Below, one piece after another: positions 1 to 64,000 of a stretch of DNA of 64,000 nucleotides (within the stretch, counting starts at the first letter, position 1; every line of letters starts with the position of its first letter). The position numbers and the translations under genes are program-made. The DNA comes from an uncultured virus (IMG/VR IMGVR_UViG_3300046832_001626) (lineage: Duplodnaviria; Heunggongvirae; Uroviricota; Caudoviricetes): IMG/VR virus record IMGVR_UViG_3300046832_001626; one strand, given 5' to 3'. The notes below the pieces were generated by a model. That model had not been told where the DNA came from. It made no database searches and worked only from the letters and a program-made list of their open reading frames with translations.

Positions 1-2
1 AC

Positions 3-866
3 GTTGTTGATGAATTTAAAAATCATTTCAATGTGCTACAATACGACTCAGAAGAGCATCTGAATGAGATTGCTTCGAAGTATGATTTCTGCTACAGCCA
101 ACGCGCTGGATATCTTTACGAACAAGCAACCAGAAAGAAACAACTTGAAGTAACATCAACCAAGTTTGGTGTACACAGTGTGTTTCAATGGTATGAACCG
201 CATGGAGATGTTTATGCATACATCTCAGAGTGGCTTTCAGACAATGTCGCAAAAACATACAATGCGCCACTCAAACCATTTGTTCCATATGTGGTTGATC
301 TTCCAGAACCATCTTACAATCTTCGAGAAGTTCTTGGCATTCCAAAGAACAAATTAGTTTTTGGTCGTCATGGTGGATTCAATACATTCGACATTCCGTT
401 TGTATATGAAGTTATCAAGAAGATTGTCAGTGAGCGCGATGACATTGTGTTTTTGTTTTTGAACACAGTCAAGTTCATTGATCATCCGAATGTAATTCAC
501 CTGAATTCGATATTCGATAGAACTAAAATCTCAAACTTCATAAATGCTTGTGATGCGATGATTCATGCAAGGTGGTTGGGTGAATCCTTTGGTCTTTCAA
601 TTGCGGAATTTTTATTTCATAACAAACCAGTCATCGCATGGAAGGGTGGATTCGATCGCAATCATGCTCACATTCTAAATGATTACAATTGTTTGTATGG
701 CACTGAGGATAATGAAGACGCTAGAAAAATTTGGTGCGGTGCCGCTCAAGAATGTTACAACATGATTGTAAACTTCCGCGATCGTCCAAAACAAGATTTC
801 AAGAAAATTGTCGAGCCATTCACTCCGCAAAACGTCATGAAGAAATTCCAAGAGGTATATCTATGA
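3..866 (+). CDS. Glycosyltransferase (GT-B/family 4-like), 5'-truncated by the window edge
   Basis: Frame open from position 3. C-terminal GT-B motif 'FINACDAMIHARWLGESFGLSIAEFLFHNKPVI'. Confidence 0.8.
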   Translation, partial: VVDEFKNHFNVLQYDSEEHLNEIASKYDFCYSQRAGYLYEQATRKKQLEVTSTKFGVHSVFQWYEPHGDVYAYISEWLSDNVAKTYNAPLKPFVPYVVDLPEPSYNLREVLGIPKNKLVFGRHGGFNTFDIPFVYEVIKKIVSERDDIVFLFLNTVKFIDHPNVIHLNSIFDRTKISNFINACDAMIHARWLGESFGLSIAEFLFHNKPVIAWKGGFDRNHAHILNDYNCLYGTEDNEDARKIWCGAAQECYNMIVNFRDRPKQDFKKIVEPFTPQNVMKKFQEVYL

Positions 867-1042
867 AATGCGAGTACTGTGGTCTTGATCGAAATCGAGA
901 TGAATGGTGCGATTGACAGCAGGGAAGATGCCCCCATCGAGAGAAACCGAAGATGAGCCGCTCCCACGCCCTTTTCGTCGGATCCCTAGTCACCCTCCTC
1001 GTCGTTCTAGCCCTCCTCTCGGAGGCTCTCCGTTCGGTATAG
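863..1042 (+). pseudogene. Small Cys-rich membrane protein interrupted by an in-frame TGA (914-916)
   Basis: GAGG RBS then ATG at 863. Reads MKCEYCGLDRNRDEWCD*QQGRCPHREKPKMSRSHALFVGSLVTLLVVLALLSEALRSV*, with a coherent hydrophobic segment after the TGA. Confidence 0.5.
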
Positions 1043-1051
1043 GGGATCTCG

Positions 1052-1147
1052 TAAGTTGTTGATTCTACAGGGTTTCCTGAACGGGAATACCCTCTCGTAA
1101 CCTATTGATTTTACACGAAATTTTACCGATCAGGTAAGTTGTTGATT
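1052..1147 (-). promoter_or_regulatory. Three IHF-consensus sites (WATCAANNNNTTR on the minus strand)
   Basis: TAAGTTGTTGATT 1052-1064, TAACCTATTGATT 1098-1110, TAAGTTGTTGATT 1135-1147. Confidence 0.65.
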
Positions 1148-1165
1148 TCGTTCACATTTTTACTA

Positions 1166-1194
1166 TTGTAATCTTGGACGTTTTCGGCGATAAT
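1166..1194 (+). promoter_or_regulatory. sigma70-type early promoter
   Basis: TTGTAA-17 bp-GATAAT upstream of the ORF at 1243. Confidence 0.65.
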
Positions 1195-1242
1195 ATTCTT
1201 ATAGGTTGGGAATTGTCCCGAAGATAGGAAAAGGTAAAGATT

Positions 1243-1617
1243 ATGGGTTTCACGTTAAACGAAATGAAGAACACTCTCGTGCGCGAGCGTGAGGTTGTGA
1301 AGAATATGCTCGACGATATGAAGAAAATGCGTCGTGCGATTCGAGAGTCGCGTCAACTTATGAAGGTCTTGCGCGCCGATATCCGTCGTGAGCAGCAGAT
1401 CAATCGAGTCGTGAAGGCTGATGCTCGTGCGGCTGCGAAGGCTGCGAGGATTCTGGCTCGAAACCAGCGTGCGCATGAGCGTATCGCGAAGTTGGAGGCT
1501 CGTATCGAGGCTATGCGTCTGAAGGCAAACTCGCCGAAGCAGATTCGCAAGAATCAGCGGAAAGCCAGCCCTGTGAAGGTTTGGTCGGCTGATGAGGTTG
1601 CTGCGCTGAATGCGTAA
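1243..1617 (+). CDS. Basic, Arg/Ala-rich coiled-coil hypothetical early protein
   Basis: 124 aa ORF with a purine-rich RBS, between a promoter and a terminator. Confidence 0.8.
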   Translation: MGFTLNEMKNTLVREREVVKNMLDDMKKMRRAIRESRQLMKVLRADIRREQQINRVVKADARAAAKAARILARNQRAHERIAKLEARIEAMRLKANSPKQIRKNQRKASPVKVWSADEVAALNA

Positions 1618-1628
1618 GTACTTGAAAA

Positions 1629-1660
1629 GCAAGGGGTTTTTCCCCTTGCCTTTTCTTTTG
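1629..1660 (+). terminator. Rho-independent terminator overlapping the next promoter
   Basis: GCAAGGGG-TTTTT-CCCCTTGC followed by CTTTTCTTTT. Confidence 0.75.
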
Positions 1661-1674
1661 CTTTGGTGTAGAAT
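1646..1674 (+). promoter_or_regulatory. sigma70-type early promoter
   Basis: TTGCCT-17 bp-TAGAAT. An IHF-like site (one mismatch) lies at 1615-1627. Confidence 0.65.
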
Positions 1675-1705
1675 TGTTGTACAAGGTTGATGAAGGAAAT
1701 TAAAA

Positions 1706-1915
1706 ATGACTAATGTGAATCCTCTTGCGCTGGCGAGTGCCAGCGATATCAAGACTCTGGTCTCCACTGGTGTAGTCAAGCATGCTGATGCGATCGTTCG
1801 TGTGGATTTGGTTCTGGCTCGCAAGAGTTTGACCGATGGCAAGAAAGCACGATGGACTCGTCTCCGCGAGTGGCTCGTGCGAGAGAAAGCACAAACTGAA
1901 GCAGCGGTGGCGTAA
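1706..1915 (+). CDS. Hypothetical early protein
   Basis: 69 aa ORF with AAGGA RBS, directly abutting the next ORF. Confidence 0.7.
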   Translation: MTNVNPLALASASDIKTLVSTGVVKHADAIVRVDLVLARKSLTDGKKARWTRLREWLVREKAQTEAAVA

Positions 1916-2170
1916 ATGAAATTGTGTTTTTATTCTGATCCTGGTCATGGCTGGCTTTCTGTGAGCCGCAAGACTTTGGCGAAGTATGTTGATATGAATA
2001 AAGTTTCGACTTATTCTTATCAACGAAACGATCGAGTGTTCCTCGAAGAAGATCGCGATGCACACTTGTTTATAAGTGCATTGCGAAAAGCAGGAAAGTC
2101 GTTTCAGTTTGTGGAATACACCACAAACCGAAAAAGCAAGATTCGGAATTATGATTATTTTCGCGTCTAA
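1916..2170 (+). CDS. Conserved phage hypothetical protein (DPGHGWL...LEED family)
   Basis: Motifs 'SDPGHGWLSV' and 'YSYQ..DRVFLEEDRDA', recognisable from small phage and mobile-element proteins. Confidence 0.75.
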   Translation: MKLCFYSDPGHGWLSVSRKTLAKYVDMNKVSTYSYQRNDRVFLEEDRDAHLFISALRKAGKSFQFVEYTTNRKSKIRNYDYFRV

Positions 2171-2180
2171 TTCTTGCTGG

Positions 2181-2209
2181 TTTACTTTTGCGATTGTTTA
2201 TAGTATAAT
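2181..2209 (+). promoter_or_regulatory. T4-early-like / sigma70 promoter
   Basis: (G)TTTACT-17 bp-TATAAT. Confidence 0.75.
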
Positions 2210-2247
2210 GTTCTTGTCCGTTGTTAATTTGTTATGGAGTAATTGTT

Positions 2248-2691
2248 ATGAGTAATGTTCGATTCACAAAGCCTTCCAAGAAGGTCATTCAAGTGTATGA
2301 GATGCTGAAGGATGGCAAACCGTTTTCTTTCGACAAGATGGTGAGCACTCTTTCTTGCTCGCCAACTACGGTGATGGTGTTCATCTGCATCCTCCGTCGC
2401 GACTTTGGTGCTCAAATTGAGACCGAGCGTGATGGTCGTAAGGTGACTGCCTATCGTCTTGACAACGCTGCTGCTCTCGCTAAAACGATGGTGGCTGCTC
2501 CGAAGGCTGCGAAGCCCTCGAAGGCGAAGAGCGTTTCGGTCGTCAAGTCCGTTCGCACTGTGAAGACTGCAACACCGAAGGTTGCCGTTGATGACGGTTC
2601 GATTCCGACTCTTGATATTGAGGAAGTGAATGATAATGAACTTGCCTCGCTCAAGGCTGAACTCGGTCTGAGTGAGTCTTATTCGGAGTAA
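2248..2691 (+). CDS. Putative winged-HTH DNA-binding protein with Lys/Ala-rich linker and acidic tail
   Basis: GGAG RBS, ATG at 2248. HTH-like 'SFDKMVSTLSCSPTTVMVFICILRRDFGAQI...AYRL', then KAAKPSKAK and DIEEVNDNEL. Confidence 0.65.
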   Translation: MSNVRFTKPSKKVIQVYEMLKDGKPFSFDKMVSTLSCSPTTVMVFICILRRDFGAQIETERDGRKVTAYRLDNAAALAKTMVAAPKAAKPSKAKSVSVVKSVRTVKTATPKVAVDDGSIPTLDIEEVNDNELASLKAELGLSESYSE

Positions 2692-2701
2692 GACTTACTG
2701 A

Positions 2702-2730
2702 GTGGGGCAGGGAAACCTGCCCCATTTTCT
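2702..2730 (+). terminator. Rho-independent terminator
   Basis: TGGGGCAGG-GAAA-CCTGCCCCA-TTTT. Confidence 0.85.
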
Positions 2731-2731
2731 A

Positions 2732-3424
2732 ATGCATAAACCATCAGGCGAATTCTTTTCATCGCTGGGACAATATGTCTATCAGTATGTGAATCGCGAT
2801 ACTCTAAAGCCATATTACACTGGCAAGGGAAATGGCGATAGATGCTGGGCGCATGTTGTTGACAAAGGATTCAGTCCAGACGATTGCTACATTGTTGCTC
2901 GTAATCTTGAAAAATTTGAGCACAAACAAGACTGGCAATCATTCTTGCTTGAATCTTATTTAATCCACATCAACGATCCTGAAAACAATTCCGTTTCAGG
3001 TCATTATAAGGAGTGTTTTGTTATGGCTTCTCTTTCTTCATTGTTCTCTGAATACGAAAGTGATCAGTTCGACAACTTTGCTACACTGCCAGATTGGTAT
3101 GTCAGCAATTACGATTCATTCAAGAATCGAGTGCGCGAGGTTAAGATTAATGCGACCACTACGTTCGTGTTGAGTAATGCTCGCAATCAGATGTATATGA
3201 TGTTCTATTGGAGTCCGACTGACGTTGAGTCTCCGATTAAAGTCACCTTCGAAATCAATCTGCCTGATGGCGATAAACTTGATTCTGTGAAAACCAAATT
3301 GGTTTCTTGGCTCAAGAGCGAAGGTCACAAGCAGACTTTCCCCGATGGTAAGGTTCAAAAGTTGGCTGTCAACGTTGAAGATATTGACAGTGTGATTGGT
3401 CTCTGGAATAGTTTCTGGTCGTAA
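2732..3424 (+). CDS. GIY-YIG-like (LEM-3-like) nuclease domain fused to an unknown C-terminal domain
   Basis: 'YVYQYVNRDTLKPYYTGKGNGDRCWAH...LLESYLI...ENN'. An internal AAGGAG RBS precedes an in-frame ATG at 3023. Confidence 0.6.
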   Translation: MHKPSGEFFSSLGQYVYQYVNRDTLKPYYTGKGNGDRCWAHVVDKGFSPDDCYIVARNLEKFEHKQDWQSFLLESYLIHINDPENNSVSGHYKECFVMASLSSLFSEYESDQFDNFATLPDWYVSNYDSFKNRVREVKINATTTFVLSNARNQMYMMFYWSPTDVESPIKVTFEINLPDGDKLDSVKTKLVSWLKSEGHKQTFPDGKVQKLAVNVEDIDSVIGLWNSFWS

Positions 3425-3447
3425 TTTATGAAATCAGGAACATTAAA

Positions 3448-4698
3448 CTGAATTTAATATTCACAGAAACAGATTTCTTAAATCTGTTCAATCTGCAATC
3501 TATTACGTACGAACAATTCTGTGAAAGAATCTGCGTTCTGGATGTAATGGACCGCAGTGGTGCATTTGTCGTTCGTGATAGTTTAGATGGTTTCGTGAAT
3601 CGAGTTTGTCGAAAAGACGATGACACTCGTAAGAAGAATCTAGAACAATATAAGAGAAATTTGTATCGCATCTTAGTTACTGATGCACAACAGACTCTTT
3701 GTCTCTGGTTTCAGAAGTATGGTGCTCTACAAGAAAACATAGAACACTATCTACATCTACCAAATGCAGAGATTTTATCAGATGACATTTTTTCAGGTCG
3801 GTCAAATAGCAAGTATGGTAGAATTTGCAAAAATATTAATTTTGAAAACTTCTACAACACGAAAAAACTTCGATCGACAGATAGTGAGTATACATTTGGT
3901 TTGATGAGAGTCATGTTCGCAGATTTTAAGATTCGAAACAGTTTGGCTGGTCCTGCATTCTTCGAACATATCTGCAACTACAATGGCGACAGCACACAGT
4001 TTTGGTATGGGTTTATGCTTGGAGCAAACAGAGCCAGCATCTTTAATCCCGTCACATACAAAGGTATTCTTGATTCTGTGTTTAGCGGTGAGGTCCTGTT
4101 TGCTCCTGTGATGGGATGGAATGCATATCAAATTGCTTTTTACAGCAGTCAGTTTAAAAAGTTTATTTCAACTGATGTTATTCCCAAAGTAGTCGACAAT
4201 GGCATCTCTATTCACCATGAATTTGAGAAGTATTGTACTCGTAATCCATTAAGTGTCTCTGATAAAACAGTAGACTTGTATCTGTGTCCAAGTGAACAAT
4301 TAGATAAGCGATATAACTTTCTTGAGAAATATCGAAATACAATCGACGCGATTCTTTTCAGTCCGCCATATTTTGATCTAGAGTTGTATCCGAGTTCAGA
4401 ACAAAGCATCGAAAACTTTCCAGATTATCAAACTTGGCTGATTGAATACTGGGAAGAAACAATCAAACTTTGTGTGGACGCGATGAAACCAGATGCGAAG
4501 TTTGGATTTATAATCAGTAACTACGTAAACAAAGATTATGAGAAAGTAAACATCAGCGAAGACATGCGAGATATTGTTGCGAAACATTTAACATTTGATA
4601 AACATTATCGTGTGCAATGGAGCGCAATCAAGGGAAAGAGACAAGCCAAGAAAACTAGAGACGGCAACTTCGAAGACCTATGGGTATTTAAAAAATGA
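3448..4698 (+). CDS. Putative amino-DNA methyltransferase (N4C/N6A-like)
   Basis: Catalytic-type 'FSPPYFDLELY' and degenerate SAM motif 'LFAPVMGWN'. Frame open from 3412; first ATG at 3547, possible CTG start at 3448. Confidence 0.65.
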   Translation: MNLIFTETDFLNLFNLQSITYEQFCERICVLDVMDRSGAFVVRDSLDGFVNRVCRKDDDTRKKNLEQYKRNLYRILVTDAQQTLCLWFQKYGALQENIEHYLHLPNAEILSDDIFSGRSNSKYGRICKNINFENFYNTKKLRSTDSEYTFGLMRVMFADFKIRNSLAGPAFFEHICNYNGDSTQFWYGFMLGANRASIFNPVTYKGILDSVFSGEVLFAPVMGWNAYQIAFYSSQFKKFISTDVIPKVVDNGISIHHEFEKYCTRNPLSVSDKTVDLYLCPSEQLDKRYNFLEKYRNTIDAILFSPPYFDLELYPSSEQSIENFPDYQTWLIEYWEETIKLCVDAMKPDAKFGFIISNYVNKDYEKVNISEDMRDIVAKHLTFDKHYRVQWSAIKGKRQAKKTRDGNFEDLWVFKK

Positions 4699-5243
4699 AC
4701 ATCTTCTATCTCAATCGTGATACGAAAATCTGCGCTCGAGAACATTGCGACAAACATGTTGTTAAGATGATTGTTGAGTATGCGCAATTGCTTTCAACGG
4801 CGCATCGTATTCTTGACGGCAATCAATACTTCGATAAGAGTAAGACTGGTCGCAAGATACACCGATGGAAGTTGGATCAGTACCGCGAAGATAAACTCTA
4901 TCATGCGGTGAGTTGGAATCATCCTTCTGCTATTTGGGCGCGTGAGTCTTTCGACCACTATCAGTGGCTCTGGAATCTAGCGAGTGAACTCTGTCAGGAA
5001 TACCGTCATCGTTATGGTGGACAAAATGATAAGCAGCACAAGTCCTCATTGGTGATTCAGAAGTTGAGTTTCGCTCCTGATAATATTCCTCGAACTGGAA
5101 TATTCAGCGAGCCGCCGCAAGCAATGCCAGAAGATGTAAAGGTTCCTGGAGACTCAATCACAGCATATCATAATTACTATCGCGTTTACAAAAAACGATT
5201 CGCCACGTGGAAGAATCGAGAGGTTCCGAACTGGTATAAATAA
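4695..5243 (+). CDS. Pyrimidine-dimer DNA glycosylase (endonuclease V-like family)
   Basis: 'MNIFYL...AREHCDKHVVKMIVEYAQLLSTAH', 'NHPSAIWAR', 'PPQAMP'. Confidence 0.75.
   Translation: MNIFYLNRDTKICAREHCDKHVVKMIVEYAQLLSTAHRILDGNQYFDKSKTGRKIHRWKLDQYREDKLYHAVSWNHPSAIWARESFDHYQWLWNLASELCQEYRHRYGGQNDKQHKSSLVIQKLSFAPDNIPRTGIFSEPPQAMPEDVKVPGDSITAYHNYYRVYKKRFATWKNREVPNWYK
5235..5242 (+). promoter_or_regulatory. T4-type late promoter
   Basis: Exact TATAAATA 5 nt before the ATG at 5248. Confidence 0.7.
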
Positions 5244-5247
5244 AGGT

Positions 5248-5865
5248 ATGCTAGACTTCCTTTCTTTTATACAAGAACAGAATAATCCAGGTGGTGGACT
5301 CCACGTTTTCGACGTGGATGACACACTCTTTCACACCACAGCAAAGGTGCGTGTGATGAAAGGAGACAACGTTGTTCAATCCTTGTCCAACTCAGAATAT
5401 AACACTCACAACCTTCCAGATGGTCATCGTTATGACTATACGGAATTCCGTTCTGCAGAGAAGTTTGATACAGAGTCTGTTCCAAATCAGCGCATGCTTG
5501 AAAAGATGCGCAGACTTCACGACCACGCAAAAGAAAATGGCGGTAGAGTCATCATCAATACTGCACGCGCAGATTTCGATGACAAGGATCGTTTCTTAGA
5601 CGCTTTCAGAAAACAGAATGTCGACATTGATAACATTCATGTCTATCGTGCAGGTAATATGAAAGGCGACGGAACTGTTGCACAAAAGAAAACTGCAATC
5701 ATTCGCGATCAATTAGCAAAAGGCGACTACAATCACGTGAGTCTCCACGATGATAGCGAAGAAAATCTAAATCATTTTCTCTCCCTTAAAGACGAATTTC
5801 CTAATGTGAAGTTTGTCGCTCACCATGTTAAGCCAGACGGAAAATCAAAAAGATACACTGGGTGA
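5248..5865 (+). CDS. HAD-superfamily hydrolase, possibly head-packaged
   Basis: HAD motifs 'VFDVDDTLF', 'INTAR', 'K' and 'LHDDS'. N-terminus is MLDFLSFIQE. Confidence 0.75.
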   Translation: MLDFLSFIQEQNNPGGGLHVFDVDDTLFHTTAKVRVMKGDNVVQSLSNSEYNTHNLPDGHRYDYTEFRSAEKFDTESVPNQRMLEKMRRLHDHAKENGGRVIINTARADFDDKDRFLDAFRKQNVDIDNIHVYRAGNMKGDGTVAQKKTAIIRDQLAKGDYNHVSLHDDSEENLNHFLSLKDEFPNVKFVAHHVKPDGKSKRYTG

Positions 5866-5868
5866 TTT

Positions 5869-6180
5869 ATGCCGAATTATGAGTTTTTGAATACAAAAAC
5901 AAAGAAAATTGAAGAACATACGATGTCTGTTTCTGCCTATGATCAGTTTAAGGCAGACAATCCGCACCTAGAAAGATATTACAGCGAAGCACCGCTATTC
6001 AGTTACACTGGAACTGGCGACCTTGCTGGAAAGAAAACAGACAACACTTGGAAAGAAGTGATGAGTAAGATCGCAGAACAAAATCCTCGCAGCCCATTGG
6101 CTGATCGTGTTTTGCGCAAATCAACAAAACGAATTAAGACGGATGAGATTCTAAAGAAACACAAAGTCATGAAGGGATAA
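5869..6180 (+). CDS. FmdB-like conserved T4-like phage protein (Cys-less)
   Basis: 'MPNYEFLNTKT...E..MS' N-terminus; usual position next to phoH. Confidence 0.6.
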   Translation: MPNYEFLNTKTKKIEEHTMSVSAYDQFKADNPHLERYYSEAPLFSYTGTGDLAGKKTDNTWKEVMSKIAEQNPRSPLADRVLRKSTKRIKTDEILKKHKVMKG

Positions 6181-6182
6181 TC

Positions 6183-6953
6183 ATGTCAAAAAAGAAAAAT
6201 AGCAATTCAGCCAGTTACATAGAAATCACATCAGAAACTATCGAGAAAAAGCCGCCGCGAATCAAAGCAGCAGAACTCAAGAAGTTCGAACCACTCACTC
6301 CAAACCAAGCAAAGTTTTTTGAAACATATGCGCGAGGAGATTACTTTACCATGCTTTGTGGTTCAGCAGGTACTGGTAAATCATTCATTGCGTGTTACAA
6401 AGCAATTGAAGAAGTTCTCGATCGCTCATCACCATTTCATCGCATCGTGATTGTTCGCTCTGCTGTTCAGTCTCGTGATCTTGGATTCACTCCAGGATCT
6501 GTAGAAGAAAAAATGAGTTTGTATGAACAACCTTATATGCAGATCTGTCATACGTTGTTCGGTCGTCGTGATGCTTATGATGCGATGAAGGAATGTGGTC
6601 GTATTGAATTCATTTCTACCAGTTTCATTCGCGGAATGAGTTTCGATGATGCTGTGATCATCGTCGACGAATGTCAGAATATGACTTGGGAAGAATTGAC
6701 GACAATTATGACTCGAGTTGGTCATCGTTCGAAGATTATCTTCTGCGGTGATTACAAACAAACAGATCTTTATCGCAATAGCAAAGACAAGAGTGGACTT
6801 CGGAAGTTTCACGAAGTCGCCAAGACTATGCAGTCCTTCACCAACATTGAGTTTACAACTGAGGATATCGTCCGCAGTAGTCTTGTGAAGGACTTCTTGG
6901 TGGCTGTTGAGAAGTATGAGAACAAGGAGAGTAAATCTAGTGACAAGTCATGA
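6183..6953 (+). CDS. phoH: PhoH-family ATPase
   Basis: 'GSAGTGKS', 'LGFTPG', 'FIRGMSFDDAVIIVDECQN', 'GDYKQTD'. Confidence 0.95.
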   Translation: MSKKKNSNSASYIEITSETIEKKPPRIKAAELKKFEPLTPNQAKFFETYARGDYFTMLCGSAGTGKSFIACYKAIEEVLDRSSPFHRIVIVRSAVQSRDLGFTPGSVEEKMSLYEQPYMQICHTLFGRRDAYDAMKECGRIEFISTSFIRGMSFDDAVIIVDECQNMTWEELTTIMTRVGHRSKIIFCGDYKQTDLYRNSKDKSGLRKFHEVAKTMQSFTNIEFTTEDIVRSSLVKDFLVAVEKYENKESKSSDKS

Positions 6954-7566
6954 TGAACTTCTTGGTGAATTGAGAAAAAGATTTTACATCCATAAAAAAT
7001 TGTTTTCTGCTGAAGAATGCGATAGAATAATCGAACACTATAAAACGCAGACGTATGTAAATGCTTCTGTGGCTGACTTAAATGAATCAGAAGGAAACAA
7101 GATTGTTGCTATAACTGATGAAGATGCAAGAAAGGGTCGCATCGTTTTTTGCGACCATAAGAATCCTGTAACAAATTTTGCGTTTCAGAAATTGTTTTAT
7201 AGCGTGTTGTGGGCAAACTTTGGTTGGAGTGTTTTCCCGTTACGGTTTCTTCAGATTGCTGAATATAATTCTGAAACAGATGGTGGCTTCTACAAACGTC
7301 ATAGAGATATTATTAATTATCAGAATCCGCAACGAATCATTTCTTCGGTCACTCAGTTATCTAAAAAAGAAGATTACACTGGTTGCAATTTAATATTTGA
7401 TGATGATTCTAACGCACCTGTAGATTTTTTAGAGCAAGGCGATACAATTTTCTTTACTTCAATTGAACCACATGAAGTGACTCCTGTGATAACTGGAACT
7501 CGATACTCGTTGACAGCGTGGTATGAAGGTCCAGTGCTTTGGGAAACTTTACCAGAGGATTTTTAA
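6940..7566 (+). CDS. 2OG-Fe(II) oxygenase
   Basis: 'GFYKRHRD', 'YTGCNLIF', 'HEVTPVITGTRYSLTAW'. GTG start after AAGGAG. Confidence 0.85.
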   Translation: MTSHDELLGELRKRFYIHKKLFSAEECDRIIEHYKTQTYVNASVADLNESEGNKIVAITDEDARKGRIVFCDHKNPVTNFAFQKLFYSVLWANFGWSVFPLRFLQIAEYNSETDGGFYKRHRDIINYQNPQRIISSVTQLSKKEDYTGCNLIFDDDSNAPVDFLEQGDTIFFTSIEPHEVTPVITGTRYSLTAWYEGPVLWETLPEDF

Positions 7567-7568
7567 TT

Positions 7569-8249
7569 ATGTTTACACACATTGAACACAACTTTCCGCA
7601 ACTGTTGAGAGAAACAGTTGATGGAACTCGAATGTACGTTTCTCCGACTGGTGAAAGATATCCTTCTGTCACAACTGTTCTATCAGATTATAACAAAGAA
7701 GGACTCAAAGAGTGGAGAGCAAGAGTTGGTGAAACGAAAGCCAATGAGATTTCTCGCAAAGCAACAACACGCGGAACTTCTGTTCACAAAGTCATTGAGA
7801 AGTTTTTAAAGAACGAAGATGTTTCGAATATCGAGATGCTTCCAAACGTTAAGTCGCTCTTTGTGCGCATGAAAGAAGAACTCTCAGAAAAAGTGAACAA
7901 CATTCATTGCCTTGAGTCTCCATTATTCTCGCATAAACTCAAACTCGCAGGGACCGTAGACTGTATTGCTGAGCATAATGGAATTCTTTCTGTCATCGAC
8001 TTTAAGACTTCTGTGCGCTTGAAGAAGAAAGAACAGATTGGAAATTACTTCATGCAAGGCGCAGCCTATGCCACGATGTTCACTGAGATGTCTTCCATTC
8101 CAGTGGACCGAGTTGTCATTCTGATTGGTGTAGACACGGCAAACTTCTGTCAGACTCTTGTTGTAGAAGGAGATGAACTCTTTAATTGGAAACAAGAGTT
8201 GAATAAGTATATTCTTGCATATCGTAAAAAGGTTGACATTATCACTTGA
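7569..8249 (+). CDS. PD-(D/E)XK exonuclease
   Basis: 'YPSVTTVL', 'RGTSVH', 'AGTVDCI...VIDFKTS', 'YFMQGAAYA'. Confidence 0.9.
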   Translation: MFTHIEHNFPQLLRETVDGTRMYVSPTGERYPSVTTVLSDYNKEGLKEWRARVGETKANEISRKATTRGTSVHKVIEKFLKNEDVSNIEMLPNVKSLFVRMKEELSEKVNNIHCLESPLFSHKLKLAGTVDCIAEHNGILSVIDFKTSVRLKKKEQIGNYFMQGAAYATMFTEMSSIPVDRVVILIGVDTANFCQTLVVEGDELFNWKQELNKYILAYRKKVDIIT

Positions 8250-8261
8250 TTGCGATAGAAT
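8233..8261 (+). promoter_or_regulatory. sigma70 promoter
   Basis: TTGACA-17 bp-TAGAAT. Confidence 0.75.
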
Positions 8262-8293
8262 AAGAATGTCTGGGTTAATTAGGAGATACAAGA

Positions 8294-8698
8294 ATGAAAT
8301 ACTTACCTGTTATCACTGCAGCCCTCCTTCTTGGATCACCAAGCATCATGGCGCAAGAAGAGCCTACAACCGAACAGCTCCTCGGTGCAATTGCTGGGGG
8401 CGCACTTGGCAGCACAATCGGCGACGGTGACGGTCGCAAAGCTGCTACGGTTATCGGTGCAATCATCGGATATCGTATGGGTGAGCGTGTTCTGAGTTCT
8501 AATGATCGCAGAGCATTTACAAGAATGGGACACGATGATTTTCGCCGTTGGTGTCGTCATGAAGTTCCATATCGTTATGAGTATGACAGCAGACTTCGTA
8601 ATCAGTGGATTTCTGGTTGCGTGAATCGTTTGAATCGTCAACAACGTGAACTTGAGCGTGAAGCATATGAGGATGGATATTATGGACCTTCCAATTAA
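8294..8698 (+). CDS. Exported glycine-zipper (2TM) protein
   Basis: AGGAG RBS, signal peptide and 'LLGAIAGGALGSTIGDGDGRKAATVIGAIIG'. Confidence 0.8.
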   Translation: MKYLPVITAALLLGSPSIMAQEEPTTEQLLGAIAGGALGSTIGDGDGRKAATVIGAIIGYRMGERVLSSNDRRAFTRMGHDDFRRWCRHEVPYRYEYDSRLRNQWISGCVNRLNRQQRELEREAYEDGYYGPSN

Positions 8699-8846
8699 TG
8701 AATATGAATTAAGTGTGATCATCGAATGCTTACAGCGTGATGGTCGATGGGAATTGCGCGATCGCCTTCTTCTTGTTTCTGAATTGATGAAAGACGGTAA
8801 GCCATACAAGAAGATTCTCCGCGAAGAATACGGCATCGTCGCCTAA
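8682..8846 (+). CDS. Small hypothetical protein
   Basis: GAGGA RBS 8 nt before ATG at 8682; MDLPINEYEL...EEYGIVA. Confidence 0.6.
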   Translation: MDLPINEYELSVIIECLQRDGRWELRDRLLLVSELMKDGKPYKKILREEYGIVA

Positions 8847-8882
8847 TAGTCCAAATAAATCGTTTCGATCGTATTAAATTAT
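8846..8882 (+). promoter_or_regulatory. OxyR-like binding site upstream of ahpC
   Basis: ATAG-N7-AAAT-N7-ATCG-N7-TTAT, 12/16 identical to ATAG-N7-CTAT-N7-ATAG-N7-CTAT, followed by TTGCAT. Confidence 0.6.
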
Positions 8883-8969
8883 CGCTTGCATCGCGATTTT
8901 ACGTCGCGCCATGCATATATACGCTTGTGTATAGGTTTCGTATAGGTTTTAGTTCTACAGGAGTTTACC

Positions 8970-9542
8970 ATGAAGACAGTTGGAGATAAGTTAGAACAAT
9001 TTGTTATCACTGGCGTGAAGCCAGGTGCTCTCACACCTGACAATGCCTTTCAAAAGATTACAGAAAAATGTTTTGAAGGTAAGTGGAAGGTCATCGTTTA
9101 CTATCCAAAAGATTTTACTTTTGTTTGCCCAACAGAAATTGTGGCATACGATAAATTGAACAAGGACTTTGCGGACCGTGACGCAGTTCTTCTCATTGGC
9201 TCTACAGACAATGAATTCTGCAAACTCGCATGGAAGAATGCGCATGAAGGTCTCAAAGCAACTACCTCTTGGTTCTTTGCTGACACTGCACGCAGTGATG
9301 AGTGGCATGATGAGGAACAAGGTCTTGTTCAACAACTTGGTGTTTTCTACAAGCCAGCAGGTGCTGCACTTCGTGCAACATTTATTGTTGACCCAGAAAA
9401 TGTCATTCAGCATGTTACTGTGAATAATCTAAATGTCGGTCGTAACGCTGATGAGACACTTCGTGTTCTTGATGCGCTACAGACAGGTGAACTTTGCCAG
9501 TGCAATCGTCAGGTTGGCGAAAGCACTTTGAACGCTGCTTAA
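8970..9542 (+). CDS. ahpC: Peroxiredoxin (AhpC)
   Basis: 'YPKDFTFVCPTEI', 'ALRATFIVDP', 'VGRN', 'LQTGELC'. Confidence 0.95.
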   Translation: MKTVGDKLEQFVITGVKPGALTPDNAFQKITEKCFEGKWKVIVYYPKDFTFVCPTEIVAYDKLNKDFADRDAVLLIGSTDNEFCKLAWKNAHEGLKATTSWFFADTARSDEWHDEEQGLVQQLGVFYKPAGAALRATFIVDPENVIQHVTVNNLNVGRNADETLRVLDALQTGELCQCNRQVGESTLNAA

Positions 9543-9662
9543 TATCATGAAGGCTCTGCGATTTTTAAAGGAATGGGGGATTGTGTTAATTCCGTTGATT
9601 TGTTTCGGAGCATTTTGGTTGTTAATTACTTTTACAAATATACTTTACTAAAGGAAATCAAA

Positions 9663-9911
9663 ATGAAGAAATTTATCTTAGCACTCGCTCTCGTTTCTAC
9701 ACCAGTCATGGCGCAGGATCGCGTAGCACAATATGACTTTGACAAGGATGGCAAAGTTTCATTTGAAGACATCAATCGTTATTGTTCTGTATCAGCAAGT
9801 TTCTTTGCTCGCGCTGACAAGAACAGTGATGGCTTTTTGAGCAATTCAGAAATGCGCACAGCAAAGGGATATCTCTTCAGCCGCTGTGAAGCAGAAAAGC
9901 AGAATGCCTAA
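9663..9911 (+). CDS. Exported EF-hand protein
   Basis: Signal peptide MKKFILALALVSTPVMA and two EF loops, DFDKDGKVSFED and DKNSDGFLSNSE. Confidence 0.8.
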   Translation: MKKFILALALVSTPVMAQDRVAQYDFDKDGKVSFEDINRYCSVSASFFARADKNSDGFLSNSEMRTAKGYLFSRCEAEKQNA

Positions 9912-9964
9912 AAGTTCTTGCTGGCTAAATAATACTACCTTTTTTAAAAGATTAGGAGTATAAT

Positions 9965-10123
9965 ATGGAAGACGTGAAACAAATTAAATGTGGCTGTGGA
10001 CGTAGTCCAACTGGTTACTGCATTGGCTTGCATGCAATGACAAATGAACAATACAAGGCTCATTTGGAACAACAGCAAAAGCAACTCAACGAACAGACAA
10101 AGCCACAATTCTTGATTGATTAA
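9965..10123 (+). CDS. 52-aa CDGSH-like Fe-S/Zn finger mini-protein (not in the ORF track)
   Basis: GGAG RBS; MEDVKQIKCGCGRSPTGYCIGLHAMTNEQYKAHLEQQQKQLNEQTKPQFLID. Confidence 0.7.
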   Translation: MEDVKQIKCGCGRSPTGYCIGLHAMTNEQYKAHLEQQQKQLNEQTKPQFLID

Positions 10124-10415
10124 TGGTAGTGAACCTCTGACTAAAGGTGTTCTGGACTCGGGTTCGACCCCCGACATCTCCACCAAATGCCCATCACCTC
10201 TTCAGCAATGTACGTGGTGGCTATCTTATGGGGATGAATTTGGCTTCGACAGGGCAAGTAATAAACCAAAGGCTACCAGTGAGGCGACTGACTTAATCAG
10301 CGCAAACAAAGTAAACGCAAATGACGATTACTACGAAATGGCTCTAGCTGCTTAATTGCAGTCATAGATTACCTGAGTTTTCGGTGGGTTTTCTTGGAAA
10401 CAGAATAAACGCACC
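10124..10415 (+). ncRNA. ssrA: Circularly permuted (two-piece) tmRNA
   Basis: The acceptor piece (T-arm TCGGG-TTCGACC-CCCGA and CATCTCCACCA ending at 10185) precedes the coding piece starting GGGGATG at 10230. The acceptor stem has G3:U. The tag ORF at 10317-10355 encodes ANDDYYEMALAA*. Outer boundaries are approximate. Confidence 0.92.
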
Positions 10416-10453
10416 ATTTGTCATAACACACACAACACACAAAGGAGATGAAA

Positions 10454-10693
10454 ATGACTATGACACCTTATGAAATTAGACTAGAGTTGGTAAAACTCGC
10501 AAAAGATATGCTGAGCGAAGAGTTTAATACTCGACACTCAACCATTAAAAGCGAATGGGAAGTATTGTGCTCCGCAGCAATGGGAAACAAAACACAACTT
10601 CCATCTCAACCAAATTATCCGAAGTATTTTACTGAGGATGATGTTTTGGATAAAGCCACACGTTTGAATGATTTTATTTCAAACGGCAAGTAA
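10454..10693 (+). CDS. Conserved T4-like phage hypothetical protein
   Basis: AGGAG RBS; 'TPYEIRLELVKLAKDML...YFTEDDVLDKATRLNDFIS'. Confidence 0.75.
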   Translation: MTMTPYEIRLELVKLAKDMLSEEFNTRHSTIKSEWEVLCSAAMGNKTQLPSQPNYPKYFTEDDVLDKATRLNDFISNGK

Positions 10694-10730
10694 CGGCTAA
10701 GAGTTGACCGCTCGGTAACAGAAAGGTCTG

Positions 10731-10762
10731 GGTTGGTGGTGCGAACCACCAACCTTTTCTTT
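10731..10762 (+). terminator. Rho-independent terminator
   Basis: GGTTGGTGGT-GCGA-ACCACCAACC-TTTTCTTT. Confidence 0.85.
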
Positions 10763-10788
10763 CCACTGCAATAATGGAGACTTTAAAC

Positions 10789-11415
10789 ATGAATGCAGTA
10801 GATATACTCTGTAATGTAGAAAAATATTTTGATCGCAACCACAATTTCTTTATGCTCTGGGGTGGCTTATTTGCTGCCGTGTTCTTTGGGTTGTTCGTGC
10901 CATTCGAAATCTACGATCGAACAATGCAACAATTAGAACTAGAGCGTGAAGCAAATGTTCTTCTCACTTCACAAATGAAAGAAATGAATCACCGCATGGA
11001 GTTTCTTGAACGCTCATATGACAAAAAACAAAAGGTGATGCGTGAAGTCGAATGTCTTGCCAAGAACATCTATTTCGAAGCAGGGTCAGAACCACGTGCT
11101 GGTAAAATTGCAGTGGCTGAAGTCACGATGAATCGTGTCAAGAGCAAACAGTTTCCTCGTTCAGTTTGTGGTGTAGTTTATCAAAAAGTCAGAGGAACTT
11201 GCCAATTCTCTTGGGTATGTCAAGACAAGAAAGCAATTCGTAGTCGCTCCGCATGGACAGAGTCTTTGCAAATTGCAGAGAATATATTGATTTCTAAGAA
11301 GAGATACGGTATAATTGGTCCTGCAATGTACTTCCATGCTGACTATGTTAACCCAGCATGGGCTGAAGAAAAGCGACTTATTGCAAAGATTGGAGCACAT
11401 ATCTTTTATCATTGA
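10789..11415 (+). CDS. Membrane-anchored SleB-like cell wall hydrolase (Hydrolase_2)
   Basis: TM segment and coiled coil, then 'CLAKNIYFEAGSEP..GKIAVAEVTMNRV', 'CQFSW', 'IGAHIFY'. Confidence 0.9.
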   Translation: MNAVDILCNVEKYFDRNHNFFMLWGGLFAAVFFGLFVPFEIYDRTMQQLELEREANVLLTSQMKEMNHRMEFLERSYDKKQKVMREVECLAKNIYFEAGSEPRAGKIAVAEVTMNRVKSKQFPRSVCGVVYQKVRGTCQFSWVCQDKKAIRSRSAWTESLQIAENILISKKRYGIIGPAMYFHADYVNPAWAEEKRLIAKIGAHIFYH

Positions 11416-11421
11416 GGTTTT

Positions 11422-12444
11422 ATGCGTATCATTGAAGATGTGAAGTTAGATTATAAAGATGTTTTGATTGTTCCTAAAAGATCTACAATAGAATCTCGTA
11501 GCCAAGTAAAGTTAGAAAGAACTTTTACTTTCCGAAGTGGCAATTCATGGTATGGTGTTCCAATCATGGCGGCTAACATGGATGGTGTTGGTGCGTTCGG
11601 AATGGACGATGAACTAAACAAACATCGTTGCATGGTTGCTCTCACAAAACATTATAAAGACGTTGAGTTAATTAACCATTTCCAGAAGAAACTGAATAGT
11701 ACAATCTACTCTCTTGGTATCAGTGATAAAGATGTTGAAAAGTTTAGTAACGTTTTCAGCATTGTTGGACAGCCACACATGCGCGTCTGTATTGATGTTG
11801 CGAATGGTTACACACAACAGTTTGTAGAATTTGTAAAACGATTTCGCGAACGTTATCCTTACATTGTGCTCATGGCGGGTAATGTTGTCACACCAGAGAT
11901 GACTGAAGAATTAATTCTAGCAGGTGTAGACGTTGTGAAAGTTGGTATTGGTCCTGGTTCTGTCTGTACGACAAGAAAGAAAACAGGTATCGGCTACCCG
12001 CAGTTGAGTGCGGTTATTGAATGTGCAGATGCTGCTCATGGTCTCAAGGGTCATATTATAGCGGACGGAGGGTGTACCGTTCCTGGAGACGTGGTGAAAG
12101 CATTTGCTGCGGGAGCCGACTTTGTGATGCTTGGTGGAATGCTTGCTGGACACAAAGAAGGTGGAGCATCTCCTTTTGGTGATAACAAGTTCTATGGCAT
12201 GAGTTCTGATACTGCCATGGATTTACATAATGGTGGTGTGGCAAACTATCGAGCCAGTGAAGGCAAGACAGTTGAGATTCCATATCGTGGTGAGGTGAGT
12301 AGAACACTGCAGGATATTCTTGGTGGTCTGCGTTCGGCATGTACTTATGTTGGAGCAAGTGAGTTGAAGGAGTTGAGTAAGCGTGCAACATTTGTTCGCG
12401 TCACTCAGCAACTGAATAATTCCTTGAGTGCATATGAGATCTAA
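11422..12444 (+). CDS. guaC: GMP reductase
   Basis: '[14 protein letters not shown]', '[13 protein letters not shown]', '[17 protein letters not shown]', 'YRASEGK'. Confidence 0.95.
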
Positions 12445-12445
12445 T

Positions 12446-12667
12446 ATGGCTAATAGAGAAGAAAAGAATAATTTCTCAATGATGATCATGGAAATGGCAA
12501 TCAAAGAGAAAATTGATCACATGGATGCAGTGACAACTTATTGCGAACGAAATAATTTAGAGATTGAAGTTGCTGCAACTCTGATCAATGATTCTCTAAA
12601 GAGTATCATTCAGGGTGAAGCAATGGATTTGAGATATCTTCCAAAGGGTAGCAAACTTCCGATATGA
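12446..12667 (+). CDS. gp33: Late transcription co-activator
   Basis: 'DHMDAVTTYCERNNLEIEVAATLIN..LK..IQGEA..LRYL'; gp33-gp59-gp32 synteny. Confidence 0.85.
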   Translation: MANREEKNNFSMMIMEMAIKEKIDHMDAVTTYCERNNLEIEVAATLINDSLKSIIQGEAMDLRYLPKGSKLPI

Positions 12668-13269
12668 ATGGGTACGATTTGTATTGCACCTACCAAGCCA
12701 TCAAGTTGCATTTCAATTCAGAAAATTATAATTTCTTTCACTACGATGGCAAGACACGAGTATCTGTAGATGCATTTCAAAAACGTCGTGACAAATTTCT
12801 ATTCCACCGTCTTGCGAGGAAGTATCGCGACGATGAGATGGTTCCATTTTTGGTTGCTAATTTTGTACACAGTGACGATAATTGGACCAAGTCTCTACTT
12901 GAGGAAGAAGCTGAATCTACCTACAGAGAATGGAAACGAAAGACGGATTCCATGAGCAAGATCTACGTTGAGGATCTTGAGAAGATTGCAAGCAAAGACA
13001 ATTTCAACGAACTATTTAAAGTCGAAGATGGGCAGTTCCCTAAATTGCTAACTGCTTTTCTTCAGAATGATGTTACTATTGAAACAATGGTAATCTTGAA
13101 TAACATCTTCGACTTTATTCGAATTTGGGACAAGAAGATTTCTGATGACATCATCTATCCCAAAGTATCAAGAAAGATTCGCAAATACGGATCATTCTTG
13201 AATGTGAATGTTGACAAGTACAAGGCTCTCACAAAAGAAACTTTACTTGGAGACAGAAATGCTATATAA
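12664..13269 (+). CDS. gp59: Helicase loader
   Basis: 'Y..YQAIKLHF...YNFFHYDGK...FQKRRDKFLFHRLARKY'. Confidence 0.9.
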   Translation: MNGYDLYCTYQAIKLHFNSENYNFFHYDGKTRVSVDAFQKRRDKFLFHRLARKYRDDEMVPFLVANFVHSDDNWTKSLLEEEAESTYREWKRKTDSMSKIYVEDLEKIASKDNFNELFKVEDGQFPKLLTAFLQNDVTIETMVILNNIFDFIRIWDKKISDDIIYPKVSRKIRKYGSFLNVNVDKYKALTKETLLGDRNAI

Positions 13270-13270
13270 T
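13242..13270 (+). promoter_or_regulatory. Early/sigma70 promoter for gp32
   Basis: TTTACT-17 bp-TATAAT. Confidence 0.7.
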
Positions 13271-13337
13271 GATATGGTAATGAAGAAAGTGGACAAGTCG
13301 ATATACAATTCATACAACGCTATACGGAGTTATACAA

Positions 13338-14234
13338 ATGAGTCTATCTAATCTTAAGAAGGGTTCCTCCCTTGATAAATTGAAGAAAGCAGTCGAAGCC
13401 TCTTCATCCACTGGTGGTGGTAAATCAAATGCTGATGATCGTTTCTGGCAACCAGAGGTTGATGCCGCTGGTAACGGATACGCTGTCATTCGTTTTCTTG
13501 ATACACCAGCAGTAGACGGTGAAGATGGTTTGCCTTGGGTGCAGATTTGGTCGCACGGTTTCCAAGGTCCAGGTGGTTGGTACATTGAGAATTCTCTCAC
13601 AACACTTGGCAAGACTGACCCTGTTTCTGAGTACAACACAGTTCTTTGGAATTCTGGCATTGAAGCCAACAAGGAAATTGCTCGTAAGCAGAAGCGTAAG
13701 TTGACCTACATCGCAAACATCCTTGTTGTTTCTGACGCAAAGCGTCCGCAGAATGAGGGCAAGGTTTTCTTGTTCAAGTTCGGCAAAAAGATCTTTGATA
13801 AGATCAAGGAACAACTTGAGCCACAGTTTGCTGATGAGACCCCAATGAATCCGTTTGATTTCTGGAAGGGTGCAAACTTCAAGGTCAAGATTCGCAACGT
13901 CGAAGGCTATCGCAACTATGACAAGTCGGAGTTTGAGGCTCCTGCTCCATTGTTGAGTGGTGATGATGCGAAGATTGAGCAGGTCTGGAAGTCTGCCCAT
14001 TCACTCAAGGATTTCTTGAAGCCTGATAACTTCAAGTCCTATGATGAACTCAAGGCTAAATTGGACAAGGTTCTTGGTGCTGGTGGAGTTGCTGGTGCAA
14101 CTGCCAAACGAGTTGATGATGAGGAAGCAGCCGCTCCTGTCATTCGCTCTGCTCCTGCCAAGAAGGTCACTGCTGAAGATGTCACTGTCGAAGATGATGA
14201 CATGGCATTCTTCGAGAAACTTGCTGCTGAGTAA
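13338..14234 (+). CDS. gp32: Single-stranded DNA-binding protein
   Basis: 'DDRFWQP...GNGYAVIRFL', 'HGFQGPGGWYIENSLTTLG', 'GANFKVKI', acidic C-terminus. Confidence 0.97.
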   Translation: MSLSNLKKGSSLDKLKKAVEASSSTGGGKSNADDRFWQPEVDAAGNGYAVIRFLDTPAVDGEDGLPWVQIWSHGFQGPGGWYIENSLTTLGKTDPVSEYNTVLWNSGIEANKEIARKQKRKLTYIANILVVSDAKRPQNEGKVFLFKFGKKIFDKIKEQLEPQFADETPMNPFDFWKGANFKVKIRNVEGYRNYDKSEFEAPAPLLSGDDAKIEQVWKSAHSLKDFLKPDNFKSYDELKAKLDKVLGAGGVAGATAKRVDDEEAAAPVIRSAPAKKVTAEDVTVEDDDMAFFEKLAAE

Positions 14235-14261
14235 TTTTCTTTAGAAAACCGTAGATGTTTT

Positions 14262-14290
14262 CAGGGGGACGTAAAGTCCCCCTTTTTTTT
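14262..14290. terminator. Terminator between convergent operons
   Basis: AGGGGGAC-GTAAA-GTCCCCCT followed by a T run. Confidence 0.85.
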
Positions 14291-15716
14291 ATGGACCGCC
14301 GCCGTAATTATATTTTGGATGTTGAGCATCATACGATGACAATCTGGAGAATGTGTTGTCATCTGTGAATACTCTTTGCGTCTTAGATTGATTGTTATTC
14401 ATTGGTGCGGTTGTGTTGTTATTGATCACCACAGGCTGTTGCTGTTGTTGCGCAATATTTTCTATAGATTTATTCATTGCATTTGAAAAATCTTGTAATC
14501 TTTCTTTCTCTGCTTGTCCCTGAAGAATTTTATTGGTGTTCTGCATCAATCCACTAGTTGTAACATCTTGAGTTTTTGGAAGCGAAAATCGACCAATGGC
14601 ACTTAATCCCTTTGCCTTAACTTCCTCTTCTTTGTCTTTCATAAGTGATGAAACTTGTTTGAATGATCCTGGAGCATAAAACTCACTATAGAGCCGTTTA
14701 AAAACTTCCCACGGATTATTTGGATTATAATCATCTTCTTCATCAACAGGGGTATTCGCGCGTGGTGTCACATCTGGTTGATCGCCAGCGCCACCTTCTG
14801 ATACATTTGTATCACCACCACCTTCATCTGATTGATCATCTTCGCGATTACGAGTCCCGCCAACCACCACTTCATCTAACTGATCTTTTTCACCACCACG
14901 AGTTCCACTAACTACAACTTCATCTAGTTGCTCATCATTTTCTGGTGTTACTTTTTTGTATGATAAGTTTAGTTCAGAAAGTTTATAATTCTCTGGTACA
15001 TCGTCTTGCTTTTGATCAAAGAGTTTACCAACAATATCTTGAAACTCATTTGGATCTGGTTGAGTGTCAGATGTTGGTACTGGTTCCAACTGAGAGGGAT
15101 CAAATTCGTTGGGTTGTTCTGTTCCAGTAAAATTACCATTTTGTGCATCCATTATTGCACGCAGAGCATCTGGAATCGAATCGCTAAATGCCGAATTTCT
15201 AGTAAAATCGCTGATTCCATCAAGTGCTGCAGCAGAAGCTGTCATAGTAGGATCAAGAGTAAGTTCTGGAGATCGTGATGAATATAATCTTGCCCCTTCT
15301 AAATCCATCTGTTGTGATGGTGCATTATAATTGTTTTTTCTTTCTTCTACGACCATATCATTTAGAAATTCTAATGCACTATCACCGCTCATTTTTGTTG
15401 TCTCAGTAGAATCAGCTGCTCGAGAATATGATGAAGTTGCGTCTGCAGACCCCTGTTCGCCAATTTTACTGTTAAATGCATTACTAATATTGATTCCTAT
15501 GTTTTTTGTATCTGTTGTCATCACTTTCTTAATCATTTCCTGCACATCATCTGGAGAATTAAATGTTTCAGTAACTCTGGATGCTGCCGTAGCTCTAGTT
15601 CCACCACCATAACGTTGAGCAAAACCATTGCGCAATTCTTCTCCACGCATTTGGAAATCAGTTAAACTACCTAATCCATCTATAGGAATTCTAAAATTAA
15701 AATTTGGTGATAACAT
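14289..15716 (-). CDS. gp29-position tape-measure/hub-like protein with 2 TonB-box-like motifs
   Basis: Directly downstream of gp26/gp51. Acidic and low-complexity, with C-terminal 'QQQQPVVINNNTTAP'. Contains LDEVVVSGTR and LDEVVVGGTR. Confidence 0.55.
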   Translation of the reverse strand: MLSPNFNFRIPIDGLGSLTDFQMRGEELRNGFAQRYGGGTRATAASRVTETFNSPDDVQEMIKKVMTTDTKNIGINISNAFNSKIGEQGSADATSSYSRAADSTETTKMSGDSALEFLNDMVVEERKNNYNAPSQQMDLEGARLYSSRSPELTLDPTMTASAAALDGISDFTRNSAFSDSIPDALRAIMDAQNGNFTGTEQPNEFDPSQLEPVPTSDTQPDPNEFQDIVGKLFDQKQDDVPENYKLSELNLSYKKVTPENDEQLDEVVVSGTRGGEKDQLDEVVVGGTRNREDDQSDEGGGDTNVSEGGAGDQPDVTPRANTPVDEEDDYNPNNPWEVFKRLYSEFYAPGSFKQVSSLMKDKEEEVKAKGLSAIGRFSLPKTQDVTTSGLMQNTNKILQGQAEKERLQDFSNAMNKSIENIAQQQQQPVVINNNTTAPMNNNQSKTQRVFTDDNTFSRLSSYDAQHPKYNYGGGP

Positions 15717-15871
15717 TAAGTTCTCTTATTGTGTCTTTCTCTCAATCGATCGTTTTCTTCTTGTACATGTTGCGCCACTAGTGTAACATACATTGTTCGT
15801 TCCCACGGAAGCATTTGCTCAAGTTCCGTTAGGCTATATCCATGATGTTGCATCAATGCAAAATTAGTCAT
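15716..15871 (-). CDS. gp51: Baseplate hub assembly protein gp51-like (not in the ORF track); possibly made as a gp26-gp51 frameshift fusion
   Basis: (ENLKTYF)MTNFALMQHHGYSLTELEQMLPWERTMYVTLVAQHVQEEN... Confidence 0.8.
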   Translation of the reverse strand: MTNFALMQHHGYSLTELEQMLPWERTMYVTLVAQHVQEENDRLRERHNKRT

Positions 15872-15903
15872 GAAGTATGTTTTCAAATTCTCATCACGAA
15901 GGC

Positions 15904-16626
15904 TTATACGAAAAAATCGAGGAGACCCTCCAGCCTGATAGTATGGTTCTTACCACATTTACCACAGACTAATACTGATTTATGTCTCAACACTGGCATG
16001 TCAGAGAAAAACTTCTTAATTTTCTTAAACTGTTCAGTTGTTAGATTATTAACAAATTCCTCAAACTCACCCTCTTGCATATCGCTCAATTTATATACTT
16101 GGCTTTCATCATAAAGATATTCAGTGCATTCCTTTAGAATTTCAATTGGTGCATCTTTACTATTAAATTTATCAATCAATGATCTTGACATACTCATTGT
16201 CGGATACATTATCTTAATTCCAACATCATTCGTTAATTGAATCATGTTGTCAACTGGTTTATGATCCAATGCGACTTTCAATAAGTCGACTTCCATCTTC
16301 ATCTTTGTTTTACAAACCTTGTTTTCCTCTGACACATTTTCGCAAATATATTCTAAAGAAACGACTTCACCAATTGATCGAGCGCGAAGATTTAAAAATA
16401 AAAATTCAATCTCAAACAATGGTAATTTATCTACATCAATTTCATCTAGAACGCAATTTCGAATAATTTGTTTAATTGCTTCAATGCTTGTATCGTAATC
16501 AAGTGACTCTAGAGCCATTAGGAGAATCTTTTCTTCTTTTACCACAAATGGTCTAAAGACAACATCTTTCCCTAACGATTCAAGCCTCACTTTATAAGTC
16601 GGTAAATCAATTTTTGGTATAGCCAT
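15904..16626 (-). CDS. gp26: Baseplate hub assembly chaperone
   Basis: 'MAIPKIDLPTY...FRPFVVKEEKILLMA', 'EFLFLNLRARSIGE', 'CGKCG...LEGLLDFF'. Confidence 0.92.
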   Translation of the reverse strand: MAIPKIDLPTYKVRLESLGKDVVFRPFVVKEEKILLMALESLDYDTSIEAIKQIIRNCVLDEIDVDKLPLFEIEFLFLNLRARSIGEVVSLEYICENVSEENKVCKTKMKMEVDLLKVALDHKPVDNMIQLTNDVGIKIMYPTMSMSRSLIDKFNSKDAPIEILKECTEYLYDESQVYKLSDMQEGEFEEFVNNLTTEQFKKIKKFFSDMPVLRHKSVLVCGKCGKNHTIRLEGLLDFFV

Positions 16627-16661
16627 AATTTACTCCATTAAGAATTAAAATCCTCCGATTT

Positions 16662-17486
16662 TTAACCACCACCTGTAAACTTTGCAGGTCTCTTTGGTTG
16701 AACTTTTGGTCTTCCGTTTGGTTTAGGTGTTGTAATTGATGGTTTTCTTCTGCCAGTCACAACAACGCTCTCAAGAACTTCAGTTGATCTTTTCTGTCCT
16801 GTTACAGTAACACCAACGAGCGTATCTGTATCGCTACGAGTTCCAGTAACAGTAACGCCAAGTAGTGTTTCTTCCTTTCTTGTTCCAGTAACAGTAACGC
16901 CAAGAAGTTCATCAATAATCTTATTATTTTCAGTTTCTGAACTCTTCAAATTTCTCCAGTAACGATATGAGAAACTCACATCAAGTCTAGAAACTTCTTG
17001 CTCAGACCAATTTCCTCGAATTGATCCCACCTGGAAAGGATATGCTTCTAATAATTCAATGCCATAAGAAATAGATCTACCATCTTCAGTAATTTGATAC
17101 ATGGTCACTTTTCCGATATAATCATCTCTATATCGCAAATCAAATCCTCTTTCTTTAGGATTAATATAGTTTACCCAAGCGTCAAAAAACTTTCTTTGTG
17201 ACATCTGGTCATCAACCAAAAATGTAACAGTTGCTTGATTATAGTCAGATCTAGTTGGATATGCTACAGCTGGACCATTTAAATTAATTGTATTAAGAAG
17301 CAAGTCATAAGATGGAATCGTTACTGCTTCTGCATAATAGGTAAATGAATCGGCTTTAAATCCTCGCGTTAGTGCTGCAGGAGGATTAATACGAACAGCA
17401 ATTCTATTCAGTCTAGAAAAACCATCAAATTTGGTTCGACTGATAAAATCTGATATATTTAATGCACTATATGTATCAAATGCCAT
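16662..17486 (-). CDS. gp54: Tail tube initiator (gp54-like, gp19 fold) with C-terminal TonB-box-like repeats
   Basis: Tube-fold motifs 'FSRLNRIAVRI', 'QRKFFDAWVNYI', 'LLEAYPFQVG', 'LDVSFSYRYW', followed by four L.GVTVTGTR/LESVVVTGRR repeats. Confidence 0.75.
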   Translation of the reverse strand: MAFDTYSALNISDFISRTKFDGFSRLNRIAVRINPPAALTRGFKADSFTYYAEAVTIPSYDLLLNTINLNGPAVAYPTRSDYNQATVTFLVDDQMSQRKFFDAWVNYINPKERGFDLRYRDDYIGKVTMYQITEDGRSISYGIELLEAYPFQVGSIRGNWSEQEVSRLDVSFSYRYWRNLKSSETENNKIIDELLGVTVTGTRKEETLLGVTVTGTRSDTDTLVGVTVTGQKRSTEVLESVVVTGRRKPSITTPKPNGRPKVQPKRPAKFTGGG

Positions 17487-18034
17487 TATCCATAACTCCT
17501 CATATTTTCAACAGGTAAGAATATAGCAGTTTCCCAGTAATTTGGCTCAATGTAAATTATTGGTGATAGCATCTGATCATACAAATATCTGCGCATACAC
17601 TGTTGAATACCTGAGAATTTACTCATGCCTTTCAATAGATCATAAGACATAACAAATCGTGTACTATCGTCATATTTATCGTTATTCAAGAACATGTATA
17701 AATTGCCAAGAATTGTGAGTCTGCTTTGGGGTGGGAGAAAATGAAAGTTTATTCCAGTAAAACCATCGCCTGTGACCGTTGTTGGAATCACCAGTGGAAA
17801 CTCATCCCATTGTGACAATCGTTCTTTTGTCAGTGGATCGTATCTAAAGAAAAACATACGACCGATAGCTGCGAATGGAGTGATTCGTTTAGCGTCATTC
17901 AGAATGTTAGATCTGTTTGTAGGAATTCTAGCCTCTGCAACCTTACTTTGTATGAATTTCTTAGCCTGTTCTGTGCGGTGCGTTATGCCTGCTTTAGACA
18001 TTTGACGGTCTATTTTTTCAAATAATGATGGCAT
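17486..18034 (-). CDS. gp2: DNA end protector protein
   Basis: 'GRMFFFRYDP..K..L..WDEFPLVI...GFTGINFHFLP', 'WETAIFLP'. Confidence 0.9.
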   Translation of the reverse strand: MPSLFEKIDRQMSKAGITHRTEQAKKFIQSKVAEARIPTNRSNILNDAKRITPFAAIGRMFFFRYDPLTKERLSQWDEFPLVIPTTVTGDGFTGINFHFLPPQSRLTILGNLYMFLNNDKYDDSTRFVMSYDLLKGMSKFSGIQQCMRRYLYDQMLSPIIYIEPNYWETAIFLPVENMRSYG

Positions 18035-18468
18035 TAGATACCTAAATGATCCTCGGTTATAACGTTAAATTTCCAGTTCCTATCCTTACAATATTCTGTC
18101 GCCGCCTTCCATTTAGCCTCATTCACTCCCCAGTTCGCGACTTCTTGAATATATTGCCTTGTAACTCGACTTTTCATTTTAGGAGGGGCGGCTTGGCTCT
18201 TAGGCTTGACCTCTAAAATAACACTTTCTTCTAATCCGTTCTTATTCTTAACTTTAACATAGAAATCTGGGAAATACCGATGCCATCTTCCATCAACAGG
18301 GGATAAATATGGAATAACGATCTCTTCGTTTGACCAACCAATAACGTTCGGATTTTCATCCAAATGCACCATTACTCGACGTTCCCAAAGACTTCTGTAC
18401 CAGATGTTCTTATGGTCGCCTAAATATTTGTTGATATTTTTTGGATTGTATTTTCCGCTGTAAGCCAT
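18034..18468 (-). CDS. gp4: Head completion nuclease
   Basis: 'AYSGKYNPKNINKYLGD..NIWYRSLWE', 'HRYFPDF', 'VNEAKWKAA'. Confidence 0.95.
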   Translation of the reverse strand: MAYSGKYNPKNINKYLGDHKNIWYRSLWERRVMVHLDENPNVIGWSNEEIVIPYLSPVDGRWHRYFPDFYVKVKNKNGLEESVILEVKPKSQAAPPKMKSRVTRQYIQEVANWGVNEAKWKAATEYCKDRNWKFNVITEDHLGI

Positions 18469-18472
18469 CAGT

Positions 18473-18480
18473 TATTTATA
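18473..18480 (-). promoter_or_regulatory. T4-type late promoter for the minus-strand operon
   Basis: TATAAATA on the minus strand, 4 nt before the gp4 ATG. Confidence 0.75.
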
Positions 18481-18490
18481 GGAATTATAG

Positions 18491-19729
18491 ATGAGCACAA
18501 TCACCTCCCAACCTTCTGCTCTCAATCCAGGGAGTACTCTTGAAGAAGTTGTCGTTTCTGGAACCAGACAAGGGGATCGATTAGATGAAATCATTGTGGG
18601 TGGAACTCGAGTCGGCAGCGACAAATTAAATGGAGTTGTTGTAACTGGTACAAACGCTCCGATTGATGGACAAAGACTTGAGGGAGTAGTTGTTACGGGT
18701 TCAAAACGTAAAAAAGCCGAGCCAATGCATTTATATTATCCAAAGGCTCTTGCAGACCCGACTGCAGAATTTAAAAACGCAATTCAATTTACGGTATATC
18801 AACAGATTAATTCTTATGCAACTGCACCAGATACAATTCCCCCAGTAAGACAGTTACCAGAACAATTTAAAAATAATCCTAAATTTCCGATAAGTGCTGC
18901 AGGCGCAACTTCAGCATTTTTCTTAACAAGTGGCATAAATCAAGCGATTCCATTATTAGGGAGCGCCTCACAAGCTGCGCTCGATCTAGTCGGTATTGGC
19001 AAATTTGGGCTTGACTATTTTATGCAGGGTGAGAACTCCTCATATGGTAAAAGAACCAATCGGATTGATCAATCAATCACTCTTTATATGCCAGACACAA
19101 TGGTAAATCAAGATAAACACGACTATCAACCTGCATCATTGACGGCAGCAGCTGGAAGAGCTGGAATTTTATCGCAACTAAGAGCATTTGGTGGTTCAAA
19201 TATCGGTGGTCTTGAGGTTGCTGCAGAACTTGCTTCCAAAGCAGGAATTTTAGGAACTCGTGCCACAGAAGCATTATTAGCAGGATATGGTTATGCAGTG
19301 AATCCAATGCTTGAGATGATTTATGGTGGAACTCAACCAAGAGAATTCTTGTTCCAGTTCAGATTTGCGCCAAGAAATAAAGAGGAAGCAGAAGAAGTGA
19401 TAAAGATTATTCGCGCATTTCGTTTTCATGCAGCAACAGAAAGTGCTGGCGGTAACGTAGATACTCAATCTGGGACAGGCAGCAGATACATCGTACCACC
19501 CAATCAGTTTGAGATTCAATTTCTCCGTAGAGTGAACGGCAGATTAGAAGAAAATTTATCAATTCCTAGAGTAGCGACTTGTATGCTTGCAGGAATCAAT
19601 ACAAACTACGCTGCTCAGTTAGATACTTTTGCGACAACCACAGATGGAATTCCAGCTTCCATCAGTCTAGACTTATCATTCGTCGAAAGCGTTGTCATCA
19701 CAAAGAACGATATAGGAAACGGATATTAA
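18491..19729 (+). CDS. gp48: Baseplate tail-tube cap with N-terminal TonB-box-like repeats
   Basis: 'ITLYMP', 'VNPMLEMIYGGTQPREFLFQFRFAPRNKEEAEEVIKIIRAFR', 'LDLSFVES'; four L[ED]..VV.GT[RK]-type repeats at the N-terminus. Confidence 0.85.
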   Translation: MSTITSQPSALNPGSTLEEVVVSGTRQGDRLDEIIVGGTRVGSDKLNGVVVTGTNAPIDGQRLEGVVVTGSKRKKAEPMHLYYPKALADPTAEFKNAIQFTVYQQINSYATAPDTIPPVRQLPEQFKNNPKFPISAAGATSAFFLTSGINQAIPLLGSASQAALDLVGIGKFGLDYFMQGENSSYGKRTNRIDQSITLYMPDTMVNQDKHDYQPASLTAAAGRAGILSQLRAFGGSNIGGLEVAAELASKAGILGTRATEALLAGYGYAVNPMLEMIYGGTQPREFLFQFRFAPRNKEEAEEVIKIIRAFRFHAATESAGGNVDTQSGTGSRYIVPPNQFEIQFLRRVNGRLEENLSIPRVATCMLAGINTNYAAQLDTFATTTDGIPASISLDLSFVESVVITKNDIGNGY

Positions 19730-20616
19730 TGTCATATTTTATTAAATTTCCTAGAGTATTATATTCTGTAAACAAGGAAGGGACAAACCCTAAACTTATT
19801 CCAGACTTAACTGCACGTGTAAAGTTTTTAGATCAAGTAATTTCTAATCAAAATCTTTTCTTCAAATATGAAGTCAAGGGTGGAGAAACTCCAGAGCAGA
19901 TTGCTCATCGTGTGTATGGAGATCCTGAGAAACATTGGATTCTTTTACTAGTAAATCAGTTGATTGATCCGCAATTTGATTGGGTTCTTGGTCCATATGA
20001 ATTTGAAAAACATATCAAACAAAAATATGCATCTTTAAACGTCAGTTTAAAAACCACAGAAACATATCCAATTGGCTATACAGTTGGTGAAATTGTGTAT
20101 CAGGGTTCAACATATGATAAGTCGACCGCCGAAGGAACGGTTGTTGCATACAACTCTGGAACTAAAACGCTTCAAGTTAAATTGCCTTCACAAGTTTTAG
20201 CAAATGGAAGCAATATAACTGGCATTTCTTCTGCACAGACTCATACGATTGTTGCAATCACCAACAATCAAGATGGCTATCAGTGGGCAGTTAATAACAC
20301 AAGTCACTATGAAGTTTCTGAAACACGATCAAGCACATTTGATCCGACATTCTCTGAGGTGAAGAAATATAGAGTAACAGCTAATTCTTATAATCACTCA
20401 ACAAATTCAGTCATTGCAGTAAATACAAATACCTCATATTCAAATAGTTATACTCTTGCTGATAACACAGTGTTCACAATTGCAACCACTGTATCTCCAA
20501 TTTCTTACTACGACTATGAACTTGAACTCAATGAGAATAGAAGAAGAATTGTAGTACCAAAATCATCTATCATCGGTGCTATCGAAACGCAATTTAATTC
20601 ATTTATGGCACAATAA
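19729..20616 (+). CDS. gp53: Baseplate wedge subunit
   Basis: 'MSYFIKFP', LysM-like 'YEVKGGETPEQIAHRVYGDPEKHWILLLVN', 'YDYELELNENRRRI'. Confidence 0.9.
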   Translation: MSYFIKFPRVLYSVNKEGTNPKLIPDLTARVKFLDQVISNQNLFFKYEVKGGETPEQIAHRVYGDPEKHWILLLVNQLIDPQFDWVLGPYEFEKHIKQKYASLNVSLKTTETYPIGYTVGEIVYQGSTYDKSTAEGTVVAYNSGTKTLQVKLPSQVLANGSNITGISSAQTHTIVAITNNQDGYQWAVNNTSHYEVSETRSSTFDPTFSEVKKYRVTANSYNHSTNSVIAVNTNTSYSNSYTLADNTVFTIATTVSPISYYDYELELNENRRRIVVPKSSIIGAIETQFNSFMAQ

Positions 20617-21941
20617 TGAGAGAAGAAAATCCTAGTGGCAAGGCTGGTTCACAGCCTAGAACAGAATATGATTATTTTCTACAAGAGCTGAAGATTGTTA
20701 ATGCTCTAGGTGCTAGCATTGATATTGACAATGTATTTGAAGAGATCAATATTTACGAGGACATTTTTAGTAATGTATTAAATGGTGACATTACAATCAA
20801 AGACTCTGCAAATATTATCAATCGTATGCAGATGCACGGTAATGAGTTTTTGTCTATAAGTTTTAAAACTCCGTCTCTAAACAAATACGAAAAAACATTT
20901 AGAATCTACAAAATTACAAATTTGAGCATGCGTCAAACTTCTAACGCATCATATAAACTTCATTTTTGTTCTGAAGAATTTTTCATCAATCAGCAGTATA
21001 TGATATCAAAATCATTTAAAGAAAAGAAACTGTCTGATGTTGTAACTACAATTGCAAGAAACTTTTTAAGAATTTCTGAAAAGAAATTACCTGCAAATGA
21101 AATTGAAGAGTCGACTTTACTTATGTCCATTGATGATAGCCCATTGATCATCCCAAACATGAGACCACTTGAGGCAATTAATTGGGTTTCTTCTTTTGCA
21201 TTGAGTAAGTTTGATTTATCCCCAGGATTCTTTTTCTATGAGACTACGAATGGGTTTACTTTTAGATCATTCAGTAATCTATTAAGTGGGCAAATTAAAA
21301 GAACAATTTACTATGCACCAAAAAACGAAAATCCGTCAGAATCACTCGCGTCAAAACATGATAAACTTGATCAATTCGAAGTTAAGCAGATGTTTGACAT
21401 GCTTGAGGGGATAAACAGTGGTGCATATGGTTCTAGAATTAAGAAAATTGACTTCTTGAATAGAAAAGTAGAAAATGAGAAGTTTGTATTGAATAATAAT
21501 ACTTTTACCACGCTGAATCAGAATATTCCTTTTAATCTAGCAAAAAATCGATTTAATGATCCTGTCAATGGATCTTCATCATACGAACGATTCTTTCCGA
21601 AATTTCAGGGTGATTTGGTTGGACGTTGGTTGTTAGTTAGAGCATCTAGAATTGCATTGTTGACTGCCACTAAAATGCATATTGATATTCCAGGTGACAG
21701 CATGTTATCTGTGGGCGATATTGTAAAACTAAACATCCCCGAAAATGATGCAAAAGTTGATATTCAAAATATTAAACTAGATTCTATGCTATCAGGAAGA
21801 TATCTAATTACTGGATTAAGACATCAACTATTAGGTGATAAATATTTTGCGCATGCACAGCTCTGCAAAGACTCTGTAATCTTCAATTTAAATTATGCGC
21901 CTCCATATAACTCAACTTGGAATTTGGTAATTAATTCATGA
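20616..21941 (+). CDS. Baseplate hub / tail protein (gp27-like)
   Basis: 'INIYEDIFSNVLNGDITIKD', 'FFFYET', 'IPGD..LSVGDIV', 'LSGRYLITGLRH'; lies just before gp5. Confidence 0.7.
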   Translation: MREENPSGKAGSQPRTEYDYFLQELKIVNALGASIDIDNVFEEINIYEDIFSNVLNGDITIKDSANIINRMQMHGNEFLSISFKTPSLNKYEKTFRIYKITNLSMRQTSNASYKLHFCSEEFFINQQYMISKSFKEKKLSDVVTTIARNFLRISEKKLPANEIEESTLLMSIDDSPLIIPNMRPLEAINWVSSFALSKFDLSPGFFFYETTNGFTFRSFSNLLSGQIKRTIYYAPKNENPSESLASKHDKLDQFEVKQMFDMLEGINSGAYGSRIKKIDFLNRKVENEKFVLNNNTFTTLNQNIPFNLAKNRFNDPVNGSSSYERFFPKFQGDLVGRWLLVRASRIALLTATKMHIDIPGDSMLSVGDIVKLNIPENDAKVDIQNIKLDSMLSGRYLITGLRHQLLGDKYFAHAQLCKDSVIFNLNYAPPYNSTWNLVINS

Positions 21942-24367
21942 AACAGATAAAGAATTTCATAGGATTTGAGGGTTTCATTTGGTGGGTTGGTGTTGTTGAA
22001 GACCGCGACGATCCTGAAAAAATTGGAAGATGTAAGGTAAGGATTTTTGGTGTCCATAGCGAAGACAAGAGCCTCATCCCAACAGAAGATCTTCCTTGGG
22101 CGATTCCTGTTTATTCAATTAATAATAACGATTCATTCTCTACTCCAAAAGAGGGTGAGTATGTCATTGGATTTTTCTTAGACGGCACATTCAGTCAGGC
22201 ACCTGCCATGTTAGGTGTTTTGCCAGGATTCAATAATCAAACTCCACCAGAAGGTGTGGGGTTTGGAGACATGAGGACTGCTGAGAAGATTAGAAAGTCG
22301 CCGAAAAAACCAGTCGCAATTGATTATCCAGAAGCAAGATCAGGGCACCCGACTGCAATCAGCGGAAACATTATTAATGATGGTGTTGGCGTATCAAAAT
22401 TAGTCACTGATAGTATCATATTGCATTTACCATTATCATTAAATGCTCGTCCATCTTTGACAGATGATGGACAAATCATTATCGGTTATAATCATAAAAT
22501 TACGCAAAGAGAATTAAACCAAGGATATATTCCACTCAGAAATGGCGAAAATGTTGCGGTTAATGGTCTGATTGGTTATGAGACTCGAATAACAAAGTCT
22601 CAAGCAAAAGTTTTATTAGATATGGATATAGTTAACACCATTGTTTCTGCACGAGACTCAATTGGCTCAACAACATGGGATTCTTTGACTGTTCCTCAAA
22701 AAGCTGGATTAGTCTTGAATGCATACCATCTTGGAACAAGAACAGACTTTGAGAAATCTGGCGTTAGATCTGCGGTGACATCGGGTGACGTAATTCGTGC
22801 TGCCCAACTTTTAAGTTCTGAGATGTTGAAATCATCCACAGGAAAATATTTAAAGAGTGAGGAAGGAATTGCGCATATCGCTGCAAGTCTATTTAAATCA
22901 ATACCAAGATCTAGTATTGCCTCTACACGCGCAAACACAGCCTTGAATACAAGTCCTGTTATTGTTGCAGGCGCAGGCATTGGCGTACAAGTCCACGAAT
23001 CTAATATTGCTGAAGATGAAAATGCGCTTTCATTAAAATATCCAACACCAGAAGAAATTGGTAAGTCTTCATTGAGCGATCTTGTATCATATGAAGATAA
23101 GACTCTTATTCAAAAGTTTAGAGAAAGATCTCCAGTAAGCGCAATTGGGGCGAATAATGAGTCCTGGACTGAACCAAGTCCAGCCTATTCTGCAGAATAT
23201 CCACACAATAAAGTTAAAGAGACTGAGTCTGGTCACGTATTTGAGATGGACGATACGCCATATAACGAGCGCGTACATCTAGCCCATCGCTCTGGAAGTT
23301 TTATTGAATGGTATCCAAGTGGAACAAAGGTTGAGAAGGTTGTTAAAAATAATTATAAGTTAGTAATGAGCGACGATCACATTTATGTCGCTGGAAAGGT
23401 GAACGTTGTATTAGAATCAAATGCACATGTAAAGATCGTAGGTGATTGTTTCTTGCAAGTTGAGAATGATCTAAATGCTTCAGTTAGCGGAAATGTTAAT
23501 TTCTCTGTCGGAGATGCCTTTAATATCAAAGCAAATACTCTCAAATTCGACATTGCGCAAACTTCAACCATTATAGCGGCAACGCATAGCACAACAGGAT
23601 CTCCATTGACAATAACTGCTCCTCCACGCAGAGGAACACCTACTGCAACGCAGAAGTTTTTAGAAGCTGATAAGGTTGTCAAATTGAGCGATGATATCAT
23701 TAGAGACAACAATAGGATTTTAAAGGACTATTTGGCAAATCCATACAATTTCCCAGCCACTTATAGAAATGTAAAGAGATATATTGCAACCTCTCCGAAG
23801 TCTGGTTCGGATCTAATCTATAAGAATACTGTTGGCGAAAGTCTAATTTTAATTAACGAGACTGCAAACATATCAAAGTGGTTGGACAAACAATTAGAAT
23901 TAGCGGCGAATGGCTATTGGAGAGAAACTGGATTCGAGTTAACAGGAGAGATTCAGCCTTCTAATCCTAATATTCTAAGCATGTGGAGAAATTTAGGGTT
24001 TACTCTCGAATATTGGACTCAAAGCGACCAGACTGTATGGGCGATGGCATTCGTTAATTATGGTCTAAAGCAAAATGGATATCGCTATGTTCAAACTCCA
24101 CATCCAAGAGATCTTGAAATTCGATTTGAAGATTATAGATTTAGTCGTGTAAAACCAGAGGATGCTCGAGCAGGAGACGTGGTTCTTTGGGCTAATGATC
24201 ACGTCAACTTTGTTTATGAAAATATTAATGGAACTCTTAGATTCGTCGGTGGAGCGCAACCACCAGACTCAAGATTAGACATCGGAGACGGTCGTATTGG
24301 CGATGTATCTATTGTTGGTGATGGAGGATGCCCAATTGTTACCATTCTCCGTCCTTCCAACACATAA
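21938..24367 (+). CDS. gp5: Baseplate central spike with degenerate lysozyme and NlpC/P60-CHAP-like domains
   Basis: OB-fold 'WWVGVVEDRDDPEKIGRCKVRIFGVH..LPWA', 'YPHNKVKETESGHVFEMDDTP..ER...HRSGSF', beta-helix repeats. Confidence 0.92.
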   Translation: MKQIKNFIGFEGFIWWVGVVEDRDDPEKIGRCKVRIFGVHSEDKSLIPTEDLPWAIPVYSINNNDSFSTPKEGEYVIGFFLDGTFSQAPAMLGVLPGFNNQTPPEGVGFGDMRTAEKIRKSPKKPVAIDYPEARSGHPTAISGNIINDGVGVSKLVTDSIILHLPLSLNARPSLTDDGQIIIGYNHKITQRELNQGYIPLRNGENVAVNGLIGYETRITKSQAKVLLDMDIVNTIVSARDSIGSTTWDSLTVPQKAGLVLNAYHLGTRTDFEKSGVRSAVTSGDVIRAAQLLSSEMLKSSTGKYLKSEEGIAHIAASLFKSIPRSSIASTRANTALNTSPVIVAGAGIGVQVHESNIAEDENALSLKYPTPEEIGKSSLSDLVSYEDKTLIQKFRERSPVSAIGANNESWTEPSPAYSAEYPHNKVKETESGHVFEMDDTPYNERVHLAHRSGSFIEWYPSGTKVEKVVKNNYKLVMSDDHIYVAGKVNVVLESNAHVKIVGDCFLQVENDLNASVSGNVNFSVGDAFNIKANTLKFDIAQTSTIIAATHSTTGSPLTITAPPRRGTPTATQKFLEADKVVKLSDDIIRDNNRILKDYLANPYNFPATYRNVKRYIATSPKSGSDLIYKNTVGESLILINETANISKWLDKQLELAANGYWRETGFELTGEIQPSNPNILSMWRNLGFTLEYWTQSDQTVWAMAFVNYGLKQNGYRYVQTPHPRDLEIRFEDYRFSRVKPEDARAGDVVLWANDHVNFVYENINGTLRFVGGAQPPDSRLDIGDGRIGDVSIVGDGGCPIVTILRPSNT

Positions 24368-24393
24368 ATAAATAACGGTTAGAGGAACCATAA

Positions 24394-24786
24394 ATGTCAA
24401 GAACGGCTCGCGTATATTCGGATTTGGATTTAAATTTTAGTAAACATCCAATTACAAAAGATGTCTCGCTAAAATTAAACGAAAACGCAATCATTGGGTC
24501 AATTAAAAATATTGTTTTAACAAATTTTGGTGAACGACGATTTACACCCAACTTTGGAAGTAATATTCTAGCGATGATGTTCGAGCCTCTAGACGACATC
24601 ACGGCATATAACATTAGAAAAGAAATTGCGACAAGCATTTCAAACTATGAGCCTAGAGTTAAATTAGACTTCATAAATGTTGTTCCCAATTTTGATAGAG
24701 ATGGATTTGATGTGACTGTCAGATTTTATCTGCTTAATTCCGTCAAACCAATAACCACAAACTTATTTCTACAAAGGTTAAGATAA
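24394..24786 (+). CDS. gp25: Baseplate wedge subunit
   Basis: 'YSDLDLNF..HP', 'GERRFTPNFGS', 'YEPRV'. Late-promoter-like CATAAATA at 24363. Confidence 0.95.
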   Translation: MSRTARVYSDLDLNFSKHPITKDVSLKLNENAIIGSIKNIVLTNFGERRFTPNFGSNILAMMFEPLDDITAYNIRKEIATSISNYEPRVKLDFINVVPNFDRDGFDVTVRFYLLNSVKPITTNLFLQRLR

Positions 24787-26861
24787 TGGCAAATGTCGAG
24801 AGTAAACTAGTAATCTCTGAACCTGATTTCTTTTCAATCAAAACTAGTCTAAAGAACTTTTTAAAGTCTCAGGATACCTTTGTAGATTACGATTTCGAAG
24901 GTTCAACACTTTCACAACTTATTGACCTTCTAGCATATAATACGCATTATCTGTCATTTTACATGAACATGATTGCGAATGAATCATTTTTAGACACTGC
25001 AGCTCTCCGCAGTTCTGTGGTATCACACGCTAAAATGCTTGGATATACTCCCTCTTCAATTCGCTCTGCTCGAGCAAGAATTGATTTGACGTTCTCACAA
25101 ACGAATAACCCAGGTGTGTCAAGTATTACATCTCTAACATTACCTAGATTTACACGATTTGCTTCATCTGCAGTCGATGGAGTAAATTACACATTTACTA
25201 ATCTAGACGAAGTAACAGTAACAAAATCAAATAACGCTTTTACATTTAGCGATTTAAGTATCTATGAGGGTAATCCTGTTTCGCAAGTGTTTATGTACTC
25301 CCAACAGATAAATCCACTTCAAGAATTTAAACTACAAGATACTAACATTGACACCTCTACAATTGAAGTTATCGTACAAAATTCTTCTGTTGATTTGACA
25401 CAAGTAACCTATACATTAGCAACTGATGCAACTACTGTAACATCCTCAAGCAAAGTTTTTTACCTAGATGAATTTGATGAAGGTAAGTATAAAATTTATT
25501 TTGGTGACGATATTCTAGGTGCAAAGTTATCTGATGGTAATATGGTCATTGTAAGTTATTTGATCAGCAACGGTGAAAAATCAAATAAAGCAACAAACTT
25601 TACATTGCTAGACTCTGTTGGTGGATTGTCTAGTGGATCTGTCGTAGTTGATCAAGTTGCTTCTGGTGGCGCAGCAATTGAATCTCTTGATAGAATTAAA
25701 AATCTTGCTCCAAAAACATATGCATCAAATGGTCGAGCTGTAACAAAGAATGATTACATCGCGTTGATCCAACAAAGATATCCTGCATTCGAGGCTGTCA
25801 ATGTTTGGGGTGGTGAAGAAAATACTCCACCAGTTTATGGTAAAGTTTTCATTTCTGCAAAACCATCTGCGGGTTATGAAATATCACGAACTGAAAAAGA
25901 TTACATCATTAACGAAATCATCAATCCAATTAGCATTCTAACAGTGACGCCTGAGTTTGTTGATCCAGATTTCAATTATCTAAACTTGAATGTTCGCGTA
26001 ACTTATGATCCAACAGCAACAACATTAACACCAGGTGAGATTTCAACACTAGTTCGTACTCGCATTAATAATTATGCAAATACTTATCTTGATCAGTTTA
26101 ATTCATACTTTAAGATTTCAAGATTGATGCATGAAGTTGACATGGCGCATCCATCAATAATTAGTAACGACGTTGATGTTAAAATTGAGAAACGTGTGAC
26201 TCCAGTTCTTGGTGTATCTAGAAATTATGTAATCAAGTTCTTTACAGAACTAAAACGTTCAACAGGAACAGATCGCATCAGTTCAGCTCCAGCATACACT
26301 GCATATGATAATGAAGGAATTCTTCGTGAATTCTACTTCGAAGAAGTACCGCTATCATCAACAGGTGTGTCAACAGTTCAAGTCATTCTTGGTGGATCAA
26401 ATTTGACTACAACTCCGAGATTAGATGTTATCGGTGACGGCATCGGCGCATCATTGAGAGCAGTTGTCACAAACGGCAAAATAACTTCTGTGATTGTAGA
26501 TAAATCAGGTTCTGATTACTCAACAGCATCAATCAAAGCATATGATCAAGATGACAACTTATTAACAAATGTTGTCTTAAAACCATTGATTGAAAACACA
26601 ACTGGTAAGTTAAGATCATACTACTTCGATAACAACAATATTAAGATTGTGTTTTCTGAAAATGCTGGTACAATTGACTATTTGATTGGAACGATTACAC
26701 TATCTCAATTTAATCCATTAGATGTTAAAGATAGTTTCAAGATCTTAAGATTCTATGCAGCACCAAAAAATACTCTGTTTAATTCTGAAAGAAATACAAT
26801 CATTACATTGGATATCGATAATCAATCACAAGTAACAATTGATGTTATTAAAGTAACCTAA
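24786..26861 (+). CDS. gp6: Baseplate wedge subunit
   Basis: 'DYDFEGSTLSQLIDLLAYNTHY', 'ESFLDTA', 'RAVTKNDY', 'VWGGEE..PP.YGKVFIS'. Confidence 0.95.
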   Translation: MANVESKLVISEPDFFSIKTSLKNFLKSQDTFVDYDFEGSTLSQLIDLLAYNTHYLSFYMNMIANESFLDTAALRSSVVSHAKMLGYTPSSIRSARARIDLTFSQTNNPGVSSITSLTLPRFTRFASSAVDGVNYTFTNLDEVTVTKSNNAFTFSDLSIYEGNPVSQVFMYSQQINPLQEFKLQDTNIDTSTIEVIVQNSSVDLTQVTYTLATDATTVTSSSKVFYLDEFDEGKYKIYFGDDILGAKLSDGNMVIVSYLISNGEKSNKATNFTLLDSVGGLSSGSVVVDQVASGGAAIESLDRIKNLAPKTYASNGRAVTKNDYIALIQQRYPAFEAVNVWGGEENTPPVYGKVFISAKPSAGYEISRTEKDYIINEIINPISILTVTPEFVDPDFNYLNLNVRVTYDPTATTLTPGEISTLVRTRINNYANTYLDQFNSYFKISRLMHEVDMAHPSIISNDVDVKIEKRVTPVLGVSRNYVIKFFTELKRSTGTDRISSAPAYTAYDNEGILREFYFEEVPLSSTGVSTVQVILGGSNLTTTPRLDVIGDGIGASLRAVVTNGKITSVIVDKSGSDYSTASIKAYDQDDNLLTNVVLKPLIENTTGKLRSYYFDNNNIKIVFSENAGTIDYLIGTITLSQFNPLDVKDSFKILRFYAAPKNTLFNSERNTIITLDIDNQSQVTIDVIKVT

Positions 26862-26862
26862 T

Positions 26863-29800
26863 ATGTCAAGTCTGAATAGAGTTTCAACACTTGTAGAATC
26901 GCAGTTACCTGAGTTTATTCGCTCAGATTATCCTGTATTCGTCGAGTTTTTAGAAAAATATTATGAGTTTTTAGAGCAGCCTGGAAATCCAGTCTACGAA
27001 TTAAAAACATTCCAGAATAATTATGATATTGATTTGACGAGAGAAGGATTGCTACGATATTTTCGTAATAAGATTCTGCCATCATTCCCAGAAGAATCTG
27101 AGTTAACAACTGAAAGAATCATTAAATCAGCTCGAGATTTCTACACCAAAAAGGGCACACCTGATTCTTTTCAATTTTTATTCAGAGTTCTTTATGATAA
27201 AGATCTTGACATTTATTTTCCTAAACTACAAATCTTTAAAGCCTCTGATGGTAAGTGGGTTCTTCCACAAGCATTTCGCCTATCATCATCACCAGCAAAT
27301 GAATCAGTGAATCTTAATCTGTTAAAGAATCAAAAAGCAACAGGTTCTATTTCTCGCGCCACCTGTATTATTGAGCGTGCATACAAAACTATTGATCTTG
27401 CAACCAACAGAGAAATTTATGAAGTGTATGTTTCTAGTATTACAAGAACATTTACGAATAATGAATTGTTAGAGATTCCATACATTGATGAAAATGGCGA
27501 TGCTCAAGTTTTCAGTGAAACGATTATTGGTAGTATTTCAAACATTAAAATTAACCCAAGACGTAGAGGTAGAAGATATATTCCTGGTGATCCTGTCGTA
27601 ATCAATGGCGGTCAAAATTTAAATTCCTTAACGAGACAAAAAGCAGTCGCTTATGTCGGTAACGTAACTACAGCAACAATCGACAGTGTGTTGATTACAA
27701 AAAGGGGTTATGGATTTAGAACGTTCCCAAATTCATTCATCGATATCATTACTGCTAATCCAATCACTGGCGCATTAGATGGCACTGGCAATGGTGTACT
27801 CGCGAATATTACAGTTGATTCTTTACAAACTGGTGCAAATATTACTATCGATTATTGCACAGATTCTATTTTCTATAAAGCAAATCTTGGAATAAATTCT
27901 ACAGATTACGACTTTCCAAATACTGCACCAACAGACTTGTTCTTTGCTGCAACTTCTGGCTCTACGCAGCTCGCAGTTAATATTGCAAACGATCCATCAT
28001 TGAATGTGACCAATGATTTCTATAATGGTCGTGTTATTAAAGTCGTTGAGGGTACTGGTTCCGATGGATCTGGATCTAAAATTAATACTGTGGTTATTGC
28101 AGATTATACTGGTGCAACACGAATTGCCACATTGAATGCAAATACTTCAATCCAAGGAACAGTTAATATTTCTGGTGTGAATGTTTATGCAAACACGACC
28201 TATCCTAATATTGCAGACTTTACAGCTGGTGAGCCTGGATTCTATACCTATCTCACAGCTGGTAAGACGATTGAGATTAATGGTGAATTGCGAACAATTA
28301 ATGCTGTGATGAATTCAACTCATCTTGATGTCACTGTCGCATTCTCAAGTTCAGCAACCGATAAAAAATTAAACGCGAATTCTACACTAACTTCAACTCT
28401 AGACGGAACAAGTAGTCTACAACTCACCTCTTCTGCAGAAACAGGTGTAGGAAGTGCATTCAGTTTTGAAACTCTAAACGTTGCTCCAATTGGAACAACA
28501 GTGATTGTTTCTGGTGGCGCTGACTTCGAAGGCGATCCTCCAGCAACACTTAATGTTGTTGCCATGTATGAAAGCGATTATTCGTCAGAAGGATTTATTA
28601 CATTAAATCCTGGAAGCCACTTCAACTACAATAACGTCAACGCATCAATTCGATTCTCAGGTGCAGGATTCTCGTCCACTGATGGTTGGTATGTTGGAAG
28701 AAGAATTAAACTTGAAAGTCAGTATCGAAGAATTATTGCCTATGATGGAGCAACAAAAACTGCTTTCTTAAACAGAATTTTTGAAACGAATATTAATCCA
28801 ATCAATATTCTGTCGAAGACAATGCGTTTAGACAATCGCCCTTCCATTCTCGGAATGGGTCAGATTGCAAATGTTGAAATTAGTTCTGGCGGCACAGGAT
28901 ACATGGCTGGTGATCCAATTACTTTTATTGGCACTGGTTATGGAGCAGCTGCTCAAGTCCAATCCATTGGCGTTGGTGGTGCTGTTGCTGCTGTAACACT
29001 CACAAACAGAGGTGCTGGATATTTTGTGCCACCAACCGCAACTGCTGGTGGTTCTGGTACTGGAGCAACATTTAATGTTGTTCTAGTTGGCGATGGTGAA
29101 GATTTGACCGCAAATGCATCATCTCTTGGTGCTATTATCGACTTTAATCTTGTAAATCGCGGCTCCGATTATGTCTCAACACCAAATGTTTCACTGAAGA
29201 TTTACGATTTGTCTGTTACTGGAAACACAACAAACATTTCTTCGATACAAGAAAATGATTTTGTCTATCAAGGAACTCCATCTGCTCAAACCTTCACAGG
29301 AATTGTTGATAGCGTTCTAGAATCTAATTCAATTATTCGTGTGTTCAACTATTCTGGTACACCCGTCGGCGGTGATGTGGTGGTTACAAGAACAGATTTC
29401 ACAGGAACAGTAATTAATGTTCACAATAGTGGAATCATTATTGCCACTGCAAATGTTAGCGGCAAACAATATCCATATCGTTACGGTAATGGCAGAGCAA
29501 GAGCCAATGCAGAGTTCTTAAATGGATTGATTCGTTATAATGGATTCTATCTAAATACTGATGGTCATATCAGTTCAGATAAGCGATTGCAAGACGATGA
29601 TCGTTATCATAATTTCTCTTATGCATTATCCTCTGAAGAAAGTTTTGATACTTACAGAAAAACTATCTTTGATGTTGTTCATCCAACAGGAACAAAACTT
29701 CTTCCGATTCACGTCATCCCTGAAGATTATAAAGCTGAAGCAAATGTCAGTTTAAATCAAGATGCTCTAATTACTACAGATAACACATTAATCGGTAACT

Positions 29801-30297
29801 GCTCAGTTGCTTTCAATTCTAATAATGTAATTGGTGGTTTAGAAAACTTTGATACAATTGCAAATGTTAATGATCTAATTGTCATCAACTCAGCTAATAC
29901 ACACAGATCATTCAATAAGATTATCACAGTAGTCGCTAATAATAACTCGCTAAATATTGAAAGTCCTTGTGTGATGGTTGGCGAGGGTCGTGCTCATATT
30001 TCTAGTGGAAATGCAAGCATTGTCATTAAAGGTAATTCTAACATTATCGCAAGATTTATTTCTACTAATGATAGGATTAGACTGAAGGTTGATGGAAGCA
30101 CACTACTCCGCTCAATCAACACAATTTCTGGTAATGTTGTTACACTTAATAGCAACGTCGGCATTACGAATACTACGAATCTCACGATTGATACAACAAA
30201 CAAATTTAACTACGGTAAGGAAACGGTTCCTGCTCTTGTGTACGAAGTTATTCCACAATTTAGTAACGTCGACTACAAGATCATAAGAACGAATTGA
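26863..30297 (+). CDS. gp7: Baseplate wedge initiator (gp7-like)
   Basis: 'QLPEFIRSDYPVFVEFLEKYYEFLE', 'FYTKKGT..SF.FLFRVLY', 'LQDDDRYHNFSY', 'VHPTG'; between gp6 and gp8. Confidence 0.75.
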   Translation: MSSLNRVSTLVESQLPEFIRSDYPVFVEFLEKYYEFLEQPGNPVYELKTFQNNYDIDLTREGLLRYFRNKILPSFPEESELTTERIIKSARDFYTKKGTPDSFQFLFRVLYDKDLDIYFPKLQIFKASDGKWVLPQAFRLSSSPANESVNLNLLKNQKATGSISRATCIIERAYKTIDLATNREIYEVYVSSITRTFTNNELLEIPYIDENGDAQVFSETIIGSISNIKINPRRRGRRYIPGDPVVINGGQNLNSLTRQKAVAYVGNVTTATIDSVLITKRGYGFRTFPNSFIDIITANPITGALDGTGNGVLANITVDSLQTGANITIDYCTDSIFYKANLGINSTDYDFPNTAPTDLFFAATSGSTQLAVNIANDPSLNVTNDFYNGRVIKVVEGTGSDGSGSKINTVVIADYTGATRIATLNANTSIQGTVNISGVNVYANTTYPNIADFTAGEPGFYTYLTAGKTIEINGELRTINAVMNSTHLDVTVAFSSSATDKKLNANSTLTSTLDGTSSLQLTSSAETGVGSAFSFETLNVAPIGTTVIVSGGADFEGDPPATLNVVAMYESDYSSEGFITLNPGSHFNYNNVNASIRFSGAGFSSTDGWYVGRRIKLESQYRRIIAYDGATKTAFLNRIFETNINPINILSKTMRLDNRPSILGMGQIANVEISSGGTGYMAGDPITFIGTGYGAAAQVQSIGVGGAVAAVTLTNRGAGYFVPPTATAGGSGTGATFNVVLVGDGEDLTANASSLGAIIDFNLVNRGSDYVSTPNVSLKIYDLSVTGNTTNISSIQENDFVYQGTPSAQTFTGIVDSVLESNSIIRVFNYSGTPVGGDVVVTRTDFTGTVINVHNSGIIIATANVSGKQYPYRYGNGRARANAEFLNGLIRYNGFYLNTDGHISSDKRLQDDDRYHNFSYALSSEESFDTYRKTIFDVVHPTGTKLLPIHVIPEDYKAEANVSLNQDALITTDNTLIGNCSVAFNSNNVIGGLENFDTIANVNDLIVINSANTHRSFNKIITVVANNNSLNIESPCVMVGEGRAHISSGNASIVIKGNSNIIARFISTNDRIRLKVDGSTLLRSINTISGNVVTLNSNVGITNTTNLTIDTTNKFNYGKETVPALVYEVIPQFSNVDYKIIRTN

Positions 30298-30306
30298 GGA
30301 TAAAAG

Positions 30307-31695
30307 ATGTCATCATTATTCACTAGAAATTTTGGTATTTTCAATGCTCGAGCATTCGAATACTACGTCTCGGCTGCATTAACAAATCTATATGTTTGTA
30401 TTGGTCGCCAACATGCATGGGCTAATGGTGATACTGTTCCAACACCTGTTGAGTCATCAAATAATTATTATTCAGTTTGGAATGACCTTATCGCTGTCAA
30501 GAAAGTAACTGCTTCCGACATGAATCTCGTAGTTCCAAGAGTCGACTGGGCTAATGGAACGACATATGTTGAATATACTCAAGATTTAAATCTATTCTAT
30601 AAAGCAAACACATCAAATGTGGCTTATGATAATAAGTTTTATGTAAGAAATAACAAAGATCAGGTGTTCAAGTGTTTATTTAATAATGCAAATGCTAACT
30701 CTACGATCATGCCAGAAATTGATGTCGGTGGTCAGCTACCAGAAAATCCATATGTTGAAACAAGTGATGGATATCGATGGAAGTATTTGTATAAAATTCC
30801 TTCTGGACTGAAAGAAAAATTCTTTACTACCGATTATATGCCAGTTGTTGTTGAAGAAAACATCACAAATAGTGCAAGAAATGGTCGTATTGATATTCTT
30901 AAGATCATTACTCCAGGTGCAGGGTTTAATGCAAACGTCGCTAATAACTTCTTGAATATCATTAGCATTAAAGGTGATGGTGCAGACGCTAACCTTCGTG
31001 TAAATGTTCAATCTTCAGCTGCAAACGGTGGCAATATCGTTGGTTATACGATCATTTCTGGTGGTAATAACTATACCAGAGCTACAGTTTCTATCGTCGA
31101 TTCTAACAAGATTGCTAATACAGGAAACGCAAACCTGGTGGCGATTATCGGTCCACCAGGAGGTCATGGTTCTAACGTTGCAAGCGAACTTGGTGCCTCT
31201 GCATTAATGATCAGTACCGCCATCGAAGGTAATGAGAACGGTCTAATTCCCACTAAATCGGGTGGCGAGAATCGCTATAGACAGGTTAGCCTTATCAAAG
31301 ATCCAAAAATTCTTGGTGGTGGAGCTGCAACGGGTAGTGTTTATAGAACGACAACTAAATATTTCTTAGCAGTTCCAACTGGTACATTTGCTCATAGAGA
31401 AGTAATTTATTCTGGATCAACAGAGGCTACAGCAAATCTAACAGCTGTAGTCGAACACTACGATTCTGCAAATACTGAGCTCTTTGTGAATAATATTATC
31501 AATGATGGAACTGTTAATGTGGCAAATACATTTTCGATCATTGGAGCAAATTCAGGAGCAACGGCTACAGTTATTGTAGTAGAACCATCTGAACTTAAAC
31601 CATATACTGGGGATCTGCTATATATTCAAAACAGTTCCGCTGTGACTCGTGACCCAACAGAATATCAACAATTTAAAATTGTTTTAAGATTTTAG
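30307..31695 (+). CDS. gp8: Baseplate wedge subunit
   Basis: 'VVPRVDW', 'VFKCLFN', 'SDGYRWKYLY', 'PPGGHG', 'YTGDLLYIQN'. Confidence 0.88.
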   Translation: MSSLFTRNFGIFNARAFEYYVSAALTNLYVCIGRQHAWANGDTVPTPVESSNNYYSVWNDLIAVKKVTASDMNLVVPRVDWANGTTYVEYTQDLNLFYKANTSNVAYDNKFYVRNNKDQVFKCLFNNANANSTIMPEIDVGGQLPENPYVETSDGYRWKYLYKIPSGLKEKFFTTDYMPVVVEENITNSARNGRIDILKIITPGAGFNANVANNFLNIISIKGDGADANLRVNVQSSAANGGNIVGYTIISGGNNYTRATVSIVDSNKIANTGNANLVAIIGPPGGHGSNVASELGASALMISTAIEGNENGLIPTKSGGENRYRQVSLIKDPKILGGGAATGSVYRTTTKYFLAVPTGTFAHREVIYSGSTEATANLTAVVEHYDSANTELFVNNIINDGTVNVANTFSIIGANSGATATVIVVEPSELKPYTGDLLYIQNSSAVTRDPTEYQQFKIVLRF

Positions 31696-31706
31696 GAATA
31701 TAACTA

Positions 31707-34700
31707 ATGGCAATAGATTTTAATGTAGAACCATTTTACGACGACTTTCTAGCCTCTAACGGCGCGAAAGAAAATAACTATATGAGAATTCTATTCCGTC
31801 CTGGATACGCTGTTCAGGCTCGCGAATTGACTCAAATCCAAACGATTATTCAGAATCAAATCAAACAGTTTGGCGATCATATCTTCCACAATGGTTCACC
31901 AGTATTTGGCGGTCATATTACCTATGATCTAAACGTTCCTTATATCAAATTACAGACAGCCTATAACGGTTCTGACGTTGAAGTTGAAGATTATACCAAT
32001 GTTGTTGTTCGTAATGTCGCAGGTACTTCTAAGATTCGCGCAAGAGTTGTTGCTACAGATGAAACTCAAACTTTCCCAACACTCATGGTTAAGTATTTGA
32101 GAGGAACGAGATTTGGCGATAACCAAGTTATTTCTAATGCAGAATCTGGTGGCAATGAAGCAAAAACAATTCCTACAAGCGCAACAGGAATTGGTTCAAT
32201 TGCTTCCATTCAACCTGGCATTTTCTATGTTGATGGATTCTTCGTTCAAGTTCCTGAACAATCAATCGTTCTCGATCCATATGCAAGCATACCAAGTTAT
32301 AGGGTTGGTCTTGAAATCGTAGAAGAGATCATCGACGAAAGCGCAGATGCCAATCTTCTTGATCCAGCACAGGCTTCATTTAATTATCAGGCTCCTGGTG
32401 CGCATCGCTATCAATTCAGACTCGATCTCGCAAAGAGAGCACTTGACTCTGTAGACGATACAAAGTTCTTCGAACTTCTCCGCATCGAAAATGGTGTGGT
32501 AACAAAACAAGTTAAGTATCCAATTTACTCTGAACTTGAAAAAACTCTTGCTCGCCGCACTTATGATGAGTCAGGCGATTACACTGTATCACCATTCAAA
32601 GTTTCTCTTGAAGCCAACACAGCATGCACTGACAACTTTATTGCAGTTGTTGAGCCAGGAAAAGCGTATGTCAAGGGTTTTGAATACGAAGCCATCGGTC
32701 CACAAAGACTCAATGGCGTAAAAGCAAGAACAAAAGAAACCTCAACTGACTTCGATCTATCTCTAGAGTATGGTAACTATTTGTATGCCAACTCAATCGT
32801 CGGTTCAGCAAATGGTTTCTCAAATACTGCAAGCCTACCAACACTAGAACTACACTGCGTTCCAAAGAACAATGTGAACACAACTGGAACTGTTGGGTAT
32901 AACACAACATTCATGGGAAGTGCAAAGTTAAAACACATTACTCGCAATTCTGGTACTGAATTTATCGTTTACTTGAGCGATGTTGCTCTTCAATCAAATA
33001 CTGTAACAGCAAGCGGAGCTGGTGCAAATACGATTGCATTAAACTTCCCAGCATCATATTCAACTCTTGATCAAGCATATACCAACGTTTCTGTTAGAAT
33101 CACCTCTGGTGGATCTTCAGGAGATGTTCGTAAAATTATATCATATAACGGAGGAACTAAAGTTGCAACAGTTGATTTGCCATTCACAGGAACCATTGGT
33201 TCGGGTCAAACATTCGCGCTTCTTTATAGCACAAAAGATATTGACTCTCTTGTTGATGTTATCGCAACAAAGGCTGCATTCAATGTTTCAATGAACATTT
33301 CAAATAACAGTAAAGACATCACTGGTTCTACAATTGTTTACGATTCAAATAGAAAGACATTGATCTTTAAGTTGCCTGAACCACAAATTGCAAATAATTC
33401 TATTGATAATGCAGATTATGTTACGAGCAGATTCTTTGCTGGACAATCATTCAATGCAAGCGGTGTTCTATCGCTCTCATTAACAAATAATGAAGTTCTA
33501 GATTATGGTTCAGATGGTAGCACAATCTCATCAACTCTTGTCTCGCAAAACTTCATTGTTGTTATCAAGAGTCTTGGAACAGCAACAGCATATAGCGGAA
33601 ACTCGACTTCAGTTGCAGTCGGTGACATTATTGGTCCATCCAGCATCACAAGAACTTCAAGTACTGGTTTGACAATCACTTCTGGCTTGAATGGTTCATT
33701 CACTGCAGATGTTTATGTTCGCGTGAAGATGGATAATTCTGAAGACTATAACAAGCGCACAAAGACTCGCAAGGGTACCACATCAAATTCTGTCATTCGC
33801 TCAACAGATGCGCCAACAAATGGTGCTGCTGTAACAGGGTGCACTAGTGTTTACATCGATTCAACGAACGGACACATCTGGTTCACAAGCTCCTCTGTAA
33901 TCAATACAAGTCCTGGTGGAACAACTTCGTTGTTTGTTCCTGACGTTTATAAATTGATTAAGGTTTATGACTCTGGAAGCACAAGCAGTAATCCAACATC
34001 AACAACTTATACTGATGTGACCTCAAGTTTCTTCTTGGATACAGGTCAGACTTCAGAGTATTATGATCACGCTAAATTGGTTCTAAAACCAGGAAGAAAT
34101 CCACCACGCGGTCGAATTGTGGTCTTTGTCGAATACTATGAGCACAGCTCTACAGCTGGATACTTCAACGTTGACTCATATCCATCTTCGCAATATGCAA
34201 ACGGCGAAATTGGAATGTTTAAATCCAGCGAAGGAACCAGTTATCCATTGAGAGATTGTATTGATTTCAGACCAACAAGAACTCTTGGAACAACAGCTAA
34301 CACATTCTTCGGAACACGCATTCCACTTCCATATGAATCTATGGAAATGACGTATCAATATTATCTTCCACGAAGAGATAAAATTGTTATCACTTCTTCA
34401 AAAGAATTGAAGATTATCAGCGGTATTCCATCTAAGGCTCCACAATACCCACCAGAACAAGCTGATGGAATGACATTGTTCACGTTGGATATTCCAGCCT
34501 ACACAAGTTCACCAAATCATATCACTGTTAAGTCTATTGACAACAAGCGTTACACGATGCGCGATATCGGTAAACTTGAGCAGAGAATCAAAAATGTCGA
34601 ATACTATTCTGCATTGAGCCTTGTTGAAACAAAGGCAAAAGATTCCACGATCCTTTATGAGGATAATGCAACGCAGAAAGAAAAGTATGGTATCATCACT

Positions 34701-35603
34701 GATAACTTTACTGGATTCTCTGTCGGCGATTTGTCTAACAAAGACTTTGTTTGCTCAATTGAAAACGGCAAACTAAAACCATATGCTAAAACTGTAAACT
34801 TTAATTTGGTTCCATATGACAGAACGTTTACTGAGCCAGAAGATCCACAATTGCCAAAACGTCAGGTGTGGTCTATCCCTTCAAATGAACTTATTATCAA
34901 CAATCAAACTGCAGCAACCAAAAACACTGCAGTGATTCCGCCAGTTCTTGCTGCTAAATTTGAAGGAGATATTGGATTGTTCCCATCTACAGATCACTAC
35001 TACTCTGTTGTGATTCCACCAATAGTAATTTCTGAGACACCAGTATTGCCTCCACCTGATATTATCAGTTACGTTACACCACCTCCACCACCAAAGGTTG
35101 AAGTGATTGTGCAGCCGCTACCACAACCAATTGATGTATATACACCAGTTCTAACTCCAAGAGTTGAACCAGTGTTACCACCACCAGTACCACCACCTGC
35201 AGTCCCATACATTCCACCTCCTCCTCCACCAGTTTATGTGGCTCCACCGCCAATTGTAGAGCCACCGATTGTTACATATCCACAGGTGATTATGGATAGA
35301 TTGCCATTTCCTTCACCTGAAGATGTTGGTCAGGTATTAGTATTGCCACCTCCCCCACTACCTCCATCAGCGCCACCAACACCACCACCAATCGTGTTCC
35401 CAGGATTCCCAGCTATTTTGATTGATCAAATATTCCCAATGCCACTTTCTGTGACTATACCAGACTTTACTGGTGCTGCTCCAGAAGTTGCTGTCATTGA
35501 CACCTGGTATTCTGCACCTATCAGCGTTGCAGCTGAGATCTTTGCTGATACTGGTGGCGGTGGTGGTAGACGGTCAGAAAATTTTGATTATGAACTCCAT
35601 TAA
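31707..35603 (+). CDS. Large virion structural protein (VrlC/DUF4815-like) with a Pro-rich C-terminus
   Basis: 'FNVEPFYDDF...RILFRPGYAVQARELTQIQT', 'LARRTYDESGDY', 'RYTMRDIGKLEQRI'. Confidence 0.8.
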   Translation: MAIDFNVEPFYDDFLASNGAKENNYMRILFRPGYAVQARELTQIQTIIQNQIKQFGDHIFHNGSPVFGGHITYDLNVPYIKLQTAYNGSDVEVEDYTNVVVRNVAGTSKIRARVVATDETQTFPTLMVKYLRGTRFGDNQVISNAESGGNEAKTIPTSATGIGSIASIQPGIFYVDGFFVQVPEQSIVLDPYASIPSYRVGLEIVEEIIDESADANLLDPAQASFNYQAPGAHRYQFRLDLAKRALDSVDDTKFFELLRIENGVVTKQVKYPIYSELEKTLARRTYDESGDYTVSPFKVSLEANTACTDNFIAVVEPGKAYVKGFEYEAIGPQRLNGVKARTKETSTDFDLSLEYGNYLYANSIVGSANGFSNTASLPTLELHCVPKNNVNTTGTVGYNTTFMGSAKLKHITRNSGTEFIVYLSDVALQSNTVTASGAGANTIALNFPASYSTLDQAYTNVSVRITSGGSSGDVRKIISYNGGTKVATVDLPFTGTIGSGQTFALLYSTKDIDSLVDVIATKAAFNVSMNISNNSKDITGSTIVYDSNRKTLIFKLPEPQIANNSIDNADYVTSRFFAGQSFNASGVLSLSLTNNEVLDYGSDGSTISSTLVSQNFIVVIKSLGTATAYSGNSTSVAVGDIIGPSSITRTSSTGLTITSGLNGSFTADVYVRVKMDNSEDYNKRTKTRKGTTSNSVIRSTDAPTNGAAVTGCTSVYIDSTNGHIWFTSSSVINTSPGGTTSLFVPDVYKLIKVYDSGSTSSNPTSTTYTDVTSSFFLDTGQTSEYYDHAKLVLKPGRNPPRGRIVVFVEYYEHSSTAGYFNVDSYPSSQYANGEIGMFKSSEGTSYPLRDCIDFRPTRTLGTTANTFFGTRIPLPYESMEMTYQYYLPRRDKIVITSSKELKIISGIPSKAPQYPPEQADGMTLFTLDIPAYTSSPNHITVKSIDNKRYTMRDIGKLEQRIKNVEYYSALSLVETKAKDSTILYEDNATQKEKYGIITDNFTGFSVGDLSNKDFVCSIENGKLKPYAKTVNFNLVPYDRTFTEPEDPQLPKRQVWSIPSNELIINNQTAATKNTAVIPPVLAAKFEGDIGLFPSTDHYYSVVIPPIVISETPVLPPPDIISYVTPPPPPKVEVIVQPLPQPIDVYTPVLTPRVEPVLPPPVPPPAVPYIPPPPPPVYVAPPPIVEPPIVTYPQVIMDRLPFPSPEDVGQVLVLPPPPLPPSAPPTPPPIVFPGFPAILIDQIFPMPLSVTIPDFTGAAPEVAVIDTWYSAPISVAAEIFADTGGGGGRRSENFDYELH

Positions 35604-35620
35604 TATCGAGGAAAAGTACG

Positions 35621-38422
35621 ATGCCAATTCCATATGAACCATCTATTAGAAGAGCATTTGAGGAAGGCGGCGGGGCTTCTCTGACTTACTTTCCTCCTGG
35701 ATTCGTAGATAGTTTAAAAAGTTCACTAACAGATGATAGCACAAGAAAAGTGCAATACACTCGTTTCATGCGTGCGCAGGAAGTCACCTTTGTTGCCAAA
35801 GGACTTTGCCCAGACAAAACTGCAAATGTTTTCTTCGACAAAGTTAATGTAAAGGGATTCACTCAAAAAGCGAATGAACTTGCATTATCAACCTCTGCAA
35901 GTCAGTTTTTTCAAGATGAGCCAATTATTAATGCGACTACTAATGCATTTGCAAAAGTAATCACAACATCTAATAATATCATTTATCTAAATGAAAATTT
36001 TATTAATGTTAATGTTGCTCCATATGCTGCTAACACATTATCTACTACAACAGTCATAGAACAAGACGTAATTTATCAGACATCCTCTAATAATATTTCT
36101 GGACAAATTACTTTTGCTGGTGTTGTTGAAAGATACCAGAATACAAGCACTTCACATGCTTACATGGCAATTCGTCCAATTGATGGTGCATTCAGAAAGT
36201 TTAATCCAAACTCTGTAATTTTCTTGCGCGATAATTCTACGACAAGATTAAATGTGGGATCAACACAAACTGTTGCCAACGGATTCCCAATAAGTTCAAC
36301 GATCTATAGTAAGTATAATGCAGGTAAGACAGCAACTGTCTCCTCATACAATCACTACTCTGGTGTTGTTTCATATGCTTCAAGTAATGATACAAATATC
36401 ATTCACGTTTCTGGTAACGTTTCTAATGCAGTTGGTAACACTTTTAGAATCGCAGCTGGAGTGGGTCTAACTGCAGAGCGTACAATTAATGCTGTCTCCG
36501 CTAATGGATTTATGATTACTCTGAGTGCAAATGTCTCCGTGACATCTAATTCTAAGTATTCATATGGAGATCACGTCGTTGATGATTATGGAACACTTGC
36601 TGGTCTGTTCCATATTCCCGAAGCAGCTGGTGCAAGTTTTCCTGTCGGCAAACGATTACTAACAATTACAGATGGAGCAACAAGCGACTCTGATAATTAT
36701 ACAATGAGAGCATTTAATTATTACTCAGTGGTTGGTAATCAATCTAGCGTTGCTGATTATGCAAGGCTGGCATATGATACAATCGCACCTTCAAAAGAAG
36801 TTGCACTTAACAACAACGACATTTTGAAGAATAATAAGAAGTTTTTCCCTCTTTCACAAACCTTCTTTACACCAGCAACTGCGAATACACACGCAGATGG
36901 TGTGGCTTCTGAATTAAGTGCACTACAGATTAAAGCAGTAGATTTGTTTTTTGCTGAGAAACCATCCAGTGGTGATCTATTGTTGCCAGTTAAGGTTACA
37001 ATTAATGAGATCGAAAATGGATTACCTTCACAAAAGATTCTAGGTCAAAGCATTGTGGAAGCAACTGATATTAAAACATCAACAATTCCAGATGCTACCT
37101 CTGATGCTTCAATCACAACATTCAAGTTCTCTCCGCCAGTAATTGTTAAACCATCAAAGGAATATGCAATTACTGTCACGACATCTTCACCAGACTATGC
37201 ACTATTCGTTGCAGAAATCGGTGGTGAGATTCTTGGTACAACTCCAGCAAGAAGAGTCTCAGAGCAACCATACATTGGTGATTTCTTTAAGGCTCAAAAT
37301 GCCTCCAATTGGACACCAATTCCAAATGAAGATTTGATGTTCCGCGTGAAGTATGCTAACTGGACAACGACATCAAATACAATCACGTTTATGACAGATA
37401 ATATTCTATCAAACATCAACGTTGATTCGCTCTTGATTCACTCAGTTGACTATAACTTTAAGCCAACAAACATCAACTACTCTTTCAAATCGACTTCAAT
37501 CGATAGCGCATTCGATACTGATTGGAGAAGCATTCGTAAAGATAGATTTTATGATTTCAGCGAAGATGTTGGAACATCAACAAAATCTTCAACTCGTAGA
37601 AGAAGAATTGTAGCGGGTAATAATGAATCATTGCTCGTAAAAGCAGACTTATCAACAAGTGATCCTTATGTTTCTCCATCTATCGATATTGAGAGATTGA
37701 GTGGCGTGGCAACAGAATACCTAGTGAATGATGCAGGTATTTCCGTTTCTGACATCACCTTCACAAATCTTGGAGAGCACACAAACGCTGCAAATATCGT
37801 AGTAACGTTCTCTGCACCAAACAGATCAGGCGGTACAACAGCAAATGCTTATGTGGCAGCTCTATCTTCTGTTACTGGATATACAGGAAATGTATCGATT
37901 GTTGTTGTTGATGAACCAGGTTCTGGGTACTACACTACTCCAACGATTACATTTGCTGAACCTGGAATTGCAATAAATGCTACAGCAATTATCGCAGGTG
38001 AAAATGGTGCCTCTGGTGGTAACTGTCGCGCTAGATATGTTACAAAACCAATCACCCTTGCTGATGGATTCGATGCTGGTGATCTGAGAGTTTATCTAGA
38101 CTGCAATCGTCCAGTTGGAACAGATATTAATGTTTACTATAAGGTCAAATCAGGCGAAGATTCTCAGCCATTCGATGATAAGAAATGGCAACTAATGAGT
38201 AAAGTTAATGATAACTTCTCAAAGGATCAGAATCAGGGTATTGAACTTGAATATCGCCCAAGCCTTGACGTAAACAAGATTTCATATGTTGAGAATGGTG
38301 TGACTTATCCTCTTGGCGACAAGTTTAAATACTACGCTATCAAGATTGTGATGACAGCTGAAAGTCCAACTGTCGTTCCTCATGTAAGAAATTATAGAGC
38401 GATCGCAACACCAGCAGGATAA
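35621..38422 (+). CDS. Large virion structural protein (resembles the C-terminal half of VrlC/DUF4815-like proteins)
   Basis: 'PLSQTFF', 'VDLFFAEKP', 'FFKAQNASNWTP...EDLMF', 'FKYYAIKIVM...VP.VRNYRAIA'. Confidence 0.75.
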   Translation: MPIPYEPSIRRAFEEGGGASLTYFPPGFVDSLKSSLTDDSTRKVQYTRFMRAQEVTFVAKGLCPDKTANVFFDKVNVKGFTQKANELALSTSASQFFQDEPIINATTNAFAKVITTSNNIIYLNENFINVNVAPYAANTLSTTTVIEQDVIYQTSSNNISGQITFAGVVERYQNTSTSHAYMAIRPIDGAFRKFNPNSVIFLRDNSTTRLNVGSTQTVANGFPISSTIYSKYNAGKTATVSSYNHYSGVVSYASSNDTNIIHVSGNVSNAVGNTFRIAAGVGLTAERTINAVSANGFMITLSANVSVTSNSKYSYGDHVVDDYGTLAGLFHIPEAAGASFPVGKRLLTITDGATSDSDNYTMRAFNYYSVVGNQSSVADYARLAYDTIAPSKEVALNNNDILKNNKKFFPLSQTFFTPATANTHADGVASELSALQIKAVDLFFAEKPSSGDLLLPVKVTINEIENGLPSQKILGQSIVEATDIKTSTIPDATSDASITTFKFSPPVIVKPSKEYAITVTTSSPDYALFVAEIGGEILGTTPARRVSEQPYIGDFFKAQNASNWTPIPNEDLMFRVKYANWTTTSNTITFMTDNILSNINVDSLLIHSVDYNFKPTNINYSFKSTSIDSAFDTDWRSIRKDRFYDFSEDVGTSTKSSTRRRRIVAGNNESLLVKADLSTSDPYVSPSIDIERLSGVATEYLVNDAGISVSDITFTNLGEHTNAANIVVTFSAPNRSGGTTANAYVAALSSVTGYTGNVSIVVVDEPGSGYYTTPTITFAEPGIAINATAIIAGENGASGGNCRARYVTKPITLADGFDAGDLRVYLDCNRPVGTDINVYYKVKSGEDSQPFDDKKWQLMSKVNDNFSKDQNQGIELEYRPSLDVNKISYVENGVTYPLGDKFKYYAIKIVMTAESPTVVPHVRNYRAIATPAG

Positions 38423-38426
38423 TATT

Positions 38427-38648
38427 ATGCTTGTGAAGATTAAGGATAATGAAGATCTTGTAAGAGACGTAAATTCAAAAGCAATTTTGAATATTAATAA
38501 AAACGCTCTCTTTAAAGATCAAATGTATCAGGAAAAATTAAAAAAACAGAAGGAAATGGAGTCCTCCATAAATAGTCTACGAGACGAAGTTTCCTCACTT
38601 AAAGGTGATATTTCAAAAATTTTAGAGATGCTTTCTAGGGGCAATTAA
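38427..38648 (+). CDS. Small coiled-coil conserved phage protein
   Basis: '[13 protein letters not shown]...[19 protein letters not shown]'. Confidence 0.75.
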
Positions 38649-40864
38649 TGGCAAACGCAAATATTACACATATTCAGTTGGTGAACACATTCAATGAATG
38701 GCGTGCAGGTACAAACGATCTGATTGAGGATCGTAATATTCTTCGCAATTCAAACTATGTGAAAGATGGTGGTGCACTCACATTATTGAGTGCAGCTGGT
38801 CAATCTAATACCCCTCCATTATTGACGATTGGTAGTACAGGAAACGGTAACGTTTTCGTTTCTAATTTACTAACCGCAACAAGAGTTAATGCTAATACCA
38901 TTTACGTTGATCAAGATTTGACCGTTAATGGTAATGTGTTTATCGAAGGTGATATTTCTTCTTTTAATGTTGCAACACTTTCAATTGAAGATAATGAAAT
39001 TATCCTCAATTCAAATACAACTGCCGCACCAACATTAAGTGCCTCTATTACAATTGATCGCGGCTCGAGCACTAATACATTCTTGCGTTGGAATGAAACA
39101 ACAGACAAGTGGGGCTGGTCAGATGATGGCACCACAATGTATAATTTCCAGAGTGCATTGGATGCATATGGTCAAGCCAATGCTGCATTCAATCAAGCAA
39201 ATACAGCACGCACAACAGCCAATGATGCTTATGGTCAAGCAAATACTGCACGTTCTGATGCGAATACAACATTCGCTACAATGAATACTACATTCAGTAC
39301 CGTTAATACAAACATAACAAACGTAAATGCAAATGGATTAAATGCATACGCACAAGCAAATACTGCAAGAACAACTGCCAATGATGCTTATGCCCAAGCA
39401 AATACTGCAAGAACAACTGCCAATGATGCTTATGCCCAAGCAAATACTGCTTATACACAAGCCAATAATGCATATGCTCGAGCAAACCTCAGCGTGACCA
39501 CACTTGGTGGTACGTTTAGTGGTGATGTTACGATTCAAGGTAATCTCTTCGTTGAAGGTGATTCAACAACATTTAATGTTGCAAGCCTTGTTGTTGAAGA
39601 CAGCGAAATTATTCTGAACTCCAATCAAACAGGAGCTCCTTCTTTAAATGCTGATGTTAAAGTAGAGCGCGGATCTGGTACTGATACATTCCTTAGATGG
39701 AATGAGACTTCAGACAAATGGGGTTGGAGTGATAATGGAACTGTATTTTACAGTTTTGACACAGCATTGAATGCTTATGCACAAGCGAATGCTGCTTATG
39801 GGCAAGCCAATGCTGGTTACGATCAAGCAAATAACGCATATCTTCAAGCAAATACTGCAAGAACAACTGCCAATGATGCTTATGCCGCAGCAAACAATGC
39901 TGCAAACACAGTTAGAGTTTCTGCAAATAGTGGATCAACATTAACTGCAAGACAATTGAACTTTGTCAACACATCAGCTGTTACTGTTTCTGTGACTGCA
40001 TCAGCTGATGGCAACGCAAATGTTGCATTTGTGGTTGCTGCTGGACCACAAGGTCCACAGGGTCCACAAGGTCCACAGGGTCCACAAGGACCAACAGGAT
40101 TAACTGGACCGCAGGGACCACAAGGTGTCACTGGTCCGCAAGGTCCACAGGGTCCAGGAGGAACTGGTCCACAGGGTCCACAGGGTCCAATAGGTAACAC
40201 TGGTCCACAAGGTCCACAAGGTCCAGGTGGAACTGGACCTCAAGGTCCACAGGGTCCAGCAGGAACGAATGGAACCAATGGAACCAATGGTGCAACTGGT
40301 CCACAGGGTCCACAAGGTCCAGGAGGAACTAATGGAACCAATGGTGCAACTGGTCCACAGGGTCCACAGGGTCCAGCAGGAACGAATGGAACCAATGGAA
40401 CCAATGGTGCAACTGGTCCACAGGGTCCACAGGGTCCAGGCGCAAACCAATCATTGAATACAAATAGTGATGTACAATTTAATAGTCTTGGAGTTGGTAC
40501 AGGTGCTCCTGGCGGCGGTGCAATTCGTGCCACTGGCGACATTACTGCATACTACTCTGATGAAAGATTGAAGACAGTGCTCGGTAATATTGAAAATGCT
40601 CTTGCGAAAGTAAATTCATTAAATGGATTCTACTACGAAGCAAATGAAGTTGCACAAAGTTTAGGATACCCAGTTAAGAGAGAAATTGGTCTCTCTGCAC
40701 AACAAGTTGAAGGTGTGCTACCTGAAATTGTTGTTCCAGCTCCAATTGATGAGCAATACAAAACAATTCATTACGAAAAGATTTGTGTGTTGCTAGTTGA
40801 AGCAATCAAAGAACTTGATAAGAAATATAATGATCTATTAAACGAAGTTCGCAACAAGGGATGA
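38648..40864 (+). CDS. Tail fibre with 14-aa coiled-coil repeats, a collagen segment and a C-terminal S74 intramolecular chaperone
   Basis: 'NTFNEWR' N-terminus, duplicated beta module, [14 protein letters not shown] repeats, GPQ collagen, '[11 protein letters not shown]...[14 protein letters not shown]...LLVEAIKEL'. Confidence 0.88.
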
Positions 40865-40867
40865 TGA

Positions 40868-41983
40868 ATGGCTGTTCCAACCATACCAAGTTCGATTTCT
40901 CTAGGTAATATTCAAACTGAGTTTGGAGGATCAAATCCAATTTCAATCAGTGAGTATTATTCTGGTGGTGCATATGTTGCTGGTGGAACAGCAAACGCAA
41001 CATCTGTCACAATTCCTACAAGTGGAACAATCAGTTTCTCTAATTTTTCTGGTGCAGCTGCTGTGGTATCGCCTGTAGTTAATTTACCTCAATACAATGC
41101 TGGTTTCGGATATGATGTTAATTTGTTCGCATCAGGAAGTCCAAGTGGTCTGGGATTATCTTGGGCATCAGCGCAGATTATTTTGTATGCAAATGGCAAT
41201 GGTGTTTATCGAGAGTCTAATGTGAATACAGGAGATTTCGATACACCATTCACTTGGTTGACATCAGGAAGTGCTTCAACTGCATATGCTTATCTTGATA
41301 CACCTTCTGGAGACAGCGTTGAGGGAACCTCTTCAGCTGTTGCAACTTCTCTGCAAATGACTACTACGAGAGCATGGCAGTGGTATGTACAAACTACTGG
41401 TAGTTATCTTTCAAAATCTGCTACTACAACACTAAGACTTAAAAATTCAGCAGGCACTGATCTTGACACTGTAACTGTATCTGTTCTTATTGGTGCAACA
41501 CAAAGTGGTGGAATTGGTGGTGGTGGCGGTTGTTGCTTTACTGGCGACACTCTCATTACAATGGCTGATCTATCAACCAAACCAATCGAAAGCATTCAGG
41601 TTGGTGATTTAATTCTATCATATAATCCAGATACTCAACAAAATGAAACGAATGAAGTATCAGAAATCATCACTCGTGTTAATCGCGTGATGTATGAATT
41701 TCATCTTGAAAATGGAACAAATATCAAGGGATCACAAGATCACCCATTCTATGTTGTTGGTAAAGGATACTGTTCAATGAATCCACCTATGACCATGAAC
41801 GGTTATAAAGCACTAACTGATGTTACATTTATTGCTGTTGGCGATAAGTTAGTTGATAAAGACAGAAATGAAATATTACTACAAAACATTGTTCCACTTG
41901 GCTTATCTGAAACTGTTTACACATTTAACAACAAACATAAAACAAGTCCTAATTTCTATGCGAATGGAGTTTTGGTATACTAA
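40868..41983 (+). CDS. Putative fibre-tip adhesin with a C-terminal Hint (hedgehog/intein-like) domain
   Basis: N-terminal 'ISLGNIQTEFGGSNPISISEYY'; then 'GGGGGC|CFTGDTLITMAD..KPIESIQVGD', 'SQDHPFYV', 'NFYANGVLVY*'. Confidence 0.85.
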   Translation: MAVPTIPSSISLGNIQTEFGGSNPISISEYYSGGAYVAGGTANATSVTIPTSGTISFSNFSGAAAVVSPVVNLPQYNAGFGYDVNLFASGSPSGLGLSWASAQIILYANGNGVYRESNVNTGDFDTPFTWLTSGSASTAYAYLDTPSGDSVEGTSSAVATSLQMTTTRAWQWYVQTTGSYLSKSATTTLRLKNSAGTDLDTVTVSVLIGATQSGGIGGGGGCCFTGDTLITMADLSTKPIESIQVGDLILSYNPDTQQNETNEVSEIITRVNRVMYEFHLENGTNIKGSQDHPFYVVGKGYCSMNPPMTMNGYKALTDVTFIAVGDKLVDKDRNEILLQNIVPLGLSETVYTFNNKHKTSPNFYANGVLVY

Positions 41984-42032
41984 GATCCAAAAGTATGGAT
42001 AAATAATCAATAATAAAAGTAGGAATTAATAG

Positions 42033-42368
42033 ATGGCTCAGTATGTAGAATTATCAATGGACCAAGGGACTTCCTTTGGTGTAGATATTACAGTAATAAA
42101 AGATGATGGTTCACCAAGAAACGTCGCAAATTCTACATTCACTTGTTCAATTCGTAAATCATATTATTCTTCTTCTCCAACTGCAAATTTAATCATCACT
42201 GCTGCAGATGCAGCGAATGGTGTCATCTACGCAAATGCAAACTCAGCAGTGACTGCAAATATTCGCCCAGGAAGATATCTCTACGACATTAAAGAAACAA
42301 CGACTTCAAACAATGTCAGTCGTTTGGTTGAAGGAATTATAACAGTCTATCCACAGGTTACGAAATAA
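42033..42368 (+). CDS. Small virion protein (BppU-N-like fibre attachment)
   Basis: '[10 protein letters not shown]...IRKSYYS...GRYLYDI...[14 protein letters not shown]'. Late-promoter-like GATAAATA at 41998. Confidence 0.7.
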
Positions 42369-45300
42369 TGACTGTTACAGTTAAACAGCAAAGCAGTTCT
42401 GTTCTTGTCTCACAGATCACTCGTGGTCCTCAAGGACCACAGGGTCCACAAGGTCCACAGGGTCCACAAGGTCCTCAAGGCGTTATCGGTCCACAAGGAC
42501 CGCAAGGTGTCGTTGGTCCGCAAGGACCACAGGGTCCTCAAGGACCACAGGGTCCAACTGGTGCACAAGGTAACTTTGGTGGTGCTGCATTTGATTATAC
42601 CTTTGATTCAAATACTGCAATCAGTAATCCAGGACAAGGTCGATTAAAACTTAACAACGGAACACCATCCTCTGCAAGTCTTTTGTGGATCAACACACAA
42701 GATGATAATGGAACAAACGTTTATAATTTTCTAATTACAATTGACGATTCAACATCTTCAATCAAAGGACATTACAAAATTAGCAGCAAATCAAATGCTA
42801 ATAATTTCGTAATGTATGCAATCAATGGATTGGTTGATTATACTGGATATCTTGAAGTCAATAGTTCTTATGTCTCTGGTGTGGCAACACCATTCAGCAA
42901 TAACAGTGATATTTTAATTACATTTGCAAGAACTGGCGATAAAGGCGAAGCTGGTCCTCAAGGTCCACAGGGTGTTGTTGGTCCGCAAGGTCCACAGGGA
43001 CCACAAGGTGTTACTGGACCACAAGGTCCACAAGGCGTCGTTGGTCCGCAGGGACCACAAGGTCCAGAAGGTCCACAAGGTGTTGTTGGTCCACAAGGAC
43101 CACAAGGACCACAAGGACCACAAGGCGTCGTTGGTCCTCAAGGACCACAAGGCGTCGTTGGTCCTCAAGGTCCACAAGGCGTCGTTGGTCCTCAAGGTCC
43201 ACAGGGTGTTTTCGGTCCTCAAGGTCCACAGGGTGTTTTCGGTCCGCAGGGACCACAAGGACCAGAAGGTCCACAGGGTCCACAAGGTGTTGTTGGACCA
43301 CAAGGTCCACAGGGTGTCGTTGGTCCTCAAGGTCCACAGGGTCCAGAAGGTCCGCAAGGTCCAAGCGGCGTCTCAAATGTTCCTGGTCCTCAAGGACCAC
43401 AAGGTCCACAGGGTCCAGAAGGTCCACAAGGCGTCGTTGGTCCTCAAGGACCACAAGGACCACAAGGTCCAGAAGGTGTTGTTGGTCCACAAGGTCCACA
43501 GGGACCACAAGGTGTCGTTGGTCCTCAAGGTCCGCAAGGCGATACTGGTCCACAAGGTCCACAAGGTCCACAGGGTATTGTTGGTCCGCAGGGTCCGCAG
43601 GGTCCACAAGGACCAGAAGGTCCACAAGGTCCAAGTGGAGTTTCAAATGTTCCAGGACCAACAGGTCCACAAGGTCCACAAGGACCAGAAGGTCCACAGG
43701 GTGTTGTTGGTCCTCAAGGACCACAAGGTGTCACTGGTCCACAAGGTCCACAGGGTCCACAAGGTCCACAGGGCGTTGTTGGTCCTCAAGGTCCTCAAGG
43801 ACCAGAAGGTCCACAAGGTCCAAGTGGAGTTTCAAATGTTCCAGGACCAACAGGTCCACAAGGTCCACAAGGACCAGAAGGTCCAAGTGGTGTATCAAAT
43901 GTTCCTGGACCACAAGGACCACAGGGTCCACAGGGTCCACAGGGTCCACAGGGACCACAAGGTGTCGTTGGACCACAAGGTCCTTCTGGACCAAAAGGTG
44001 ACACTGGTGAATTTGGTGGTGCAACATTTGAATATGTTTACTTGACAAATACTGCAAACACTGATCCTGGTGCGGCAAATCTTAAATTTGATAGCACGAA
44101 TTTCGCAACGGCAACAAGATTATTCATTGATCACATTGATGACAATGGTGCAAATGTATTCAATTATTTGCAAACAATCGACGACTCAACGTCAACAATT
44201 AAAGGTACGTTTAAAGTTGCAAACACTGCAAATATTAGTGAGTTCGCATTCTTTACAATCAACGGTTTACATGCTGAACTAGTTAATTATTTGTCTGTTC
44301 CAATTGCGCACTCAGTTGGCATCACAAGTTTAACCAACGGCGCAAATATTATCATCACATTTGCACGAACTGGTGACAAAGGTGACACTGGTCCGCAAGG
44401 TCCACAAGGTGTATTTGGTCCACAAGGTCCACAAGGTCCACAAGGTGTCGTTGGTCCGCAAGGTCCACAAGGTGTATTTGGTCCACAAGGTCCACAAGGT
44501 CCACAAGGTCCAAGTGGAGTTTCAAATGTTCCAGGACCAGCTGGTCCTCAGGGACCACAGGGACCAGAAGGTCCACAGGGTGTTGTTGGTCCACAAGGTC
44601 CGCAGGGACCACAAGGACCAGAAGGTCCACAAGGACCAAGTGGTGTATCAAATGTTCCAGGTCCACAAGGTCCACAGGGACCACAGGGTCCAAGTGGAGT
44701 TTCCAACGTTCCTGGTCCTCAAGGTCCACAAGGACCACAAGGACCACAAGGTGTGACTGGTGACACTGGTCCTCAAGGTCCACAAGGTCCACAAGGTGAA
44801 ACTGGTCCACAAGGTCCACAGGGACCACAGGGTGTTGCTGGTCCACAAGGACCACAAGGCGTAACTGGACCTCAGGGTCCACAAGGACCACAAGGCGTAA
44901 CTGGTCCACAAGGACCACAAGGACCACAGGGACCACAAGGTGTGACTGGACCTCAAGGTCCACAAGGACCACAAGGACCACAAGGTCCACAGGGTCTCAC
45001 TGGTCCGCAGGGTCCACAAGGTGTAACTGGTCCGCAGGGTCCACAGGGACCAATGGCTTCTGGTGGTGTGACACTCTTTGGATATTATGAACGAGCAAAT
45101 TCAGCAACAGTGACTGGTGGTGCATTTACAGCAGATCTGTCTGGTAACAATGTGTTTGATTTAACGCTCTCAAGATCTGGTGGTTCGACGACAACAATTA
45201 CGTTTACAAATGCACCAGCATCGGGCAACTTAATTTCTGCAACTTTAATCTTGCGACAATCGGCTGCTTCTGGCAACACTGTTTCGTTTGCAAACACAAT

Positions 45301-45427
45301 ACAGTGGTCAAACGCTGAAGAGCCTGTTCTTGCTTCTGGAATTGCAAATAAACTAGATACTATTACATTATTCACAGTGAATGGTGGTCTAACATATTAT
45401 GGCGCACATGCGCTGGCTAACGTGTAG
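42368..45427 (+). CDS. Long collagen-like fibre with two homologous globular inserts
   Basis: Long runs of Gly-X-Y triplets dominated by GPQ; duplicated 'FGGA.F.Y...NV.N.L.TIDDSTS.IKG...[10 protein letters not shown]' domain. Confidence 0.88.
42947..45052 (+). repeat. 9-bp-period collagen-coding repeats (GGT/GGA CCA CAA/G), interrupted by one globular insert
   Basis: Directly visible; also at about 40043-40440 and 42425-42575. Confidence 0.9.
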
Positions 45428-45447
45428 GATAATAAACGGAGAAAACA

Positions 45448-45855
45448 ATGAGTGGAACAAATGTAGTTTCAATTCGCAAAAATCGCGTTGAGACATTCGA
45501 AGGTGTGCTCAAAGCGTATCGCGAAAAAATCACAAAAATTAATGCGGTGAACAACATTGAGATTCTTGATCTCAAGAAATCAAACATTTTTCACATTACT
45601 CTAAGGCAGAATATTATAAATATTTCGTTCGATAATTTGCCTGAGGCAAACCATAGTTATTCTTGTACTTTAATTTTAAAACAGGATAATATTGGAAATC
45701 GAAAAGTAATATTTCCAGAAAACGTATTTTGGTCATTCGGAGAGGTTGCAATCCTCTCCACAAAACCAGATTATGCAGATGTGATTACATTAATGACATT
45801 TGATGGTGGTGAAACATATTACGCTTCACATGCGTTAGCCAATCTTGGACGTTAA
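45448..45855 (+). CDS. Small fibre-associated beta protein, paralogous to the C-terminal domain of the collagen fibre
   Basis: 'LDLKKSNIFHITL...SFDNLP...TLILKQ...W...DVITLMTFDGGETYYASHALANL' resembles the end of 42368-45427. Confidence 0.75.
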   Translation: MSGTNVVSIRKNRVETFEGVLKAYREKITKINAVNNIEILDLKKSNIFHITLRQNIINISFDNLPEANHSYSCTLILKQDNIGNRKVIFPENVFWSFGEVAILSTKPDYADVITLMTFDGGETYYASHALANLGR

Positions 45856-45870
45856 GGAGGTTTTTCTATC

Positions 45871-46221
45871 ATGGCTAATTTAGTAAAAATTAAGAAAATT
45901 ACTGTATACACTGCAATGACTGCAGATGCAGCTGAGTGCTGGGATGTTTTAAAACTTCTCAAGGACAACAATGTTCCATTTCATCATTTGAATTGGGGCG
46001 ATGATTCTACACTCGCAGGTTTATTCAGTGCGCTTAACACTTGGAACTACTTTAATGGTACAGAATTCTATCACAAAGAATTCACTAAACTTCCAATTGT
46101 TCACTGGGAATGTGTGTATGATGACGATGCTGTTGTTACAAATGCAGCAGAAGGTCTCGCAGAACTACAAGCATCAGAACTGATGGCAAATCTAAGCAAG
46201 ATTGTTCAACCAGTAACCTGA
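45871..46221 (+). CDS. Glutaredoxin-fold-like protein lacking CxxC
   Basis: 'ITVYT...AECWDVLKLLKDNNVPFHHLN...KLPIV'; AAGGAGG RBS. Confidence 0.5.
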   Translation: MANLVKIKKITVYTAMTADAAECWDVLKLLKDNNVPFHHLNWGDDSTLAGLFSALNTWNYFNGTEFYHKEFTKLPIVHWECVYDDDAVVTNAAEGLAELQASELMANLSKIVQPVT

Positions 46222-46230
46222 TAAAATAAA

Positions 46231-49200
46231 ATGCCTTTAGCAGCTACGACTCTTCGAAAAACTAGAGTAAAAGCTGGTTCCGTCACATTCTCAAGTAACG
46301 GGACATGGACCATTCCATTTGGTGTCCGTGTAATCACAGTCAGTGGTCGCGGTGGCGCAGGCAATGCAGGCACTTCTGGTAATTCAGGAACCAATGGTGT
46401 TGGCGGTACAGGCGGCGCTGCGGGCAATGGCGGCACAGCAGGAGCTGCTGGCAATCCAGGTTCTATTGGTAACACAGGTCAGCCAGGACAACCAGGAACT
46501 AATGGTGTAGGTGGTGCTGGTGGTGCAGGGGGTGCTGCTGGCAATTCAGGCGCTCAAGGTAATTCTGGTCAACCAGGAACCAATGGTGCTGGCGGTGCTG
46601 GCGGTGCTGGCGGTACTGCAGGTAATGCTGGAGCACAAGGTAACACTGGACAACCTGGCACTAATGGCGTAGGTGGCGGCGGTGGAGCTGGCGGTACTGC
46701 AGGTAATGCTGGAGCACAAGGTAATGCAGGTAATCCAGGAACCAATGGTGTAGGTGGCGGTGGTGGTGCTGGTGGTACAGCTGGTAACAGTGGTGCCATT
46801 GGAAACTCTGGTCAACCAGGAACTAATGGTGCTGGTGGTGCTGGTGGTGCAAGAGGTAATGCAGGAAATCCAGGAAATGCTGGTGCAATCGGCAATTCTG
46901 GAAATCCTGGAACTAATGGTACTGGTGGTGCTGGTGGTACTGGTGGTGCTGCAGGTGCAGCTGGTAATCCAGGCTCACCAGGAAACGCTGGAACACCAGG
47001 CGGTGGCGGCGGTGGCGGCGGTGGCGGCGGCGGCGGATCTGCCACAGGTCAAGAATATTTTTATTATCTTGGATATCAATTATTCCAATTTGATAATGGA
47101 CAAAATGGCAGCGCAGGACAAGCGGGTGGAAATCCAGGAAGTGGCGCAGGTGGTTCAGGTGGTAACAGATCATATGTTGCTGGCGGCGGCGGTGCTTATG
47201 ATAACGGACAACCAGGTAATGCTGGACAACCAGGTTCTGCAGGTGGTGGAGGCAACACTGGTGGTGCTGGGTCTGGAGCAACATCAGGTGGTGCTGGCGG
47301 TGGTGGACAACCAGGTAATGCTGGTGCAAATGGTACTGCAGGCAATCCAGGTGCTGCTGGTAATGGTGGCACTGGTGCAACATCAGGTTCTGGAGGTCAA
47401 CCAGGAACTGCTGGCGCAAATGGTGTAGCAGGAAATCAAGGTGCCAATGGGACTGGTGCAAATCCAGGTGCTGGTGGTCAGCCAGGAACAGCAGGAGCAA
47501 ATGGAGCTGCAGGAAACCAAGGTGCCGCTGGGTCTGGTGCAAATCCAGGTGCTGGTGGTCAACCAGGAACGGCAGGTGCTGCAGGTGCTGCTGGAACCCA
47601 AGGTGCTGCTGGATCTGGCGCAAATTCAGGTGCTGCTGGACAACCAGGATTTGCTGGTTCTAATGGAGCGGCAGGAAATCAAGGTGCTTCTGGCACTGGT
47701 GCGAATTCTGGTGCAGCAGGTCAACCTGGAACAGCTGGTGCAAATGGCGCAGCAGGTGCTGCAGGAAATCAAGGCGCAAACGGAACTGCAGGAACTGGAG
47801 CAAATCCAGGAAATGCTGGACAACCAGGAAGCGCAGGAACAAATGGTGCAGCTGGAACTGCAGGAACAGCTGGTTCAGCGGGTAATGCTTCAACGTTTGT
47901 CGCAGGTTCTTTTGTAACAGTGTCATCAGTTTCATTGCCTGGAGGTGCTTCAGGGAATGGTGGTACAGCAGGTGCTGCAGGAACAGCTGGTCAACCAGGA
48001 AATGCAGGCACTTCTGGTAATCCAGGAACAAATGGTGCTGCAGGTACTGGTGGTGCAGGTGGCGGCGGTGGTGATGGTGGTGGAGCAGGAAATTCAGGCG
48101 CAATTGGTAACACTGGTCAACCAGGAACCAATGGTGTAGGTGGCGGCGGTGGAGCTGGCGGTACTGCAGGTAATGCTGGAGCACAAGGTAACAGTGGTCA
48201 ACCAGGAACTAACGGTGTAGGTGGAGCAGGAGGTTCAGGGGGCGGCGCAGGTAATGCTGGAGCACAAGGTAACAGTGGTCAACCAGGAACTAACGGTGTA
48301 GGTGGAGCTGGTGGCGCAAGAGGTAATGCTGGCAATCCAGGTGCTCAAGGAAATTCTGGTCAACCAGGAACCAATGGTGTTGGTGGTGCTGGCGGTGCAA
48401 GAGGTAATGCTGGCAATTCAGGTGCAATAGGAAATTCAGGTAATCCTGGAACCAATGGTGCTGCTGGTAACGGCGGTGCTGGTGGCGCAAGAGGTAATGC
48501 TGGTAATCCTGGAAATGCTGGAGCAACAGGAAACTCAGGTAATCCTGGAGCAAATGGAAATGGCGGCACAGGTGGTGCTGGTTCAAATGGTGGCACAGCT
48601 GGTAATGGTGGACAAGGCGGCTCAGTGCATGCTAATACAGGTCAACCTGTACCTGCTTCAAATAATGGTAACGCAGGTGTAAATGGAAATCCTGCAGGAA
48701 ATATCGGATATCCAGATTATGGAGCTGGTGGTCTATATGGTGCTGGTGGCACACCACCATACCAACCAGGATTCAATGGTGGTAATGCGGGTGGCGGTGG
48801 CAACGGTGGTTATGGTGGTTCAGGTAATCCTGGAAATCCAGGTAATGGTGGTTCAGGTGGATCTGCTGGAAATACAGGTGCAGCAGGTAATGCTGGCACT
48901 GGAGCAACTGCAGGTGCTGGCGGACAACCAGGAAACGCTGGGGGTGCTGGCGCAAATGGAAATGCAGGAAATCAAGGTGCCAATGGTACTGGTGCAAATC
49001 CAGGCGCTGGTGGTCAGCCAGGAACAGCAGGAGCAAATGGAGCTGCAGGAAATCAGGGTGCTGCTGGATCAGGCGCAACTTCAGGTGCAGCAGGTCAACC
49101 AGGAACAGCAGGAGCAAATGGAGCTGCAGGAAATCAAGGCGCAGCTGGTTCTGGGGCAACTTCAGGTGCTGCAGGTCAACCAGGAACTGGTGGCGCAAAT

Positions 49201-49584
49201 GGTGCTGCTGGAACCCAAGGTGCTTCTGGCACTGGTGCGAATTCAGGCGCTGCTGGACAGCCAGGTGCTGCTGGCTCAAATGGTGCTGCTGGAAATCAGG
49301 GTGCTGCAGGAACTGGAGCAACGAGTGGCAATCCTGGAGCTGCTGGACAGCCTGGAAATGCAGGCGGCGATGGTGCTGCAGGAACCGCTGGTGCTGCAGG
49401 AACCGCTGGTGCAAACGGATCGGGTGCAACTTCTGGTGGTGCAGGAAATCCAGGAAGCACTGCTTCAGTAAGTAGTGCTGCAAGAACAATGCAGAAAACT
49501 GTCTCACAAGGCGCATCAATTACAGTTTCAGTTGGAACAGGTTCTGCAACTGGTAATGTCACAATTAGTTGGGGCAACCAATAA
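46231..49584 (+). CDS. 1117-aa polyglycine-rich fibre/adhesin
   Basis: 'VTFSSNGTWTIPFGVRVITVSGRGG' start, two kinds of 27-aa Gly-rich repeat, 'ITVSVG...GNVTISW' end. Confidence 0.85.
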   Translation: MPLAATTLRKTRVKAGSVTFSSNGTWTIPFGVRVITVSGRGGAGNAGTSGNSGTNGVGGTGGAAGNGGTAGAAGNPGSIGNTGQPGQPGTNGVGGAGGAGGAAGNSGAQGNSGQPGTNGAGGAGGAGGTAGNAGAQGNTGQPGTNGVGGGGGAGGTAGNAGAQGNAGNPGTNGVGGGGGAGGTAGNSGAIGNSGQPGTNGAGGAGGARGNAGNPGNAGAIGNSGNPGTNGTGGAGGTGGAAGAAGNPGSPGNAGTPGGGGGGGGGGGGGSATGQEYFYYLGYQLFQFDNGQNGSAGQAGGNPGSGAGGSGGNRSYVAGGGGAYDNGQPGNAGQPGSAGGGGNTGGAGSGATSGGAGGGGQPGNAGANGTAGNPGAAGNGGTGATSGSGGQPGTAGANGVAGNQGANGTGANPGAGGQPGTAGANGAAGNQGAAGSGANPGAGGQPGTAGAAGAAGTQGAAGSGANSGAAGQPGFAGSNGAAGNQGASGTGANSGAAGQPGTAGANGAAGAAGNQGANGTAGTGANPGNAGQPGSAGTNGAAGTAGTAGSAGNASTFVAGSFVTVSSVSLPGGASGNGGTAGAAGTAGQPGNAGTSGNPGTNGAAGTGGAGGGGGDGGGAGNSGAIGNTGQPGTNGVGGGGGAGGTAGNAGAQGNSGQPGTNGVGGAGGSGGGAGNAGAQGNSGQPGTNGVGGAGGARGNAGNPGAQGNSGQPGTNGVGGAGGARGNAGNSGAIGNSGNPGTNGAAGNGGAGGARGNAGNPGNAGATGNSGNPGANGNGGTGGAGSNGGTAGNGGQGGSVHANTGQPVPASNNGNAGVNGNPAGNIGYPDYGAGGLYGAGGTPPYQPGFNGGNAGGGGNGGYGGSGNPGNPGNGGSGGSAGNTGAAGNAGTGATAGAGGQPGNAGGAGANGNAGNQGANGTGANPGAGGQPGTAGANGAAGNQGAAGSGATSGAAGQPGTAGANGAAGNQGAAGSGATSGAAGQPGTGGANGAAGTQGASGTGANSGAAGQPGAAGSNGAAGNQGAAGTGATSGNPGAAGQPGNAGGDGAAGTAGAAGTAGANGSGATSGGAGNPGSTASVSSAARTMQKTVSQGASITVSVGTGSATGNVTISWGNQ

Positions 49585-49586
49585 GA

Positions 49587-49615
49587 TTGCCTTATTTGTT
49601 TGTTTGAAGTATAAT
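49587..49615 (+). promoter_or_regulatory. sigma70-type promoter for the modification-enzyme cluster
   Basis: TTGCCT-17 bp-TATAAT. Confidence 0.7.
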
Positions 49616-49634
49616 ATGTGGCAGTGAGGACATT

Positions 49635-50360
49635 ATGTTCAGCAAATTAAAATCAATACTCAAAACTCCAGAAATTGAATTCTTGTGCGAAGAAGATCTC
49701 TATGGCACGATGCCAGAGCCATATCCTGCTCGCAAGTTCATGCCTGATTGGTATCGCGAACTACCACAAAAAATAAACGGCGAAGATAAACTTGAGAACG
49801 GTACAATCAAACGTTGTGCACCTGTTCTTGATGCAATGTCTGTTGGTTGGATTATTCCATTATGTGGTAATGTTGAATTTGTTACTAGTAATGATGCATC
49901 TGGTGTCAATTATAAGTGGATGTTCAATCGCGTTCTTGTAGAAAATCATAAAGAAGAACAAGTTTCTACGAAACATGCACCACACCCAATGGCACCACGA
50001 CCACCAATGAAATTTTTAAACTACTGGGGAATTCGAGTTCCACCAGGATATTCTGTTTTATTTGTTCCACCATTAAATCGTCAAGACCCACGATTTACTT
50101 GTTTATCTGGTTTTGTTGATTGCGATGGTTACATTGAATACATTAACTTTCCATTCTTCTTTAATGTTCCGAATTATACAGGAATCGTTAAAGCAGGTAC
50201 TCCTTTAGTTCAAGCGATTCCAATTAAACGAGATGGATATATCAAAAAATCAAGAGTTAGACAGTTTACAAAGGAAGATCATGTGAAGTTACAAAAACAA
50301 CGATACAAAAGAAACTCACACGAGAGCATTTATCGCGATTTCATTTGGACGAGAAAATAA
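49635..50360 (+). CDS. DUF6065-like protein
   Basis: 'PYPARKFMPDWY', 'TIKRCAPVLDAMSVGWIIP', 'PPGYSVLFVPPLN', 'GTPLVQAIP'. Confidence 0.6.
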   Translation: MFSKLKSILKTPEIEFLCEEDLYGTMPEPYPARKFMPDWYRELPQKINGEDKLENGTIKRCAPVLDAMSVGWIIPLCGNVEFVTSNDASGVNYKWMFNRVLVENHKEEQVSTKHAPHPMAPRPPMKFLNYWGIRVPPGYSVLFVPPLNRQDPRFTCLSGFVDCDGYIEYINFPFFFNVPNYTGIVKAGTPLVQAIPIKRDGYIKKSRVRQFTKEDHVKLQKQRYKRNSHESIYRDFIWTRK

Positions 50361-50962
50361 TGAGCGCATATCAATTTGTACCGTCACCAGATATATCGAC
50401 AAAAGAATCCATTACTACAACTTGGGAAAATGGATTTACAAATGAGCAAATTGACAATATTATTCGTATCGGAGAAGAGTTGTCGGTTCAAGAAGCAACT
50501 CTTGGTGGACAAAAGGATGGAGAGGATATCTCTCGCATAAGAAAGTCCAAAACTTCCTGGATAAAATGTAACGATAATACTGTTTGGCTATATGACTCCC
50601 TTGCATACATTGCGCGACAGATAAATGGTCAGTTTTATGACTTTGATTTATATGGATTTGTTGAGGATTTCCAATACACAGTATACACTGGTTCAGAAGA
50701 GAGTCACTACACGTGGCATATTGATAAAGGCTTGGGCACTCCGTCGCCTAGAAAATTATCCTTGGTGCTGCAATTATCAGATCCATCGGAATATGAGGGC
50801 GGTGATTTAGAATTTTTCTATGCATCAAATGTCGAAAGAGCTATCAAGAAAAAAGGATTAATTTACTTGTTCCCATCATGGATAGCACATAGAGTGACGC
50901 CAATTACTTCTGGAGTAAGAAGATCATTAGTCGTTTGGGTAACGGGTCCCAAGTTTAGATAA
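50360..50962 (+). CDS. 2OG-Fe(II) oxygenase (prolyl-hydroxylase-like)
   Basis: 'HYTWHID', 'RKLSLVLQLSDPSEYEGGDL', 'FPSWIAHRVTPITSGVRRSLVVW'. Confidence 0.9.
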   Translation: MSAYQFVPSPDISTKESITTTWENGFTNEQIDNIIRIGEELSVQEATLGGQKDGEDISRIRKSKTSWIKCNDNTVWLYDSLAYIARQINGQFYDFDLYGFVEDFQYTVYTGSEESHYTWHIDKGLGTPSPRKLSLVLQLSDPSEYEGGDLEFFYASNVERAIKKKGLIYLFPSWIAHRVTPITSGVRRSLVVWVTGPKFR

Positions 50963-50967
50963 ATACA

Positions 50968-51147
50968 ATGACAGAACAACTCCAATATAAAGTAGATCCA
51001 CTTGCTCTCAGCAGATTGAATATTTGTAATAAATGCAAACATTCAATTGATAAAGATAATGAAAAAAGATGTTCTTTGTTTCATGATATTCAAGTGGTTG
51101 CTCTAGTAAACGTAGAACAAATAAGATGTCCTATAGAAAAATGGTAG
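50968..51147 (+). CDS. Small Cys-rich protein (DUF6171-like; not in the ORF track)
   Basis: MTEQ...RLNICNKC...RCSL...RCPIEKW*; GATAAATA immediately upstream. Confidence 0.6.
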   Translation: MTEQLQYKVDPLALSRLNICNKCKHSIDKDNEKRCSLFHDIQVVALVNVEQIRCPIEKW

Positions 51148-51151
51148 ATAA

Positions 51152-51877
51152 ATGATATACTGCACACAAAGGAAAATTGGCGTATTTTTACCTCCTAGAA
51201 ATGGATCAGTTTCTACAGTAAAGGCATTTAAAAATGTGGATGTTACAAGAAACAAACATTCTCATATAAATTATACCTCAGCAGCAGAAGCCTTTTCTGA
51301 AATTGAAGATTTTTCTTCATATAAATTTTATTGCTTCTATCGCGACCCAGTACAACGATTTTTATCTACATTTAAACTTCTAAAAAGAAGCAACGTTCAT
51401 TATCTTCTAAACACATTTTTCAGTCCTGAAGATTCCAAAACAGCATTTGATATTATTAAATTAGAAAAATATAATCGTCTTGTAAATATGGCAATTCGCC
51501 ATAAAGATGAATATCATTGGTTAAGTCAAGAACTTAAAGATAAGTTAGAGTCAGTTACAATCGCACAGGCATTGACATTGATTTCTCATGTCCATTACTC
51601 TCGCGCTGACAAAACTCAAATGGGAACATTCACTCCACAAAAACATTGGATAGATCATAACATTGACCTAACATTACTTGATTTTGCAAACTTTGAAAAT
51701 CAATTGAAGTTTTTGTTATCTCAATTCAACGTAACAGTAGATTCAGTTCCTAGCCTTAATGCATCTATTAGTCTCGAAAACGATCAACAATTGACAACAG
51801 AAGAAATTAATTTAATTAAAACAGCATATCAAGCTGATTATGACTTCTTTGCATCTAAAGGTATAACATTTCCATAA
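51152..51877 (+). CDS. Sulfotransferase family 2-like protein
   Basis: PAPS-binding-like motifs 'FLPPRNGSVS' and 'FYRDPVQRFLS'; C-terminal 'AYQADYDFF'. Confidence 0.7.
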   Translation: MIYCTQRKIGVFLPPRNGSVSTVKAFKNVDVTRNKHSHINYTSAAEAFSEIEDFSSYKFYCFYRDPVQRFLSTFKLLKRSNVHYLLNTFFSPEDSKTAFDIIKLEKYNRLVNMAIRHKDEYHWLSQELKDKLESVTIAQALTLISHVHYSRADKTQMGTFTPQKHWIDHNIDLTLLDFANFENQLKFLLSQFNVTVDSVPSLNASISLENDQQLTTEEINLIKTAYQADYDFFASKGITFP

Positions 51878-51883
51878 TTGTTT

Positions 51884-52879
51884 ATGAAAATTCATGTTTT
51901 GGCAAATCCCAGAAATCCAACTGGGTTGATGAATCGCGTTGACCCTTTTGCAGTTCATGCATACAAATATATCAAGCATTTGTCACCTCATTTTGAGATG
52001 ATTCATTATGGTGTTCCTGGCGCACAAGTCGACTGTGAGCATGTTGACATCCATACAACTCCAATAGAAATTCGTCTGTTCAATGAAAGAGCAGGGGCAC
52101 ATATACGACAACGCGCTTCTGATGGCGATATTATTGTTTGTTTTTATGGAGTCGATAACAAACTTGCATGCGAGATGAATCCAAACTGTAAGCCCGTTGA
52201 ACCATCAATTGGATATCGCGCTAACGGTGTATTTGCAAATTATCGCGCATTCACTTCTTATGCTCAGATGCATTACTTCTATGGTGAGCGTGGAATGTTA
52301 ATGAACCCTTCTTGGTTTGATGCAGTAATTGGCAATCCATTTACAGTGTCAGAGTTTGAATACAACGACAAGAAAGAGGATTATTATCTTTACTTTGGTC
52401 GTGTGTGCGAAGAAAAGGGTGTTCATCTTGCAATTCAAGCGACTGAGAAACTTGGGAAAAAATTAATTGTTGCTGGTCCTGGTTCACTAAAATCACTAGG
52501 ATATGATTCAACTCCAGATCATGTTGAAGTCTTTGGTGTTGCAGATGCTGAGCAGCGTAAGCAATTAATGAAGAACGCAAAAGCATTGTTTGGATTGACA
52601 TATTATGTCGAACCATTTGGTAACATGATTATTGAAGCGAATTTATCGGGCACTCCAGTGATCACAACAGATTGGGGTGCATTTCCAGAGATTGTGTTAG
52701 ATGGTGAGACTGGATATCGTGTTCGAGATTTCAAGTCGTTGTTAACTGCAATAGAAACCATTGACAAGATAGATTCATTTAATTGCAGAGAATGGGGGTT
52801 GAATTTCTCTGATGAGGAGATTCACTACAAACATAAACAGTTCTTAGACAAAATCATCAAAAACAAATTTTATGAATAA
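51884..52879 (+). CDS. Glycosyltransferase family 4-like
   Basis: 'LYFGRVCEEKGVHLAI', 'YVEPFGNMIIEANLSGTPVITTDWGAFPEIV'. Confidence 0.9.
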   Translation: MKIHVLANPRNPTGLMNRVDPFAVHAYKYIKHLSPHFEMIHYGVPGAQVDCEHVDIHTTPIEIRLFNERAGAHIRQRASDGDIIVCFYGVDNKLACEMNPNCKPVEPSIGYRANGVFANYRAFTSYAQMHYFYGERGMLMNPSWFDAVIGNPFTVSEFEYNDKKEDYYLYFGRVCEEKGVHLAIQATEKLGKKLIVAGPGSLKSLGYDSTPDHVEVFGVADAEQRKQLMKNAKALFGLTYYVEPFGNMIIEANLSGTPVITTDWGAFPEIVLDGETGYRVRDFKSLLTAIETIDKIDSFNCREWGLNFSDEEIHYKHKQFLDKIIKNKFYE

Positions 52880-53624
52880 AGTTGTTATAGTCGGCTCTTC
52901 AATTCAACCACGCGAAGGTAAATTTACATACAGCCAAACACGATCAAAATTTGATGCAGAAGAAAGATATCGTCATACGATCTTCACAATCAATAGCCTA
53001 AAGAATTGTTTGCCAGATGCCAGAATCATTGTTGTAGACACATCAGCAGATTACAAGAAATATTTTCCAGATTTCTCAATCTTGAAGAACGTAGAATACG
53101 TTTCCCTCAAAGAACTTTCATATGCGACTTTTGAAGAAGTTAACACACACCTCAATAAGAGTTATTGTGAGAATTTGCTACTCAACACATTCTATACTAA
53201 ATTTAAAAAAGAACTTGTCAACTATGACTATATTATTAAGGCTACTGGAAGATACTTTTACTATGATTTCAATGACAAACTGTTCACTGAACAGAATATC
53301 GACAAAATCTTCTTCAAGAAACCATTACAATTTCCGTGGAATGATGCTTGGAACTATTGGATGGTAGATCGAAGAAAAATAGAAAACCACAATTTATTAA
53401 AACAATATTGTACTGTTCTCTATGCATTCGGTTCTCAGCATCTAGATAAAATGATAGATATAAACGAAGCATCAATGCAATTCATGAACAGTGAAGAAAT
53501 GAAGCATTACGATATTGAAACTCTATCATATTATCTGACGCGACCGTATGAAAAACAGGTCATAGAAACAGATTGGATTGTATCAGGGTGGGATGGAGTT
53601 TCTGGTAAATATATGCATTACTAG
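52872..53624 (+). CDS. Putative glycosyltransferase (GT-A-like)
   Basis: 'EERYRHTIFTINSL...RIIVVDTS', 'YDYIIKATGRY'; glycosyltransferase neighbourhood. Confidence 0.55.
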   Translation: MNKVVIVGSSIQPREGKFTYSQTRSKFDAEERYRHTIFTINSLKNCLPDARIIVVDTSADYKKYFPDFSILKNVEYVSLKELSYATFEEVNTHLNKSYCENLLLNTFYTKFKKELVNYDYIIKATGRYFYYDFNDKLFTEQNIDKIFFKKPLQFPWNDAWNYWMVDRRKIENHNLLKQYCTVLYAFGSQHLDKMIDINEASMQFMNSEEMKHYDIETLSYYLTRPYEKQVIETDWIVSGWDGVSGKYMHY

Positions 53625-53631
53625 GTGTAAA

Positions 53632-54186
53632 ATGAAAACAAAACTTATTATCGTCGACGATTTTTATAGCAATCCAGATGCGGTCAGAGAGTATGCTCTT
53701 TCTCAGAAGTTTGAGGTCTCTGGTAACTATCCTGGAATGAGGACTAAACCGTATCTTTCAGAAGATTTAAAGGCATCAATTCAGCATGTGATTCAAAATG
53801 CTGGTGGAAAGATCACCTATTGGTTTGAAGATTCAGGGTATACTGGCGCATTCCAAATTTGCACTGCAAAAGATCGTACATGGATTCACGCGGATCAGTT
53901 CAACACTTGGGCTGGCGTTTGTTATCTCACTCCAGATGCTCCGTTGTCGTCAGGTACAGCTCTTTATCGACATAAAGAAAGCGGAGAGTATGAGTTTATT
54001 CAACGCGAAAAAATTCATGATGGATATGATTATACAAAGTGGGAAATGACAGACTATGTTGCAAACAAATATAATCGTATCGTTTTATATCGCGGAAATC
54101 TTTATCATGCATCATTAGATTATTTCGGAAGCAGTCTTCAAGACGGAAGACTATTTCAAACTTTCTTTTTCAATACTGAGTATTGA
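53632..54186 (+). CDS. 2OG-Fe(II) oxygenase-like (DUF6445-like)
   Basis: 'IIVDDFYSNPDAVREYAL', 'WIHAD...WAGVCYLTP', 'YNRIVLY...YHAS', 'RLFQTFFF'. Confidence 0.75.
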   Translation: MKTKLIIVDDFYSNPDAVREYALSQKFEVSGNYPGMRTKPYLSEDLKASIQHVIQNAGGKITYWFEDSGYTGAFQICTAKDRTWIHADQFNTWAGVCYLTPDAPLSSGTALYRHKESGEYEFIQREKIHDGYDYTKWEMTDYVANKYNRIVLYRGNLYHASLDYFGSSLQDGRLFQTFFFNTEY

Positions 54187-54938
54187 TGAAAATTCTTCAT
54201 GTAATTTTCTCGTGTAATCGGATTCGGTATCTGTTTCCGACTCTAGATTCACTCAAGAATTTAGATTATGGCGACCATCAGGTAGATCGTATTATCATCG
54301 ACGACTATCCAAGAACGCGAAATGATGCAATCTTCGATCTTATCGAAAAACGTTATGGATTTAAAGTTTGGTATAATAAAGAAAACAAAGGTCTCTCGGT
54401 AAACTGGACTGAGTTTTTCATTGCACTCAAAGGAATGAATTATGACTATATTCTTCATCAAGAAGATGATGTAGTATTAATTAATCCTAATCCTACAAGA
54501 CTTGACGATTTAATCAGTGTTTTAGAATCCGATGAAAAGATGGCTTCAGTTGTCCTTCAACGTCAGCCATGGTATTTTCACGAAAAACCTTCCTGTATCG
54601 AATCAAACGACGTTCAATTTGGGGAATACTATTATTCTAAAAATACAAAAACGTTTCCAATTATCTTTAGTTTGTATCGAAAGAGTATCATAGAATATCC
54701 ATTTAGGGAATATTGGGGATTCAATATTAACGAGGGAATGATAATGGTTTATCTTGATCATTTTCATCAGATGTATAGTGCTCAATTAAAGAATTCTGAT
54801 GGAAGTAATATGATAAACCACATCGGCGAAGAATCCACTGGGAAACGAATTCTTGAGGGTGAGCCGAACTGGGAACAATTTGCTCACATGGATCCAAACA
54901 AGACTTACACTTCTCGAGAGGGTAGATTGGTCGAATAA
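54186..54938 (+). CDS. Glycosyltransferase family 2-like
   Basis: 'FSCNRIRYL..TL', 'IIIDD', 'YDYILHQEDD', 'HIGE'. Confidence 0.8.
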   Translation: MKILHVIFSCNRIRYLFPTLDSLKNLDYGDHQVDRIIIDDYPRTRNDAIFDLIEKRYGFKVWYNKENKGLSVNWTEFFIALKGMNYDYILHQEDDVVLINPNPTRLDDLISVLESDEKMASVVLQRQPWYFHEKPSCIESNDVQFGEYYYSKNTKTFPIIFSLYRKSIIEYPFREYWGFNINEGMIMVYLDHFHQMYSAQLKNSDGSNMINHIGEESTGKRILEGEPNWEQFAHMDPNKTYTSREGRLVE

Positions 54939-54968
54939 CTAAATATAGAACTACATGTGAGGTTCTAA

Positions 54969-55730
54969 ATGGCAAAACCTACCAATAAATCCACTCTTAA
55001 AGACTTCTGCCTTCGAAATCTAGGCTTTCCAGTAATCGACATCAACGTAGATGACGACCAACTAGACGATCGAATCGACGACGCATTACAAATGTTTCAA
55101 GACTATCATTACGATGGTACAGAGACAATGTATCTTGCCCACAAAGTCACGAATGCTGATATTCTAAACAAGTATATCACACTGTGTGACAATATCATCG
55201 GCGTCTCAGAGGTTTTTCCATTCTCAGGAACTTCCGTAAGTTCCACTGGTGGCACAGAATTCAATATGTTCGATGTGAACTATCAGATTCGCCTCAACGA
55301 TTTCTATAGCCTCTCAGCCTCGTCATACACCTATTATTTTATCGCTCGTCAGCATCTATCAACACTTGACATGATCATAACGGGACAGATTCCATACACC
55401 TATAACAAGAAAACCAATCGCCTTTATTTGTGGCAAGACTGGGACGGTAAATTAGATGCTGGCGACTTCATGCTCTTCAAAGCAAATCGAATCGTTGATA
55501 TTGATTCGTACGAAAGAATTTTCAACGATTCTTGGTTAAAAGAATACGTCACTGCGCTCTTCAAACGTCAGTGGGGTAACAATCTCAAGAAGTATGCGAA
55601 TTATACCCTTCCTGGTGGATTAGTTGTCAACGGTCAGCAAATTTATGCCGAAGCAATGGACGACGTTCAAAGGCTTGAAGCAAAGCTCCGCGATGTCCAT
55701 GAAGAACCACCAATGATGATAGTTGGCTAA
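54969..55730 (+). CDS. gp13: Neck protein
   Basis: 'LRNLGFPVIDINVDDDQLDDRIDDAL..F..YH.DG', 'WLKEYVTALFKRQWG.NL.KY'. ACTAAATA at 54938. Confidence 0.95.
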   Translation: MAKPTNKSTLKDFCLRNLGFPVIDINVDDDQLDDRIDDALQMFQDYHYDGTETMYLAHKVTNADILNKYITLCDNIIGVSEVFPFSGTSVSSTGGTEFNMFDVNYQIRLNDFYSLSASSYTYYFIARQHLSTLDMIITGQIPYTYNKKTNRLYLWQDWDGKLDAGDFMLFKANRIVDIDSYERIFNDSWLKEYVTALFKRQWGNNLKKYANYTLPGGLVVNGQQIYAEAMDDVQRLEAKLRDVHEEPPMMIVG

Positions 55731-55731
55731 T

Positions 55732-56607
55732 ATGGCAGTCAGTGTTTATTTTAACAATCAAGGCGCAACTCGTGAGCAGATTCTCATCGAGGACATGATC
55801 ATTGAATCTATCAAAAATCATGGAATCGATGTTTACTATTTGCCACGAGAATCTCACTCAGAACTAGATCGTTTGTTTGGTGATGATCCAGTAAAGAAAT
55901 ATACAAAAGCATTTAAGATTGACATGTATCTTGAGTCGTTTCAAGACTTCGAAGGCAATCAGGAATTCTTCTCGAAGTTTGGTTTGCAAATTCAGAAAGA
56001 AGCGCGTGTTGCAGTTGCCCGCAGAACATTTGAGAGATATGTTCCATCAATTTTGCGCAATGTTCCAAAAGAAGGTGATTTGATTTTCATGCCTGTGCAA
56101 CAAAAACTTCTTGAGATTCGATTCGTCGAAGAAGAAAAGAACTTCTTCCAGGCTGGTAAATTCGCGCCATACATGTACGGATTAAATCTAGAAGTCTTCA
56201 AATACAATGGTGAGATTATTGACACTGGCGTTCCAGAGGTTGATGCGGTCGCTGATTTGAGTGCATATGGAATTGAGTTCACATTGAACGCTGGCGGTAG
56301 CGGAACATATGACACGCATGAAATTGTCTATCAAGGCGCAACACTAGCAGCTGCTACAGCTAAAGGATATGTTTCAAGTTGGGATCTTCCAAATAGAAAA
56401 CTTATCATTCGAAACATCAAAGGATCTTTTGCTGCGAATACAGTCATTAAAGGATCTGAAAGTAGTGCTCAATGGACGGTGACTAGCAGCGATCCACAAG
56501 ATAACGCTACGGATGATTTCGAAGAGAATGTATTGCTTGAAAACGAAGCAGACAATATCCTTGATTGGACTGAAACCAATCCATTTGGTACATCTGACGA
56601 GAACTAA
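55732..56607 (+). CDS. gp14: Neck protein
   Basis: 'EQILIEDMIIESIKNHGIDVYYLPRE', 'FFSKFGL', 'PKEGDLI', 'ETNPFG'. Confidence 0.95.
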   Translation: MAVSVYFNNQGATREQILIEDMIIESIKNHGIDVYYLPRESHSELDRLFGDDPVKKYTKAFKIDMYLESFQDFEGNQEFFSKFGLQIQKEARVAVARRTFERYVPSILRNVPKEGDLIFMPVQQKLLEIRFVEEEKNFFQAGKFAPYMYGLNLEVFKYNGEIIDTGVPEVDAVADLSAYGIEFTLNAGGSGTYDTHEIVYQGATLAAATAKGYVSSWDLPNRKLIIRNIKGSFAANTVIKGSESSAQWTVTSSDPQDNATDDFEENVLLENEADNILDWTETNPFGTSDEN

Positions 56608-56609
56608 TC

Positions 56610-57611
56610 ATGTTATCAGGTCAACACTTTTATCATAGAATTACTCGTAAGATGGTCGTGGCTTTTGGCACGATGTTCAATAACATCAAATTGTATCGCT
56701 ACAACCTTGCAGGTACACAAGAAATCGAACGAGTTATCGTTCCATTAAACTACATCACAAAAGAAAAATTCTATCAACGTATTACACAAGACCCTAACTT
56801 GGATCGTCGTGTGCAGTTGACATTACCAAGAATGTCTTTTGAGATGACAAGTATCGCATATGATACATCGCGTAAAATTTCTCCATTTATGAATCAATAT
56901 GGTGCACTGAATGATTCTGCGGTGAAGGCAGTCACGCTCGCACCATATAATTTTAGTTTTCAGTTGTACATTTATGTTCGTAATACTGAAGACGGCACAC
57001 AAATCATTGAGCAAATTTTACCATACTTCAATCCTGATTACACAATGACATTAGATCTAGTTGGTGTTGGTAATCCAGTTGATGTACCATTGATTCTGCA
57101 AAGCATTGACTATAATGCTGGTGGATCAGACGGTCCACCACAAGAGCTCCGCATGCTACAGTGGAATCTTGGATTCACAATGCGTGGATATCTCTACGGT
57201 CCACAAAGTAACGTTAAAATTATTCGCAAATCAACAGCAAATACATATGCATATAATACTGGTGGCAACGAAGCGAAGAGTTTTGCGTTGTCAACAGGTG
57301 AAGGTGAATTTAAAATTGGCGAGCTTGTATATCAAGGTAGAAATATTAATGGCGCAACAGCAACTGGATTCATCTCTTCATGGAGCAACACTTCAAATAC
57401 TCTAGTTGTTTCAGATTTGTCTGGATCATTTGAAGTTGGTAAATTTATCACAGGTGCTGTTTCAAATGCATCTTATAATCTATCAACATACAGATCAGCA
57501 ACAGATTACCAGTTAAATAATATCACTGTTATTCCAGACCCATTGTCTGCAAACGTTGGAGATGCGTTTGGATTCGATGTGTCAATTGAAACGGCACCAA
57601 ACATTACATAA
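56610..57611 (+). CDS. gp15: Tail sheath stabiliser
   Basis: 'FYHRITRKMVVAFGTMFNNI', 'LPRMSFE', 'QIIEQILPYFNP'. Confidence 0.95.
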   Translation: MLSGQHFYHRITRKMVVAFGTMFNNIKLYRYNLAGTQEIERVIVPLNYITKEKFYQRITQDPNLDRRVQLTLPRMSFEMTSIAYDTSRKISPFMNQYGALNDSAVKAVTLAPYNFSFQLYIYVRNTEDGTQIIEQILPYFNPDYTMTLDLVGVGNPVDVPLILQSIDYNAGGSDGPPQELRMLQWNLGFTMRGYLYGPQSNVKIIRKSTANTYAYNTGGNEAKSFALSTGEGEFKIGELVYQGRNINGATATGFISSWSNTSNTLVVSDLSGSFEVGKFITGAVSNASYNLSTYRSATDYQLNNITVIPDPLSANVGDAFGFDVSIETAPNIT

Positions 57612-57614
57612 TTT

Positions 57615-58025
57615 ATGAGCGAAACAGATAAAAATTTAGCAGAAATTTTAAACACTGATTATGTTCCTGCGGTAAAAGAGGAAAACAGAAGTGTTACTAT
57701 TCATGAGCCAGATGGATCAGCTGTTAATCCTGACGCTAACTATTCTCGTGCTAATTATTATAACCTTATCGAAAAAGGTAACGAAGCTCTGGACGGCATT
57801 CTTGAAGTTGCGAAAGAATCGCAACACCCAAGAGCGTATGAAGTAGCAGCAAACATGATTAAGAATCTCTCTGATGTCACAGAGAAACTTATGATTCTCC
57901 AAAAACAGCAATTAGAACTTCAACCAAAAGAAGTTGCCCCAACAAATATTACTGTAGACAAAGCAGTATTTGTTGGCTCTACTGCTGATTTGTTAAAGAA
58001 AATAAAGAATGAATCTTCAGACTAG
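57615..58025 (+). CDS. gp16: Terminase small subunit
   Basis: 'YSRANYYNLIEKG.EA', 'ESQHPRAYEV', 'AVFVGSTADL'. Confidence 0.95.
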   Translation: MSETDKNLAEILNTDYVPAVKEENRSVTIHEPDGSAVNPDANYSRANYYNLIEKGNEALDGILEVAKESQHPRAYEVAANMIKNLSDVTEKLMILQKQQLELQPKEVAPTNITVDKAVFVGSTADLLKKIKNESSD

Positions 58026-59658
58026 AATCAAAAACTATCTTGGCAATCCGCATTTAAAGAAAATTAATATGCCATTGCAACTCACGGAAGATGAAGTCCG
58101 TGAGTATGTAAAGTGTGCAGAAGATCCAATTTATTTTATTGAGCGATATGTAAAGATCATCACACTTGATAAGGGTTTTATCAACATCTCGCTTTATCCA
58201 TTTCAGAAACAAGCCATTGAAGACATTAATCAAAACCGTCGTGTGATTCTAAAAGCTGGTCGTCAGCTTGGTAAGACGACGATGATTGTTGGTTATATTC
58301 TCTGGTATATTCTTTTCAATCAAGATAAATTCGTCGCAATTCTTGCCAACAAAGCACCAACTGCACGCGAAATTTTGAGTCGTATTAAAATTGCTTATGA
58401 AGCATTGCCACTCTGGATCCAACAAGGTGTTAAGACTTGGAATAAAGGCGACATTGAATTAGAGAATAACTGCCGTGTAATGGCTACGTCTACGGCATCC
58501 AGTGCAATTCGTGGCTTCTCTATCTCGTTACTATACCTCGACGAATTTGCATTCGTCCCGAGTAACATCGCAGAAGAATTCTTCACTTCCGTTTATCCTA
58601 CGATTTCTTCTGGTACATCATCTAAGATTTTAATTTCTTCTACCCCAAATGGTATGAATCACTTTTATAAGATGTGGACCGAAGCCGTTGAAAATCAAAA
58701 CGGATTCTTACATATTGAAGCCAACTGGAGACAGGTTCCAGAGCGCGATCAGAAATGGGCAGACGAGCAGCGAGCTGTTCTTGGAGAACAAAAGTATTTC
58801 CAGGAAGTTGAATGTGAATTCATGGGTTCGTCGGGAACTCTTATTTCAGCCAGCGGTCTAAAGTCTCTCGCCTTTGTGACTCCTCTAAACAAAACTGAAA
58901 GCGGAATCTCAATCTATCACCAACCCATCCCTGGAAAGAGTTATATGCTCGTCGCAGATACGAGTCGTGGAAAGGGTCTGGACTACTCGGCGTTCGTGGT
59001 TTTAGACATTTCTGAGATTCCATATAAAGTCGTCGCGACTTACAAGAATAACGATATAAGTCCACTCGTTTATCCTAGTATGATTAAAAAGATTGGTGAA
59101 TACTATAACAGCGCATATGCGCTCGTCGAAATTAATGATAATGGTCAGCAAGTTGTAGATTCTCTCTTTGATGATTATGAGTACGAGAATATCCTTTCCA
59201 GTGTCGAAATGAAGAGTAAGATGGCTCTAACTTGGGGATATGGTAATAAATCAAATCGTGGAATTCGAACCACGAAGTCGGTAAAGCGTCTAGGATGCTC
59301 CGTTCTAAAGAATCTGATTGAATCTCAACAGATGATTATACAAGACTTTGAGATTATATCCGAACTTTCGACCTTTGTTACAAATGGAACCAGTTTCGAA
59401 GCTGCAAGCGGAAGCCACGATGACCTCGTTATGTGTTTAGTCTTATTCTCTTGGTGTACCAGTCAAAACTTCTTCTCAGAGTTGAGCGATACAAACGTTA
59501 AAAAGAAACTTCACGAACAACAAATGCAACAAATTGAAGATGAAATGCTCCCTTTACCAATTGCATCTATTGGGGGAGATGAGCGATCCAACTCTTTTGT
59601 ACAAGACGGAGCTGTGTGGAACATCGTTCAAGACAGTAAATGGGGGACCTATAAATAA
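58009..59658 (+). CDS. gp17: Terminase large subunit
   Basis: 'YLGNPHLK', 'GRQLGKTT', 'LYLDEFAFV', 'ADTSRGKGLDYSAF', 'HDDLVM'. Confidence 0.97.
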   Translation: MNLQTRIKNYLGNPHLKKINMPLQLTEDEVREYVKCAEDPIYFIERYVKIITLDKGFINISLYPFQKQAIEDINQNRRVILKAGRQLGKTTMIVGYILWYILFNQDKFVAILANKAPTAREILSRIKIAYEALPLWIQQGVKTWNKGDIELENNCRVMATSTASSAIRGFSISLLYLDEFAFVPSNIAEEFFTSVYPTISSGTSSKILISSTPNGMNHFYKMWTEAVENQNGFLHIEANWRQVPERDQKWADEQRAVLGEQKYFQEVECEFMGSSGTLISASGLKSLAFVTPLNKTESGISIYHQPIPGKSYMLVADTSRGKGLDYSAFVVLDISEIPYKVVATYKNNDISPLVYPSMIKKIGEYYNSAYALVEINDNGQQVVDSLFDDYEYENILSSVEMKSKMALTWGYGNKSNRGIRTTKSVKRLGCSVLKNLIESQQMIIQDFEIISELSTFVTNGTSFEAASGSHDDLVMCLVLFSWCTSQNFFSELSDTNVKKKLHEQQMQQIEDEMLPLPIASIGGDERSNSFVQDGAVWNIVQDSKWGTYK

Positions 59659-59688
59659 AAAACCTTAAAAACCCGAATTTACTAAATA
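59650..59688 (+). promoter_or_regulatory. Late promoters upstream of gp18
   Basis: TATAAATA at 59650-59657 and variant ACTAAATA at 59681-59688. Confidence 0.7.
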
Positions 59689-59731
59689 ATTTCGTAGATT
59701 TTCTTAATTCTCCATTCATAGGAGCATAAAC

Positions 59732-61441
59732 ATGGCGTTTCAATTATCTCCTGGTGTTGTTACTTCTGAGATTGACTTAACAACTGCCGTTCCATCAACA
59801 GGAACAACTACTGGTGCATTTGCTGGAACATTTCAGTGGGGTCCAGCTGAATTTGCGACACAAATCGAAAATGAAGTTCGACTAGTAGAAGTTTTTGGCA
59901 AACCAGACAATAACACAGCAGTATCATTCTTCACCTGCGCAAACTTTCTAAACTACGGAAACGACCTTCGCGTCGTTCGCGCAGTGAACGGTTCAAACAC
60001 GAGAACGGCAACAACATCAGGAAATACTACATTCTTAATCAAGAATGAAGATGAATACTTCACAAACTATTACAGTTCAAACACTGCAAACGCAGGTGCA
60101 TGGGTAGCAAGATATGCTGGCGCACTTGGCAACTCACTCAAAGTCAGTGTTTGGGCAAATACAAATCAAACGCACTTTGATGCATGGGCATACAAGAGTT
60201 ACTTTGATAGTGTTCCAGGAACTTCTGCTTTCGTTTCTAGCGTTGGTGGTGCTAATGATGAAATGCACATCATTGTCGTAGACGAAGATGGTCTCTTCAC
60301 AGGCACATCAGGAACAGTTCTTGAAACATTCCCATTCTTGTCAAAGGCTTCTGACGCAAAAGATAGCGTTGGCAATTCAAACTTTTACAAGGATGTGCTC
60401 TGGAGAAAATCAAAATATATCTATTGGACAGATCACCCAGATGCTGTTAACACGGCAATAACATGGGGTACAACTTCTGCAGGTAAGACATTTGCTCAAC
60501 TAGTTAATGTCTCTGCTGTTCATACCACATCACTCAGTGGTGGTGCAGACGGTGTTGTATTGGCTGGTAATGTTCAAACAGGTTATGGCAAGTTCATTGA
60601 TGGTGATCTAATTGATGTATCACTTATCATGACTGGCGACGCCGAACCAGCAACTGCACTTTATGCAATCAACAGCGTAGCTGAAGTTCGCAAGGACTGC
60701 GTGGTATTCGTATCGCCGACTCTTGCAAATGTAACTTCTGCAACACCATCTGATTCTGTCGTAAATTATCGTAAGAATGCATTGTCAAATGTGTCTTCTT
60801 CATACGCTGTGATGGATAGCGGCTGGAAGTATCAATATGACAAGTACAACGACAAGTATCGTTGGATGCCACTCAACGGCGACGTTGCTGGTCTTTGTGT
60901 TCGCACAGACCTTGAAAGAGATGCATGGTATTCACCAGCTGGCTCTTCACGTGGTCAGATCAAGAACGTTATCAAACTTGCATACTATCCTGCAAAAGCA
61001 GACAGAGATACACTCTACAAGAACGGTATCAATCCTGTCGTGTCATTTGCTGGTGAGGGTACTATCCTATTTGGCGACAAGACAATGCTATCAAAGCCAA
61101 GTGCATTTGACCGCATCAATGTTCGTCGCTTGTTTATCACGCTCGAAAAAGCGATCGCTCGTGCTGCCAAGGCACAACTCTTCGAATTCAATGATGAATT
61201 TACAAGATCGCAATTCGTGTCAATTGTTGAACCATTTTTGAGAACGGTGAAGGGTCGTCGTGGAATCACAGACTTCAAGGTCGTATGTAATGCGACAAAC
61301 AACACGTCAGATGTAATTGATCGCAATGAGTTTGTCGGTGACATTTATGTCAAGCCAAACCGCAGCATCAACTTCATCCAGCTAAACTTTGTTGCAGTTC
61401 GTACTGGTGTATCATTTGATGAAGTCGTCGGAAGATTCTAA
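59732..61441 (+). CDS. gp18: Tail sheath protein
   Basis: 'MAFQLSPGV', 'WYSPAG..RG', 'SAFDRINVRRLF', 'FEFNDEFTR', 'INFIQLNFVA'. Confidence 0.97.
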   Translation: MAFQLSPGVVTSEIDLTTAVPSTGTTTGAFAGTFQWGPAEFATQIENEVRLVEVFGKPDNNTAVSFFTCANFLNYGNDLRVVRAVNGSNTRTATTSGNTTFLIKNEDEYFTNYYSSNTANAGAWVARYAGALGNSLKVSVWANTNQTHFDAWAYKSYFDSVPGTSAFVSSVGGANDEMHIIVVDEDGLFTGTSGTVLETFPFLSKASDAKDSVGNSNFYKDVLWRKSKYIYWTDHPDAVNTAITWGTTSAGKTFAQLVNVSAVHTTSLSGGADGVVLAGNVQTGYGKFIDGDLIDVSLIMTGDAEPATALYAINSVAEVRKDCVVFVSPTLANVTSATPSDSVVNYRKNALSNVSSSYAVMDSGWKYQYDKYNDKYRWMPLNGDVAGLCVRTDLERDAWYSPAGSSRGQIKNVIKLAYYPAKADRDTLYKNGINPVVSFAGEGTILFGDKTMLSKPSAFDRINVRRLFITLEKAIARAAKAQLFEFNDEFTRSQFVSIVEPFLRTVKGRRGITDFKVVCNATNNTSDVIDRNEFVGDIYVKPNRSINFIQLNFVAVRTGVSFDEVVGRF

Positions 61442-61468
61442 TAAATAATCTAAAGTCAGGAGAACGCA

Positions 61469-61981
61469 ATGCCTTTCAATATTACAGACTTTAAAGGAAA
61501 TTTTTCATTCGACGGCGCACGCCCTAATCTGTTTGAAGTTAACATTCCAGTGTTTGATCAAAAACTAACTTTTACAGCAAAAACAGCACAATTACCAGGT
61601 TCGACAATTGCAACAATTGAAGTTCCTTACTTTGGTAGAACAGTAAAAGTTGCTGGTAATAGAGTCTTCCCAGAGTGGACAATCACTGTCCTTAACGACG
61701 AAGATTTCGTTATCAGAAATCAATTGGAAGAATGGATGGGGAGAATGAACGGTCACGAAGGAAATCTTGCCGAATCATTCTATGCTGAATATGCATTTGA
61801 TGCAGAGGTCTATCAATACGGCAAACAAGGAAATATCATTAAGTCTTATACATTTATTGATATGTTCCCAACAGATATTTCACCTATTGATGTCAGCTGG
61901 GATGCAAATGATACAATCGAAGAATATGCTGTAACATTCTCATATCAATACTGGACTTCGCCAGACGCGCTAACTCTATAA
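61469..61981 (+). CDS. gp19: Tail tube protein
   Basis: 'GARPNLFEV', 'GRTVKVAGNRVFPEWTITVLNDEDF', 'IEEYAVTFSYQYW'. Confidence 0.95.
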   Translation: MPFNITDFKGNFSFDGARPNLFEVNIPVFDQKLTFTAKTAQLPGSTIATIEVPYFGRTVKVAGNRVFPEWTITVLNDEDFVIRNQLEEWMGRMNGHEGNLAESFYAEYAFDAEVYQYGKQGNIIKSYTFIDMFPTDISPIDVSWDANDTIEEYAVTFSYQYWTSPDALTL

Positions 61982-61993
61982 TAAGAGTTCAGA

Positions 61994-62284
61994 ATGAGCA
62001 GCATCACTAATTTCATTCGCAAAATCAATAATATCACAAGTGCAGTTCGCTCAGTAACAGGAACTGTACGTGCTGTTAAAGATCTTAGAAATCAGTTTCG
62101 TGGTAGAACACCATCAAGTGCATCGCGATCAACGCCGCAGATTCCTGGCACCACTCAGCCATCGTATCAATTTAAACCAATTGGACTTTCGCAAGTAAAT
62201 TCCAGGAGTTCTGGTAGAAATGTGAATCCTAGACCTGTGAGACCTACTTCTGCGAAGCCTAAACCAGAACCAAAAATTCGATAA
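61994..62284 (+). CDS. Small basic hypothetical protein inserted between gp19 and gp20
   Basis: 96 aa ORF filling the gap; amphipathic N-terminus and Arg/Pro-rich tail. Confidence 0.55.
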   Translation: MSSITNFIRKINNITSAVRSVTGTVRAVKDLRNQFRGRTPSSASRSTPQIPGTTQPSYQFKPIGLSQVNSRSSGRNVNPRPVRPTSAKPKPEPKIR

Positions 62285-62324
62285 ATTTGTTATTCAATTT
62301 GATTTTGTTATAATGGAGTAAAAT

Positions 62325-63983
62325 ATGGCAGGTATTAATTTATTTGGCTTTGAACTTGTACGCAAAAAGCCAGAAACAGATATCCAACCGCAAATCACGC
62401 CGCCAGTCAGTGATGATGGAGCGATGGAAATTGGCACTGGTGGATATTTTGGAACATATCTAGACCTTGAAGCCAGTTTTAAAAACGAAGCAGATCTGAT
62501 CTCTCGTTATCGCGAAATGGCATTGCAACCAGAACTTGAATCCGCAGTCGACGAAATCATCAATGAGTCAATTGTGCACGATGAGTCTGGTAAATCAGTA
62601 TCAATTATTCTTGATGATTTAGATCAGCCAGATGAAATCAAAGACGCAATTCGCGAAGAATTTAAAAACGTTATTAAACTTCTAAATTTTTCCAACGATG
62701 GTTCTGGTCTTTTCAGAGACTGGTATATTGACGGAAGATTATTTTTTCAAGTTTTAGTTGATAGAACACAACCACAACTTGGTATTCAAGAGCTCGTATA
62801 TATTGATCCTCGAAAGATCAAAAAAGTTCGCACTGTAAATAAGAAAAAAGATCCACGTACTGGCGCTGAAGTTGTCGCTGGTATGCAAGAGTTTTATTTG
62901 TTTAATGACAAATCATCCACACAAGGCAATCAGACAGTCAGCAACATTGGCGACGGTGCAATCAAGATTGCAGTTGATGCAATCGTCAATGTGAATTCTG
63001 GTTTGTTAGATCCAAAACGTCAGATGGTTTTGGGTTATCTGCACAAAGCCATCAAGCCATTAAACCAATTACGCATGGTTGAAGATGCTGTTGTAATCTA
63101 CCGTCTATCGCGTGCCCCAGAACGTCGCGTGTTCTATATTGACGTTGGTAACATGCCACGTATCAAGGCAGATCAATATCTCCGTGACTTCATGACAAAG
63201 TTCCGCAACAAGGTTGTCTATGACTCAACAACTGGTGAAGTTAAAGACGATCGTAAGTTCATGTCAATCATGGAAGACTTCTGGATTCCACGTCGCGGTG
63301 AAGGTAAGTCAACAGAAATCACGACGCTCCCACCAGGACAAAATCTTGGTGAGATGGCTGACGTTAAGTATTTTGAGCAGAAACTTTATAAGTCATTGAA
63401 TATTCCAATCACTCGTTTGGAGCCAGGACAAGGCTTCATGCTTGGTCGTTCACAAGAAATTACACGTGATGAAGTGAAATTCAATAAATTTATTGAAAAA
63501 CTCCGTTCCAAATTTACAGTTCTATTCGATGAACTTATGGAACGTCAGCTTGCTCTCAAGGGTATTGCTTCTGTCGACGAATGGAAGGAACTCCGCGAGA
63601 AGATTCACTATGACTTCCTCAAGGATAATAACTTCTCTGAGTTAAGAGATGCAGATCTAACAGCTGCTAGAATGCAACTTCTTATGCAGGTCGAACAGTT
63701 TACAGGAAGATATTTCTCAAAAGCATGGGTTCAGAAGAATGTTCTTCACTTGGATGAAGAAGAAATTGAACGGATTAAGACTCAAATTGAAGAAGAGCGC
63801 GTTGAAGAACAGCAAGACAATTTACGAAAAGCTGAAGATGAGGCGATTATGAATCAGCAATTAATGCAGATTCAGGCTCAATACGCTCCACAACAACCTG
63901 AAATGGCTGCAGCAACGCCAGAAGAAGCGGCAGCTCTAGAGCAACAAGCTGCAGCAGAACAACAAGCTGCTGCGCAACAATAA
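62325..63983 (+). CDS. gp20: Portal protein
   Basis: 'YLHKAIKPLNQLRMVEDAVVIYRLSRAPERRVFYIDVGN', 'EDFWIPRR', 'EITRDEVKF'. Confidence 0.97.
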   Translation: MAGINLFGFELVRKKPETDIQPQITPPVSDDGAMEIGTGGYFGTYLDLEASFKNEADLISRYREMALQPELESAVDEIINESIVHDESGKSVSIILDDLDQPDEIKDAIREEFKNVIKLLNFSNDGSGLFRDWYIDGRLFFQVLVDRTQPQLGIQELVYIDPRKIKKVRTVNKKKDPRTGAEVVAGMQEFYLFNDKSSTQGNQTVSNIGDGAIKIAVDAIVNVNSGLLDPKRQMVLGYLHKAIKPLNQLRMVEDAVVIYRLSRAPERRVFYIDVGNMPRIKADQYLRDFMTKFRNKVVYDSTTGEVKDDRKFMSIMEDFWIPRRGEGKSTEITTLPPGQNLGEMADVKYFEQKLYKSLNIPITRLEPGQGFMLGRSQEITRDEVKFNKFIEKLRSKFTVLFDELMERQLALKGIASVDEWKELREKIHYDFLKDNNFSELRDADLTAARMQLLMQVEQFTGRYFSKAWVQKNVLHLDEEEIERIKTQIEEERVEEQQDNLRKAEDEAIMNQQLMQIQAQYAPQQPEMAAATPEEAAALEQQAAAEQQAAAQQ

Positions 63984-64000
63984 ATATCTAAATATTGGAG

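Follow-up and report, generated by a model that had tools for sequence, protein, structure and literature searches.

Ten copies of one strand motif on three tail proteins

Why would a tailed phage carry the same short peptide strand on three of its tail proteins, and what might this strand pair with? We asked this question for the window, the whole 64,000-nucleotide stretch analyzed here, which derives from an uncultured T4-like virus of the Caudoviricetes (IMG/VR record IMGVR_UViG_3300046832_001626). A six-frame regular expression scan, combined with ORF translations, located ten copies of L-x-x-V-[VIT]-V-[STG]-G-x-[RKN] across three proteins. Four are found in a gp48-like protein on the plus strand (18539..18706), namely LEEVVVSGTR (18539-18568), LDEIIVGGTR (18581-18610), LNGVVVTGTN (18626-18655), and LEGVVVTGSK (18677-18706). 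A gp54-like tube-fold paralogue on the minus strand carries another four (16746..16907), LLGVTVTGTR twice (16878-16907 and 16836-16865), LVGVTVTGQK (16791-16820), and LESVVVTGRR (16746-16775), while the variable center of a 475-aa protein, also on the minus strand, carries two (14850..14927), LDEVVVSGTR (14898-14927) and LDEVVVGGTR (14850-14879). A preliminary description had reported ten copies and their absence from the wedge, sheath, and neck proteins; the scan and the translations agree with it on both points.

Across the window proteome (56 proteins, 20,064 aa) there are 11 matches, ten of which are these tip and core repeats. The eleventh, a loose match, lies in a 1117-aa fibre-like protein (46231-49584). 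Residue shuffling of the proteome (2000 shuffles) gave on average 0.14 matches and at most 3, and shuffling each of the three carriers separately gave no more than one. The copies differ in their synonymous codons, such that one pair alike at 9 of 10 residues shares only 22 of 30 bases, and the likeness is therefore kept at the protein level rather than produced by recent DNA copying. Since the copies diverge at synonymous sites and still retain positions 1, 4, 6, 8, and 10 in all ten cases, selection acts on the peptide.

Identity of the repeat-bearing proteins

The first carrier (412 aa, 18491..19729, plus strand) was assigned to the gp48-like baseplate tail-tube caps by matches to PHROG 230 (E 1.3e-41) and PF11091 (above cut-off), which upholds its earlier naming as gp48, and a profile of its relatives weakly matches T4 gp48 (chain 5iv5_U). 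Its gene order with gp53, gp4, and gp2 is conserved in 79 related loci. On the minus strand lie gp2, the DNA end protector (17486-18034), and gp4, a head completion protein (18034-18468), both covered by phrog_429 and phrog_218 matches, while the baseplate neighbors gp53 (wedge protein), a 441-aa hub or tail protein (phrog_350), and gp5 (hub/lysozyme) occupy 19729..24367 on the plus strand. The four repeats fall within an N-terminal extension (residues 1-75), directly preceding a conserved HLYYP/RYP block, and this extension has a pLDDT of 32-42 in the AF2 model.

The second carrier (274 aa, 16662..17486, minus strand, phrog_45) bears its four repeats in a C-terminal tail. AF2 predicts a tube fold for its core (residues 27-190, pLDDT 70-90) and low confidence for the tail (residues 196-274, pLDDT 28-41). 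Against T4 proteins, its profile matches gp19 (2.6e-9), gp3 (0.027), and gp54 (0.029). We rejected gp19, which is a separate gene of the window (61469-61981), and gp3, as a separate gp3-like gene exists in a relative. It has the tube fold but is distinct from both gp19 and gp3, and is likely the tube-baseplate junction protein, as the gp54-like label had proposed, with a direct T4 gp54 match of only E 0.029.

The third carrier is an acidic, low-complexity protein of 475 aa at the tape-measure (gp29) position (14289..15716, minus strand). It matched no Pfam, PHROG, or NCBIfam family and gave no meaningful PDB match; blocks at both of its termini are conserved across 10 relatives. Between it and the tube paralogue, on the minus strand, are a small gp51-like ORF (56 aa, 15716..15886), assigned by position and a blastn match to the P-SSM2 gp51/gp26 junction, and a gp26-like baseplate hub protein (15904..16626; PF12322, E 3e-57; phrog_150). 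In the Pelagibacter phage HTVC008M, the protein that occupies this place next to gp51 and gp26 carries the annotation 'putative tail tape measure'. The 475-aa protein may thus be the tape measure, and the gp29-like name of the preliminary description stands as a positional one only.

The repeats resemble the TonB boxes of transporters

We searched prokaryote genomes, one per species, for LEEVVVTG-encoding DNA and obtained at least 120 stretches. Among the matches listed, 80 loci were taken with their flanks, and 71 of the 80 are in-frame ORFs with a Pfam Plug domain just downstream (E<=1e-5). A profile was built from 80 transporter N-termini, picked by Plug score only, from Pseudomonadales, Burkholderiales, Alphaproteobacteria, and 3 Bacteroidia. 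The consensus of the transporter N-termini from the motif search is E-V-V-V-T-[AG]-[TS]-R. Of 81 transporter N-terminal regions, 29 contain the 10-residue skeleton [LIVMF]xx[IVL]x[VI]x[GA]x[RK], which is found only twice in the remaining 45,333 aa of those proteins. The Plug-adjacent loci and the transporter profile agree in bearing out the claim that the motif is the typical TonB-box strand of TonB-dependent transporters.

When the 19,560 10-mers of the window proteome were scored on the transporter matrix, as the preliminary description had suggested, the phage repeats filled the top 6 places and 8 of the top 11 (8.7-14.9 bits). The gp48 repeats score 14.2, 12.9, 8.7, and 10.9 bits, and those of the 475-aa protein 13.2 and 14.9 bits (ranks 3 and 1 of 19,560). 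Scores for the tube paralogue are 9.6, 12.9, -1.7, and 0.3 bits, so that two of the ten repeats score near zero. Measured against genuine transporter boxes (q25 13.3 bits, median 19.8), the phage repeats fall in the lower quartile, a point against their being TonB boxes. At the level of sequence, the window repeats match the transporter N-terminal consensus and are a specific, high-scoring TonB-box signature.

Conservation and variation in related phages

We next questioned whether the repeats are kept in related phages. In relatives with a gp48 identity of at least 44%, two or more repeats are present in gp48 in 11 of 14 cases, in the tube paralogue in all 13, and in the tape-measure-position protein in 10 of 12, while the counts in more distant relatives are 0/36 and 0/28. 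Co-occurrence of the motif in all three proteins thus extends across a clade. Copy number in relatives ranges from 0 to 5. In three of the 14 related lineages (L019, L020, and L024) gp48 lacks repeats and the tube paralogue retains them; the tape-measure-position protein also retains them in L019 and L020, and in L024 one of two surveys found an ORF there with three copies. The variable copy number and the loss from gp48 are easier to reconcile with redundant modules for binding than with a structural element that is fixed.

The TonB-box-like form is found only in the subclade with gp48 at least 61% identical to that of the window. In most relatives, the repeats take a variant form, LESIDVxGxR, in which position 5 is Asp or Asn and position 7 varies; this form mostly scores below zero on the transporter matrix (range -20 to +5 bits); outside the subclade, therefore, the motif is mostly not kept as a TonB box. 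Within a lineage, the three proteins change together at position 5, with V/T in the subclade of the window and D/N in the others. A search of 401 Gammaproteobacteria genomes (GTDB class) for DNA encoding L-[DE]-x-I-D-V-x-G found 34 matches, compared to 13 for the reversed control, and none of 31 translated contexts, judged by eye, resembles a transporter N-terminus. Should the whole clade share one function, its partner in the ancestor could have been something other than TonB.

Recurrence in other phages

In viral contigs, the DNA pattern for LEEVVVTG-type strands gave 63 stretches compared to 30 for the reversed control. This excess is modest, and the clusters hold related contigs, so independent origins are few. 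One protein family is encoded by 25 viral contigs (about 1000-1100 aa in the two full ORFs read); it is rich in Ala, Gly, and Pro and has up to 6 tandem copies, VVITA- and VVVQA-type variants included. Its genes are located in a tail and virion gene module, and the virion module fetched contains no sheath, tube, or baseplate-hub genes. The family shows weak similarity to proteins of the internal virion and to tape measures, and its C-terminus shares 46% identity with a protein labeled tape measure in Caulobacter phages. These unrelated proteins with the tandem octapeptide look like ejection or tape-measure proteins. The motif was also found at the gp48 N-terminus of a second T4-like lineage and in one tape-measure protein (phrog_1292).

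Proposed virion-borne TonB boxes and alternative explanations

We hypothesize that the repeats are virion-borne TonB-box mimics, a reading to which we assign a probability of roughly 0.4 and in which TonB binding is proposed from likeness to transporter boxes. Tandem copies of L-[ED]-E-V-V-V-[ST]-G-[ST]-R are present on gp48, the gp54-like ring, and the tape-measure-position protein. The repeat-bearing tails are probably flexible, and their low AF2 confidence is as expected for a strand offered for pairing. By analogy with T4, where contraction frees the gp48 N-terminal loop, the tube tip would reach the inner membrane and the tape measure would leave through the tube, and all three repeat sets would therefore be exposed to the periplasm together. 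Host TonB, anchored in the inner membrane, would then pair with the repeat strands by beta-augmentation; with the many copies adding avidity, the tube tip would dock there, and TonB-ExbBD may also pull the tape-measure-position protein. The LESIDVxGxR variants share this alternating hydrophobic face and might bind in the same way or be tuned to the TonB of other hosts. Of the entry route put forward in the preliminary description, the gp48 assignment and the transporter-type strand stand, with gp54 as a likely and gp29 as a positional assignment. The variant in most relatives and the T4 anchor loop count against it, and the loss from gp48 complicates it.

That loop leads to a possible, if doubtful, explanation within the virion, in which the repeats would form short beta-strands and pair among themselves or with proteins of the baseplate, sheath, or tube. 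They would anchor the tube tip as an enlarged form of the T4 gp48 loop, or keep the tape-measure-position protein inside the lumen, held or plugged, until the sheath contracts, and their likeness to TonB boxes would be convergence of two strands made for beta-augmentation. In a T4 study (10.64898/2026.03.06.709160), gp48 forms the distal tube end, which flares upon membrane binding and where the tape measure exits; its N-terminus is an anchor loop inside the baseplate before contraction, with residues 7-32 wedged between gp53 and the first sheath layer and freed on contraction. The phage repeats share this N-terminal position. The commonest form in relatives, a poor TonB box, also favors this explanation, and the lineage-wide co-change at position 5 is expected for contacting parts or a shared phage partner. 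However, gp48 lacks repeats in 3 of 14 lineages in which the tube paralogue retains them, and copy number and linker length vary, which is unusual in a fixed fold. Given the T4 geometry, a lumen protein and an outward gp48 loop cannot easily share one virion partner. In addition, large proteins with tandem copies of the octapeptide are encoded by phages in whose fetched virion module no sheath, tube, or baseplate-hub genes are seen, and the structureless AF2 tails add weak evidence in the same direction. For T4, a single loop and no repeats are described (10.64898/2026.03.06.709160), whereas the window gp48 has a 75-residue extension with four transporter-like strands, and the strand is also present on two other proteins.

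Pairing with a host envelope component other than TonB, such as a periplasmic or membrane strand acceptor or a peptidoglycan-associated one, would likewise dock the tip or guide ejected proteins, and we consider it unlikely. It shares the exposure after contraction and the multivalent, flexible design with the TonB reading and accommodates the variants that score poorly as TonB boxes, but no result points to a candidate, and it leaves unexplained why the window subclade and unrelated phage proteins arrived at precisely the transporter consensus, with its flanking L-E-E and G-[ST]-[RK]. Improbable above all is that the repeats have no specific partner and are expandable low-complexity spacers, with an alternating acidic, beta-strand, and basic pattern that is tolerated or brings a slight benefit (for example in solubility, or through interactions with DNA or charges inside the lumen): the variable copy number, the carrier that has lost its set, the low-confidence AF2 regions, and the basic runs that trail many copies in relatives would suit it, but the five positions are kept in all ten copies despite synonymous divergence and across a clade with gp48 only 44-100% identical, and three unrelated protein contexts show the motif in parallel.

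If the virion-borne TonB-box reading is true, tandem strands in the periplasm would capture TonB-ExbBD and dock the DNA conduit at the inner membrane, the proton motive force would perhaps be used to pull out ejected proteins, and variation in the motif would follow that of the TonB boxes from host to host. We further propose, as a speculative extension that we regard with some doubt, that multivalent virion TonB boxes are a convergent and fairly widespread entry device, used by T4-like tube tips and by unrelated ejection or tape-measure-like proteins.

Comparison with known TonB-dependent systems and possible hosts

Transporter TonB boxes and the phage repeats have the same sequence over 8-10 residues; the transporter box lies in a flexible segment, as the phage repeats probably do. 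In contrast to transporters, the phage carriers are virion proteins without plug or barrel, their motif is in tandem (2-4 per chain, 10 in total), the eighth position is Gly where Ala is commoner in transporters, and TonB binding is putative. Group B colicins and TonB-dependent pyocins carry TonB boxes on disordered translocation domains, with a single box threaded through the receptor. In both cases an invading, non-transporter protein would use a TonB-box strand on a flexible tail to engage TonB-ExbBD; the bacteriocin box serves toxin import, whereas the phage would deliver many boxes, by a contractile tail or ejection channel, for DNA delivery. TonB-dependent phages, such as T5 with FhuA, use a TonB-dependent transporter as receptor, and the TonB box belongs to that host receptor. 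Infection would be tied to the TonB system here as well, but the window phage itself would carry the boxes. Full-text literature searches found no paper describing virion-borne TonB boxes on phage tail proteins, in line with the earlier statement that none was known for phage baseplate proteins.

The nearest cultured phages infect SAR11, OM43, and picocyanobacteria, some of which, to our knowledge, lack TonB systems, and this weighs against the TonB reading. As a host clue in its favor, the window encodes a two-piece tmRNA of betaproteobacterial type, and among 151 sampled genomes the three with this tmRNA type all contain Plug-domain transporters (3, 4, and 14).

Ten repeats on three tail proteins

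The preliminary description had reported ten copies of a short strand-like motif on three proteins, and this was borne out by open reading frame (ORF) translations and a motif scan. We found four copies of L-x-x-V-[VIT]-V-[STG]-G-x-[RKN] in the first 75 residues of gp48, the baseplate tail-tube cap (18491-19729, + strand). Another four lie within the C-terminal 80 residues of a tube-fold protein of 274 aa (16662-17486, - strand), and the remaining two in the middle of an acidic protein of 475 aa (14289-15716, - strand). The motif has 11 matches in the 20,064-aa proteome of the window, ten of which are these copies, and in 2000 shuffles it has a mean of 0.14 matches and a maximum of 3. Synonymous codons differ among copies, with one pair sharing 9 of 10 residues but 22 of 30 bases. 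Given these synonymous-site differences, the similarity is maintained on the peptide and does not reflect recent DNA copying. Recent gene conversion among the three carrier genes was rejected for the same reason.

The assignment of gp48 holds, with matches to PHROG 230 and PF11091. The 274-aa protein had been labelled gp54-like; its tube fold stands on both model (core residues 27-190, pLDDT 70-90) and profile, while the direct match to T4 gp54 reaches only an E-value of 0.029, compared to 2.6e-9 for gp19 and 0.027 for gp3. The true tube protein, gp19, is encoded by a separate gene in the window (61469-61981). In a more distant relative we counted three tube paralogues, and for the third (181 aa) the T4 gp3 tube terminator is the sole PDB match (7.5e-5). 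Given this separate gp3-like gene in a relative, we rejected the gp3 tube terminator as an identity for the 274-aa protein; by elimination, and not by direct match, it most likely corresponds to gp54. We also observed that the tube paralogue in the window ends in AKFTGGG (16662-16700, - strand) after a deletion of ~19 bases relative to a 99%-identical copy on the fetched locus L003 (L003:140-255). The L003 copy continues GGFAGGGASGGF, and a remnant of that tail is readable past the new stop in the window. The tube paralogues of more distant relatives have a Gly-rich tail too, with an aromatic final residue.

The gp29-like label of the 475-aa protein derives from its position next to gp51 and gp26 and not from a family or PDB match. 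The protein is encoded upstream of gp26 and a small gp51-like ORF, the site of the annotated tape measure in pelagiphage HTVC008M, and family scans and a PDB search returned no family and no PDB relative. Judged from its position, it is a putative tape measure. Across ten relatives, the family has conserved N- and C-terminal blocks and a variable, repeat-bearing centre. This centre is hypervariable and acidic (alignment A3), and the blocks of the family read F..RG..L.NGFAKRFGGG (N-terminal), NPWERFK.LYADFY (central) and VINNN...RVF.DDNTF.R...HP.Y (C-terminal).

Likeness of the repeats to the TonB box

The form [LI]EE[VI]VVTG[ST]R had been described as the typical TonB-box strand, found at the N-terminus of TonB-dependent transporters. 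For this window, the premise holds in a genome scan, on a scoring matrix and in a count of the motif skeleton. The scan for DNA encoding LEEVVVTG covered one genome per prokaryote species and gave at least 120 stretches, 80 of which were fetched with their flanks. In 71 of these 80 loci, a Plug domain lies directly downstream in the same ORF. Among the matches listed, the organisms are mostly Bacteroidota and Gammaproteobacteria, and the G-[ST]-R continuation of the phage repeats is proteobacterial in style. The nine exceptions comprise two CarboxypepD_reg-VWA proteins (L097, L132), two cut ORFs (L131, with an STN domain; L142, with no family), two loci with a CarboxypepD_reg domain only (L134, L144) and three other ORFs without a family (L139, L141, L143). 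In L097 and L132 (Pontibacter and Pollutibacter), a CarboxypepD_reg-like domain is followed by LEEVVVTGY and then by vWF_A/VWA domains, with no Plug domain; these are non-transporter bacterial proteins bearing the transporter N-terminal motif.

The 10-residue transporter matrix was trained on N-termini picked by Plug score alone (30 Pseudomonadales, 29 Burkholderiales without the G506 locus, 19 Alphaproteobacteria and 3 Bacteroidia; 80 usable segments). Bacteroidia are under-sampled since the E-value cut-off kept just 3, and the training set has no cyanobacterial transporters. A motif search of the 80 segments gave the consensus E-V-V-V-T-[AG]-[TS]-R. When the window proteome was scored, the top 6 of 19,560 10-mers were phage repeats, as were 8 of the top 11 (8.7-14.9 bits); two of the ten copies lay near zero. 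The median for true transporter boxes is 19.8 bits, and their lower quartile is 13.3 bits. We also counted the 10-residue skeleton, which was present in 29 of the 81 N-terminal regions of transporters, compared to 2 occurrences in the remaining 45,333 aa of the same proteins. The repeat segments matched no transporter family in NCBIfam and Pfam (E<=10), which is uninformative and expected at 8-10 residues. A complex model of E. coli TonB 150-239 with gp48 1-80, built without controls, scored 0.00 and speaks neither for nor against binding.

The repeats in related phages

In related phages whose gp48 has an identity of 44% or more, co-occurrence of the motif on the three carriers was confirmed. 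Two or more repeats were found in 11 of 14 distinct gp48 sequences, in all 13 tube paralogues and in 10 of 12 proteins at the tape-measure position; the counts in more distant relatives were 0 of 36 and 0 of 28. Gene order is kept in 79 related viral loci, and 31 of 41 gp48 homologues have N-terminal repeats as judged by eye.

We found that the motif type shifts in step across all three carrier proteins of a lineage. Within the subclade of the window (gp48 at least 61% identical), position 5 is V, T or I and position 7 is T, S or G. Most other lineages have LESIDVxGxR-like copies, one has VGIDIxS copies and a gp48 without repeats, and one (L026) has mixed types. The phage motif core is conserved at positions 1, 4, 6, 8 and 10, and the commonest transporter box is matched at every position in one subclade only. 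Variant copies mostly fall below zero on the transporter matrix. Polar residues at positions 5 and 7 also occur in natural transporter boxes, as in genome G579, whose Plug-domain transporters (L404, L408, L411) carry LETIQVQGTR, LKKIEVKGQR and LEKIVVTAER, which score -2.7 to 5.2 bits. Since such natural boxes score low as well, a low matrix score does not exclude a working box. Across 401 genomes, DNA for L-[DE]-x-I-D-V-x-G gave 34 matches compared to 13 in the reversed control, and none of 31 translated contexts resembled a transporter N-terminus by eye. The narrow pattern for the variant form gave 5 stretches in viral contigs. As a side observation, G579 (2.0 Mb) encodes a two-piece tmRNA of the beta type, and its boxes resemble the variant repeats of the relatives.

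Recurrence in other phages

The LEEVVVTG-type DNA pattern gave 63 stretches in viral contigs compared to 30 in the reversed control. Single hits in portal, major tail and short ORFs do not exceed what chance would give. One Ala/Gly/Pro-rich protein family, present on 25 viral contigs, carries as many as six LEEVVVTG-type copies in tandem, spaced by about 50 residues, and is about 1000-1100 aa long in the two full ORFs read; members lie at L389:11546-14866 (- strand) and L390:3496-6489 (+ strand). The copies in L390 are LPEVVITASK, LEEVVVQAAK, LEEVVVTGSK, IEEVVVTGSK, LDEVVVTGSR and IEEVVVTGSK. The gene sits between tail-fibre/virion genes and three large unnamed genes, and the genes named in the stretch read around it include none for a sheath, tube or baseplate hub. 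The family has no Pfam family and weak matches to an internal-virion protein family and a tape-measure family, and its last 140 residues are 46% identical to the annotated tape measure of Caulobacter phages GB2A and RW, whose neighbours are annotated as lytic tail protein or DNA transfer protein. This Caulobacter phage protein has weaker DEIVVT-like segments only. The phages of this family are distant kin of GB2A, RW and phage DSL-LC04.

In a second T4-like lineage, the gp48 N-terminus bears one or two copies and the classical tape measure none, and one tape-measure protein (phrog_1292) has one copy. In a Pfam scan of 19 motif-bearing viral proteins, a family was found in one only, a true transporter on contig L242. 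No match to cultured phages was returned by tblastn with the gp48 N-terminus or the tandem region of the 25-contig family; the low-complexity filter probably masked both queries. Six further loci (L207, L213, L222, L227, L246, L254) carry an ORF family of ~190-230 aa (stop-to-stop) with a single LEEVVVTGSR and no Pfam or PHROG family.

Position in the virion and readings of the repeats

As described in a preprint on T4 (10.64898/2026.03.06.709160), residues 7-32 of gp48 make up an anchor loop, wedged between gp53 and the first layer of the sheath, that is freed on baseplate rearrangement; gp48 also binds the transmembrane helix of the tape measure and flares on lipid contact, and the tape measure exits through gp48 and forms the channel. 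By homology, the phage gp48 repeats would lie at the anchor-loop position, and after contraction the tube tip would present them close to the inner membrane. This geometry supports an intra-virion role before contraction as well as a periplasmic role after it.

We hypothesize that the repeats are putative TonB-box mimics, and give this a probability of roughly 40%. Such mimicry is suggested by an exact and specific transporter signature, by its display in many copies on the flexible tails of three proteins that are all expected to reach the periplasm at the same time, by redundancy and loss in one carrier, and by tandem recurrence in unrelated proteins, which probably exit the virion. Against it stand the poor scores of the commoner variant form and the precedent of the T4 anchor loop. 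That precedent bears on a second reading, a strand motif acting within the virion, which would account for the concerted change among carriers and for the position on gp48. We consider it somewhat less probable than TonB-box mimicry; it accounts less well for the losses, the variable copy number, the lumen-versus-exterior geometry and the carriers in phages whose fetched module shows no sheath or tube genes. Binding to another host partner is improbable, and repeats without any specific partner are the least probable reading of all.

Even in T4, the steps by which a tailed phage spans the periplasm and opens a way through the inner membrane are poorly understood, and TonB is a host energy-coupling machine hijacked by bacteriocins. 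If phages bring their own TonB boxes, TonB would give phage DNA delivery a point at which to dock or be pulled and would add a new class to the host factors that shape resistance and host range, and the repeats would offer a sequence signature to find phage proteins sent into the periplasm. This hypothesis would be concrete and testable with peptides. If the repeats act within the virion instead, they would mark an undescribed, fast-evolving assembly element common to three tail-core proteins. A full-text search, with subscription journals outside its reach, found no paper joining the TonB box with gp48 or a phage ejection protein; papers pairing the TonB box with a tape measure or tail tube reportedly concern T5 and its receptor FhuA.

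The phage and a clue to its host

By gene content, the window represents the structural module of an uncultured Kyanoviridae-type T4-like phage, with gp32, a hub cluster, wedge proteins, fibres, neck, terminase, sheath, tube and portal. A tblastn search with gp48 found no close cultured phage; the best identities were 27-32%, to HTVC008M and to Aeromonas, Pseudomonas and Vibrio phages. A permuted (two-piece) tmRNA lies at 10071-10408 (+ strand), scoring 111.3 bits on Rfam beta_tmRNA (gathering score 84) and 138 bits on tmRNA_permuted, with the ARAGORN tag peptide ANDDYYEMALAA. Beta-type tmRNA was found above the family cut-off in 3 of 151 sampled genomes, which belong to the GTDB order Burkholderiales, and all three encode Plug-domain transporters. 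The best DNA similarity between phage and host tmRNA is 84% over 50 bases. The tmRNA type may weakly hint at a betaproteobacterial host with TonB-dependent transport.

We also observed that positions 46001-50000 of the window have a GC content of 51-53%, compared to about 40% elsewhere, and a strong positive GC skew. This stretch coincides with a 1117-aa fibre-like protein (46231-49584) that has only weak tail-fibre PHROG matches.
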